From Tubulanus polymorphus (taxonomy: Eukaryota > Animalia > Nemertea): a stretch of 64,000 bases of DNA. Position numbers and translations under genes: made by a program. Positions 1 to 64,000 of the stretch are shown piece by piece (positions within the stretch are counted from its first letter, which is position 1; each line of letters opens with the position of its first letter). The notes below the pieces were generated by a model. The model ran no database searches. It was not told where the DNA came from and saw nothing but the letters and a program-made list of their open reading frames with translations. The DNA lies in the NCBI RefSeq assembly GCF_964204645.1, contig NC_134025.1, forward strand, positions 9,610,001-9,674,000. Direction: 5' to 3'.

Positions 1-2434
1 AACCAATACTGATTGTTGGTCAAACTTGAACTGGTTCCACTGTTGCTGTGATTGTGATAATCGAGCATCTTTCTCAGATGCTTGCACCTCTAAAAGCTCC
101 CATCTATGGACAACACCTGAATGGTTAATAGAACAAAATTGAACTATATACGCAAAACATGTTTATGCTCCCAAAAATATCAATTACACTATAATTTAAG
201 CTACCTTGTACAACAGAGTCTCCGCCAATAGCTTCCGACAGCCCAGATTCCTGTCTAATATGTTGTTCAATCAATTTTATCTGATCAATATCAGCATGAC
301 ATCCAGACAAAAGCTTGCTCTGAAGGAGAATAAAATATTCTCAAAATCAACTAAATTCTCTTTTCTTATACAATGTACATCTACATTGTAAGTATCTGCC
401 TCAACTGTGGATTTTATAAATAGTTTATTTTTTCTACTTACATAACCCGTCTGTTCCATATTCTCTATATCAGGACCCACAGGTGTTGGTGCTCGTATGA
501 TTGTTTCAGAAGAGGCAAGTTTCTGGCGTATTTTCTGAATCATATCTTCTAGCTCAACAAGATAATCCTCGACTTTGGCCATCTTGTTTTGAAGTTTCGA
601 AGCTTGTTCACGGGCAGGGTGGCGCCTTCCTAGTTTAGGTAAATTGTCTGGAAGAACATTGAAGTTTACTGAATGATTGCAACAAAATATTCCTAACTAT
701 ACATAATAAGTATTATGAGAAATACTACCTGAATAAGATTTTGAAGCTTGGCTTTTCTTAGGTGAATTAGATGCATCATCTACTGGCAATTTGTATGTAA
801 CATGAACTGGACTTACATCAGCGGATGCTGTTAAGTACTGCTGCAGTTAGAAAGGGAGTAAAGTATTTTAACAACAACCCGGATATTCAAATAAAGGTAC
901 ATATGGTTAAATATTCGAAATATTTTTACAATATTTAACTCCACGTGAAGGGAAAAAAAATAATATTTTTCAGTATTTATTCTTACAAATTTCATCTTTA
1001 CAGAAAAAATCAGAAACCTAGTGAGTGAGTATAAATTATGAACACTACTCAACAGAATTGGAAATTTCTTCAAATTCTAAGACTTGTAAAACATATCAAA
1101 ATCTTTCTATTTCAAGTGCTATTTGGGCACATATTGCATACAATTTCAGTATCCAAATCCATGTCGTCTTGGTGTTCTTTCACCGATGAGGACTGTTGTT
1201 TCTTTGATAATCTCATCTTGCAAGTTGTGAGTCTCTTCATAAAACTGCCAACACATTTATGAAACTCCTCCAGTAAGTCATCCACCTCTACAGCATCACT
1301 AGGCTCACACCGTTGCATTAAGTATACAGCACATTCATCCACGAAACTAATCTTACTTGACTGGCTGTTGAAATCAACTTCTAGTTCCTAAGTCAATAAA
1401 CAACCATGAAATAAGCACACGATGGAATGAATTCACTTTATTTTTAGAAAAAGAATCTTTGAAGATATACCTGCAATTGCTGTAACTTTGCTTCGTGTGT
1501 TCCCTCCGAAAAATGCTCAATGTTTGTCAGCTGGATGTCCATTTCTGTCAGCCAAACTTGAAGACCTTGACTCACTTCATCGAAGTATTCTCTAGTCTTC
1601 AGTAAATGCCGCATTCGATGAACTGCTGCAGTCGAAAACTTTGACAACGCATCCCACCGTTTATTCATGTTGTAGACTGAGGTTTTGATGTCGCTACTAG
1701 TGTCAATACAACTCTCACGGGCAAGATGGCGGTACTGTTTATTGAGGAGTTCTAGTTGTGAAAGTTTGTCATACAAATCCCTTTGGAAGATCTGTAACAG
1801 AAATACCAATTTATAAAGTTGAAAGATTTTAATTCGCATTGGCCTGCGACATGAAGAAATCATAACGCCCCTGACTAGAATTCATAATTTCTTGCTAGCT
1901 ATAGCGGAGAAAACTTTCAACACACCTCATAATGTCTGACTTCATCTTTTATGACGGCAAGATCTACTTGGGTTGATTTTGGAGTTTTGCTGATTTTTTC
2001 TACTTCTTTCAACCATTCTTCGAAGGTCTTTATTGTAGCAAATAGTTCCTGCCACAATTTCCATGTATCTTCAATCCTATTATTAATCAGAAATGCTCAT
2101 AATAAATTCAAATTGAAATGTTAATGAAAAATACAGAGAAAGCTTTTCGTGCTGTGTACTGAAATACAAGAGGGATATTTGACATTTTCTAATCTATCTT
2201 TGAGTCAAGAGAAAGACAAAACCTTATCATCCAGTAAAAGCCTTACTTAAGCCTTCGTTTGGTTGCCTGGTCGCAAATATTATGCCATCGTTTATCAAGA
2301 CTCTTCATTGCTTGCGTCAGAGCTGCTGTTTCAACGACTGTAGGACATGCATCGTTATCATGAAGCAGGACTTCGCACAAATTCAGGACCGATGATACAC
2401 CATTGCTGTGCTTTTCAATATCTTTCTGAATATC
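1..2434 (-). CDS. SYNE1: Nesprin-1 C-terminal spectrin repeats and adaptive-domain region (8 exons)
   Basis: Exons 2247-2434, 1926-2076, 1471-1791, 1142-1387, 729-840, 442-647, 205-319, 1-116 (runs off window). GT-AG boundaries, phases consistent; encodes DIEKHSNGVSSVLNLCEVLLHDNDAC...RWHNIC...IEDTWKLWQ...WLTEMDIQLTNIEHFSE...GVVHRWELLEVQASEKD. Confidence 0.9.
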
Positions 2435-5400
2435 CTAAATACATAATTCGTTTATTGAGCTATATTCATGAATTTGTCATCAACTGAGACATATGATTTG
2501 AAGGGATGTATGATTTGAAGTCCTTAACATTATACATAGTACAATGATGCATTTATAACTATAATTACCAGTAACAAAATTATGTCATGTTTCAAAAGTA
2601 TTTACCTGTTGTTCTCTTAGCTTCCTTTCTATTTCTTTTTTGTTACCATGAAGGTACGTGATGGGGCTACTTAGCACATGTTCTATATAAGCTAACCAGG
2701 TGCGCAATTTAGCCATATTATGCTCTAATTGGTTGATTGCATGTAGCGTTTCTTGTAACTTCTTTTGTCTGAAAAATGAATGAATGAATTGATGATACGA
2801 TTTCCACTTGGTTTCCCAACTCCCAAGGTTGCAGCTTGGTCTACTTCATATAACCAACCTATTGCCACCAGCATCCTCAAGTTTCTGCCATCTGCTGTTT
2901 ACAATAGTGATCTTGGATTGAATATCATTCGCTCGGACTGTTCCACTCGCTGCTTTCAACTTTTGTCCCTGAGCTATAAGGTCATCTTTGTTGGACCTCA
3001 TATCATCGATTTCCTCTTGGTATTCCTGCAAATCCAATCATTTCTACTTGTACACACAAGGCTTATCTCTAACGCCAACATGTACTTAAGTCAATGGATT
3101 GGATTTAAATAATTTTGATTGATATCATTGCTACTATTTCAACAAAAAGTTCATACGGATTTTACCTTCTGCAAGCGTACTATTAGGTCCTCAATATGGT
3201 ATTCTTGGTTGCAGACTACTTTACGCTGCATTGTGTTCAGCCAATCTACCATTTCTTTATAACGTTCACTGAACGCTGTCCATTCATACATTTTATCTGA
3301 TATATGTTGTTTCCTGTTAGCCACTTGGTTGTGGGTTTCTTGCCATTGTTTGTTGAGAAGGGAAATTCTTTGATGCAGAATAGTCAAATCTTCGGTAATA
3401 ATCACTTGGGACATTTCCTTTTGCGCTTGTCCAACTTTTCCCATTTTCTCAGAGTTGGCCTCGAAAGCAGATTCCAGGTCCTGCAAGTTATATGAACATA
3501 ATTTGTATTCGATGCAATATTACCATAGATATACCAGTACTAATTTCATTTAAAAACTAAAGAAATACTTACCAAACACTTTTGCATTTCCTTTTGAAGA
3601 CTGTCATACTGGGATGGCAAGTCTAAAGTGATCATTGATCGCACTTCTTTCAGCCATGCAATACATTCGTCCATGTCACTGTCGCAATCATTCCACAGCT
3701 GTAATATCGCTGAAAGCTGTTCCTGATGTTCATTCAGTTTACCGATTACCTGCAACCAGCCTTGCTGAATTTTCTCAAGGCTCTCCCGCACGGTTACGGT
3801 AGCAGCATCCTCAGAACACTGAATTATGTCATTTGCCGCTTCGTGTAGATTCTCATACATGGGCTCGTGGTGAGCAATATCTTTCTCGATTATCTGTAAG
3901 AAATCGAGACCTTCTTATTTCGAACCCACTCAAAAAACATTTTGTCATTATCAAATGTGTCCTAGTATGAAATTTAAATCTAGGATAAATCTAGGTACCT
4001 TGGAATATTCATATAAACTATGTAACTCTTGCATTGGCATAACACTGAACTCAAAAGGTTTTAAACTTTCATTAGAAACGATCAGCCAATCACACAGCTT
4101 CTCGGCTAGATTTTTATACGATTGCCATCGAGATATCAACTGATCAATGATTGTTTTTCTTTGGTTGATATTATGAATGACTCGTTGCCATTTGATTTCT
4201 AGCTGATCCAGATCGTGACGAAACTTCCGACGTTCTTCAGGTAGGACATCTTTAATGATCTGTTCGCCTTCACTAAGAATTGCCTGCAAAATCTGTTGCC
4301 TGCCATAGATCTCAGAATCAAACACCTGAATTGTGTGAGAAAATCCAGTACATACAATAAAGGTAATTGAAATTAATTCATGGTAAACTTTTCGAAATAA
4401 TTGCAATGACTGTAATGTTACCTGATAGATAATTTGCTGCTCCAGAAGGCTTTCGTAACTTCCAGATACATCTTGTGTTAAGGCATTCTCAGTAGTAGTA
4501 AGAAAATTCAACCATTCTTCACACTTCTGCGTGAAGTCTTGATGTTCTAACAAATTGCCCGTTAGACGCCGGTATTTCTCTGTTGCATTCCCTAACAAAT
4601 GATGCCATTCTTCATCAACGTGCCTCAAGCGTTCGACCTGGCTGTCATTCAGAGATAATCGATATCCTTGTTTGTGAAGTGAATCCAATCTCGATTGGTT
4701 ATTCGTAAACTGTGATAAAATCGATTTGAAGTCTTCTCGCCGTGCCTTAAGCGAATATTGATCATGAAAGTCTCCTTCATCTGCATCTATCATTTTTGCT
4801 ACTTCGAGTAAAAACACTTCCACGCTTGCCAATGAGTCATAGAATTTATTTGACCGCGTCATATCGGTTTGAAGCTTTTTCGCGTGTTTACCAATGGAAT
4901 GTTTCAGATTGATCACTCGTTGATTTAAGGCAGTCTCAGATGAAGTAATTCGAATTACCGTCGTGTTGTCCATATTTTTGTTCAGGCGGTCGCTCAGTTT
5001 GCCGAGATTCAACATCGACCCGTGGAATTCTTCTAAAACACTCTCCAATTCCTGTAAAATATGAATTTAACTTTGTGCTTTAGTAATCATGAATGAACTC
5101 TTAAGACAAATATGAATAAAAATAATCTTACTCTGCATGCATTAAGATTTGACGGTTTTTCATCTGCATAGGGTTTGCGTTTTAGTAACTTGGCTGTTTC
5201 AGCAGCGCGTTCATCGACCCAGTTTTTCAACTCAGTAAACTGGCTGTCATACTGGTTCCAGTGTACAAGTGTTTGGTCAAGCATGGATGCATGATGTGTA
5301 AGTCGACCAGAAACATCAGTCCACCTAATGAGATATAACATTGTTTTAAAACAATGGCAAATGTGGTCATAGCTCCCTTATAGAATTTAAAAATGCTGTC

Positions 5401-8400
5401 ATCCCATTTATCTTACTAACCTTGTTTTGATATCAGCCTGCAAGTGCTGCATAGATAATCCGAGAACAGGATCAGAAGTTCCAATCAAATGATTAGCCAA
5501 GTTCAAGTATTCATTCAGTACGCCTTGATTCAGATCAAATTTCTCTTCTCCATCCTGACATAAATGAAAAAATTAAAAATATGAATGAACTTCTAGTTGT
5601 ATAAAGCATCAATATCATTCCACATTTCATATTTGCAAGGCTTGTACCTTAATCTTAACTACAACATCTCTGAGTGTGTTCAAGTCACCAGTTATCGTGC
5701 TGTATCGATTGAGTAGGTATTCTGCCTCGGTAAGAGTTTGCATAACCTTCACTAAGGCTCTGTGATAAAACTCCCACTGACGAAGCGTGTCCTGCAGCGC
5801 ATTCTGCAGTTGAATGCATTCATCCCTCACAGAATTCTGCAATGATAGAACGTTATATCAATTTCAGCTCATGCTATTTCACGATATTATTAATGAATGT
5901 TTTACATGACAGCATTAGTCGTCTGCATTGCCTGTAATGTATCATCAATTTAGTGCTGATGAATCATTGATAAGGTTTTTCAAAACTGTCATTGATTGAA
6001 GAGCTGAATTAAATGCTAACTTGTAGTGCAATTCTGCAAGAGTGAATATTGTAGGTTATATGTACCTGTAACTGTTCAATTTCTGGTATAGCGTGATCTA
6101 CATGTTCAATGGGAGGGTCTTCCAACTTTTGATTTTGCTGAAGACTTCTTGAGAGATGTTTAAGTTTGCCGAGCTCTCCTGCTTTGTCTTTTAAGACCTG
6201 GTCCATCAACTAGAAGAGAGAATTTTTAACCTGATTGATAGCAAAACATTCCACCATTTTTTCGAGAAACAGAAATTAATCAAAATGAGTGAACTGACCA
6301 TGCATTCTTTAAGTCCATGTTTCACGCTGACTTCATGTCCAACTTTTCTAAATTTCTTCAGACGTTCCAATTGACCTTGCAACCACTGTCTGTAGATCTT
6401 TATACCCTGATCATATTCTTCCCACTTGCTGCGAAGCATTTCATACTTTTTCAATGCCTCTGACAAATCGCTGGTCAGTTTCTGCCACTGGCTGTTCATC
6501 TGACCGAGCCTCTCATCAAGATCAATCTTATCACCGGAATCAACAGTTGGATGTTGGTTTAATTTCATCGTTGTCCGAAGAATAGTTTGGTTTACAAAAT
6601 TGACAATAACTTGTCGACTAGACACGTCAATCTTGTAGCCCTACAATATTGAAATACAGTATGAAGTTTATATTTCACGAAGAAAGATTTCATACACATG
6701 TTCTGTCAAAATTCATTCCTTACTTTGTACTTTTGAACAAGAGTCTCAACCTCATTAAGACTGTTAAAATACTTTTTACTATCCTCATTAAGCACATTAT
6801 TGACACTTTCAATCCAGATGAGGATCTCGGTTAAGGCCTGCCGCGACGGCAACAACTCCAATTGTGCCATCAACAAATTTTCTTCATAAACAGGGATATC
6901 AAACATTAGTCGCATCCAGCGATCTTCAAACTGTTCAATGTGATGCTGAATTCCAGGCATTGAGGATTTTTGTGAATGAAGGAGATGATTTCCAACATTC
7001 ATGATTTGGGATTTCAATTCTTTTTTAAGTTCAGCTTCTTTCCGAAATTCCTACAATAGAGATACATTGTACATAATAGGAAATTCGTAAGTTTGATATT
7101 ACTCATTAAACAGAATTTTCTTCATAAAACTACTCACCAAAAACTTTACAATCCGATTCCTGATCTGTTGTAGATTTTGTAATTCATCTTCGGAAAGATC
7201 AGACAACTTCTCCAGCCGTTCAGGGGCAGCTACTACCCAGTCAGAAAGTGATGCAAAATCGGTTTCAAATTTCTCCACTTGTTGTAAATAGCTCTCCAAT
7301 CTAAAGAACAAACCGATATGAAAACAAAATTTGAAATTGGACAGAGCTGAACAGAGCTTGATGTTGGACACATTATCACTATCTATCCAGTTACTGAAAA
7401 TCGAATTAACTTATAAAATCAGTTTTTTTCTCACCTTTTATGCTCTGCTGCACATTGATTGGTTAATGCAACCCAGCTATCCGCAAAGTCAGCTAAACTT
7501 GTCTCTAAACTGGGACAAGTCAAACACTGTAACAATTGACGCCCTTTGTCGACGATCTGGTACATGTTTGATTTCTCATCACTCAATGACTTTTGAATGT
7601 TTTTATACAAATCAATTCTTGATTTGAGCTGATCACGACTAGTGTCACCGGTATGTTTAGGTATCCCTTGTTGGCGTTGTTTCAACCAGTCGTTTATATA
7701 TTTGAAGCGTTCAGCAAACTCCACCCATTGACTGACGAGCCGTTCCAGTTGTTCTCCTCGAATATTTGCCTTGTCTTGAATCTCTTTGGTCTTATCAATG
7801 AGGTTGTTATGAGTAAGCGAATGTCGCTGTTGAACATCATCATCCAGTTGTTCAACTAAACTGTTCAATGTACTACTGTGGCTTTCTAAATCGTTGAAAA
7901 ACACCTGCAAACAAGAAAGGAACAATCGATGAGTAATGGACAACTGGCAAATGCAACTGCAATCAGTAGATATCAGATATTGACATTGTTTTACACTGTG
8001 AAGTGATTGTACCTTGTGAGTGTTTAGTTGCTGTTTCAAATTATCGAGATCATTGGCTGAAATTGTGTCGGCTTTTAATTTATTTTCAGCTGTTTCCAAA
8101 AATTCACCGTATTCTTCTAACATTCTCTCATACTGAGTTTTTACAGTTACTGCCTTATTCTTTTGCGACTTCTGTTCATAGGCCTACAAGAAAGACGAAG
8201 CATTTATCATTAAATGAATTCCAGGCAGTATTCTTCGAACATAGATGTAAACACAGTGCTTGTCTCTTCATTCTTTAAACTAATTGCCTATACCTTTCTC
8301 TGAAGTTGTTGCACAATTCCTCCCAACATACTCAGATCTACAGGCATTAGGAAATTAGGATCCATAACCATAAGTTCTTCACCACGATCAGTTAGCTCAT

Positions 8401-11400
8401 TCAGAGTATCTTCAAATGTCTTAACTTCCTCTTCCAATTCCTAAATCATAAACATATTGTTCTGTTTTAGTAACTGCACCATAATTCTCATGTCGGACAA
8501 AACATTCAATATCGTATCATATTTCAAATATTTTACATATACACTATACCTGAATTTCTAATAGCTCATGTGGACTAGCAGGACTCAGCAGTGTAAATGA
8601 ATCATATTTTCTAGAAGCAGATTCAAGCTGTTTCTGGAATGCCTGCAAATCATCCTATGAGAAAATGAAACATAGATGACAAAACATTAATATCTTCAAT
8701 TAAGTGTTCTACAGCTAACATCCATGTGACCCCAGACTGAATCTTAAATCTTTCAATATGACGTTGAAACATTGAAGCTATAGCTATAATCATAATAATA
8801 AGTCAATAAAAGCAAATATACCTGGTAAGATTTACAAAGTTTTCTGCGCTCATTGAGAGTGACCTCTTTTCCATCTGCCTGTTTTTCTAGAGTGTTCAGA
8901 CGTTCATTGAGATCAGAAATTGTCCGTTGTATTACTGCATGACTTTCGGAACCAGACAAAACTTTCATCGCTGCTTGAGTCATCATCTGGATTTCATTTT
9001 GTAAATGCTGTATCTCCTTTTGAAGCGTCTGAAAAAAAACCGAGAATGCAACTGATATATAAAGCGAATTAGCAATGAAGAAACTAAGTACGAATTATCA
9101 TTCATGATCTTTAACTTGAAAACACAAGTTATTCAATATTGCTGATTTGAAATTACCTCATGATCTTTGAGCTGCTCATCAATGTTCTTGTAAAACCTTC
9201 TCCCAAAAAGTTGGACTTCCACATTATCTAACCATTCAGATATCGCAATCATTGCATCCTGATACTGCTGTTGAAACACAAGAGACTGCTGCAAACGGGT
9301 TTCGGTGTCCGTAACCTGGCCTTCCATTTTCTCCCAGCAACTGCGCAGATCGTCTAATGCTGAATTCATATTACGCATCTTATCCTCACTAACGTCTTGG
9401 CCACCGGGTTGGAATCGAGTTAAGCCACCGTTAAATTCCTACAAATCACAAATCAGTTGAGGAAATTGAATGTAATTTTCGGAATAAACAACAGACATTT
9501 GCTAATTTGATGGATCACATTAGGGTGTTTCTATTTACTAATCAAAATCATTTAACCCTTTCGCTGCAAATATGGTTGAACCATTTATTTTTGATTGGGC
9601 CTTATTCATTATGATGTTTCCTGATGTTTCTTTGATGAATATAGATAGAAATATCATTTCTGAATTCCGACCATAATCATAATGTGACAGCATAGGACAT
9701 GCAATGAGCCCATTACCTGGTGCCACCAGTCGCCCAACCATCTGAACCAACTAGTGGAACCAACTTTGCCATCAGTCAGAAAAAATCAGGCTGACTGGTA
9801 ATATTCTATTGAAAAATAAGTGTACCTGTTTGTTGCCTACTGTCTGTGTTCTCTTTTCAGAAAACTGTCTGGACAGTTTATGCCAATTAGTGGAGGGGTC
9901 GTTTTCAGATTCAGAATTGCCAGCTGGTTTTGATTCAAGGATCTGTGAGCCTCTTGACGACAATCGTTTCAAAAGATTTTGATGATCAGCCATGTTGCTC
10001 TCCAATTCCTATACATTCGTGTAGAAACATACATTTTTTAATTCGACTTAAAAAACGATTTTTACACAAATAACATGAACAAATAATATGCACATACAAT
10101 GTATATCATGTGTTCTTTCACCATTGCAACAACAAGCTAATAAAATGTAACCAGACAAAAAGTAAAAACCCCCTATCCTAGAAATACCTTCTTCAATTTT
10201 TGTTCTTCATTTCTATTTTTGTCTGAAGATGCGGCGGCTACTTGCTGTGTTTCTAAAATCCATTTTTGTAGGTTATTCACTTCATCTTGGTATTTTTCCA
10301 GATCCCGTTGCCGCTTTTCACTTTCTTTAATAGTCTCAATTAAGAGTTTCTCCTAAATAAGCAAATACCAATAATCCAATAGTTGAAAACAAAACCACCA
10401 ATGCGTGCAATAAATTTCAAGCCCCAATCTCATGAATATATGCACTACCAAAAATTCTTAAGTAATGTTCTACATTTCTTAAGTACCATAACCTTAACCT
10501 CAACCAGATAAATATTTTCCCAAAAATAAATATATTCTCTTCTTACTTTTTCATTAGCTTCGACAAACAAATTCTGAATATCCGAAGTAAGGTTGTCGAG
10601 TTGTTGTCGCATATGTTTGAATTTTTCTGGTGGCCCGAGTTCACCGATCCTGTCACAGTGAATACTGAAATCACCAAGCTTCCGTTGATGTGAAGAGAGG
10701 TACCCTTGAAGCTCCTGAAACCATCAATTTTAAGTTATGAGGTTTGTAAAGCATCTATCAATTCACTGGATGAACAACTTTAACAGGAAATTTACTTTTG
10801 TTTCTTGTAATTGCTGCTCTAATGAATCAACATCCATTGATGCCATTGGTTCACCAGCCAGTCTCACTTTGGCCTCAGTCAACTGTTCTGTCAAATCCTT
10901 TACCATATCATTGTATTGCGCTATTTCTTGTCTGTATCTATCCTGAGACTGAGACAAAACCTGTTGGAAAATTCCAGTACATGGTGTTAACTTTTTAGAA
11001 TTACCCCATAACCTCTTAGATGAACTAATGATGCTTGAAAACCCCAGGAATCAATTCCAGAGGTCTAGTTCCAATCTTACTCTAAAGGATGATGAATTAA
11101 AAGATAATATCCAATAGTGCGTAAATAACTTACATTAAGTTCTATCTTCTTTTCTTCAGCAGCATCTTCGAGAGAACTCAATTTTTCTCTGAGGACAAGA
11201 AGAGTAGCATTTACGGTAGCTTGGCCTTCCTGTGTTGAATCTTGAAGCAAACCATGGCTAGCATCTTTCACATCAGCTATTTCCAGTTGAAGTTGTTCGA
11301 TATCTTGGAAAATTTCCTAATAGGTAAAAAAGATTTTGTAAATCAAACAAGCACAAAAATTAATTCTATTAAGAAATCCTATAAATGAAATCAAATTAAA

Positions 11401-14400
11401 ACCTACTTCTATTTCAAAGCTTTGTTGTTGTAGTTGTCTTACATCTGGTCGTATAGAGGTAATTCTTACTCTTGCATCTTGTAGGTCTGAGCTAACTGAC
11501 TGTACTATTTGTTGGTATTTTTCTTGACGTTCCAGAGCCATTTGTAATTCCCGCTCTTTTTCACCAAGCTAGTTTAAAAGTAAATGAATTATAATATGTT
11601 TGACCATAATCAACTCCAACACCAGCAGATATCATTGACCATAAGTGATATAGATGTTTTTCATTACCTGTTGTTGCAAACTGTCCCAACATGAATTTAA
11701 TTCATGGAGTTGATCTTCATCTGAATCCACCTCAGTTCTTGGACTTTTTTTTGAGATTTTATCACTCTTTACATCTCCATGTAATGGACTGACATTATCT
11801 TGGTCACGAACCTTTGCAGAATCATGTCGAATGTCTTTCGCTAAAGGCGCTTGTGCAGACTGTATTTTTGCATCCATTTGCTTTTCTGATTTTTGAGACA
11901 TAGTTTCATCATTATTGACACCACCAGGTGTACTTCCACGTGTACTTAGAGATTGTTCTTGACTTATCGTGTCATCTTCAGGCTCTATATACTTTGGAAT
12001 GTCATATCTCTGTATACTGTCATCTCCCCCAACAGCTTGATGTCCTGGACTTCTGTACTGGTTTTTGTCACTAACAGGTGCACTTTCTGATTTTCGAGAC
12101 ACAGTTTCTTCATTACTGACACCACCAGGTGTACTTTCATGTGTACTCAGAGATCTTTCTTGACTTATCGTGTCATCTTCAGGCTCTATATACTTTGGAA
12201 TGTCATACCTCTGTATACTGTCATCTCCCCCAATAGCTTGATGTCCTGGACTTCTGTACTGGTTATTGTCACTAACAGGTGCACTTTGATGTCCACGTTC
12301 AAATGTTCCAGGTTCAAACTGACTGCTGGTATCATCTCCTGGTGCTACATACTTAGGGATGTCATACCTGTGACCTCTAGCTTCAGCCTTATGTCCTGGA
12401 CTTTTGGTCAGCTTGCCATTCTTGGACTCAACTCTGGGATGAACGCGGACAGGAATCTTGCTATATTCTTTCTTATTGGTTCTATCATCTTGTTCTAGAT
12501 ACTTTGGGATGTGTTCCATTTGACTTTCAGGATTAACAGGATCTGTGTCTTTAGTTATCTCCTGCTTGCTGATATCATGGCCATTTGGATCTTGATATTC
12601 TAGTTGTTGTGTGTTCAATTGGACCTTTTCATCTCGATAACTTGGCAGATGTCGGTCAATTGGGTCTTGATCATGATAATCTTTTGAAATATCTCTTGCT
12701 TTCTCTGCAAAGTCTTTTGGTGGACTTTTAAGAACTTGGGAAGTCTCTTTTTGTACAATATTTTCAGACCAAGTTCCGGCAATGTCACTTTCACTTTGGG
12801 GATCAGTATTAAAGAGGCCTTGATCTAAAAGCTCTGCTGGTGATTTTGCCTCAATCGACTGAGGGTAATCATCTGTACACTGAATAACTATAGCGGTTCC
12901 AGGATTTACATTAAATCTTTTTGTATTAATTGAAACAACTTGTCCAGATTCAACAGGACAAAGGTTTGATTGTAATATGTCTGGCTGTCCTGAAATATAT
13001 ACTGTTTCACCTGATCCAACAGCAGCTGCAGACGAACCACTGCCAGCAACTGCTGGATTATAAAGCACCAAACTTTCTCCTGGGTTAAGTATTTTCTCCT
13101 GTGCATCTACTAAAATTGACTCACCAGTTGGTAAATGATGTTGTACAGCTGGTACAATTGCTTCGGTTTCAGGAAGCAATAACAACGTCTCTTTCAATGA
13201 AAGATCTTTACTAACATGTTGCGTTTCAATAGAATCGCCTGGTTTTAGAAGCATCATCTGTCCTGTATTGAGAACAACTGATTGGTTTTCATTAGACTTA
13301 TCAGTAGGAGATACCAAAATGTGCATGGTATGGTCATCTTGGAGGGCTGATCTAGATTTGTCAGTTACTCTAGGAAGCTTCACTTTCTGTTCTTGTGGAA
13401 GGGACATTCCTGTAGAATTCGGTGGTATTGTTGACAGTTCTTGTTCACCTTTCTCACCTTTCGTGGTGTTATAATCAATACTTTCAGTCCCAAGAGGTAA
13501 TACTCCCTGATTAACCCTGGTCACTATTTGAGCACGTTTCATAACAGGAGATTGAATAACGGCTGGTTGTTTACCTGTTTCAGGCTCCAGGAGTAGCGCT
13601 TTACCAATCTCATAGCCTGGTACTTCTGAGGGAGGAACTACTGCAGATAGCTTGTCCGTTGCTCGATTATCATTTTCATATTCTTGCAATGGCAGGTGTT
13701 TTACAATGGACTGTTCATTTGAAAGCTTTGGAGGTGTTGAGGATTGCATTAGTTCACTAATAGTGGGTTGAATTGAGCCAGGTAAGTAGTTATCTTTAGT
13801 ATCCTGCTTCAATCTGTCATACCCAAACACATTGTCTGAATGTCTCAATGAAGCCTCTTGGTGAGGTATATTCGTTTGATATGTATTGTCTAAGTTAACT
13901 GTCTGTTGTTGGAATATATCAGGCATGTCTTTCGTTTTTTGCTTCAGATAATCATATTCATCAGTTTCTGCTCTCGTAGCATCTTGGCGAGGTCGATTAT
14001 GATGAAGAGGTTGACCTTCACTAGACTGTATTGAACCAGGATCAGAGTTACCAGCCTCCAGACTTGAACCAAACAAATTATCTGTTGAATAATTCTGTGC
14101 TTCCTGGTGAGGCAGACTTTGGAGAAGAACATGCTCGCCTTGTAACTGTGTTGAATTAGGATGAAAACTGTACATTTCCTCAACGCTATGTTTTGAATCT
14201 CCATACCCCAGCAGATCTTCCTTGTAATGTCTTTGAGGATCTTCTCGTGATTCAGGTTTCTGTGGAGCTTTCATATTACCTGAACTTGGGACAATAGATC
14301 GAGAAGCATCTCCAGGGAGCATAATCATCGTCGAAGTTCGATGCACCAATTCCGTGCTTTCATCATCAACAACATTTGGACGCAAAAAATGCCCTGTATC

Positions 14401-17400
14401 GTAAAGTCTATTATCACAAGCATCAGCGCCAACATTCACATTGATCACAGCTGAGTGATTGATATTTGAGTCATTGTTATTCGATTTATCAAAATCTGGT
14501 GACTGCAACTTAAATTCGCGCCCATTAATAACTCTCTCCACACTGGATCGCTCAAGATGGTAACTACGAGGCGATTCATTTGGATCACCATCAAACCGAT
14601 TGTCACTAAAGCCACGATTTGATGAACTACTACTGGCTCTACTTCCATCGATCTTAATATCGTACGTTGTGCAAACACGACTTGAACACTCGGATCTAGG
14701 TGGACTAATGATTATCGTTTCAGAATGTTCGGTTTCTTGATATTCCAGCGCAATGTCTATTTCTGGACTCGAGATTCTACTTCGCGCCAACGTTACATTT
14801 TGCTCATCGTGTTCTGTTTCCGGGACGTCATCGATCACACAATATCCCTCGTACGATGTTTCTAGATAATCGTAAGTTTCTATACTGACTGTGCTCCTCG
14901 GCGATTGAACCAAAGATTCCTCTTTATGATCGGAACATGCGGTTCCATCGTCCATCACAGTTCCATCGGGTAATATCAACTGGTTATCATTACTACTTAA
15001 ATCAGTCATCATTTCGGGAAGTGTTAGATAGTCAGTGTTTATAGCACTTTTATTGAATGACACATCATCAGCACGCACAGGTAAAGCCGAGTAATCCGTG
15101 GAAAGCTGAACGTTAGTATCATGCGACGTGGCCAAATTCTCTGCTCTCAGTGGAAATGAAGAGTGAGATTTTGAGATTATAGTCGGCTGCACAATATCCT
15201 CAAATGGGTGCAAATCTGAAGGCTCATTTTCTACCAATGTTATGTTCTCCGGTAATAGATCATTTTCATTGTTCATTGGTTGAGTTTCCTTAATATCTTC
15301 GTTTCCTTGGAGTTTCCGACGTTTGACTGCGGGACTTGAGTGCTGGTTGCGTTCTTCTGCAAGGAGTCGGCTTTTCAGTTGAATCGACTGAATACGTTCT
15401 TCATAACTTTTAATTTGTATGGTAAGTGCCTACAATGATGAAAGACGTCATGAAATGCTTCACTGTGTAATATATTTTTCTATACTAGATTCATGGCAGC
15501 TCTGATTGGATTAATCTTTACTCAACTTAATTTCAAATGTACCTTAGAATCAGTGCTGATCATTTTAGCAAACTTTTACTAGTATATAGTGACAGTTTTC
15601 ATAAACAATTGTTATGATATATCCAATCATTTTGGAAATATTGATTCTGAATCTATAAGATTGTATTACTGAAAGAAACCCTAACCATGAGTACATCACA
15701 TTTACTCAAATAATATAAAAATGTTTCTTGAAACTACTGTTTCATTATCAACCCAGCTCTGGTTATTAACACATACTTGATACGAATGAACAGAAACGAA
15801 TGGATCATAAAAACGTTTGCATTTGATTAATCAGCCCTACACATCTACTGTGATGTATATACGCGTATTAATTTTTAAAGCCAATGCACATTGAGTATCA
15901 TCAACATGTACGAATGACAATTATGAGAGTTTGTTGCGATATTGCCAAAGCTCTAGAACATTTCACATGTCATAACAATGTGCAGTAAGAATATATTTGC
16001 TTCAAAAGCGAAACCCAGCATCTAATACTATAGTCCCGCATAGTCACAGACCTATTATTAGTATATTGGAGCTCTATGGACTTGTTAGATACACATAATA
16101 TCCCGGCCAAATATCCTACATCCCTTGATGAACCTTTTAATGAGCCAGAATAAGCCTAAATAACATCTAACAAAAACGATCATAGCCATACTTTAATACC
16201 TGAGATATAGACATATGAATAATAATATGTTTATCTTACTGTTCGCCTACCTATTTTTCACTGTGCAAGTCGTAATCACTTGGAATACATATAACAACGC
16301 ATATAAAATACATACTAACTGTAATGCATTGATGACTGATACGTAGAGTAAATAGCTCTAATACCTAAGCCGCTCTTTTACTATTTATATTCATTGAAAA
16401 AACCTGAATACCTAGTAGTAGGTCACTGTGTGATGTGCGTGCTTGCATGTGTAGAATAGAATAATTTATCCACATAGAAAATTCTCTCAGTGTGCCGTTC
16501 AAAATATAAACACCAACTGCTACTACATCATAAGTGTGTCAAATAGCATTTTTCCTTCCAATAGTTTGAATAGAGAATCAATAAGACTTGAAGTGCACAC
16601 ACTCAGTGACACCCTATTAACTTCACAAGATTCAAATAAAAATAGGAACAATTTTGTTAGAAAGAACTTGTTATTCTAGGACGTGAAATAATTTTAAAAA
16701 AATGAAAACATGAGAATTACCGGTACATCAAACGCATAACATAATTTACTAAAAGAATGACCAATGGGGATAAACATGGTTGTTAAACGTTATGAGAATG
16801 GTGAATCCATTTAGAGAGACAGGGTTCAGAGGGGATGCACTCAAATTAAGAACCTCTGTTTGACAGTTAGTAGCTACAAAATCTAAAATATTGCAACAAT
16901 TTAAAATTTTTTGTGATGTATTAACATTTTCAAGGGAAAACATAAAAAAGTATAACAAATCTTAATAGAGCTCATATGCAAGAAAAATATGCACAGTGAC
17001 TGGAGAAGCAATAATTTACACTATAATCTACTAGTTTTCTGAAAACCATGGAACTAGTTCTCTTTGGAACTACGTTTAATGCTAACAAGATGCATGATAT
17101 GGATATAACTTAAGTCTTTACCTCTTCATGAGCTCGGTCCGCTTTGGACCCAAGTATCTGCTTGAGTAGATATAATTAGACAAGCTATGACAAACCAAAA
17201 TAATAATTTGTATGAACCACAATATTATGACTACTTAGGTTGTTTAATAAATGATAATATATATTGAAAATTTTCTATCTACCGGTACTTACACTGTGCT
17301 CTGCGATCTGCTTTTTCAATCCATCAATAGTTGATGATTTCATTGGAGCCGCATACAGTTTCTGCTGCGCTTCGTTTATCAGACCCTTCAACTCCTGTAT

Positions 17401-20400
17401 ATCCCCTTGATATAGGTTTTGCTGAGTTATAATAGCCGTCAAGTTTTCGTTCAATTCGCTAGCATTCTGACGTAACGACCCAAGTTGTACGGAGATCTGT
17501 GAGGCATATGATGCACACTGGGCCAATGGTAAGATATGTTCGTAGTGGGCAGTCACTTCATTCAACAAATCATCTTGACTGGCAATGTCATCCAGAATCT
17601 CCTGAATAGATTAAAATAAACATAGCAATAGAAGTTATTACGTCGTCTTCTATTTAGAGTCCATGAAAATATAGCCATAGTACTAGGTTCTATAGTTGAC
17701 AAGGAAATGATTTTTCAATTATGATATATGTATATATGGCACGGATAAATTTTCAGTAAAAAGAAGTTAAGGCACATCAAACTACTCTAGATAAGAAAAT
17801 CGAAACAAATGCTAGATATTAATTTCAGGATCAGATGGAACTTAAGGTAAGCAAATTTCAGTAAACTGGGAATAGGAATTATTTAGATTTTATGCTTTCT
17901 TTACCTTGTTTACATCCAATTGGCGTTGGAGTGTATCATTCGGATCAATTGACTCAATTCGTTGTTTGAGTTTTTCCGTATTTTGCTTGATATTTTCTAA
18001 CTGCTGTCCGAGCTCTTCTATGTCACGGGCGGTGTTTTGAAGATCGTTGTTTTTTGATTGTACGTTGATTTTGATGTTGTTCAATCGTGTACTAATATTT
18101 GCCACTTTCGTCACCATGACATCCGACACATCGCATACATCTGAAATCTTATTCAAAATGTCCTCCACGCCTATCACTCTGATATCCAAGTTCAGAAGCT
18201 CATCCTCATACATCTAGAAATAAATATATTTTCGTAAAAGGTAGCGAATAACTACTGAACTATGCAGCACTGATACTGCATAATTTATGAAAGCACAATT
18301 TTCAAGATGAATTTATAAGCCGCCAATTCTTAATGAAAATTATCTGCATGTGACTTACTTTATATTGTTTTAACTGTTGCTTAACGTCCATAATAGTAGC
18401 TATCGGTTTTTCCTTAGCGCATTCATTCTCAAAAGTTGTGAGCTTTTCTTCGAGCTCGTAGACTTCTGATTCATACTTCGAGAAAAGTTTCTCTGCCTCA
18501 TCCAAATATTCACTACGATGTTTCATTTTCTCTTCTACAGCTGCCAACTGCTGACTGAGGGTCGATATTTCTCTAGAAATAGCAGCTTTTTCCTCGTGAT
18601 CAGAACTTTCACGGATAAGGATCTCGGACTTGTCACACATAGACGAAAACTGAGACTTGTATTCTTCGAGGTCTTCCATAAACACCTATGTAATTTGAAG
18701 TACATATGATGATAACACTTTTTATTGTCAAGGTAATGAGCTGGCACACAGTACAGGACATAAACTAATGTTATCTATTACCATGTTTCAGTCAATGACA
18801 TCAGTGGCACTTATGTCACCATGACTGCGGCGGACTCACTGAGATATAATCAATTTCTCAACATGCTTCGATGAGCTATGAAAAACTAACTAGCATTCGT
18901 TCCATTCGAAGCAACTCAACTTGATCGCGTAAAATAGAGTTTTGAACGGATTGCAATGAGAACAACTAATCAATTTCTAAGCGATTTACCTGATGAAGTT
19001 TGCGACTTTCCTGCAGAGAATCACTATCATCGAGATCCAAATCCTCGGCATCTTTAATCCATTCTGTTATTTCACTCTTCTGATTCAGGTAATCAGCTCT
19101 TAATGTTTCAGCTGCACCTAGCCGCTGCAATTGTTCATCCATTTGTGTGCTTATGTTTTCCAACAATGTTTTCGAAGTTTGTAGTTTGTTCAGGGCATTA
19201 GCTGGAATATTTTTGGAAGGGTAGATCCTATGCAATTCTTCTTCAGACTGCTTGATCTGGTCTTTGTACGTTGAAAATTCCTCTTTCTGGTTCTGAATTT
19301 TCAAATACATTGTTTTAAAATTGTGACAGTATAAGCAAAGTACATGTAGTATAGAAACTTGTTCAGCAATTTTCATAAAGCTCAATATAACCATATAGCT
19401 TACCTGTCGAGCTTCAATGAGTTCTTGAATTTCGTCAATGTTGTCAGGGATTTGAACAAATGAAAGATCTGCTTGGATCACATTCATCTGCTGAATAAGA
19501 TCATCGAGTTGAGTGAATATTTCCTTACGCTGAATTGATTCCACCTCGACTCTTTTTTTCATTGACTTGACACAATTGTATATCCTAAGAACAAATCCAG
19601 GCGAAATCTTTCAATTAATCAGTCACCAAATAACTGTTTTACATCGAGCCTCTACAAAAATCCTCATTTGTTTTTTAACTTCAAGGTAAATAGAACTTTG
19701 GTTGAACACACTACTATCAGGGTAAAACCGAGAACAAGTTTTCTCCAACTCATATAAACTAGTCAAGTTCAAAAACTTAAGGCTAAAAATGGATCACAAA
19801 ACACTTAGTATGTATGTATGTACATGTGTATGTATGCTACACGAAATGAATGAATAAATATATGAGACCTTTTTTCAAATGTCAATGCTACCTGCATGTG
19901 AATATATGCATATGTTCTTAAATAGTAGTTGTGACCTGAGCAAGCAAATGAACAATTACAGTGCTTTGCATTGAAAACCAGACTTAATTATGTGCCAGAA
20001 GAAATTAATGGATCTACAATCAATTTGAATTGATCACAACTTACTCATCAAATCGCTTGGATAAAGCCGCAGTTTGGTCTTCAATTGATTTTGCTGTTTT
20101 TGGATGATTGACTGATTTAAGCAGTGCATTCGTAGGCATCCTGAGATTAATGACAAGATTTTCCTTCTCTTCACATTCATCGCACACATTCTGTAAGAAG
20201 ATTGATTTAAGATTAATAAAGGACTTATATATATACGTAAGATACAGCTTTAATTAATTTCCTTCTTGGAGTTTATGTTTACCATACCTTAATGAAGTCA
20301 CTGTCTACTTCATGGACTTGTGAATTAAGTTTTCCCTCAACTTCATCAAGGAACATAACTATTTCACATGTGAGCTCATTATGTTTTTTCCAATTAGTTG

Positions 20401-23400
20401 ATAGTAATTGTAAACTTTCTTTGGATTGTATTGCCTCACACTGAATTGAATTCCACTGAGCATTGAGGTTTTTCAGTTGCCGGTTGATAATGTCTCGAGA
20501 CACCGAGTCAGCAAGTCGGTTCAGTTCACTAGCTTTGATGTTTAACTGATCGATTATGTCAACTTTAGACAATTCCACACAATGATCCTACAAAAAATCA
20601 ATACAATTTGTTTACATGGGTTTTGTTCTTAGCCAAAGTTTCAAAATATCTAATCATTAAAAACTGAGAATTGTACAACTGAGACTGCACTTGCTTCATT
20701 TTTCATCAAATATGATATGCATTTCTGGTCTCAAAGTAGCAGTGATTTCAGTGATACGATATTTTCATAATTCATGCTTCATAAGACAGACAATTCCACT
20801 TAATCTGTATCAATTCAGAAGACTCAAAATCCTGCTAAATTGTCAGGGGTAAATCAATCAGAATATACCTGAACAGTTTTCAGACAGTCATGGGTGATTT
20901 CCAGCGATCCTGTAATCAAAGGAGAGATGCTTGACCATTTTTGTTCCATTTCATTGATTGTTTCAGTAGCCTGTCCAAGTAATTCGTGATAGATATCCCA
21001 CTGAACTGAGTATTTTTCCAGGTCTTGAGTTCGTCTGATTGCGCTATCATTGAGACGGTTCAGCTTATGGTTAAGGTTTCCGAGAAGTTCCTTTAACGTT
21101 GCTCTATCGTTTGAATCAAGGGTTGGCACCATTCTCTCAGACAACTCCAATAACTGGTCCATTTCATAGTGACATGATTTTTCAGCAGAAAAGAATGACT
21201 GAAATGGAGAATTTTATGTTATAATTATTGAATATCCTTCCAGGGTAAATATTTGCAACTGCTTCGTCCTTACTTTGTGATCTTTGAGATTATTGTGGAC
21301 ATTTTCATAACTGACAACATCTACAGATTCCTGTAAACAGTTTTCCGCGGCTTTTATCCATTCAGTAATTGAGCTTACTAATGAATCAAACTTCAAACGA
21401 TCACTACGGGAACTTTCTAGATATTTCTTCTTTTCGTTGATTTCATCTTTTAACAATTGCGACACATTTCCAACTTCATCCATTTTTTCGTTTAGCTCTA
21501 GTGGAATCGCTTCGTCATTGCCACTGAATGACATTTTTTCCGCACTGACTGTCCGCAAGAAATCGTCGACGTAATCTAGTACTTCTTCGGATATTTGCTG
21601 AAAATGAAAATTTGACATTTGTGAAATAGCAAGCACCAATTTCTCATAAGCATTTCAATATCATATTAGAAATGGTAGGCCTACATTCAAACCCATTTGC
21701 TGACTGCTTGGTAATGAAGACATTAATTCTTCCAAATCAGAATTTTTAGAGTTATGACAATCTTTTACTGGCGAATGGAACAATATCTTACCTCATGTTT
21801 TGAATAGGCTTTTTCAGAAATATTTGCATCCAAACCGAGATATTCTTTTGCATTGATATCAGTCCTTTTCTGTTTTAGCCATATCAGACTTTCATCCAGG
21901 TGTTCTTTGAATTTATTCCGTTGTACGAAAGCCTTATCCATCTCTTTACTTTTTTGTTCTAGATCACGGACCATCGACTCCAGTTTTTGTTTCAAAATTT
22001 GTGTCTGTTCGATCATTGCTCGCTTGTCAATGTGAGAGGTTTCCACAGCCACAAGATTTTGAGCACGAGACAACAAACCATCAACGACCGGCTCCAAGTT
22101 TTTCAGACTGTCGAGAACAGACTGTGGAATATATCAAGACAATTTGATGTACTGCATATTTTTTAGTTGAAATGATACCATTTTCTTGGTTGAAGCATAT
22201 TAAAACTCACCCTGTATCTGTCAAGTTTAGTCGGTAAGGAGACACCGCTTTCTGAAACTGCATCTATCTGGTCTTGGTTCTCTTTCAGTTTCATCTCAAC
22301 TTCCATCATGCGATCGCAGAATTGCTCACGTAATTTTAGGGCAGTCTGTAAACATACATGCTGCTGACCAACCTGAGAAAGATTGGAAGGAAAATGAATG
22401 ATAAACAAAATCTACGGTTGGTCTTTTACTCCTGACACTATATGACATTATATGTATTTTATACCCTATGGTTTGGCAGCACAAAGGTTAAAATTAAGCT
22501 TTTAGATAAAAATGAGCATGAGTCATATATGTATAAGATACATACATAATATAAATTTTTTCTTACCTTTTCTTTCAGGTATGCATAAAGTTCATTCAAT
22601 TTCAACAAATCTTTCTTTTCGAATTCCCTAGCACTGACATCTGCATGCATGGATGTCAATCTTTTTAGAACAGTGTCAAAATTTGTCAATCTATTCTGAA
22701 GAGCCTGAAATACAAAAAAGCAGATGCCTATAGAATATACATGTATAACCATACAGCATATTAAAGCGAAACACAGAACAATTGCTGAACTAACCTCAAG
22801 AGATTTACAGTGAGATTTCGTATCAGAAATATGACCAATCGGTTTGGTAAATTTCTTCGCCTCCTCTTGCATATCATTCAGTAAAACCCTAGCATCAGCC
22901 AGCTCCTTCTTGTACTGTCCATTGACCTGTAGAGCGTCTTCAAGGAGCTGTTTTCGCTCTTTCACAATAAAATTCAATCTGAAAATGGAGATGCATACAT
23001 ACAAAAAGCATGGCTCGCTTGAACAAAAGATTTCACAAATATTTTCAAATACACCTACTTATCCATCTTCTCGCGGAATTGTTGCATTTCATCGTTCAGG
23101 GCAGTTTTTCCTGTGTCAGAAAGATGGTCCCTCATGATACTAATTCGGTTTTCCCATTCAACTAATGTAGCATTGTGAATGCGTGCTTGTGCGCACAGCG
23201 ACTGCAGAAGAAAACGCATTTAACGATAATCAAATGGAGCATTTTTATGCTATGAATGGTTTTATTTCTAAAAATGTTTCTTCCGGACAACTAACAACAA
23301 AGGTCAAATCATTTAAATTAGCTGATATCATGAAAGTAAATCAATCTACATAATGCATGAAATACAATATAGCACTGTAGTAAACTTAAAATTAACCTTG

Positions 23401-26400
23401 TATTTTCTATTCTTTTCCTCTAATTCTTTGATTGGTTTATTGAGTGTTAATGATAGAGCAGAAACTGCAGCGGTTTCATTCATCCACGACTGGATCTTCA
23501 ATTTATCCCTCTCAAATTCGCGCCGTTGCGTAAGGGCTTCTTTAAGTCGTCCCAACACAACCTTCGGTTGACCTTTCATTGCCAGGTACCGAGTTTCAAT
23601 ATCTGCAATGAAAATTAACTAATCAAATTATTGGAAGTCCTTTGAGAATGGATTATGACAAGACAATATCTCTATATCATACCTCTAATTTGCTTCATAA
23701 GATAAGGTCTACTTTCTTCACAGCAGTTCTGTTTCAGATCATCTGTAAGAGCTTTCAGGTTCTTTACCATAGAATCGACTGATTGTATTTCAGAATCCAT
23801 TTCCTGTATAATTGATTCAATTGCAAACATTCAGGACATAATGTAAACCAAAATGTAGAAGACACAAATCAATAATGAGTTAGAAGTAATCACAACTACA
23901 TAGGAAATCTCCCACAGTTTCATGGCAACAGCTTTTTGAAATAGGTAGGGAATCGGTATAGCAATTCTTGAACATGAATTGTGAAAAAAATTGTAAAAAC
24001 CTGAAAAAAGATATCAAATTTTCATAGATTACTAAGCTATTGATTACTACCAATTATGTCAAATAAATCTTATAGATTTTGCTGAAAAAAAAATCAAAAA
24101 AGGATAACAACAGTAGTGATTAAAGTTTTCAATGATAAATAACCACATCGAAAGCTTTGGCAATTCACATTATGGAAAGTTGTTTGGCTACCAGTAGTCA
24201 ATTCTGAACTGGTAATGACAAACGAAGATATTATGTTAAAATATCCATGTAAAAATAACCTTAAACTGGTCAAGTGATAGTTCTATTTCACCGGAATGGT
24301 AAGGAATGCTGATTGTCTGCGATAACTCTGCCTCTTTCTCAGTAAGCCAGTTCTCGATTTCCAAATATTGCGACCAGAATTGACGCCGAAGTTTAACAGC
24401 TACATTTAACGTGTATAATTTCTGGTGAACGGCTTCACGTAGTTTGTAGTGTTCAATATGAACGAGTTGCAGTCTCGTTTCGACAGTTTCTCGGTCTTTC
24501 TTCGTCGGCAGATTTTTGATTAACTCGTCACCTTTCCACCGCGTGCTGTTGATAATCGATTGATTTTTTTCAACGTCCTCATAAATGACCTGCCATGAAA
24601 ATATAAAATTGATTCAAATGAACCAAAAGTGATTCATTATACCTAGTGGGATTGGATAAGTACAATTAGCGTTATGAATAAAATACATGTATTTCAAACT
24701 ACTGAGTACCACACCGGACCCATCAGCAGGCTTCCCTTATTCTCCTTACTGTTCGGGGAGAGGCCAGTTAAGAACAGTCGATTTGTTGTTAAGACTGAAG
24801 CCTTCAAACACCAGAAAGTAACGACTTGAGATTAGTATTTCAAAGTCAATACCTGTATGACGTCTAGTATTGATTGTACACCCTCTATTTCGAAACCAAG
24901 CGGTTCTTCTCTGTGAATTACTGCAATTTTTTCTGACAACCAGTGCATGTAATCGTCGATATCTTTGAAAAGGTCGTCGTAATTTCCGTGTAGCTGTTCA
25001 TAATTTTCTAGTTTACCACTGATGTATTTGTTGATATTTTCAAGCCTCTGTTGGATTTCCCTACAGTTGAGACAGATAAATTACGTACATATTCTTTGCT
25101 TTAGATGAGAAAAATATCGAAACCATAATATCCCGATGTAAGATGAATATTTACCCAACATGATTCTGGACAATGGCTCTGTCGTAGTGGCTTACAGCAG
25201 ATTTCACTAGCTCTGCTTTTGAGGTAAGGATTTCAACGTCTTCTGAGAGATGACAAGCGGTACTGCGTAATTTCTAAAAAACAATAATATGCAAATATCA
25301 TTTACAAAACATGCTCGTTCTGATGTATAATTAACCTGTTTATCATTTAAAGGAACAAATGAAAATGCTTTCAATCATTGAAAAGATTAAATATCATGAG
25401 AATGTGAATTTTGTATTTCTATATGCTCAACGTCAACATAAGAGAAACCATTTTCAGACCAAAAAACCAGTATTTCATGAACATGTATATCGATATAGGC
25501 TATCGATTTAGGTGCGATGAATTCACTACAAAACTAACAGTCTTGGAGTTTATGAAAACAATTTACTACTGATTTACAGCTTCTTGGCAACTAAAAATCT
25601 ATGCCGCTTTACACCTACCTTGATCGCAGTCACAGATTTCTTTAATAAATGAACGTTGTTCATAAGCGTAACAACTAATCGTTGCCTTTTATTATGTATA
25701 ACTACGTGTACGCATATAATGAAACATATAAATGTCAATGGCGGGTCAATTTTACACACCAATAACCATTTTACATGGGGAAAAACTATTACCGGTACAC
25801 GCTTATGTCTGCGCGTTAAAGATTTGCGTCTTTAAGATTTTTTAATTTAAAAAAAAATTAAAATAGCAATACGTGAAAAGGGTTTTGAAGTAGAATAGAG
25901 ATGAGAAATCAAATTCTTTTCTTAATTCACAGAGAAAGTAACTCTGGGATGTGATATCTATTTTTAAGTAAATACACGGTAAAGTTAATCTTTTCTGGAT
26001 TGACTAAATTAGGTATGCACATTCTCACTACAAAAAATAGGTTATCAAAAACAAATTTTTTGAAAATGAACGAAGGCTTGTCAATGATTGTTCAAATTTA
26101 TTGTAGTAACAGGTTTAGAAATAGATATTCATTCAATAAGTGACAGGTCATGAGAGACAGGTTAGTTACGTCCCTTGTGAACAAAGTCACTGCATGAAAA
26201 TGTTTTTGCACTAAAAACAAGCTTATGTTTTTTTGTATTTGTGCAATGTATTGTGGTTTTACTGATAATCGTGATATTAGTAATTTCTTAATGAGAGCTG
26301 TTGTTGTCTGTACACTGAAATGTTACTTAATGATTTTTTTCAATTCCATGTATCTAGCCATGCTATCACCTAAAAGGCAGATCCAGATGAGTTACAAATT

Positions 26401-29400
26401 TCAGAACGGACTGTCTGTGCGTATAGTAGAAACTGGTTATAGGTCGATTCTAAATCTTATTGTGAATCTCTGCGTCATGAATTCATTCAAAATAAACTGG
26501 TCACTTAATCGCCATAAAGCTGCTTGATATAGTTTTCAAATTCAATATCATCTTTATATTGTCTAATATCGATGTAAAACGATAAATATTAATCTCAAAA
26601 TCCGTCTCTCGCATGTGCTGGTCAGTGAGTATACGTCTGTTTGAATTTCTTTTTGAAAATGTTCTAGACTTTACCATAGATATATCATAACACCAGATCT
26701 TAATCAGTTCAAGATTTCAGTCATCAAAAATTTTCTTAATCAGATTTAAAATCTTCTTAACAGGATCTCTTAAATCTAGCATTAAGATATATATTTCAGG
26801 GTAAATTATTCTAAAGGCAAGATCTTGCTGGTCTGGTGATAACTATTTCACACGCATGTGTGAATGCAGTTATCGGTAAAAATCCCCAAGGTATCCCCTT
26901 GGATAGAAATCCCCCACCTTTTGAAAGGCTAATTAATTCATATTGATATATTCAATTTATTCATATTCTACTAGATTGTATTTCATAAGATTATGAGGAT
27001 ATAAGTTATTGTAAAGTTTGGATTAAAAAATACTACAAATTGAAAGTTCAACTAAAGATTTATTAATTCTAAAAAAAATCAATTGCAGTTTTGTCTGTAA
27101 TTCACATATCTCAGTCCATGATATGAACTTCAGGATTTTTGTATTATTTCTAAAATTGATCAAAAAAGCTTTATTTGGATTCTTATGTAAAATGATCCTC
27201 AAGATATTGAAGAATGAGGAATCCTATCGCTACTATCAATTATTCCACTTCGGACTAGTTCAACTAGTAGCTTACTTTGGTTATCCATACTTCTGCATTT
27301 CAATTGAAATTGACTATACCAATCACCCAATAGAGAAATCAATCTTATTTATATTTTGATAGGTTGCGTGATAAAATTTGGATTCGGGAGCCTTAAGATC
27401 TGGTTTAAAATCAATTATTATGCGTCACCAGATCTGCAGTTCTCCATTCAGAACGCCATCTAAAGTCACAGGCCAGTTTATTAAGGGATTCTCAAAACTT
27501 GAGGAAGTAAATTGTAGAGAAATAAATTCATTTTGCTGGTCGATGGCAGACATAAAATATCATCATTCCGATGCAGTAACATCACAACAAGAGACTCTGA
27601 GATTTCAATTGGCTTTGGTAAAAAGTTGTACGAATAATCATGTGACAAAGCATAAATAGAACAAGCAAATATCCAAACTTTTCATTTCAAAATAGCAGTT
27701 TCTCTATCAACTACTATATTGGATATTGGATATTTTTCACCATTCACCAAAACCTGCTAGTCCGAAAAAAAGCCTTGCATGAAAATGCTGGAAGAACATT
27801 GAAGCTGAATTCCAAGACAACAATAGCACATTCAATTATTCAAAGCTTTATTGATATATTGAAAAAGGCACGCATAAGAATATATAACAGCCATTTAAAA
27901 CCTACATACACTATCTACATTTTTGCATTACCTAATACTGATGCTTTTCATTTCACCTAGAAGTTTTTTTTCTTCGATTTTCTTCAATGAAAAATGGACG
28001 AATATGACTGTGTACAATACATACGATGAAAACGTAATCAAAAATGATTTTTGCATATAAAATTTATTTCAAAACCTTTTTTCGCAATGAAATCATATTC
28101 TAAGGTGGAATATTGCTCATAATTATGTCGACTCTGCTGCCTACTAAAAATCAGTTAATTGTTTCCTACATATCTACCTTTGTGAATGAAAATACACGTT
28201 TCGAACTAATGATACGCATAATCGTAAATATAACAGTCAAAACAGGACAATATTAATAAAATGGACGGAATTCTTATCAATATATAAAGAATATGAATAT
28301 AAATAAATCTAGCGATAAATAGATAAATGAGAAGAAATCACAAAAAAATTCGTACAAATAAACAAATCACAGATTCTTTGACGCTTCTATTAGAAATCAT
28401 AAAATGATTTTATGCTATTTTGTGTTATTATCTACCTTCAATGTGGACGGTTGATTATTGGAAATTGAAAAACTAATCTATTTACAAGGAATAATATTTC
28501 CATGTTTGAAATACATCCTAATTCCACTAAACTAATTTCGAATACAAGAGTACTAGTCAATAAATTACTGATATTTCCATTTTTAAATATCTATTTAGAA
28601 GTGACGATAGTGAAGTGATCACCAATTTTCCAGCTTGGAGGGAATATTGACAACTGGATGCGGGCGTACACAACCGATTTGACACCAAAGATGGTACATT
28701 ACCGGAAAAAAATAAAATATCTTAACTTTACACTAAAATAGTTTAACAATAATATACACTTTCTATATCAACAATATCCGTTTACTCGAATATATTTCAG
28801 TATAATTTTCCTAAGGACAATATCATTGTCAAATAGCTTTTACTTTTTTTGCGTAAGTAAAAAGTCACTTGCTAAAATCATTAAGTTAGGCATGAAGGAA
28901 CACACCTAATAACAAAACAACACTATCGATCTACTGGAGAAAAATTGAGTAATTACGTAAAGCTTGGAGCAAATCACTCCAAGGTGTAAGTAGAAAACTT
29001 GTTGCCGATCAAAACCAAAGATCAGTTTCATCAGCAACAGCACCTTTTACAGTTAATAACCTGTGCTAACACTGGATAAAACTAGGCTATAACAATCTAC
29101 CGTATCTATAAAATCATAAAACATGCTATAGGCCATTAGCCTTTTACACCATAAATTCAAATTCAGCCAATGAATACTTTGATAAACTCATAAAATCATT
29201 TCAAGTGGTTAAGATAACAATATAACCATGGGATTAGTTAGAAAGCATGTCTTCATAATACTCTGATTTAACCATGGAAGACAATTTTGAATGTCAAATT
29301 TGGGTTCATTCACTTCTTTTTACTGAAAGCGCAGCAGATTATCTTCTATCGACGATGATTCGATGTACTGTGTGTTCATCTATTAGTTAGTAATAATTTC

Positions 29401-32400
29401 ACTCGATAAAGTGTCCTTCATTCTCTCTGAGATTCTGCGCAGTTCGTCAGCCTTTCGCGAGACATTCTTCAGGTCGTGGTCGATGTTTGACACCAAGTTA
29501 TGGTTGACGATGTCGTACTTTTCGCGCGGGCTGTACGGACTTCTCGGACGGCGGCTCGGTTTGTTGTAATCGCGCACAAAGTCTCGACTGTCGACGTTTC
29601 GAGGTAGATTCAGGGTCGACGATCGCTGGGATGGCGGTGGAGGCGTGAAGTATTGGGGCGGTGAGACAGGATATACAGGCGCCGGTGTAAACACGGGAAC
29701 TGCCTTCGTGTATATTGGTCCTAGTGGAGGTGGCGACGACACGGTGCTTGTACGATCCGATTCATAGTTATAATCACCGGCACGCGGAGGCGGGGGTCGA
29801 TATTTCTCGTAATCGGCCAGCGGTCGAAGGGGACTGCGGATGCTCGGGCGATCACGCTCCGGAGCTGATTCGCGTTCGGGTCTCAAACGAGAAGCCGAGC
29901 TGGATCGAGGTGCTGATCCCGGACGTCGTTTGATCGATGATGGCGGTGTTACGACCCTCATCGGTGACGCGGAGTACCCACGTGAATTCGGCGATTCGTA
30001 GTCTTTAGTAGGTGGAGAGTACCGTGCAGTCGAACGCGACCTACTCGGGACAGATGGAGGCAATGTATTCAGCGGTTTGTATGGATTATCTTCCTCAACA
30101 TTATATCTACCATTGACTGGTTCACGCAGACTTTCATTCTGAGGTTTCTTCTTCATCCACGGCTTGAATGGTTTTCGTGTTTCTCCACTCGAGAACCCGG
30201 AATCTTCAGCAGCCGCTTTGTTCTGCTCAGCAAGATCGCTGTTCATGTTCTTAATTGTATCTAAAAGTGATTTGAGCGCACGGCCACGAGGGGTACCGCG
30301 AGAGGGGTCGATATCATGCGGTTTGATACGTCCGTTGGGAGTCTGAGTTCTGGCATTCGAAGGTGTCTGCATTGATGAATCAACGCTGTTCATGTAGCCG
30401 ACGACGTTAGTTTGAACTCCGACATTTTCTGGAGTTTGGGTATAAGCCCGTTTCGGTGTTTGCGTCTCGATATTGTGAATCGACGGCACGTATCGAGAAG
30501 AAACGCCGATGTCCGATTCTGCGTCGGTCGTATCAACGGTTGTTTGGAATTTTCTCCATGGTTTTGATCGCTGCCAAGGTTTCTTCTTGGTCTGCGTGCC
30601 GGCATGATTAGGAGTCTGAGTACGACGGTTCGATGGAGTTTGCATTGCGAAGTTGCGACTATCCGCCGGTTCACGATCCGACGCCCAAAGCGAAGACTCG
30701 TTGTCGTCGTCGTATAACTTATACCCGCTGCCGTGACTCCCGTTTATCATCGGGGAAGTTGATTTCGCGAGTGGACTTGCGCGAAGATCGTCAACCGAGT
30801 TCTTAAGACTTTGCACCTTCTCGGCCATGTCTTCTAACTTCCTACCGAGGTTATCGTCAGCCGCAGATTTCGGACTTAGACCTCGCCTCTTCTTATCCGT
30901 CTGCGCTCCGTGCGACGATCGATACAATCGTCGTCCGGTCTGGCTAGCCATATTATCAAATGGAATCGTTTGCGAGCTGAAATCGTAGGTCGGTATGTCT
31001 TCAGCATTTACGTAGCTTGCATGAGGCAAACTGCCTGATGTTCCAACGCCGATTTCATTTGGGAAGTCAGATAGGTAATCTTCATTCAAAGGAGCCCGTC
31101 CAGGACTATGGAAACGGGCAGGCGACGGCGATGAGCTGAGTAAATCTCGTGACGGCGTCACGCGTCCTAAACCCGTATCGTCGCTGCCATAAGTGCCTCG
31201 TTTGGGAGATAACAATCGATTCGGTATCTTACTGTCCGTAGCCGAACGGTAGGGCCAGAATTGTTGCGAAATTCCGGTATGATCGCCGCTGTTTCTCAGG
31301 CCACCCGGTCCTCGGTCGTAACTATCGCCGCTACTGTAACCACCTCTACTGGCTGGACGATTGGCATAACCAGAACCTAATGTTCCCAGTGGACCAAGAC
31401 TTGCGCCTAATGAATAACTATCCCCGGATTTCTTAAGTATATCTTGTTCAGAAGTGTACAGTGGATCCTTGGCCGATCTACCGAGCTCTTGTTTACCGGC
31501 TTCAGTTTTCTTCAGTTCAGCTTCGAGATCAGGTGAACTGCGATGACGCTTCAGCATAGACAGTTGGGTTTGCGTGGCGCTGGTGTGCGGCGTTTGAGTG
31601 GATGTATCGTGCAAATTCAACGAGCTTGAACTTCGAGCTTCAGCCTGAAAATGAAAACGAAATTCGTGATTAAGAACCTCGCATTTGAAAATGTACACTA
31701 CAAGAATCAAAACATTTATTGTACATGTGTCAAAATGCTACCGCCACTACTAAATAGATAGTAATTCAAACAATTAAAATACGTGGATGGTTAGAGAGCT
31801 TGGCGTAATAAGTCTAACTTATTACTCCAAGGTTAGAGAATATGTGATTTATCATTCGTACAAGCATGGAAGGCCATTAGCAAAAGGACAGAGTACCAAG
31901 AATTTAATGCGGAGCTTAGGCCATGTTTACCCCACATCAAGTAGTTAGAAGGTTAAAGCCTTTGCACGAAGTGGTCTGCAGCAATGCCACCTGCACCATC
32001 GCTTAGAATTGAAGGAGTCTGAGATAAAATTGGCCATAAAAATCAATCTCGAATAATCAAGGAAATAATCGGAAATTAATCAAATTAAGACTTCAGAAAT
32101 TAAAGGATACAGGAAAAAGTACGAGATTTTTTATCATTCAAGAGCATATATTGGAAAATAATGAGATAAGAGAAAGACTTCTAACATCTAAAAAAGTCAT
32201 AGGTCATCAATATATGTGCAAATTTTTAAGGATTTGGTGCCAATTTTTAATTGGTGTTCTAACTATGGTACTAAATGTGAATTAAAGTTAATGATCTAGG
32301 ACTAGCATACTAGCATTTCATAATCATGAATAATTAAAGCAACCTTCTCCAAAGCTAATTGAAGCACACTATATCTATGAAATTACAAATAAAAGGGAAA

Positions 32401-35400
32401 CTGATTTTATAGTTATACATATTTCAGTCATAAGAACATTTCCTACAATGTGGTATTCTAGAACCAATGATTTGCGTATACGATAATACATATGCATAAT
32501 GAAAGTCCTTTTACAATTTTTCGTATCAATCGTTTTTAGACCATGCATTCTCATACATACATCATAAGCTCATTTTGCACGAAACCGAACATGCCATCGT
32601 TAATTCGTCATGAAATCTCGATAAAGCATCGACATGACTGCAAAATAATCCGCCTTCCCTTTACAATACACCTGTAGTGGGGAATTAACGAGCGAAATTC
32701 ATTTTCAATTGATAACCTGTCGTGCGCTGATAACGGCGTAATTTTACTCGTCAATAGAGATCATTACCGTGCATTGATCATTGCTTCAAATGAATGCAAA
32801 ATGCGGACATAACTCTGAATGAGACAGAGATTGATGAAACTGGATCTATCAATTGCGTTCAGTTTAAACGCGCCAAAAAGTAGTTCATCAAAGAAAGCGT
32901 AATCAAATGAAGATACTAACAGGAACTTTAATATGCGAGTGCCCTAAGCTAGTCTCACTTACAAATATTTGCCTAAAGCTATTTCTCTAGTGATTCAATA
33001 TCTTTTACAACCACAAAAAAAAATACCCGAGCAAACAATCTTCGTTGAAAAGAAATAACACTCTAGATATTTTTTGAAAGTTACACCTTGATATCTTGTA
33101 GTACTGTAAAAGTTAGCAGTAATGTGAATATCAAAAACACTTAATATTTGATTTATCTCCTTCCCACCGATCAAAACTTCCAATATTTTTTCATTAATTG
33201 GAACAAAATGATTACCAATTCTATCAATTATTGGTCTAATTACTTTCTACTGACAGAATGCTAAATATGACTGTATTTTTTTTAATCAAATTACAAATGA
33301 ACACTTGCCTAACAATACAAATTTTCAATTCGATGCTTTTATCAGAAATATAAATGCAATGTATCTAGAATTCTCATTCGTTATACCGACCTCGTTAACA
33401 ACTGGATTTAAATCCCAACTGTAACAATCATAACCGTACATCATCAACGATATTAAAGCTTGAATTTCATACGTCGTATGAAAGTTGAGTGAATTGGTAG
33501 ATTTTCGCGTTAGTGGAGGTCGAAATATGCCTAGTGTTACGCAGGCTGTCTGTCATTAATGGTATATTGGCGCATAACTCTTATCAGCGGCGAACAGACC
33601 ACTTGCCAACCAAGCCATTTCATCGATTCCAAACAAACAAGCAGCAACGTTTAAACCAATAGAGCAGTTAATGAGAATGCAAGGTACCGACAGAGCATTT
33701 AATGAGAACGCATGGTAATTCCCGATTTCAAAAATCCGATTACTTGCCCGTACGAATTAAGAATCCGATCTAAAAAAGCAGCTTTCACCATGGTAACTGC
33801 TTCAGAGATACTTTAACAAGGTACCGAAGAATAGTTATGCCGATAATATAGGCTCAATGAAATTCCCAGACTGATTAGGGCTTCAATATCATTTGTAGTG
33901 AAGTGGCTTTGATAATAGCGAAAAACTCGATAAAAATAGATAAAGACTTTATCACAAGGCAAATAATAATAATATTGCCAATTCCATCGAAACACATTAT
34001 GTTTGACGAATAACTTTCTAATTGACCATATAGTCAAGAAATTGAGTACAGAGTATGAAATTCATATTGCTCAACTCACTTCTTTACTGAAGTAATCCAG
34101 AAATTTGTGAATCTAGCTTCATATAGTCGTGTCGTTTGCTATGCGCTAATTATCGGTTTTTCAGACACACCCCACTGATTTCTGAATTTACGTGGCAGCC
34201 GTGAATAATGCGTGCCTTTTACTTCTCAATGGAAACATTAATATTGTAGTAATACGTCTGCAGAGGGAAGTCAACTACTAGTCGTTCGAATTGTACTCCG
34301 TTCCCACACGTTTACAAAGCGAATTGCAAATTACTCAACAAAAGACCAAGTAACGACCTTATTCATTTCTACGATGATATCTTATTCAAATAAATTCTTT
34401 CGCGGATTCGTCGGCGAAATATTGTAACCAGCAGAAAAAAATCGGAAAATGGCCTCTAATGAAAACTTAAAATATGCAACACATATTCCTGATATACTCA
34501 TAGTGCATGTAGGCATCTAAAATATTAATAAACCAATTCAGCTAGAGGCATCGGATGGTCGCATAACGTTGTCGTATATACCTAGCTGATAGTAAAATAA
34601 TATCGGAAATCGCTTCAAAACGTCAGTTAAAGCCCAGTAATAGAACATACTAAATCATAACAAACTAATAATCACTAATCTCAGACATAAAGTAAAAATA
34701 CATTTCATATGCTAATGAATCTAACACTAAAAAATAAGTGTCATACAATAATGAATTGGAAACATTGAATAATGAAAATCTAAGGGTAAAATTAGGATAA
34801 AACATGATAACAAAACTTTAAAATTGACATTTTTTTCTGGAATTTGATACTTCATGGTAAAAGAAATCTAGATATCTGGGCAGATGGCTTTAACCCTCTA
34901 TCACCTAGGATGGTGAATCAATTGAGACTTAAAAAGTCTACAACCCCGGTAAACGACAAAATACATGACTGTTGTTGTAAATACCTTTTCATCAGAATTC
35001 CATCATTTAGGCTAAGAGGAGGACAGGTAATAAGCAATGACAATTGAGTCTCACACCACACGGACAGCATCACTCCGAAAATAGTTTAGCCAGCACGCTT
35101 TCGTTATCTCTCGCCTCTAAAGCAGTCACAATGTTAGGATTTTTCACACCGGAATAAGACAAATTAGAAGCGGCTCCACCGTGTTTTAACGAATTCGTCA
35201 TCCGTTTTAGCACTTTCTTAATCCTAAGTTTTCAAATCGTAAAATGTTACAGTAGACATCATCCGAATTTCAGCATGTTCATATACGGAGATATCTGCTC
35301 TAACTCATCCCCGAGGGCCGTTAATGGTAGAATCAAATGAAATCTCAGAACAGGATTAGTCTATTATTGCCCGAAATCGCCTGCTGTGGAGTAAATTAAT

Positions 35401-38400
35401 GTCGTAGTCATGGAGTACAATTCCACCGATGGCGTGTCTCCGGCTGGTCTATTATATCACTTTTATTAGCGACAAAGACGAACAGCGCTACATGCAAAGC
35501 GTAACTGCCCGACTATTTAGTATTTCGCAAAAACCGCATGACTAAGTTTTCTTAATTTTCCAATATCCGTTATTTTATGTTCGTACGTTAACATCACAGA
35601 GCTAGATTGACACGCACACCACCGCGTACAGTCGTAACCACGAGCACTAGTAATATAATACCGCCGCCTGACAACCGCGATTAAGCGCAATAAATCGAAT
35701 AGAATATTATCAATTCCTCTTGTGCATCCATGTATATTTGTCAACTTTAACGATAATTATTGCCGTGAAATAAAGTGCAAAGCAATACCTCGGACAGCAA
35801 ACAAGTTGCAGAATGACAAACATTCACAACCATATGCTTGATATTCGCGTTCCAATATCTATAATGGTCGTAAACATATGCACAAGCATTGTTTGAACTA
35901 GCAATTCATTCTTACACGAATTCATTGATAATGTACATGATTTCAGTAGTTTATTGATTTTACAGGCATTCATGACCGGACTGACCGCCCAGTTATCAAA
36001 GCTTCATTGATTGGTGCCACGTCGAGTGAAAGTTATGTGAAAATCTTTTCATGCGTGCGAAAATGTTGACCCCAATACGAACGGATTCCGTCCAACATAG
36101 CAAATAATGTGCCTTTTTCATAGTAACATGCAATTTAAATTCCTAAGCGTATACAACTTTAAAAAGCAAAAATGTCCGCGGTCATATTGTAATGGGGAAA
36201 TGATCCGTGCTCCACAGTCATTATGGTACAATTTAAGGTCTCGTTAAAGATTACTATTTTAGATAAGGGCGCAATATAAGAACTAAAAATAATTGCAGCA
36301 AATAAAAGTTGGTTTACGTAAGTGTGGTTAGGGAATGAAATACAAAACAAATTCAAAAGCACTGGCAGAGAACAAAAGCTTGAACTATCTAATAAAGCAT
36401 CTATGACTAAAAAGGCAATTTATTACGGTGCTTGAAAATAAATGTAAATATCAAATATCAAATCAAACATAGGGTATATTTATATGGAGCATAGAAATGC
36501 AAGGACAACATAATAAATCATGAAGATTTTTCTGAAAATTTCCCCCACCCAGTTTTGGTAAACCCATTTCAGCAATAGGACAGTTTAGGTACATAACAGA
36601 CATCAGAACCTTGTAACACAAAATGCAAAAATTGTGTGATGAAGTTTACTTTTGGCTACAAGGCTTTTTATCTGTCTAGGTACTGATATATGCTGAATCT
36701 AAGCTATGATTTTCTAAAATGTTTCAATGGGGAGAATTATCTATATCTAGTAGCTTGAATTTGAAAATTTAGAGCAATAGTCCGGTAAGCTAAAGTATCG
36801 TAATCACATTGACACATGTACAGGAATAAGACAAGACATGGACTAAACTAACAAATGAAGAATACAAGCAAAATCAAACATGAGTGACCAAGCAAAATAA
36901 GTGATAATGCAGCCCAGATCAAAACAAGAACTTATTCAAAATCATGAAAATTTTCAATCGAACGTTTAATCGAAAAAAGTGATTGGACAAAAGTGCCTTT
37001 TATAATCAACTTGATTCTTCGAATATCAAATTTCAAACAAAGATTCAAGTGCTGGATTCAACACTAGGTAAATATCCATCAAAATATGACCTACCTTAAG
37101 TCTATCGGCGTTCTCCGCTACAATCATTTCTTCGCGTCTGTAACGTTCAAGTTCTGCCTCCAGTTCTTCGACGTCTCGGCCGACTTGACCACGTTTTTTG
37201 TTATAAGCGTCGCCGTTTTCCAATGCGTCGCGACGTTTTGACATCAAGTTATTGACACGTCCGAGCAGCTCTTCATAGTCTTCTTGTAGCGCTTTGATGA
37301 CCGGATCTCGCAGCGACGGATCATGTTGCGTCAGGTTTTTGTGTTTCGTCAACAAATTGTTCAACATGCGTTCTTTCGATCGTATTTCGTCTTTCAGGGC
37401 CTAAGAGGAAACATGAAACATGAAAATCATATCAACTTATTCAACAACCATAAAAAAAAAAAAACTAAAAACAAAAAACAAAAAACTAATTGACAGTTTT
37501 TTCTAGCAGAAACCGGAGAAAAGATCAATGTTGTTTGTTTTCTATTCCTGCATATTGCAGAACAAAAACAGTTTTTCTGCTGGAAAATGTGTTTTTCAAC
37601 AGCTGTGATAACGGCTTCACTGGCTAGTAATTCTTACTGACCTGCATATGAGCTAACTCCAGTTCACCGGCATCGGAGTGAAGTTTCGCTGGGCAGTCTT
37701 CGAGGTCTTTCAGCTCAAGTTGCTGGGTACGAAGCCAGTCACGGAAATCAGATTTCATCTTATTGACATCTTCCCACTCTTTGACCAAATCATTGAGACC
37801 ATTCACTCGATCTTCGACCTATTTCATGAGCAAAAAACATAATTCAAAAATTGGTACTAATGGGAATGAACAACAATTACTAATCAACCTAACTGGATAG
37901 CTTAGCGAATCAAAAGTTCAATAAGAAATTTTTAGGTGATTCAAATTAAGATTTACTGGAAAAAACATAATATTGTTTTTGGCAAATATTTTACTGGTTA
38001 CCATGGCATTTAAGAAAGTGAATTGAAATTTGTTAATAGAAAAAAAGAAAACATAAAATGTTAATCTATTTACAAGCTAGTAAACAAAAAATTCTTAGTG
38101 TATCTACTCTAGTGCGATTGTACTACTGTAATTCCTGAAATTCAGCAAGATTTTCTAACAGAAAATAGACAAAAAATATCAAGAGTATTTAATCAAAATC
38201 CAGGGTTACAAAATTACTACTAATGAAGTACGGTAACTAAGATTTTTTATCTAAATTTCTTGAAAATGAATTCATTTATCTTTTGTTTTAACAGTATGTC
38301 CGACAGAAAAGGAGCTACCGATAGATCAGAGGAAAGTCTTACCCTCTCATGAGCATCTCGCAGGTTAAAGTTGACACGATCGGCCAGGCGATTGACCGAA

Positions 38401-41400
38401 GAATCAAGTCCTACTTCGACCTGGTCCAGTGCTTCCATGCTTCCGGTATTTTCACAACGATTTGCTGCAGCTTGTAAGTCTTGTTTCATGCCTTGAAGTT
38501 TTTGAAGCATTTCCTTTGAGAGAATATGACAATGTGATAATCAACCCACCATCACAAAATGTACACATAAATATGGTAAAGATGAGTATAGACTGATACC
38601 TTAGATTCGTGCATCTGTATATGCGCATGTTCAATTGAATCTGCTTGTGGTCGACGTTTTCCTACCCACCAAACGGCCAAATCTTTATCCATAAACTTTT
38701 CAGTTTTGTCCAGTGACTTTTGATATTCCTGCCATTTTTCTAAGGTATCTTGAAGACGGTCCTAAGTGATTAAGAAAATATCCAACTTTAGATAGCAGCG
38801 ACTGTTAAGTAATATCCTACACCTAATATCATACGACTTGAAAGTTCTCTAGAACATATTCATATTTCGCATAGCTTGAAGGTATGGTTTTACTGTTACT
38901 AACTACTATATACACACACGATTCATTAGAATGCATCCAAGCGTGGAGCTAATCCGCCGGCAAAAGTATTATGGTGACAAAGACACAAATCTACACATTA
39001 ACCCATTACAATTTGATTCAAATTCTTTCCTTTTAAGATTTAAATGAACACACCCGGCATACATACTAAGTGAGTGAAAGACTTAATTAATGCCAAATTT
39101 GTTTAAAATTTCAGGTACTTTTCATGCAAGATCACACCTACCTTGATTTGACCAGCAGTTGCCTGCAGTGCCGAATAACTATCCTGCAAATTGTCAAGTT
39201 CAGAATTAATTGAGCTCTCAAGTTGAGGATTCCTGTCGTTACTCTTAATCAGCTGGTTGGCCGTCTTTTTCACTGAGTCGATGTTGCTCTGGTAGGCAGC
39301 AATTTCACGCATCAGCGCCTGAAAATTATCGACAAAATATGAAATCAGTGGGATATATACATGTATGTATAGGAAGGATGCAAATAAAGATTATTGAGGG
39401 CTTACAGCGTGTTTCGTTATCTGTTTTTCTGTGAGCTCCATGCTACCGACATTGAGTCCATTGTGAGACATAACCTGGAAAGACTTTTGTAGAATCCATT
39501 TCTCTGTGTCTTGTACGGTATCATGATAGTCCTGATGTTCGTCATATGCCTTCTGTAACTGATCTACGATTTCCTGCCAACATGAAATAAACACTTGTCA
39601 AAATTATTGTGTATTCAAGTTATTCATCATAGAGATAAAATCAAACCATGGGGGACCCCCCTCTAATTTTGAATGAGTTTACACAATCTGGACTGGACAT
39701 GATTTAAGATGGAATACAATTTCTAATCCGGATTGATCATGAGCTGGATGAATTTCAAAGCTCAATGAAGATGCAGGAACTTACGTTTGAACGTTTTTTC
39801 AGTTTATCATAATTCTGCGTCATTTCACCAATCGACTTATTGACCTCTTTATCGGGTCGGGTAGTTTGGATTTGCGAGGCTACTTCTGTTAAATCTTCGA
39901 TTTGTTTGGCATGGTAATTGATGTCAGTTTGAATGGCCTGAAAAAATAAGAGGTTTTAGAAAATTCTTCAAATTTTTTTATTAGACAAACAAAAACAAGA
40001 TTTTGCTATTCATGGATTTTCATATTTTTTCACATGTCATCGACCTAAATGAGATTCATCTGCATACCTTGTATTTATCAAGTTGTTGTTTCTTGTCCAA
40101 GAGTTCAACTTTACGTTCGGGATCAGCGAGTAAAAGATTCTCTGTGTCGAGCATCCATTTCAAGATCAGGTCGTAACACTCTTCGTATTCGTTATATTTC
40201 AACAATGATTTCTCCAGATTTGTGCTGCAAATATTGATGTTGCCGTGCAACGTGTCCCAAGCTTCGCGTAATTTATCCATCATGCCTTGAATCTTTTTCT
40301 TTCCCTCCGGGCTACAGTTTCTCATCACTTTTTGTGCCAATTCTGTCGCTTTGCTGAGTTTAGTGTGTCCGTCATCTAGATTAGCATTAATCTCCTATCG
40401 GGAATAATCGACATTGAATTCAATACAAAATCACGCTCAAACCTGGCCAAAAAATTCAGGTTTTCTAAATGTTCGCTTACCCTGACAGCATCAATTCGGC
40501 CTTCAATCTCTTGCCAATCACCTGTCGTGTCGTTGCACTTGCTCAATCTATCGCTGGCTGACTCTAACCACTGCGCACAATCAGCATATGCAATATCATA
40601 GCCTCGATGGTCTTTGGCAGACTGTTCGAGTTTGTTTGCTGCATCCTAAGAAAAAATAAAAAAACAAAACTGGTAAATGATAAAGTCATAATCATAAATG
40701 AATTTACTAACTAGAGCTACGGTAAATGAACTACTCTGCTTCAGGTCACTGTCAACAACATTCCTATCGGGAGCTTTGAAACATGAGGTTCACTAACAAA
40801 TTAGTATACTAAAAGCAACTTACATGAATCACATCCTGATGAAGCTGTTCATCAGGTTTAAAAAGAGTTACATAAATGATATCAAAATGTTAGTAATCCT
40901 GAGGTGATTAGCACGAAACTTTTGCAACAGTAAATCCTAGGTTACACAGATAATCAAATGCTAGATATGTATCAATATGAAAGCTATCATTTAAATTTTC
41001 ACGGTTTAAATATCTTAAGGTAATGCCAGCAATTAGAGAACGGTTTTCACATAAGTCTTTATTTTCTAAGAAACTATGGAAGAGTAACCACTGAATTTAC
41101 CTTTGCTGTTTGGAGAGCGGTTTGATAACGAGTGGAGATCTGCATCATTTCACTTGAAATTTCTGGATCTAAACTATTTTGTAGAACAGCCTGCGACTTC
41201 TCGTTCAAACTATCAAAGTCCGGCTTATGTGCTGCTATGTCATCACACAGTGCCTCAATCTGGCGGAATTTCTTCTGTTTTTCCTCTAGAGTAGCATGTG
41301 GATCATTTATGGTCTTCAAAGCATCTTCCACCTCGTCTAACCAATGTTTGAACCCTGTTTTCTCATCGTTATAGTCAACCCATTTAAGTACATTATTTTC

Positions 41401-44400
41401 TAATTTATGTTGAGCATCATCGATATTTGCGCCCAATTCATCATACTCCCTCTGCAACTGGGCAATCTCCTTGCGAAGAAGTTCCTGCTGATGAGGTGGT
41501 AGGGTAGGCATGATCTTTTTCGCTTCTTCAATAACTTTTCCAATTCTGTCTCGCTCATTCGCACAATTCTGCTTGAATTGTTTAAGTTCATTTATTTTGG
41601 CTTGGACAGCATCTTTGTCACCGGACGGTTCACTAAGACGTGTAAGCTGTTGACGAGCTCCTGACATCCAATCCAAGGCATTCTGATAGTCTCGTTTGAA
41701 TTTTTCTTGTTCAGTTATTTCACCATCGAGCGTGTTGATTTTGTCTTTCACCGCCTGAAGGAGGTTACCATAACGGTCATCAACATTTCCGATCTTCTCA
41801 TCAGCTTCAGCTCCTCCTAATTCAGCTAGTTTTTCTTTCAGTTTATCAAGAGGAATTTTGTGGCTCTGTATATCTTGCAGCAAGGCCTAGAATTACATCA
41901 GAATATAGAATTTGATAACACTCATTTCAAGAAAACATTTGTTTTTAACACAAGTACTTCATATTCTTCCTATGGAAGATTAGCATTTGGTCATACCTTA
42001 TATCTATCTAGCTGAGCTTTCTTATCAGCCAAATCTCCTTTCGTCTCCGGGTCCCGTTCAAGTTTATGTTCTAGGTCTCTGAGCCAGGTATCCATTTGTT
42101 CATGGCCACGATCAAATTCTGCCCATTGAGTTGATGCCTGTTCCAGAGTGATCTTATTTTCGCTGAGACCATTTTTGAGTTTTTCATACTCATTCCTTGC
42201 GCCATCAATTTCATCTCTGACCAGCCTTTTGCCAGCTGCATTAGTGCTGGGCATGAGTCGATCTCCGTAGTCATTGGCACGGCGTAACTTACTATGTCCT
42301 TGGTCAAGCGAGGCTTGTAATTCCTGAAAACAGATATAACTATTTTCTCACAGTCATCCCTGATAAATAGCGTGTTGGACAACCCAATTCATTGAGGTCA
42401 GTTACAATACTACAATGCCTTTGATTGAAAATTTAAGCTTCAAAAAAAATTAAAAGAAAGTATTGATTTAAACTGGATATAAAAACTAATACCATTCTGT
42501 AATTCGAAATTCAAAGCAAGAATCTAATTGTGTTTGCAATGCAAAAACCATAAAAATCATTTCAAATTTAAAGAAATAAATTACAACAGACTCCATACTT
42601 GAAATCACTTATAGATCACATAAAGCACCGCTAAAGCAGTCAACTGTATTTCAAAGTCCAGTTTAGGAAAATCATTGATATTTGCTAAAAAATCTGCTAA
42701 CTTACACTACGAAGATTAATTATAGCCTATGAAGAGAACATGTAACAAAACCTAATAATATTTGAAATACACTTGCTATCATAATCATTCAATATACCGG
42801 TAGGCCAAATACATCCAGCCATTTTGATAAGAAAATCACACATACCCTGACATTCTGTAAGTAGGCATCAACATCAGCTTTGGAGCCTTCAGGGGCTTTG
42901 ACTCTTTCCATTTTCTCTTTGACATCGGCCAACCATTCGTCATATTCATCCATAGCATCCCTATAATTCTGGTGATCATTGTATTGTCCTTCGAGTTTCT
43001 TAGCATTTTCCTTGAAAAAATAAACAAACACTGAATGAGTCTGAAGAAAATTCTAAAACACTTAATTTTGTAAAATGATTACACATTTTTTTTTTTCATG
43101 AATATCATTTCTCTTACCAAAGATTTTGACACAAGTCCCTGGTATTTAGTTGTCATCTGAGTGATATTGTGTGAAATACGAGCGTCAGCATTCGTTTCTA
43201 GAAGAGCCTGAGCTTTCTTATTGACATCATCCAACTGTTGCTGGTGAGCGAGTATATCTTTATGCAGTTTCTGATATTTCTCTAGCTGAGCTTCCTTATC
43301 ATTAATGTTTGTTTGCGGTTCGATATCCTTTTTCACTAATTTTCCAGTTTCATCAAGCCATTGATTGAAATCTGCAGCTGCATTTTCATAATCATTCCAG
43401 CAGTCGAGGCAATCTTCCAAATTACCTCTAGCCCCATTCAAACTTTCACTGAAAGTAACAAATGACCAAATCGTAAAAGCATCCGTATTTAACAGTCGGG
43501 TTGCCATAGAACACGTAAAGAAACATTTAACCCTGTAAAGCATACTTGTAATTAGTGAAGTCGTGCTTCATTTGGCCCAGTTCCTGCTGTAATCGACTTT
43601 GACCAGCTGGAGCGGAGTTACGAGCGACAGCATCGCCATCAATCAGAGCTTTAGCCAACTTATCATCTCCATCATCAGCAGCTGCTTGTAACGCCTACAA
43701 ATTCATACAGTTTGTTAGAAAATATATCAAAAATCAGAAAGAAAAATCTGTTTCTTATTTTAACAGAGAAATTTACTTTGATCTTATCTAGTTTCGCGAG
43801 GACAGCATTTTTGTCACCATATACATCTGAACAGGATGCAAGTTTTTCTTGAGCACCCCTCAGCCAAGTATTGAAAGCAATATTTGAATCTTGATACTTT
43901 TGATGGTCTTCGACGGTGTCTTCGTTTTTCTTGACTAAGTCCTAAACAAAATTGAAATAAACTATTGTCACAAAATATTCAATGGGCAAACATGAATACA
44001 TTTACATCTAACTCAAAGTTACAATTTCATCTAAACATGATTGTATTTATCAACTATCGATTCTTAAAATAATAAGACAAGTATGAAATGCATATCAATA
44101 ACGTATATCTGAGACAGAACTGAAAATAAAGAAAAAGATAATCGATACATCAATTATGAGAGAAGAACCATAGCTCTTAATTTGATGAATATATTCTGAT
44201 GGGAAGGTGAGGTTACATTTATATATACAAATAGTAAGCAGGTGCTTAGAAGACTAATTGAAAATAATAACAAACACATAACAAAGGTAAACAAGAAAAG
44301 AATATTTATTTCAAACAACATTCAATGTACACATCTACTCTGAAAAAAATAAATTCGATTATAGCGATTTTTATTTCGTGAATCATGAAACTAATTATAG

Positions 44401-47400
44401 AAATCGTATTTGCTATCTTATCATCAGAATATGACTACGTAAATATAAAGAGTCGCAATTGTCAAATTATTACTCCAGATTTGGTTTCTTAATGTAGTAA
44501 TGAAGTTCATCATGTTATAAGGAAGTAACGAACAGAACAGCACAACAATTTGCTATATGAAAGACAAAACATTTTGTAGTCTATTCAACAAACAAACATA
44601 CAGTAATTCATAAATCAAAGACTAACCAACTCATATATATCAGTAACTCAATATTTTACCTCAACATCCTTCTTGAGAGCATCATATCGAGCTTTTGTTA
44701 TGGATACATCGTCGCCGACATGACTGGCTGGGTTGTTCTGATCAAGATCCTGACTTTTACCATCAAGTGAATCGATCATATGCTGATGTGACATCACATC
44801 CTGATACAAGCCCTGTAAGTTTTTAAAAAAAGAAATAAATCTTAAATTGTGGAACGACATAACAGAAGTTGTTGTTGTAAATGAAAATATTTTGTTTGAC
44901 CATATTCATTTGGTAACTACCGGCACGCTTACCTTGACCTTTTGAAGCTGCACTTTCTTTTCTCCGAGATCAGCTCGAGCCTCGGTTTCCTTGACTTTAT
45001 TAGCCATATCTTTCAACCACTTGTCGACCTGATCTCGCGTGTCATCGAAGTCGGTCCATTTCAGCAGACTAGTTTCGAGAGCTATCTTAGTATCGCTTAT
45101 GTTTGCGGTGAACTCGTCCCAATCACGCTGAAGCGCTTGCAGTTCTTGACGGATAATATCGCGACCTTCTAATGATGTATTAGTCATTGTCTTTTCTCCT
45201 AATGTGTTAGTCGTGTGAATCATACCTTGGCCTTCTTCTTTCAGAACCACAAATTCCTACAATATATCATTGTTTTCTAGATTGCACATATGAAAAATAA
45301 AAAATGACAGCTAGTGGCAAAACGTTACAAACAAGAAAATCAGTGGAATTTAACAAATTTCAGTTTTTCATTATCGCAATTTTCTTAACGATAATCTACC
45401 TGAAGGCTTTCAAGTTGTGCTTGTATGGAGTACCGATCACCTGATGTCTCGGCACAAATGGATAATTTGTCCTCAGTTTCATTGAGCCATTCCAAGCACT
45501 GTGCGTACGATTCTTTATATTGTGAATGGTCCTCGACATTCTGTTCACATTTTTTCAGCAGATCCTTAAAGAACAAGAGTTTTCAAACATCTCATGATAT
45601 TGATACATATTTTGACCAGAAAATTGTTAATTAAAGTTGATATTCAAAACAGAAACCATGAAGTTAATTAAGTTTACCTTGGACAAGCTGACAAGAGCAG
45701 AATATCTGGCATTCAGTTGTGACAATTGAGTAGAAACTTTGGGATCACTGCTGCTATGCAGAATGGACTGTGCTTTTTCACTAAGAGCATCGAACTGTGT
45801 CTGGTGTTCAATAATCTCATTATGTTTCTCCTGAAAAACAACACATTTGCAAACAACATGAATGAATATAACCTACTCTTCAGAAAAATACTGAATTATG
45901 CGGAAAATATGATTTAAAGATGACTTACCGTTTGAGTTTTCAAATAGTCTTTTTTCTCTCTAAGAGTCGTTTTCAGATCAGAGTCAGTTTTCATTGAGGC
46001 TTGCATATCCTTCAACCACTGATTGAGGTCGCCGTAAGTCTCTTCATAATCATTCCACTGATGGACAAGTTTATCGAGATTGACTTGGACCTCATCTATT
46101 GTGTTGTTGAATGTGTCCATATCTTGGCGTAAGGCACGTGTTTCCTCTTGTATGAGATCGCTTCCAGCCGATGAAGTATGTGCCATGACGGCTTCCCCTT
46201 TTTCCAGTGTAGTTTCTACCTTATTTTCACCAGCAGATTTAGCTGATATCAACCCCTATTAATTCAAGATGGGTATTGAATAAGCTCAGGGTTTCAAACG
46301 ATTCACAACTCTCTCTTCATCGAGCAAATGATCTTAAAAATTCATCATACCTCCAATTTTTGCTGCTTTGCTTCGATATTGTGTCGATCACCGCGAGTAT
46401 CGCTGCAATAAACGAGCTTCTCTTTCACAGTACTGACCCATTCAGTTGCGTCCAGGTAAGAATCTCTGTAAGCCTGGTGCTCAAAAACATTTCCATCGCA
46501 ATTACGGACAAGTTCCTGTACAAAATAATAGAAATATGGAAAAGTTGAATCAATTCATTTTGCTTGTGGATGAATAATCCTAATATTTGACTTATCATAT
46601 GATGATAATTTCATAAGGTTTAAGCATTTCAACTTACAGCTGCATCTCGCTGAAGTGTGTCAAAGCGATTATTCAGTTGATTTACTTGAGCCAGGATATT
46701 TGAATCGTTAGTCGCTGTCTGTAACGCCGATGCCTTTTCACCTAGATTGTTCATCGTGGCTTGATGGCTGTTGATGTTCAATTGTAGAATCTTGACTCGT
46801 TCGAGCTGTGCCTTCTTTTCCTGCAACGTCGCCTGCGGCTCCGATTCCGATTTGATATTGGCCTCCATTTCACGCAGCCACTTGTTGAACTGATCGATAC
46901 CCTCATCGTACATGCTCAACTGTGTCAAACAGTTTTCCATTTTCGTCTTGTTCTCATTCATCTGGGTCATATCAGCATCCCAATTATGTTGCACAACCTG
47001 GACATCGCGTCGAAGATTATCACGACCAGACGGAGCTGTGTTCGGCAAGACGACTTGCATATTGTCGGCGGCTGATTGCAACTTACGGAATCCTTCATCT
47101 CGTAAATTTGAAAGTTCCTACAATAACAATTAAAACCTTGACGAATGCAAATATAAAACCTGCACAAATGAATTATGTGATACTTTATTGTAGTGAAGAT
47201 GATGTGCTCACAAAATATTTATTCAAATTGTCTACATTTATACGATATTGTTTATACATTCATGGTATTTCTATAGAAGACACTAAAATATTACCTGCAA
47301 CTGTGTCAAACGAGATTCAACTTCATACCGATCACCATCAACACTGACACAACTACCCAGTCTATTACGGAAATCATCCTGCCACGCTTTACATTCCGTA

Positions 47401-50400
47401 TAAGTTTCCTGATAGTTAACGTGGTCCGTTACATATTGCCCCCACCGTCGAACCAATTCTTTTGCATTGACCACAAGATTTTGGTAACGCGAATTAAGTT
47501 GTTGAGCCTGGCTGGATACGTAGTTATCACCACCGATGCGAACCAGTGCACCTGCTCGATCTGTTAGTTCGTTAAATTCGTGAATGTGTTCGATTATTGT
47601 ATCGTTCAAACCCTACAAATCAGATAAGAATTTGAATATTGTCAGGTCTCAAAAATGGTCAAGAAACTCAATTCTTAATAGAAATTTTGTTTAAAATACC
47701 TGTAATTTTTCTCTTTGAGCTTGTTTCTCCTGGAGAGTAGGTTTCAGTTCAACATCTCTCAGTTTGTGTTCCATATCTTTTAGCCATGATGAACAATGTT
47801 CGTAGCTATCTTCATAACTTTTCCATAATAAGACACACTTCTCTAGGTCAACCTTAGCCTGTAAATCAACATCAATATAGAGGTAATGAATATCTGATTT
47901 TACTGATAATAACTGAAGCAAAAATATGGCCAGATTTCATTTGCCATAGCCATTGAGAGATGAATAGGAATGCCACGTACCTCAGACAGAGAGGTTTTGA
48001 AGGTTTCCCAGTCACTCTTCAAAGAGTCAACCTCCTTCACGATTGGATCAAGACCTTGAGGTGCAGTATTTGGTAGAACATCTTGAGACAAAATGATGAC
48101 ATTGTTCACTTTGGCCTCTCCATCGGTTTTATTATTTGCCAAATCCTGTAAATCGAGCAGGAAAAATATACACTTATTCAGTCTGTTGAAAATAAAGAAA
48201 TTTAAATTCAAACACCAATTACAAAATATCCCAAGATTCTCCATTTTTATAGCCTAATGCCAAAGTAGAAAAGCCTATGTATGCATCAATAAGGCATGAT
48301 TTCTTTAAGATGCCAAGTCTTAAAGGCTGGTATAAGCAGTACTAATGGAACTGCTGCATCACATTCAATCATAAATGTGGTTAGTTAGCAAAGTATAGCA
48401 GTAGAATTGCCTTACGCATACTTCTACCTAAACCTTTTCGGACACGTAACTAAACTACCAAGTTAGTAATTTCATATTGAAAATATGAAGCATTGTGATG
48501 ACAACTGATTTGGACAATGATTGTGGGTAGATACAATGATGATGATTGCACAGACAGTAAAGAAATATGGCTAAAGTCCCTCTGACAAATTTATGTAACT
48601 TACAGGCATTCGCTGTAAAAATAAGAATAAAGTTATACACTATAATATTGTATTGTATCGGTAATCATTCCATATAATTTCTATATTAGAATAGGGATAG
48701 AATATATAATACATTTTGATCAACTACATGGGTAAAAGTATTCAAGATTAACGTGTTAGGGTATCCCTGCTAATAAACCATTAGAATGGATAAGAATAAT
48801 TTTTATGTGCAACAAAACACTAAGAAAAATGTCCCAGAAGTAACTGATTTTACCTGTAGTCTGTCAAGTCTGCTTTGAACTGCATGGCGATCACCAGATA
48901 CATCAGAACACATAGCAAGACGTTCCTTCATTGTTGTAATCCAATCGTGGCATTCCAGTTGAGCATCGTGGTAGTTAACATGACTCTTTACTATTTCTTC
49001 ATACTTTTTGACAAAATCCTGGAAAGGAAAAGAAATGTGTGAATGAATGAACTCTCAACAAATACCAGGCGCTTCGATCAACGTATCGCAATTCTAGCAT
49101 CATTGAATCTTATATGACAAGTTGAATAATACATACTTGAGTGTTTTCACACAGTTTAACATAACGATTGCGTAGCTGTGACAGTTGACTGGACATTCGA
49201 TCATCAGACGTATTTGTGGCTAAGGCTTGCGCCTTCTCCGATACACCATCAATAACGCGTTGATAAGACAGTACATCTTGGTGGAGACTCTAAATAAATA
49301 TATTGAAGCAATGTTATTCAGGGGTGAATTGATAGTCAGTTTTAACATTGGCTACATATACTGAGTCATGATTAGTTTAGCTTACATTCAGATGCAACAT
49401 TTACCTTGTAACTTAGAAGTTGTGCCTTTTTCTGTTCTAGAGTCGCTTTCAGAATGATATCCATTTTTAGCTGGTTATCGATGTTCCTCATCCACTCTTC
49501 AAGCTGCACGTAGCTATCATCAACAGATGTCCACTGAATCAGGCTAGCTTCCAGTTTACGCTGTGACAATGCCAGTTCGTCAAACAAGTTTTCCCAGTCT
49601 TGTTTCAGAGCGCGAAGTTCTTGGCGAATAGTCTCACGACCTTCAGATGCCGTATTTGGATACAGTCTTTCACCGGCTTCGACTGTCTGGTTTAGTTTGG
49701 AAAACCCATTTTCTTTATCACTTAGAAGCTCCTGTAATGTTGAAATTCATATTAATACCGATACTACCCCTCATCTATTGAGCATATATTCTTATTAATC
49801 ATTATATGCACATACCCTAACATGATCTTGTTTGCTTTCCAGTTCAGTACGACTGCCCGCTACTTCCATACATTCTTTAGCACGTTCTTTGGAATTACGC
49901 ATCCAAGCAATGCAGTCAGCATATCTGTCTTTGTATAATTCAGTATCTGCCACATTCTGTTCGCATTTCTTCAAAATTTCCTGAAAGTGAAAAACAGACC
50001 GTACATTATTAATGCTTGTCACAAGCAACAGGAAACTATGTAAAGTAAAGGGTAACATACCTTGACAGTAACTTGTAGTGTCTGGTAACGGGACTGCAGT
50101 TGTGAAACTTGACTAGCAACACGACTTTCTGAGGTGATCTGGGATAGCGCCTGGACTTGGTCATTGAATTCCTCAAAATCTGAATGTCGGCCACGAATTG
50201 ACTGCATGTAGGTCTGAATTAGAAATATTGCATTTTTTAACTTAAGTGATAAAACATTAAAGGCCCATCTTTAATTGATAAATCTGACTGTGATTTTGTT
50301 TGCATTACCAATATTAGAATTATATTTATACATATATCAGTCTCTTTTAGCTAATCAAAATCATTAGTGATTCACTAATTGTAATTAGTTGAAGGGCATA

Positions 50401-53400
50401 GAAGATGTGTAAACAAGGTTTATAGTGTTAGAAAATGCATTTTGCATATATGAATGGAATTACCAGAATTACCCATCATCATCATGTTTATCATCTTCCC
50501 TGGAGTGCATGGTTATGTATCCGGTATACTATTTCATGAACAAAACCACAAAAAAATACTAAACGATGTTGGCAGTTATGTCCCAAAATTGATACACACG
50601 AAGAAATACATATATAGAGGCAAATATAACTCGGAGCCAAAATTGATAAATATGTGTGTTACTATCATTTTCATCATTATGCATATCTAATTGAAAAAAT
50701 GAAAGGATTACAAAAGGAATCAAAGAAGCTGAACGTACATATAGGAGACTATACAATAGAATAATCAAAGAAAACGTACAGGACTATATATAGATAGAAA
50801 AATATTGAGAAAATAAATATATGTGCAAGCAATTATGATGTTATTTGCTGCTTAAATTAAATATTTCTGAGCTTACATCTCCTTTAAAGAACTGTTCAAT
50901 AGTACTGTCAAAGGTAGGTTGAAAGTCAACAACTTCACTGTTAAGTGCCTGTCATGTCACAGAAAAACGAGGGGTGAGCACTCGTTGATAAATTTGTTAC
51001 TCAGTATAGAGTCTGGTATATAAGACTGTGTTCGTAGTCAAAAAGTTCAATTATCTTAAGAAGAGAAATACTGCAATATATTTGATGAGATCCTACCTGG
51101 AATTTCTCAAGCTGCACATGCTTTTCCTCTAGTGTGTTCTTGAGTCCAAAGTCTTTTACTTTCTTTTCCATTTCCTTGATCCAATGAGATAAACGATCAT
51201 AGTTATCATCATATGAACGCCATTGTTGCATGCAGTTATCCAATTTCTTTTGTGTATCAGTCAACGAAGTGTTGTAGTCGTCCCAGTCCTGTTTCAGCGC
51301 TGTGACTTCTTTCGACACGACCTGCCGACCAACCGGAGCAGTATGGACCATCGTCATCTCAGCAATCTGGACACAGTAATCCACTTTCTCCTCGCCATCG
51401 GTACGTCCTTTTGTCAAATCCTTAAAAACAAAATATCAATTATCACAGATATATCTCTCACTGTAATTGGAATCGTAACTTCATATAACATTGGTTATTG
51501 GAAACCGTTTTCTTTCATTCTAATTCAAAAGAGAACATGCCTGCAATCTTTCAATACGGTTCTGAATTGTGTGCTTGTCTCCTGTGACATCGTTGCATAG
51601 ATTGCTACGATCTTTCATTAGGCTCAACCAATCTGTCGCAATCTGATACGTGTCATGGTACTGCTGGTGATTTTGGACATTCTTCTCAGATTTCATGATC
51701 ATATCCTAAAACCGAGGGAAACAACAGTAATATATATATATATATATATATATACCTCGATTAGGTAAAATCATTGATGTTTCAGGGTACTATTGTAAGA
51801 TGCTAAATACATTCAGTAACTGAACCACAGCACATGTTAAAACATACCTTGGCAGATGTTTTCAGACCTTCATATCGCGTTGAAACATCTTTTATGAATT
51901 TGGACAGTTTAGCACTAGGGGCCCCTTGCTGAAGACTTTGCGCTTTCTCGACCGCAGATTCTACGACCCGGTGATGGGAGTTAATGTCTTGCAGTATAGC
52001 CTATATAGAAATAGGAGAAAAGGTCAAAATAACTAGCTATCAGCGACCTTTAGATGATACTTTAAAACAATGTTGAGTCTTACCCTATGAGTGTGAAGCT
52101 GTTCACGTTTCTCAGCAAGTGTGTTCTTTGGTTCCAATTCTGACTGGAGCACATATTCCGTGTCACTGATCCATTTCAACAGTTGCTCTTGGGTCTCTGA
52201 ATAATTCTCAAGCTGATTGAGAAAAGATTCAAATTTTCGTTGAGCATCATTCATACTATTCAACAAATGGTCCCAATCTTCTTTCGCTGTGCGTAGATCC
52301 TGGCGTATTTTATCACGTCCTGGAGAAGCTGTGTCAGGGTAGAGTTTTTCGCCAAATTCAACAGCACTGTTCAATTTACTAAGCCCAATTTCTTTTTCAG
52401 CTTGAAGTCTCTGAAGAATATAATCATATCAATATTTGATTAATCAATATCAATATATTGCAATAACTTTACAATGCGGCAGGATCTTTCTTCAAATTTA
52501 CCTGGACAACTGCCTGTTTTTCTTCAATTGCCTCTTTGTCTCCTGTTGTATCGGCGCAGTCATCCAGCTTCTCTTCAGCTGATGTCAACCAATCAACAAA
52601 GTCATTATGATTAGTTTCATATTGCATGTGCTCTTGAACATGCTGGTCACCTTTTTTGATTTGATCCTACCAAGGTATAAAATAATTTCAGAACATCTGC
52701 CAAGCCAAGTTATATCTTTAAATATATGATTGTAAGTTTTCTGACCTTCATATTAGTTAGGAGTGCTTGGTAACGATTATTCAGTTGGTTAACATAGGTC
52801 TGCAGTCGAGTGTCACTGGTTACTCCCATTAGGGAGGCAGCCTTGTCAGTGAATTTATCAACTACGTCTTGATAGTTGATTATTTCAGTTTGTAAAGCCT
52901 AAAATCAAACCAAAATTACCATTGAACACGTCCGATAATAACTAATGGAATTTGATGTTTCGTTTACGTTGATCTAATTTACCTTCATTTTTTGGCATTG
53001 GTCCTCTTTCTCCTTCAGCGTTGAGACCGGCTCAAACTCTCTGGTTTTGTGCTCCATAGCTTTAATCCATTGTGACAAGGAGTCATAATTTTCTTCATAG
53101 ACCTCCCACAATTCGAGTACCTTTTCAAGACGGTCTCGGGCATCAGTAAGTACATCCAAACACGATGACATTTCCGTCTCCAGGTTAGTTTCATCTTTCT
53201 TCAAGATCTCCCTTCCCTCGGGAGATGTGTTGGGATTGATCTTGGCACTGCAGCGTTTTAGACTCTGCAGTTTTGAATCACTTTCTTCTTTCATGGCGTA
53301 AATATCCTAAAAAAAGAAAACATGAATAAAATGACAAAACATCAACTAAATTCTAATCCAGGCTCCAGTTCAACAGTTCCAAGTTAAGATTTAACTCTGA

Positions 53401-56400
53401 GTTAACTCATTGAAAATGAACTAATTTCAATTCAGAGTTTATTCTAACTCACAATTGTGGAACTGGGTCCAGTGTGTTATACACTCTCTTAAATTCTTAC
53501 CTTGATTCGGTCTAGTCTGATTTGAACAGTGTGTTTATCACCAGAAGTATCACAGCATGCATTTGCACGCTCCAACAGAACATTCAAACATTCCTGACAG
53601 TCTTGCAATGAATCCTGATATGCCTGGTGTTCAGTCACATTTACTTCATATCCATGGTATAATGCTTTCGAGTCATTGCACAGATTTTCATATTGCTTTG
53701 TAATTTTGTTTGCGAGCTCTTTAATTCGCGGGTCCGCAGTTGACTGAGTTAGATTATGAGCTTTATCGGTTAAAGAATCGACGATGTGATGATGTGATAA
53801 AATATCCTGATGAAGTACTTTGTGATTTTGTAGCTGAATTTTCTTTTCGGGCAAAGTCGCCTTCTTTTCTTCATTGACTTTCATCTTTTCAGTTCTTTCC
53901 TGCGCCCATTTATTGAATTGTTCATAGCTTTCATCGTATGAAGACCACTGCTGTACACATACATCCAATTTCCGTTGGTTTTCAGACAGCTGATCACAGA
54001 AAGCATCCCAATTTTCACGAAGTGTGCGCAAATCTTGTCTGATCGTTTCACGGCCAGGAGCAGCTGTATTAGGGTAAAGCCGTTCACCAGCTTCCACTGT
54101 GTTGTGGATTTGATGGATTTCACTGTCTCTCTCGAGAATCAGTTGTTGAAGCTTGCCTTGACGGTTTTCCATGACATTCTTATCACCACTAATCTCTGAA
54201 CAACCTTTCAGTCGTTCTTTCATATTTTCCAGCCAGGTGCAAGTAGTATCGTATGTCTTGTCATAGTTCTCATGCTCAGTACTGTAGTTTTCCCATTTTG
54301 AGATGACATCTTTGATATTGGTCTTAAGTAGATGATAGCGTGTATTAAGTTGGCTGGCATAGGTAACAAGTCTTGTTTCACTACTTCTCAAATTTTCTGC
54401 TTGATCAGCCAAAGCATCAAATTTGACTTGTTTCTGATTAATATTTTCTTGTAAATCCTAAAGCAATGCAAAAATAATTGACATTAAAACATAAATCAGT
54501 TACAAGATGTTATAGCTCAGGTTACCCCGGTAACTAACTTACCATAAATTTGTTGACCTGATTCTTCTTTTCATCTGCTGTAGATTTCAGCTCATAATCT
54601 CTTATTTCTGCTTCCATGTCTCGCATCCAATGACTCAGGAAATTAAAGTTTTCATCATAATCTTCCATACCAGACAGTACCTTATTGACTTGGGCCTTCG
54701 TTTCTACAGTCTCATTGACAAATTCATCAAAGTCTTTCTGCAGCGTGTCCAATTCCTTTCGAACAGCTACTCGTCCCGGTTCTGAGCAAGTAGCAAGCAC
54801 TTTTTCGCCCTTTATACATGCCTCTTCAACCTTGGCCTTACCATCATCGCAGCTATCCAACAGATCCTGAATACGATCTGCTTTATTTTGCAGGGAATGC
54901 TTATCACCAGATGATTCGTGGCAAGTGTCCAAGCGATCTTGACCAGAATGAAGCCAATCGCGAGCATTTTGCAATGAATCTTGGTATGCTTGGTGTTGAC
55001 CAACGGTCTCTTCACATTTTTGCACTTGATCCTGATAAAGATGAAATTGTCATCATGACATCATATTCCAGCAAGAAACAGTAACTAAGAAATCATTTAC
55101 CGTAGTTCAAACCACTTACTTTGCTATTGTCATATAGTTTTTGATATCTTGATTTCAGGTCAGCGATCTTGCCAGCAGCATTTGGAGACGACAAAGTCTG
55201 GGCCTTATCTACGATGCCATCCAACATGTTCTCATGAGCGACAATATCTTGACCCAAATTCTGTAACACAAACATTTCAAGAATACATGTTGAGCCACAT
55301 GATATACTGTTATATATTTCTAATAGTGAATATAATGTAATAGAAAGATGGATTCCTCATTGCAAGAAGATAGTTACATTAATAAGCCCTGGCTAATGAA
55401 TGCATCTATATTTCCTTGATGATTTATCATGTCTTGAAAGAGCCGTGACAATTATCTACATGACAGTATAATGTCCAACCAAAGATCTTTCAAATAAATC
55501 AACAAAATGATGATCTTTGATATTATAAATGAAGAATTCTATAATAAAGAATTCTGTTAATTTGCAAAATGCACAATTCATGGTTAATGCAAAATTTCAC
55601 ACAAACAACTATGTTAATTTTCAATCAAAATAACAAATCATATAGAATTTGAAAATGTGATTGGGTGCAAAAGCAAAATTTGCAGGATCAATTATTAATT
55701 ATTCTTTATGTAATGTAGGATATTACAAATCAATCATATAATTAACTCATACTAGTGATTAACGACCAAACCAACACCATGATTCAAAATCAAGGAATAC
55801 AGCAAGCTCAAAGAGCCACACTAATGTAACTATACCCTGTAGTGAAGGAGTGCAGCTTTCTTCTCTGCCAATGTGGCTTTCGGGTCAAGCACGGTGCTCT
55901 GGCTTTTCTCCATTTCTGCCACCCATTTACTAAGTTGTTCATGTCCTTCGTCGTATGATGTCCACTGCAACAAACAGGAATCAATATCGCGTTGTGCTTC
56001 GTTCAAATCATCCGAATAGTTTTCCCACGCATCCCGCAGGGTACGCAATTCCTGACGAATGATCTCACGACCTTCTGAAGCAGTTCCTGGATACAGCTTT
56101 TCACCTGCTTCTACTGCCGAATTGACGAGAGTCAGACATGCATCTTTATTTGCAACCATTTCCTGAAAAAAGATTTATATAATATATCAAGATCTCATTG
56201 TATACACAATCGATTTATAGAAACTTTTGAATTACTGGATATGTGTGAAGAGTACATTAAGAAAATAAAGATAACATAGAAGATTATTCATTGTGACATT
56301 TTCCAGAAGTGTGCATACCTTGATCAGTTCCATGCGATGCTGCACATCCTCCCGATCACCAGTCGTATCTTTTGTATTACTCAGATAATCTTTCAATGAA

Positions 56401-59400
56401 TGAATACAATCAGCGGCTTCTTGATATTTCTTAGTGTACATTTCATGGTCGTCAACATTTTTCTCGAATCTGTCCAAGAAATCCTTAGCCGATCCTTTCA
56501 AATTATCATACCGTGAATTCAGCTGATTAGCATAATTGGCGACTTTTGGATCACCCGTACTTCCAGAAATCTTTTGTGCTTGGTTCAAAGCATTGGTCAC
56601 TTCAGCTTGGTGTTTCTGAACATCTTCATTTATAACCTAAAATACATTCAGTCAATAATATAGGCGAACTGAAATACATATTGATGACTTAGTTAATGCA
56701 AAGCATGTCTTTCCTTAGATTGAAAATACCTTAAACTTGTCAAGTTGATCTTTCTTGGTTTTAAGATCTGGTTTCAGATTTGATTCTGAACGAATGTTCA
56801 TTTCAGTGTCCTTCAACCATTGAGATAAATTTTCATTCAAGTCATCATAGTCTTTCCACTGGTCGAGAGCATCTTCTAGTTTATTCCTGAAACAAAAAAG
56901 CTATAGAATGAGGCCCAGTTTCTCTTTTGCATTAGAAAAATAGTATGAGAGATAATGAAATAATTCAATCAATTACTTTGTTTGGGAAAGGGTCTGTTTA
57001 AATTCTTCCCATGCATCCTGACTTCCAGCACACATTTCATCAATGAGATGCTGCTTGTCAGGTGGCAATAGCGATCTCAACAATTCAGTTTTATCTCCGA
57101 TCAATTTGGTCTTCATTTCTCCCTCATCAAGACCAGCAATCAGCTCCTGAAATTCATGCTTTCAATGATTAATTTGATACAAGCAGAGTTATATCTATCA
57201 GCCAAACAAAATTAATCAGTCTTACATTGATAGTGGCTAACTTAGCTTCAATGCTGTACTTATCACCAGATATGTCACTACACCATTGCACTTTTTCCTT
57301 AGCTGTGTTCAACCACCGCTGCTGATCTTGTATAGCCTCTTGATGCTGATGTTCTAATGCTTTTTCCAAATTGGTTTCAACCTTTCCTGCACGTTCCAGA
57401 GCATTGTCATATTTTTTGGATAAGATGTTTCCATCTTTGACCATAGCAGATACCTCTGGAGATTTATTGTATTCGACATTCAGGTCGGCAAGCTCCTTTT
57501 GCAATTCCTCCATTTGGTCTTCATCTCTTTTCAAAGCCTCACGGATTTTCTGAAATTCAAATGAATAAACCATCAATCATAGTTTTTGCTCATAGTTAAA
57601 AGTTTCATGCTTGCACACATTCTAACTTATTTTCAAAACTTACTCGTGCTGCTTGAAGACGTTCAGCAATATCTTTATCATCGCCAGATAAATCATCTAG
57701 TTTAGCTAGTTCATCTCGAGCTGCAATAATTCGCTGCTGAACTGCATCCATGTTGTCTTGGATGTTGTCTTTACGTGAGTTATAGTCATCCACCTTGCCT
57801 TCTAAGTCAATAGCAGCTTCTTGAGCTTTTTCAAATTGTTTATCGAGGTCTTTTTCAATTGCACGTAATGCAGCGATTTGTTCTTCACTGCCGCCTAATT
57901 CTTCTAATCGCTTTATTTCAGCCTTGATTTTCTCACGCATAGATTGCATTTGGGGTAAGTCAGTCTAAAATTAAAATCATGCTCATACAACAAATTTGAA
58001 TGCTTCATGAGTGTTTTAATCCTATCAGTAATAAAGGTACCTTGTATTTAGCTAATTTAGCTTCCATTGAAGTCGAATCATCAAAATGCTGAGCACCTTC
58101 TTCTAATTTTCCAATTGTGTTCTCTAACCAAGTATTCACTTCATCTTTTTTATTTGTAATTTCATCCCAATGATCCTTTTGTTCACCTAAATTCTCACGG
58201 CTTGCAGCTAGTTTCTAAAACGTTTTAAACATGTATCAATGAATGTACATACCATGTATAATACTATGAAATAAGGTACAAATTTTGAATGTTAATTAGT
58301 ACATACCTTTGTCATCTCAGCAAATTTATCATTTACTGAAAGAAGTTTAGCTTGTATTTGATCAGTGGTAAAGGCTGGTAAATTCCCACCCTCTGCCATC
58401 AGTTGGGCTCCCTTCGCATTCAGACTTTCCAATTTCACTTTATGTTTAGCCATCACCTGTTCAGCTTTCTGAAGTGGAATACATTTCATAGATTACATAT
58501 CTATACTTTACAACTGATACGAGAAGACAGCTTTAATAAGGAAATTCACCTTGAACTTTTCAAGGGCAGCTTGGACTTCCTCAGGAGAAGCCAGTGATAA
58601 ATCAAGATTCATGAGCTCTTCAACATCCTTGAGAGCCTCTTGTAATTCGTCATCAGATTCATCAAATTCTCTCCACAGGGAATGCACTGCATCAGCTTGG
58701 TTCTCTTTCTCTTTAGCCTGGAATAACATTGAATGATTGATCTTTAACACTTCAGTCACACATTTCCATAATATGAGGAATAAGGAAAGGTTACACATAC
58801 CTTGTCTTGAACATGCTTTATTTCCTTTTCAACAGCTTCAACAAGGGCTCGGATTTGTGCAGCTTTTTCTGGATCTGTGGCCTCCAAATCCTTAGCCTGC
58901 TGTCGCAAGGCTTCAAGTTGTGGATTATTCATGTCAAGTTCACCTCCAATATTCTATCAATAAGAAACAAAAGTAAGTTTAGCCAGTCAATATTAAACAC
59001 ATCAGTGAGATAATTACTTCTTTGAAAAGCTTAATCACCTTCATAAATTCCTTGAATGCAGCAATTTTTTCTGGGGTGACTGGCTGAGCTAATTTCATGT
59101 CATCAATATTCTTTCCTTGAGCTCTTAACCACATCAACATATTTTCACTTATTTGTTCTGAATCTTTTACTTTACCATCGACCTCATCTAGATGTTGTTC
59201 CTTCTGTTGCAGTTTATTAGATACATCATCCACTTTTGTCAACATGTCTTCAATTCTCAATTTAAAACCTAGACTTTGTTTTGAATCAGGATCGGTAATT
59301 TTTTGCTTAGCAATACCCATCAAGTCATCTAACTCATCACTTTGTTCACCCCATTGTCCAAGCACTTTTTTCAACTCTTCTATTTCAGCCTGTACAGCAG

Positions 59401-62400
59401 GAATATCTTCCTTACGTATTTCATTTGACTCGATTTTTCTAACCAATTCTTTCAACCTGTCTTCAGCCTTTTTATGGGTGTCATGATATTCAGTCCATTT
59501 ATCACATAATACATCTCGAGCTTTCACCTGATCATCAGCATCTTTTAATGCATCTTTGAGTTTCTCAATTTTCTCCTTCAATATTTCTTGTTCTTCCGGT
59601 GGCAAATTAGGCAACATAGCTTCCATATCAGTGATTAATTTTTCAATTTCGGGTCTGCGCCTTTTAATATCTTCTTTCATGCCTAAAATCTTATTCTTAT
59701 TGCCTTTCACTTCATCTGCTTTGATGTCTTTAGTCAGATCTAATTTTTCTTGGATTCTGCCCAAGAAATTATTGGCATCTTCTAATCGTGAATACATATC
59801 TTTTTTCTCATCAATTTTCTCCTGCAACTTTTTTATTCTGTCATTTATATTTGCACCAACATCAGACCATTCTTTTTTCAGATCACCCTGTTCATCTGCT
59901 AAAGCCTGAAGCCCTTCTGGTGTCGTAGTAGACCGTAAAACCTGGCTACTTTTCAATGCAGCATTGAGGGTTGGTTGTTCTTTTTGGAGTTGAGCTTGGA
60001 TCATCTATTCAAAGAAATAGAAAATATTATATCTCAAATTTGTGATTTTAGATCATCCTCACTTGAAAAGATCAACATGAAAATAATCTAAACATATAAT
60101 TGCATTTAAATGATAACTAACCTTATATTCCAGTAATTGTTCCTCTAAAACTGGAAGCTGGATACTGTCATAATCTGGATCTTCAGAAAGTTTATCTTCA
60201 AACTCTTCTAATGTTCCCTTTGCTTCCTTCATATCAACGCTGTAAGCCTTCCACTGCGCATGCATACGGTCAATTCTAGCTCCTTTGTCATCTGACGAAG
60301 ACATTATATTGTTCCATTTCCTTTTAAGCTTTTGAATCTCACTGGCAATATTGGGCTGGTCAGTTATCTGATTGGCCTCATCAATAAGACTTTCAAAGAT
60401 GTTACTAAACTCATCACGCTCCTTAAGAAATTCCTGCAAAAAACCAATTCCATAAGTTACATGTGTGAATGAATATTCAGCTCATTTTATGTTGGAGCAA
60501 TGTGATCTTACCTCATGCGTCTGGTAAATTTCAAGGGCATCATCAATGTTATCGCACTTTCTTAATTCACCCTGTAGATACTTGTTAGCTTTATCCATCC
60601 ATGGCTGTAACTCGTCCAAACGATTTTGGTATTGGTTAAAATGGTTCACATTTGATGACAAAACATCAGTTTTTCCAGCAGTCTGACTAAGTAGATTATT
60701 GTATTGTTTGCGAAGATTAGCAATCTTATTCTTCAATGGAGCCGCTTCTCGAGCCGAATAGTTACTGGATAGGTCTTTTGCTTTCTGTTCAAGCTCATCG
60801 AGTACAGCTCCCTGATCTTCAATTTCTCTGAGTACATCCTGTATGATTGAAAGTTCATAAGACTTCATAATATGCAAAACTTCACAGATCAAAATGTATT
60901 AACCAGATAATAAGCTGTTTATGAAATTTACCTGCGCCTGCGCATATTGCATCTCAGGTGACAGTTTAGGATCCAGGGCTTTGTTCAGACGATCTTCCTG
61001 GTCATCCATTACACTATTGAACTCTTCCAATCTCTTCTGGAAATCTTCATGATCTTTATCCATATCATCGAGACTCTGTACTCTTGACTCCAGTTGTTTG
61101 GTTACTGCGTTATATCGGGTATCGATATTATCTAATTCTTTCGCTAAGAATTCCTTTGCTCGATCACCCGTATCAGCACTCAATTCTACGTTAAGAGTTT
61201 TCACCTCTGTCATAACCGGCTCCAGTTCTTGAAGTTGCAATAATTGACGCTTTAAAAAAGAAGAAATAGCATTTCAATATCACCTCTCTGGCTATCACTT
61301 TAAATGTAAGGCGTTTTGACTATAATCCTACCTCTTTGTTCTGCATTTCTTTTCTGAGAGCTTCTGGGCCACTGTTTGTAGCAGATTTGTTTGCTTCAGT
61401 TTCTGCTACTTTTAGATTGTCTTGCATTTTCTTCTTTGAGGATTCATAGTCTTCCCACTTTTGAAGAACTTCCTATTTGAATGAAAGCAAGGGCAATTAA
61501 TTGTAAGAACAACAAACAAAAGAAAATGCATGTGCTTATAATAACTTTTGCTTATCAATTTAATGAAAATTTCATTTTTTTTTAAATAATTTTGACATAT
61601 ATTATTAACAATAAGTTAAACTTACCAGTAGTTTAGCATTCTTGTCCATTGCAGCCTGGCTTACATCGGTCCATTCTTGATCAAGTGTATCCACACATTC
61701 AGGCATGAATGCAGTAGCACTATCATGTGCCTGAAGAACCTTTCCCTCGGCAATGACATCTTCGAGTACACGACCTTCATCATCTATTTTGCTGCACAAT
61801 TTCTAAAGATGAAATGATGAATTGGATATTCTTTCATTGTTAATCATTATAAATACATTTTTAGATTTTATACTTCAAGGATATTAATTGACTGAACACT
61901 GACCTCATAATCTTTAATAGTTCTCTTCAACTTATTTATATCATCTGGTCGCTCTGGTTCTGAAACTTTAGCCTTTATATCAGCAAGCCAAGGCATCTTT
62001 TTGTTCATGACATCTCTCCACTGATAACATGCCAACTTGACCTTAGTTTTCTCATCAGTGGACTCAATTTCTGGCATCAATAGTTTGTAGCGTGCAATCA
62101 CATCTTCAAGTTTCTCTTGAGGGGCTCTAGCATCTGCTTCAGAATAGTCCTGAAGAAGGTCATCAAGTGCATCTACAAGCCATTTGACATCCTCACGTCG
62201 TTGGTCAATATCTGTGACAAGATCCTATCAAGAGAATGCCAAAATATTATTATAATCCACAGATATCTATTGCTCTTGGGTAAACACATTCCTATAAAGT
62301 GCACTCATGACATGGAATAAAAGATCAGTAAGCAGATAGTAAATTGCTATAAGAACATATAAAATATAGGACAACACGAAAGTGGAACAGCCATTGATTA

Positions 62401-63449
62401 CACGTGTACATAAATCATTTTGAAATGATTGAAACCAAATCTCATGCTGATATTTCAATAAATGTTGACGTTCGATAGTTTTACTATAATCATAGAATAT
62501 TTTGACAACATCAATGCAAAACAGCCGTCATGCATACTGTAGTAATGAAGCTGGCACAACATTGAAAAATTCAATCTACTTCAAACGTTACCAGTATTTT
62601 CTGGATTGCATCAATATAAAGCTGTTTCAACTAAAATCAACATATAAAAGGGAAAATACCAAATCATTTCAATGAAATTAAATCAAACTAAGATGTGGTA
62701 GAAAGACATTTTTTCATCCAACAAAAATTCATTTTGAGTACCAGTTATGGAGAAGTACGACTTACATCATATTTGGTAACTTTTTGCTTGTAGTCACTAG
62801 CAGAATCAGTTTCATCATCTAAGTCTTGAATTTGTTTTTCGACGTCTGACATCCAATCCGTGAAATGGTCCAATCTGAGAAAATATTGAAAAATGGTTAT
62901 TATTTTCTTCAATTCTGAAATCAAAATAACATATCAGTGGTATAAAAAATAACCTTTCATTGTACTCGTTCCATTGAGCTGGCATTTCCTGCAAGTATGT
63001 ATTCACACAGTCTATATTGCGACCAACAACGTGCCATCTGTCGAGGTATTCGTCATATGCTTCTTGCAATGATGGGTCCTCAGGATAGTAACGTTTTAAA
63101 CTATCACAGATCACTTTCATATCGTTGAGACATTTTTCACTAGTCGGGAAAAATTCACTGTCATGGAAAACCTCCTGAAATGCACAGATGAAAGTTGTTG
63201 TCGAGTAAAGGACCATGTTTAAAAAATTCAACACTGCATCATCTTCAGCTTTACTGATAAGTTAAATCAACCAAGAGATGAATTTACCTGGTGCTTCTGT
63301 TTAATAGGAGCAAGGTCACCATGTTTATCAATCTCAGCCTGTTGCTCATTTAACAGTTTCTCAGCAGTTTCAAGATTATGTAAGAATGTCTCCTCAGGTT
63401 CAGCAAACTCCAATTTCATTTGGCGGATTGGTGCATGGAACAGCACATG
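1..63449 (-). CDS. SYNE1: Nesprin-1/SYNE1 (MSP-300-like) giant spectrin-repeat gene, internal part (~114 exons; both ends outside window)
   Basis: Continuous phase-compatible chain of minus-strand exons encoding spectrin repeats (helix A Trp, helix C W..L). Segments near the left end (SVLNLCEVLLHD.DAC, QLELLNKQYRHLARE, VWLTEMDIQLTNIEHFSE, IIRAPTPVGP, RWELLEVQA) closely match the C-terminal repeats of vertebrate nesprin-1 as I recall them. Confidence 0.9.
2606..5836 (-). CDS. SYNE1: Spectrin-repeat exons
   Basis: Exons 5648-5836, 5421-5554, 5132-5324, 4422-5051, 3999-4325, 3573-3893, 3166-3480, 2859-3025, 2606-2768; GT-AG, in phase. Confidence 0.85.
6066..11568 (-). CDS. SYNE1: Spectrin-repeat exons
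   Basis: Exons 11407-11568, 11134-11316, 10796-10960, 10547-10714, 10188-10352, 9826-10008, 9157-9438, 8822-9028, 8550-8654, 8294-8440, 8013-8183, 7435-7904, 7138-7300, 6724-7050, 6299-6640, 6066-6209. Confidence 0.85.
11668..15429 (-). CDS. SYNE1: Giant 3762-nt exon (1254 codons): mostly disordered S/D/E/P/Q-rich insert inside one spectrin repeat
   Basis: Acceptor tgtag|GCA at 15429, donor CAG|gtaatg at 11668, phase 0 at both ends, open frame throughout. Starts helical (ALTIQIKSYEERIQSIQLKSRLLAEE) and ends with helix C (QLHELNSCWDSLQQQ). Confidence 0.85.
11884..12286 (-). repeat. Coding tandem duplication, 2 x 201 bp (67 aa), with degenerate copies to ~12520
   Basis: SAPVSD.NQYRSPGHQA.GGDDSIQRYDIPKYIEPEDDTISQE.SLST..STPGGV.N.ET.S.KSE occurs twice; anchors ttctga (11884, 12085) and actaacaggtgcactt (12070, 12271) are 201 nt apart. 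Confidence 0.92.
17122..17157 (-). CDS. Candidate 36-nt microexon (ILGSKADRAHEE)
   Basis: tctactcaagcag|ATA...GAG|gtaaag; phase 0/0, no stop, GC-richer than the flanking intron. Confidence 0.5.
17293..21597 (-). CDS. SYNE1: Divergent spectrin-repeat exons
   Basis: Exons 21274-21597, 20869-21198, 20288-20587, 20045-20190, 19404-19584, 18990-19292, 18359-18685, 17905-18213, 17293-17601. Confidence 0.82.
21792..25273 (-). CDS. SYNE1: Divergent spectrin-repeat exons downstream of the large intron
   Basis: Exons 25155-25273 (KLRSTACHLSEDVE...), 24853-25060, 24260-24589, 23683-23803, 23397-23602, 23059-23201, 22795-22978, 22567-22704, 22211-22372, 21792-22121. Confidence 0.82.
25619..25663 (-). 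CDS. Candidate alternative first coding exon (MNNVHLLKKSVTAIK) for a C-terminal, KASH-side isoform
   Basis: ATG at 25663, strong donor AAG|gtaggt at 25619, phase 0 matching exon 25155-25273. Surroundings are locally CpG-rich; TATCGATA at 25488-25495. Confidence 0.45.
28063..28068 (-). terminator. Putative poly(A) signal AATAAA for the alternative terminal exon (3'UTR ~28050-29382)
   Basis: First AATAAA I found on the minus strand downstream of the stop at 29383; followed by T/GT-rich sequence. Confidence 0.45.
29383..31644 (-). CDS. Alternative terminal exon: 753-aa S/P/R/T-rich disordered tail with QT motifs and C-terminal coiled coil; no KASH or TM segment
   Basis: Acceptor ttttcattttcag|GCT (phase 0) matches donor AAG|gtaggt of exon 37095-37400; 2262-nt open frame ending in a stop codon; GC/CpG richer than neighbouring DNA. 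Confidence 0.85.
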   Translation of the reverse strand, partial: AEARSSSSLNLHDTSTQTPHTSATQTQLSMLKRHRSSPDLEAELKKTEAGKQELGRSAKDPLYTSEQDILKKSGDSYSLGASLGPLGTLGSGYANRPASRGGYSSGDSYDRGPGGLRNSGDHTGISQQFWPYRSATDSKIPNRLLSPKRGTYGSDDTGLGRVTPSRDLLSSSPSPARFHSPGRAPLNEDYLSDFPNEIGVGTSGSLPHASYVNAEDIPTYDFSSQTIPFDNMASQTGRRLYRSSHGAQTDKKRRGLSPKSAADDNLGRKLEDMAEKVQSLKNSVDDLRASPLAKSTSPMINGSHGSGYKLYDDDNESSLWASDREPADSRNFAMQTPSNRRTQTPNHAGTQTKKKPWQRSKPWRKFQTTVDTTDAESDIGVSSRYVPSIHNIETQTPKRAYTQTPENVGVQTNVVGYMNSVDSSMQTPSNARTQTPNGRIKPHDIDPSRGTPRGRALKSLLDTIKNMNSDLAEQNKAAAEDSGFSSGETRKPFKPWMKKKPQNESLREPVNGRYNVEEDNPYKPLNTLPPSVPSRSRSTARYSPPTKDYESPNSRGYSASPMRVVTPPSSIKRRPGSAPRSSSASRLRPERESAPERDRPSIRSPLRPLADYEKYRPPPPRAGDYNYESDRTSTVSSPPPLGPIYTKAVPVFTPAPVYPVSPPQYFTPPPPSQRSSTLNLPRNVDSRDFVRDYNKPSRRPRSPYSPREKYDIVNHNLVSNIDHDLKNVSRKADELRRISERMKDTLSSEIITN
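37095..39573 (-). CDS. SYNE1: Spectrin-repeat exons immediately upstream of the large intron
   Basis: Exons 39406-39573, 39142-39318, 38600-38761, 38343-38513, 37642-37818, 37095-37400; all phase 0. Confidence 0.87.
37452..37590. repeat. A-rich tract followed by an imperfect inverted repeat (possible MITE remnant)
   Basis: A-run 37452-37487; ttttctagcagaaac (~37498) vs gtttttctgctggaaaa (~37571). Confidence 0.4.
39785..48145 (-). CDS. SYNE1: Homogeneous double-spectrin-repeat array, distal half
   Basis: Exons 47981-48145, 47700-47858, 47295-47612, 46638-47117, 46351-46515, 45929-46255, 45678-45830, 45400-45564, 44933-45256, 44660-44812, 43777-43941, 43546-43694, 43118-43448, 42846-43010, 41997-42323, 41101-41886, 40481-40645, 40068-40394, 39785-39937; recurring sizes 165/324-327/153 nt. 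Confidence 0.9.
48854..57549 (-). CDS. SYNE1: Homogeneous double-spectrin-repeat array, proximal half
   Basis: Exons 57226-57549, 56977-57146, 56730-56886, 56319-56636, 55836-56162, 55120-55260, 54543-55031, 53501-54457, 52983-53306, 52746-52898, 52502-52666, 52084-52410, 51848-52000, 51541-51705, 51097-51420, 50061-50213, 49816-49980, 49405-49731, 49137-49289, 48854-49018; motif GE(K/R)LYP.TA..GR(E/D).IRQ(E/D)LR recurs. Confidence 0.9.
51421..51540 (-). other. GC-AG intron
   Basis: Donor CAG|GCATGT. The upstream exon 51541-51705 is then exactly 165 nt like its paralogous exons; no in-phase GT donor before the downstream stop. Confidence 0.75.
51731..51754. repeat. (TA)12 microsatellite, intronic
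   Basis: Directly visible. Confidence 0.9.
53362..53469. mobile_element. Short MITE-like element (Harbinger/Tourist-like)
   Basis: Imperfect terminal inverted repeats gctccagttcaacagtt / aattgtggaactgggtc, flanking CAG duplication (53359-53361, 53470-53472), internal palindromic ttaactc/gagttaa. Confidence 0.55.
57644..63449 (-). CDS. SYNE1: More N-terminal spectrin-repeat exons
   Basis: Exons 63288-63449, 62954-63174, 62766-62874, 61904-62224, 61626-61802, 61332-61472, 60932-61249, 60512-60838, 60122-60433, 59039-60004, 58801-58953, 58550-58717, 58307-58468, 58041-58214, 57644-57964. Confidence 0.86.
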
Positions 63450-64000
63450 CTATAAAACAAATCATGCATCTGTCCTGTAAGACTTTGAGTATATCATACT
63501 ATGCAACTGGACATATAAAATCACAAAATATTGGAAAAATTAGCTGAAATTTGAAAATATGTGAAGCAGGTACGAGATGATCGTATGCTCAGTAGAAATT
63601 CAAGCACAGAAATTAAACACAATAACTAAGTACGGACAAGTAAAATACGGTTGCTTTTTAAAAAGTGCACAGATTTTGACAAATACGAAAATAACATTTA
63701 ACACATATCTTCACACTTCTAGGCCAACTGGTTAACACAACTACTGCTGTCTAACAAATTCAGTCGACCTAATTAGCACCCATATTGCTTTTTTTAAAAG
63801 GCAAAAACATCTGTCTTAAATGCGAAACTACAAATGCTGCGGCTGTCTAACTGGAGCTGTGTGAGTGTTGGTTGAAGAAAGCATCTAGGAAGTATAGGAG
63901 ATAAAATATATATAATATATATTCTAGATGAGTAGTCACTAAAAATATTGAAGAAAGAAATATAACAAAAAATACAAACTTTATTGCTCATCAAAATCGA

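What the first reader, a model, noticed from the sequence alone, without database searches (positions are those of the whole stretch)
29383..31644. KASH-less alternative C-terminus that could turn nesprin-1 into a spectraplakin-like cytoskeletal linker
Seen: a 2262-nt exon inside the 25274-37094 intron, in phase with the upstream spectrin exon, ending in a stop. It has no TM or KASH segment, encodes a basic S/R/P-rich disordered tail and ends in a short coiled coil (DHDLKNVSRKADELRRISERMKDTL). Known: nesprin-1 binds actin via N-terminal CH domains and anchors in the nuclear envelope via KASH; spectraplakins (MACF1, dystonin, Shot) end in basic GSR-rich, SxIP-bearing microtubule-binding tails. 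Inference: this exon swaps the nuclear anchor for a microtubule/LC8-binding tail, a convergent spectraplakin-like product from a nesprin locus.
Basis: partly seen in the sequence, partly recalled or inferred. Interest (0 to 1): 0.88.

Follow-up and report, generated by a model that had tools for sequence, protein, structure and literature searches.

The report
Nesprin isoform with LC8-motif array tail
A giant spectrin-repeat gene, likely nesprin-1, splices into an alternative last exon that has no nuclear anchor and encodes a floppy tail carrying about a dozen conserved motifs predicted to bind the dimer-making hub protein LC8, which would make this form a cytoplasmic scaffold rather than a nuclear tether.

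Summary
The exon is real and used. Contigs from two studies (runs X2, X5) join 37095 to 31644 across a GT-AG intron. One X2 contig runs from upstream spectrin exons into the 753-codon tail, and cover continues to 27837, 15 nt past an AATAAA. The tail has no TM or KASH segment. It is predicted disordered except for three helices (260-289, 455-481, 707-752). One homologue exists (P0001, 32% identity, E 7e-55). The conserved signal is an array of LC8-type motifs: 14 QT (1.7 expected) and 7 TQT (0.13 expected). 11 of the 12 QT in the aligned range are kept in P0001, tiled as abutting 8-mers with proline at +2 and almost none inside, which is the published LC8 grammar. The spectraplakin reading is weak: no EF-hand, GAR or GSR repeat, and the one SxIP is not conserved. 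Only a basic last third (net +18; +15 in P0001) survives. KASH-less nesprin isoforms are known; a multivalent LC8 tail on one was not found in print. LC8 binding is untested, CH and KASH lie outside the window, and the skip splice to 25273 was not seen.

The parts
37095..41880 (-). Ten phase-0 spectrin-repeat exons upstream of the tail, spliced in contigs; last one 37095-37400 carries the donor
   Evidence: GT-AG joints, 10 of 10 in X2 and 7 of 10 in X5 (counting the joint into the tail); open frame into the tail
31645..37094 (-). 5450-nt GT-AG intron removed in the KASH-less isoform
   Evidence: table 5 (X2, X5)
29383..31644 (-). Coding part of the alternative terminal exon, 753 aa plus stop
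   Evidence: homologue P0001
31564..31611 (-). Two N-terminal TQT motifs (Q17, Q25), outside the range aligned to P0001
31222..31233 (-). Only SxIP (SKIP, residue 138); chance level and not conserved
30895..30987 (-). QT cluster 1 (Q225, Q235, Q248), all three conserved
30778..30867 (-). Helix 1 (260-289), best heptad pattern, predicted coiled coil, 51% identical in P0001 over 261-295
30586..30657 (-). Three abutting 8-residue LC8-type motifs (Q335, Q343, Q351)
30406..30477 (-). Three abutting 8-residue LC8-type motifs (Q395, Q403, Q411)
30337..30384 (-). Two abutting LC8-type motifs (Q426, Q434)
30202..30282 (-). Helix 2 (455-481), in the best-conserved block (64% over 446-495)
29545..30165 (-). 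Basic Ser/Arg/Pro-rich disordered stretch; last 260 aa net +18 (P0001 +15)
29389..29526 (-).
27837..29382 (-). 3' UTR covered by contigs; AATAAA at 28068 and 27852
   Evidence: X2 record 27837-29577; X5 piece 27997-28253
24260..25273 (-). Next spectrin-like exons (25155-25273, 24853-25060, 24260-24589), the inferred skip route to the rest of the gene
   Evidence: GT-AG and open frame from the 37095 exon; joint 24853/24589 seen in X2; the joint 37095 to 25273 itself not seen

Best explanation
The gene, likely an invertebrate nesprin-1/MSP-300, splices its spectrin rod into this last exon and stops there, and the predicted disordered tail would be zipped into a two-chain ladder by several LC8 (DYNLL) dimers bound to its conserved xQT motifs, giving a likely cytoplasmic, dimeric scaffold in place of a nuclear-envelope tether. 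Shown: the splice, the reading frame, the 3' cover, the lack of TM/KASH, the motif array and its conservation in one homologue. Inferred: nesprin identity and N-terminal actin-binding CH domains (outside the window); LC8 binding; pairing of helices 1 and 2 that flank the array; stiffening of the middle of the tail; helix 3 and the basic last third as the docking end, partner unknown (microtubules are one candidate). The 8-mers abut with no linker, so only some sites of each triplet, for example the outer two, are likely filled at once.
For: Splice in two studies, none in the intron-covering runs. Open frame through 11 exons. QT 14 vs shuffle mean 1.7 (max 6 in 2000 shuffles); TQT 7 vs 0.13; 33 spectrin ORFs of the window hold 1 TQT in 5296 aa. 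11 of 12 QT in the aligned range identical in P0001 against 44% background identity; the one lost has Phe at -1. Exact 8-residue spacing in both proteins. Pro at +2 in 7 of 14 and 8 of 14 motifs (1.5 and 1.3 expected); Pro at -5..-1 in 1 of 14 and 0 of 14 (6.0 and 5.5 expected). This matches the 8-residue LC8 motif with Pro/Asp/Glu at +2 and no internal Pro (PMC6607443, passages). No DNA tandem repeat under the array. Disorder with three confident helices. Precedent for LC8 ladders in a cytoskeletal linker: KANK1 (PMC12803091). Host gene: 530-aa collinear alignment to P0002 ending in a 60%-identical 40-aa block; Atlas clusters named SYNE1 and MSP-300 at 0.94.
Against: LC8 binding was not modelled or measured. 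Many TQT peptides do not bind LC8 (PMC6607443). Zero-length linkers are shorter than the published ones (3 in ASCIZ, 3-4 in KANK1, 4-5 in Nup159), so a fully loaded rod is sterically doubtful. Only 8 of 14 motifs have Thr or Val at -1. Conservation rests on one homologue, which is a stand-alone ORF, so its fusion to a spectrin rod is not shown. Pfam Spectrin_SYNE1 is below cut-off for window ORFs and also hits the distant P0003, so it is not diagnostic. P0002 carries no name. The AF2 model used 2 sequences, so low pLDDT is weak evidence of disorder.
Confidence: 0.6

Rival explanations
1. The tail works mainly as a spectraplakin-like microtubule-binding end, so the isoform cross-links actin (through CH domains) to microtubules. 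LC8 would only raise avidity by dimerising it.
For: Last 260 aa net +18, Arg 12.3%, Ser 14.2%; P0001 net +15. Arginines give spectraplakin Ctails their modest affinity, and dimerisation strengthens it (10.1101/122010, passages). pI 9.7.
Against: No EF-hand or GAS2/GAR domain. GSR count 0. One SxIP at chance level, none in P0001. 2 isolated S-R/K-x-x-S motifs, and Gly 1.9% in the last 260 aa against 8-10% in Ctails. The basic stretch is less conserved (38%) than the helix-2 block (64%).
Confidence: 0.2
2. The xQTP repeats are not mainly LC8 sites. They are proline-directed phosphorylation sites or bind another repeat-reading partner, and the tail is a phospho-regulated disordered or condensate-forming scaffold.
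For: 28 Ser/Thr-Pro sites in the tail. 7 of 14 motifs end in Thr-Pro. Spacing of 8 leaves no linker between LC8 footprints.
Against: Gln at 0 and the residue at -1 are conserved and Pro is excluded from -5..-1, which a Thr-Pro kinase site does not need. The unit length equals the LC8 footprint.
Confidence: 0.12
3. The exon is the ordinary last exon of a KASH-less spectrin-repeat gene, and the exons below 25273 belong to a separate downstream gene or transcript, so nothing is swapped.
For: Downstream exons 6066-11900 lie on their own 9446-nt X2 contig. KASH is not in the window.
Against: The 25273 acceptor is phase 0, with a normal pyrimidine tract, and keeps an open frame through two more exons to a spliced joint. 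The same strand and spectrin-repeat type lie on both sides. Drosophila Msp300 makes CH+KASH-, CH-KASH+ and full-length forms from one locus (PMC8616381).
Confidence: 0.08

Closest known systems
Drosophila Msp300 isoform B (CH+KASH-) and mammalian KASH-less nesprin-1 variants
   Same: Internal 3' end in a nesprin locus giving a spectrin rod without KASH; isoform B is proposed to act at Z-discs (PMC8616381, passages).
   Different: The mammalian 3' ends read in PMC3388047 (section 5) are retained introns; the example given adds 8 residues. Here a separate spliced exon adds 753 residues with a conserved motif array. The sequence of the Msp300-B end could not be examined.
Multivalent LC8 clients: KANK1 linker L2, ASCIZ/ATMIN, Nup159
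   Same: Long disordered region with many QT-anchored motifs beside predicted coiled coils; works-like model of an LC8-zipped two-chain ladder.
   Different: No detectable sequence kinship. Motifs abut at 8 residues with no linker (3-5-residue linkers are the shortest in the passages read). The array sits at the end of a giant spectrin rod and is switched in by splicing.
Spectraplakins (MACF1, dystonin, Shot)
   Same: Spectrin rod followed by a basic, Ser/Arg-rich unstructured tail with no membrane anchor.
   Different: No EF-hand, GAR, GSR repeat or conserved SxIP. The rod aligns far better to P0002 (166-171 bits) than to P0003 (75 bits), which I recognise from memory as MSP-300-like and Shot-like respectively.

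Membership tests
nesprin-1/MSP-300 locus | Long rod of spectrin repeats of the SYNE1/MSP-300 type | tested here: met
   Pfam Spectrin above cut-off; collinear 530-aa match to P0002, E 5e-48; Atlas rows SYNE1 family and MSP-300 at 0.94. Spectrin_SYNE1 is below cut-off and not diagnostic.
nesprin-1/MSP-300 locus | N-terminal tandem CH domains | not testable with these tools
   The 5' end lies beyond 64000; no genome held.
nesprin-1/MSP-300 locus | C-terminal TM plus KASH in the full-length form | not testable with these tools
   The gene runs off the window at position 1; no KASH-like end in the three minus-strand frames.
alternative terminal exon | Spliced in frame to upstream exons | tested here: met
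alternative terminal exon | Skipped in another isoform (37095 to 25273) | tested here: inconclusive
   Frame fits; joint not listed in 4 runs; contigs drop rare forms.
multivalent LC8 client | Several 8-residue motifs with xQT anchor, Pro/Asp/Glu at +2, no internal Pro | tested here: met
   against PMC6607443
multivalent LC8 client | Motifs lie in a disordered region | tested here: met
   pLDDT under 50 over 220-258 and 290-440 (2-sequence alignment); composition
multivalent LC8 client | Physical binding to LC8 | not tested
spectraplakin C-terminus | EF-hands and GAS2/GAR domain before the tail | tested here: not met
   no such Pfam row for the tail or the donor exon
spectraplakin C-terminus | GSR repeat with overlapping S-R/K-x-x-S sites | tested here: not met
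spectraplakin C-terminus | SxIP in basic context | tested here: not met
   One SKIP, p 0.27, not in P0001
spectraplakin C-terminus | Basic, Ser/Arg-rich unstructured tail | tested here: met
   (Gly content lower than in Ctails)

The most novel reading that the evidence does not exclude
A splice switch turns nesprin-1 from a monomeric nuclear tether into an LC8-polymerised, two-stranded cytolinker. Actin is held by paired CH ends, a zero-linker LC8 array with a register not yet described sets stiffness and senses LC8 level, and the dimerised basic end grips microtubules. That would be a spectraplakin function reached without any spectraplakin part, possibly the main product of the locus in this lineage.
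Probability: 0.25. Interest if true: 0.8.

Novelty: new variant of a known kind. Interest (0 to 1): 0.6.

Why it matters
KASH-less nesprin-1 forms are thought to work at Z-discs and elsewhere in the cytoplasm, but what holds their free C-terminal end is unknown. This exon supplies a concrete, conserved candidate: an LC8-dependent dimerising tail. It also offers a natural test of whether LC8 can load on abutting motifs with no linker, a spacing shorter than in the multivalent clients read here. It is one animal lineage plus one homologue so far, so it extends known isoform logic and does not overturn it.

Tried and rejected
Expression: no listed holder is on record as RNA; X2 and X5 are read as RNA only because they skip GT-AG introns. 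The joint 37095 to 25273 is not listed in 4 of 4 runs and X5 laid nothing on 6000-25900; contigs show presence, not absence. Contig depths in X2 (375 upstream and tail, about 0-4 in most bins of 15300-25900, 72 for the distal contig) hint at three isoform classes but cannot rank them, so no claim of dominance is made. More homologues: none among proteins of 1319-3765 aa (7973 candidates, weak negative). 0 hits among 1.84 billion representatives with the 2-sequence profile, not even P0001, so that blank is uninformative. Atlas first hit 0.75, a 940-aa unnamed cluster of 70, mostly Mollusca: lead only. Metagenome scan: 1 locus of 87 pattern matches (L001), a chance hit in the wrong frame of a bacterial ATPase gene, rejected. 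PDB by sequence: 3 rows, best E 0.29. Foldseek PDB: 0 matches on a low-confidence model. A scan of viral contigs for an LC8 gene found 0. No protein spanning the branch point was found. Tandem DNA repeats do not explain the array. The second large exon (11632-15429) has 2 QT and no TQT. Earlier findings of this scan: nothing in 3 look-ups. Literature: 0 papers for nesprin+TQT+LC8, Msp300+Cut up+LC8 and LC8+multivalent+TQT+spectrin repeat. The 15 of 239 listed for nesprin/LC8/DYNLL1 showed no nesprin-LC8 study by title or abstract start. Only open-licence papers are searched; no supplements were opened.
Full report
Observation. The minus strand holds an open frame from an AG acceptor at 31644 to a TAA at 29383: 753 codons, followed at once by a second stop. 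The upstream spectrin exon 37095-37400 ends in a phase-0 GT donor. No other AG-led phase-0 ORF of 100 aa or more lies between 25400 and 37000. The product is Ser/Pro/Arg-rich (14.2, 10.5, 9.0%), pI 9.7, with no hydrophobic stretch (best 19-residue mean 0.6) and no Pfam family at cut-off.

The exon is spliced. Five public runs hold the region; none is on record as RNA. Four of the five were laid on 22500-41500. X2 shows 10 of 10 GT-AG joints between 41100 and 31643, and X5, from another study, shows 7 of 10; both include 37095 to 31644. X3 and X4 cover introns and show 0 of 10, as DNA would. One 5818-nt X2 contig carries the upstream exons and the tail down to 29579. A second covers 29577-27837 and stops 15 nt past the AATAAA at 27852; contigs cannot fix a 3' end, so this is consistent, not proof. 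The 11 exons give one open frame. An independent nested gene is therefore not needed to explain the exon.

The skip route is inferred. The 25273 acceptor is phase 0 and has a normal pyrimidine tract. It keeps an open frame through two further exons to a joint seen in X2. The joint 37095 to 25273 itself was not listed. Distal exons (6066 to about 11900) are spliced on a separate 9446-nt X2 contig. This layout recalls Drosophila Msp300, which makes CH+KASH+, CH+KASH- and CH-KASH+ forms from one locus (PMC8616381, passages).

Host gene. Upstream exons are spectrin repeats. The spliced upstream chain aligns collinearly over 530 aa with the end of P0002 (E 5e-48), closing in a 40-aa block of 60% identity at which both reading frames appear to meet an intron. 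P0003 and P0004 score far lower (75 and 54 bits against 166-171). All three are unnamed. That P0002 is MSP-300-like and P0003 Shot-like is my recall, not a tool result. Atlas neighbours include clusters named SYNE1 family and MSP-300 at 0.94. Pfam Spectrin_SYNE1 is not diagnostic: it is below cut-off here and above cut-off for P0003. Neither CH domains nor KASH lie in the window, and no genome is held. Nesprin-1 is likely, not shown.

Conservation. One homologue was found among 7995 scored candidates: P0001, 676 aa, 32% identity over 86% of the query, E 6.6e-55. It is a single unnamed ORF on a 6040-nt contig, starts at a Met inside the aligned region and so says nothing on fusion to a rod. Longer proteins gave none. 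The representative library gave 0 hits, not even P0001. The one metagenome locus was a chance bacterial hit.

What is conserved is an LC8-type array. The tail has 14 QT (shuffle mean 1.7, maximum 6 in 2000) and 7 TQT (0.13); P0001 has 14 and 10. The spectrin ORFs of the window have 1 TQT in 5296 aa. Two QT lie before the aligned range. Of the other 12, 11 are identical in P0001 against 44% background identity; the one lost has Phe at -1. Eight motifs form head-to-tail 8-mers, for example residues 330-353, RNFAMQTPSNRRTQTPNHAGTQTK, and P0001 keeps the same spacing. Pro stands at +2 in 7 of 14 and 8 of 14 motifs (1.5 and 1.3 expected), and at -5..-1 in 1 of 14 and 0 of 14 (6.0 and 5.5 expected). 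The LC8 motif is 8 residues, anchored by TQT, prefers Pro/Asp/Glu at +2 and tolerates no internal Pro (PMC6607443, passages; PMC12057147, passages). No DNA tandem repeat underlies the array. AF2 on the 2-sequence alignment leaves 626 of 753 residues under pLDDT 50 and gives three confident helices, 260-289, 455-481 and 707-752. The first two flank the densest motif clusters, and helix 1 has 7 of 8 heptad core positions filled.

Results against this reading. Many TQT peptides do not bind LC8. Published multivalent clients have linkers of 3 (ASCIZ), 3-4 (KANK1) or 4-5 (Nup159) residues (PMC10046861, passages; PMC12803091, abstract, introduction and most of the discussion). Here the linker is zero, so not all sites can be assumed to fill together; alternate sites are 16 apart, which would leave a linker of 6-8. 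Only 8 of 14 motifs have Thr or Val at -1. Binding was neither modelled nor measured.

The spectraplakin idea. Spectraplakin ends have EF-hands, a GAR domain and a Ctail with Gly 8-10%, Ser 18-24%, Arg 11%, SxIP sites and a GSR repeat (10.1101/122010, passages). The tail has no such domains, no GSR and 2 isolated S-R/K-x-x-S motifs. Its one SxIP is at chance level and missing in P0001. What remains is charge: the last 260 aa are net +18, and +15 in P0001, with Gly at 1.9%. It is not a member of that kind. It could still bind microtubules weakly, more so if LC8 dimerises it.

Mechanism. Use of the 31644 acceptor and its own poly(A) signal ends the rod without a nuclear anchor (shown, apart from the exact 3' end). 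LC8 dimers would bridge two tails at the motif clusters, helped by helices 1 and 2, turning the middle of the tail into a partly stiff two-chain ladder and pairing two rods (inferred; precedent KANK1). Helix 3 and the basic stretch would dock the end on a partner not identified here (inferred). Confidence 0.6.

Novelty. KASH-less nesprin-1 forms are known in fly and mammals. In PMC3388047 (abstract, sections 5 and 7) they end in retained introns, with 8 new residues in the example given. A spliced 753-residue tail with a multivalent LC8 array was not found in print (search listings only; open-licence library; supplements not opened). Verdict: a real, expressed, conserved new variant of a known kind.

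Noticed in passing
window 37769-37770: In both spliced runs (X2, X5; two studies) a contig joins at least 255 letters not found in the window (best 9 mismatches in 30) onto the middle of exon 37642-37818, just after a genomic AG with a poor pyrimidine tract, in frame. It could be an outside 5' exon giving a short spectrin-plus-tail isoform like Msp300-F, or a duplicated piece elsewhere.
   Followed up: partly
window 11632-15429: A second very large minus-strand ORF (1265 aa), low complexity, with two near-identical ~55-aa repeats near its end, no Pfam match and no TQT; partly covered in X2.
   Followed up: partly
window 6066-11900: Distal spectrin exons are spliced on one 9446-nt X2 contig that appears to begin in the 3' part of the large exon and runs about 5900 nt beyond 6066; may be a short CH-less form with its own start.
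   Followed up: no
window 35180-35813: Intronic patch covered in all four runs, with the same loose end at 35347 in X2 and X5; probably a dispersed repeat.
   Followed up: no
window 29383-41880: All ten introns of the spliced chain are phase 0, which would let exons be dropped or the chain be ended without frameshift.
   Followed up: yes
L001 1-11182: Unrelated bacterial contig with what look like a multicopper oxidase, a heavy-metal P-type ATPase and pentose-phosphate genes (read by eye); a chance hit.
   Followed up: no

Follow-up and report, generated by a model that had tools for sequence, protein, structure and literature searches.

A candidate multivalent LC8-binding tail encoded by an alternative last exon of a nesprin-like gene of Tubulanus polymorphus

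An alternative last exon of a nesprin-like gene of the nemertean Tubulanus polymorphus encodes a tail that is predicted, with a probability of about 0.65, to be a multivalent client of LC8 (DYNLL). A candidate array of LC8-type motifs had been proposed in a preliminary description of the same DNA; this proposal was supported by the predicted disorder of the region and by motif flanks that, apart from the anchor, agree with the LC8 preferences given in the literature. The analysis covered a window of 64,000 nucleotides (NCBI RefSeq assembly GCF_964204645.1, contig NC_134025.1, positions 9,610,001 to 9,674,000), and all coordinates given below are those of the window.

The host gene and its alternative last exon

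The window had a G+C content of ~36% and consisted of animal DNA occupied by a single minus-strand gene with many spectrin-repeat exons. Two of the nine frames scanned were above the cut-off of the Pfam spectrin model (PF00435), and four matched the model of nesprin-1 repeats (PF25034) below its cut-off. The best database relative (P0001) and two related loci (L003 and L020) exceeded the PF25034 cut-off, had in common a diagnostic stretch of 56 residues (50% identity) and were colinear with window exons on either side of the tail exon. Because of the PF25034 matches, the diagnostic stretch and this colinearity, we call the host a nesprin-1/MSP-300-like spectrin-repeat gene. Neither a CH nor a KASH domain was found within the 64-kb window, and the gene extends beyond both window ends; the label of a KASH-less nesprin isoform rests on homology and exon order. 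The exon at 37095-37400, used as a query, retrieved no longer relative; no metagenome locus was recovered with a spectrin query of 270 residues, and an alignment query found none in prokaryote genomes.

The coding part of the tail exon (29383-31644, minus strand) is an open frame of 753 codons followed by the stop codon TAA. It is preceded by a pyrimidine-rich acceptor (TTTTCAG at 31645) at the end of a GT-AG intron of 5450 bases in phase 0 (31645-37094, minus strand), which separates it from an exon of 102 codons (37095-37400, minus strand), the last spectrin-repeat exon common to both isoforms. Contigs from X3 and X5, two of four runs and from two studies, used this acceptor and spliced exon 37400-37095 to 31644 in frame, and they also contained intron joints on the upstream side (nine in X3 and eight in X5); these contigs were counted as transcript-derived because they skip GT-AG introns, neither run being recorded as RNA. 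The runs X2 and X4 were without such joints and appear genomic.

The short isoform has a probable 3' UTR at 27837-29382 (minus strand), with AATAAA signals starting at 28068 and 27852. The X3 contig that defines it spans 27837-29577 and stops 10 bases beyond the distal signal. Small insertions at 28172 and 28697 in X3 and X5 (11, 2 and 6 bases relative to the window) made the UTR polymorphic in length; no such length polymorphism was seen in the coding exon. Within the tail exon, the runs differed from one another at four places (three silent, one T64A), none of them inside a motif.

The next exon of the long form (25155-25273, minus strand; 119 bases, entered in phase 0 and left in phase 2) was recognised by its frame and splice signals. 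It restores the open frame between exon 37095 and an exon at 25060-24853; its acceptor is good, its donor is in phase 2, and a profile of the relatives matched its frame weakly (E = 0.54). The donor at 37095 would have two possible acceptors, that of the tail, which was observed in the contigs, and that at 25273, through which the rod would continue. We infer the second join from the frame; the contigs contain no such joint, which does not count against it, and one later rod splice, from 24853 to 24589, was observed in X3. A split of the gene between 37095 and 25060 had been suggested by a phase mismatch (a phase 0 donor and a phase 2 acceptor, with a product ~37 residues short compared to the relatives), and was dismissed once the 119-base exon was found.

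Four features of an alternative last exon were found: a spliced terminal exon, a stop codon, a poly(A) signal and an in-frame continuation of the rod downstream. The product of the tail exon is rich in Ser, Pro and Arg, has a net charge of +26 and contains no transmembrane or hydrophobic stretch (best 19-residue mean, 0.6). Since the intact alternative acceptor at 25273 would carry the rod onward, and since the tail is without a hydrophobic stretch, the tail exon most likely yields a shortened, soluble isoform without any KASH domain.

A second giant non-spectrin exon was observed within the long form (11666-15428, minus strand). It holds an open frame of 1265 codons with a net charge of -81, had no Pfam match and contains a duplication with a 67-residue period close to its end; with an acceptor on one side and a GT donor on the other, it is likely internal. 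L003 contains a frame of 1280 codons without a Pfam match beyond its rod.

The QT motifs and their flanks

All thirteen QT or TQT motifs quoted in the preliminary description were present, in a single minus-strand frame between 31611 and 30337. A fourteenth, PWRKFQTT (30538-30561, minus strand; Q codon at 30546), was missing from that list; it breaks three of the LC8 rules given below and is probably not an LC8 site. Fourteen of the 25 Gln residues of the tail precede Thr, and thirteen of these pairs have an LC8-type anchor (seven TQT, two SQT, two MQT, one VQT and one AQT). In 20,000 shuffles of the exon, QT occurred 1.73 times on average and at most eight times; for TQT, observed seven times, the mean was 0.12 and the maximum three. 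Five other large frames of the same gene contained between zero and two QT apiece.

The motifs are spread over 420 residues in five separate clusters, all on the minus strand. Cluster 1 (31564-31611; HDTSTQTP and HTSATQTQ, interval 8) lies 11 residues past the last spectrin exon, and cluster 2 (30895-30987; YDFSSQTI, DNMASQTG and SSHGAQTD, intervals 10 and 13) just ahead of a predicted helix at tail residues 259-289. Cluster 3 (30586-30657; RNFAMQTP, SNRRTQTP and NHAGTQTK) and cluster 4 (30406-30477; HNIETQTP, KRAYTQTP and ENVGVQTN) each have two intervals of 8; the middle motif of cluster 4 is predicted to be weak, and a CDK-type site, TPKR, precedes it. Cluster 5 (30337-30384; VDSSMQTP and SNARTQTP, interval 8) is found 15 residues ahead of a second predicted helix, at residues 452-481. 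Across the fourteen QT the intervals were 8, 200, 10, 13, 87, 8, 8, 16, 28, 8, 8, 15 and 8, so that the exact 8-residue spacing described earlier was recovered in six of thirteen. Six equal intervals of any length were obtained in none of 100,000 uniform placements, a null that ignores clustering and overstates the case somewhat.

As set out in PMC6607443, an LC8 motif comprises eight residues, from -5 to +2, with mid-sized residues at -1 and +1, a polar residue at -4, a large one at -3, no aromatic residue at -2, P, D or E at +2 and no internal Pro; the same source states that many TQT peptides fail to bind LC8. Position -1 was T, S, V, M or A in 13 of the 14 QT motifs, position -4 was D or N in nine (background 12%, binomial p = 6e-6), and position +2 was P, D or E in eight. 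Positions -5 to -1 were free of Pro in all motifs except FQT (13/14), although Pro makes up 10.5% of the exon. A large residue at -3 was not enriched (9/14, p = 0.25). The flanks were also scored without the anchor by our own coding of the rules in section 9 of PMC6607443, which is distinct from LC8Pred: the observed score was 13, against a null of -6.2 +/- 5.0 (p = 9e-5; 200,000 draws), and both this p value and the per-position ones would be optimistic if the motifs shared ancestry by old duplication. No rule was violated by seven of the 14 motifs (Q17, 235, 248, 335, 343, 395 and 411). The other seven violated at least one; five had a small residue at -3, one an aromatic residue at -2 and one a hydrophobic residue at +2, in addition to FQT.

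Pro follows seven of the 14 QT, in agreement with the earlier count of seven motifs ending in TP. These might be part of an array of sites on which proline-directed kinases (CDK, MAPK, GSK3) or a phospho-reader act, LC8 having no part in it, and the tail contains 28 S/T-P where 16.7 were expected, seven of its sites being full S/T-P-x-K/R. The other seven QT are without Pro, however, and 21 of the 28 S/T-P lie outside the motifs. Sites of these kinases require neither Gln before the Thr nor D or N five residues upstream. Furthermore, LC8 itself prefers Pro at +2, so that kinase control gains no separate support from TP; an array devoted to such kinases was judged improbable.

The tail also contains 12 S/T-Q, compared to 5.3 expected, which might point to a cluster for ATM/ATR-type kinases. 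Such kinases do not require the Thr that follows nine of the 12 S/T-Q, and five of the 14 QT are excluded as substrates by the A, M, F or V at their -1 position. Because of these two counts, the conserved unit is QT rather than S/TQ. ASCIZ is named as an ATM substrate in the title of a reference in PMC5963919; for the tail, a cluster of this type was nevertheless considered extremely improbable.

Alternatively, the exon might be lineage-specific and evolving fast, and the motifs might be what remains, without function, of old duplications of 24 bases. The period of exactly 8, the likeness between clusters 3 and 5 (SNRRTQTP and SNARTQTP, 17 of 24 bases) and the failure of the searches to find a tail homologue would all suit such an origin. 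It is opposed by the retention of Q-T in every unit in spite of scrambled synonymous positions: the Gln codons of the motifs are eight CAA and six CAG, and all four Thr codons are used. The most alike pairs of motifs had 16-17 of 24 bases in common, the flanks at -5 to -2 mostly only 1-7 of 12, and Tandem Repeats Finder found no tandem repeat in the exon at score 30; the separation into five clusters also stands against it. The scrambled codons argue against a recent DNA repeat, and the mixed Gln and Thr codons, together with the lack of a tandem repeat, fit selection at the protein level. Leftovers of this kind were thought very improbable.

Searches with the tail gave no homologue at E 0.001 among 1.84 billion representatives, none at E 10 when 7969 candidates with lengths of 1319-3765 residues were compared (a set that does not reach proteins near the tail in length) and no Atlas match to residues 315-480 or 680-753, empty results that are weak evidence for a low-complexity eukaryotic sequence such as the tail. 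The only Pfam match of the tail was a sub-threshold one to the Caskin tail (E = 0.069). In 24 related loci, many of them short, at most two anchors were found per 120 residues, compared to eight in the tail. Six related loci (four distinct) had a rod that crosses the tail-exon point as a single aligned piece uninterrupted by an intron, in a comparison that left out rows under 28% identity, L006 and L017 among them. Since the rod crosses there without an intron, those lineages lack the exon at this point, and it may have been added in one lineage. Conservation is listed in PMC12057147 as a filter for genuine LC8 sites.

Predicted shape of the tail and spacing of its motifs

The sequence flanking the motifs had been called disordered, and the region was so predicted: a single-sequence AlphaFold2 model placed 627 of the 753 tail residues at a pLDDT under 50, and all motifs lay outside predicted helices, in blocks whose mean pLDDT was 30-41. 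Three helices with heptad patterns were predicted with confidence on the minus strand, at residues 259-289 (30778-30870; a/d residues L, M, V, L, V and L), 452-481 (30202-30291) and 706-752 (29389-29529). The first two are likely short coiled coils and the third, terminal helix is likely a coiled coil. Disorder with flanking helices, as predicted for the tail, is described in PMC9481538 as a setting of LC8 clients; according to the same paper, such clients often have coiled coils alongside their motifs, and LC8 can give rise to higher oligomers. In the tail, two motifs are located right after the last spectrin repeat, three just before helix 259-289 and eight between helices 259-289 and 452-481. 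The suggestion that the array adjoins the terminal coiled coil did not hold, as the last QT is residue 434 and the terminal helix begins at 706, ~270 residues away; the main array is flanked by helices 259-289 and 452-481 instead.

Other short motifs were noted in the tail. A single SKIP motif (31222-31233, minus strand; tail residue 138), with Asp immediately ahead, is one that we take to be an SxIP, EB1-type motif. A proline-rich stretch that separates the array from the terminal helix (29600-29830, minus strand) contains several PxY/PPxY-like and PxxP motifs, among them PPPPR, PVYP and PPQY, which may be ligands of WW or SH3 domains. The tail, which is basic and rich in Ser, Pro and Arg, might make contact with microtubules.

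With a motif of eight residues, a period of 8 leaves a linker of zero residues, and six neighbouring pairs abut in this way. Linkers of 3-9 residues are described for solved two-site LC8 complexes (PMC12797016), of 3-4 for KANK1 and 4-5 for Nup159 (bioRxiv 10.1101/2025.07.16.665182), and, for ASCIZ, of 3 residues in the fly protein and 1 in the human one (PMC10046861). The worry in the preliminary description that the sites may be mutually exclusive was reasonable in view of the solved complexes. Because the 8-residue period equals the LC8 footprint and is tighter than the linkers in those complexes, abutting sites on one chain pair probably compete for LC8. The number of predicted sites that could be filled was computed to be at most nine of 13 if nine residues are needed, and eight of 13 if eleven are needed.

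An extended chain measures 0.34 nm per residue, and eight residues therefore span ~2.7 nm. This value was compared with the ~3.5 nm per dimer of the KANK1 rod model (15 dimers, ~53 nm including a hinge; bioRxiv 10.1101/2025.07.16.665182) and with the LC8 bead of ~4 nm (PMC5963919), and the difference would suit strands that stack on each other or bind a partner of shorter footprint, for which an LC8 paralogue that has diverged or some other protein with a groove would be candidates. The period is, however, exactly the LC8 recognition length given in PMC6607443, the flanks obey the LC8 rules, and the 1-residue linker of human ASCIZ (PMC10046861) is a precedent for very tight packing of real sites; a partner of this type was considered unlikely. 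The zero linker is tighter than the cases in the LC8 papers that were compared, and could mean that the array serves another binder.

The zero-linker tiling might also be a design: if abutting sites cannot hold two dimers on the same chain pair, neighbouring dimers would face different chains. They would then cross-link many nesprin rods to form a lattice or a bundle, with exon choice deciding between a nuclear tether and a cytoplasmic LC8-spectrin network, and with TP phosphorylation dissolving the latter; this arrangement was regarded as rather unlikely.

The splice of the tail exon to the spectrin rod likely produces a shortened isoform that is devoid of the nuclear anchor. If the tail of this isoform is a multivalent LC8 client, as preferred here, each 8-residue motif would add as a beta-strand to the LC8 groove, and several LC8 dimers would likely bind the disordered tail, clamping two or more tails together; this clamping would stabilise the adjacent short coiled coils. 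Because six neighbours abut without a linker, probably only alternate sites in each cluster would fill at once, giving mixed complexes that depend on LC8 concentration and not one rigid rod. The likely outcome would be a cytoplasmic spectrin-rod dimer or bundle that is turned on by exon choice. More tentatively, a proline-directed kinase might phosphorylate the Thr of TQTP or MQTP and so release LC8. The LC8 site of Bim is TQTP and is phosphorylated by JNK. Phosphorylation of clients at the anchor or close to it strongly lowers LC8 affinity, and phosphorylated Bim leaves LC8, according to PMC12017986.

Comparison with known LC8 clients and nesprin isoforms

The tail resembles ASCIZ/ATMIN (7-11 sites), Nup159 (5), KANK1 L2 (7-15), GKAP and LCA5 in its many QT-anchored 8-residue motifs, and also in their mixed predicted strengths, in a disordered region and in coiled-coil segments nearby. 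It differs in having six zero linkers where KANK1 has 3-4 residues, Nup159 4-5, ASCIZ 1-30 and the solved structures 3-9. Unlike the arrays of those clients, the predicted array of the tail comes from an alternative exon that is joined to a giant spectrin rod.

Nesprins without a KASH domain have been described, as human nesprin-1 variants (PMC3388047) and as Drosophila Msp300-PB, -PE and -PF (PMC8616381, PMC11230431). As presented in these papers, they terminate within the spectrin rod and have a unique C-terminus, as the tail isoform would. The human example gains 8 residues from a retained intron, whereas the tail is a true spliced exon of 753 residues; Msp300-PE carries acidic 100-residue repeats and a membrane helix, whereas the tail is basic, predicted to be disordered and has a QT array and no membrane helix. 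The term LC8 is absent from the main texts of these three papers. The C. elegans KASH protein UNC-83 is reported to bind the worm LC8, DLC-1, directly (PMC4284225). UNC-83 is small and membrane-anchored, and it binds near its KASH domain; in contrast, the predicted sites of the nesprin tail are many, and they lie on a form that would lack the anchor. No report that a giant nesprin carries LC8 sites or an LC8 array was found in the literature searched, which included few subscription journals; interactome tables in supplements could list contacts between nesprin and LC8.

Six matches to the LC8 pattern were observed in four records that carry a bacterial-genome label (L025, L026 and L028 on one contig, and L027, L029 and L030), and none in viral contigs. 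L025, L027 and L030 encode a full canonical LC8, L027 being 89 residues long with E = 5e-57 to solved DLC2, and three matches lie in tandem on one contig of 20.7 kb. These matches are probably eukaryotic contamination of those assemblies.

The six-fold zero-residue linker, seen in one genome, falls below the range described in the LC8 papers. The tail would be a natural test case for how linker length sets LC8 cooperativity, a question that is posed in those papers. If the LC8 reading is true, an isoform of a giant nesprin would swap its nuclear anchor for a self-assembly tail controlled by LC8.
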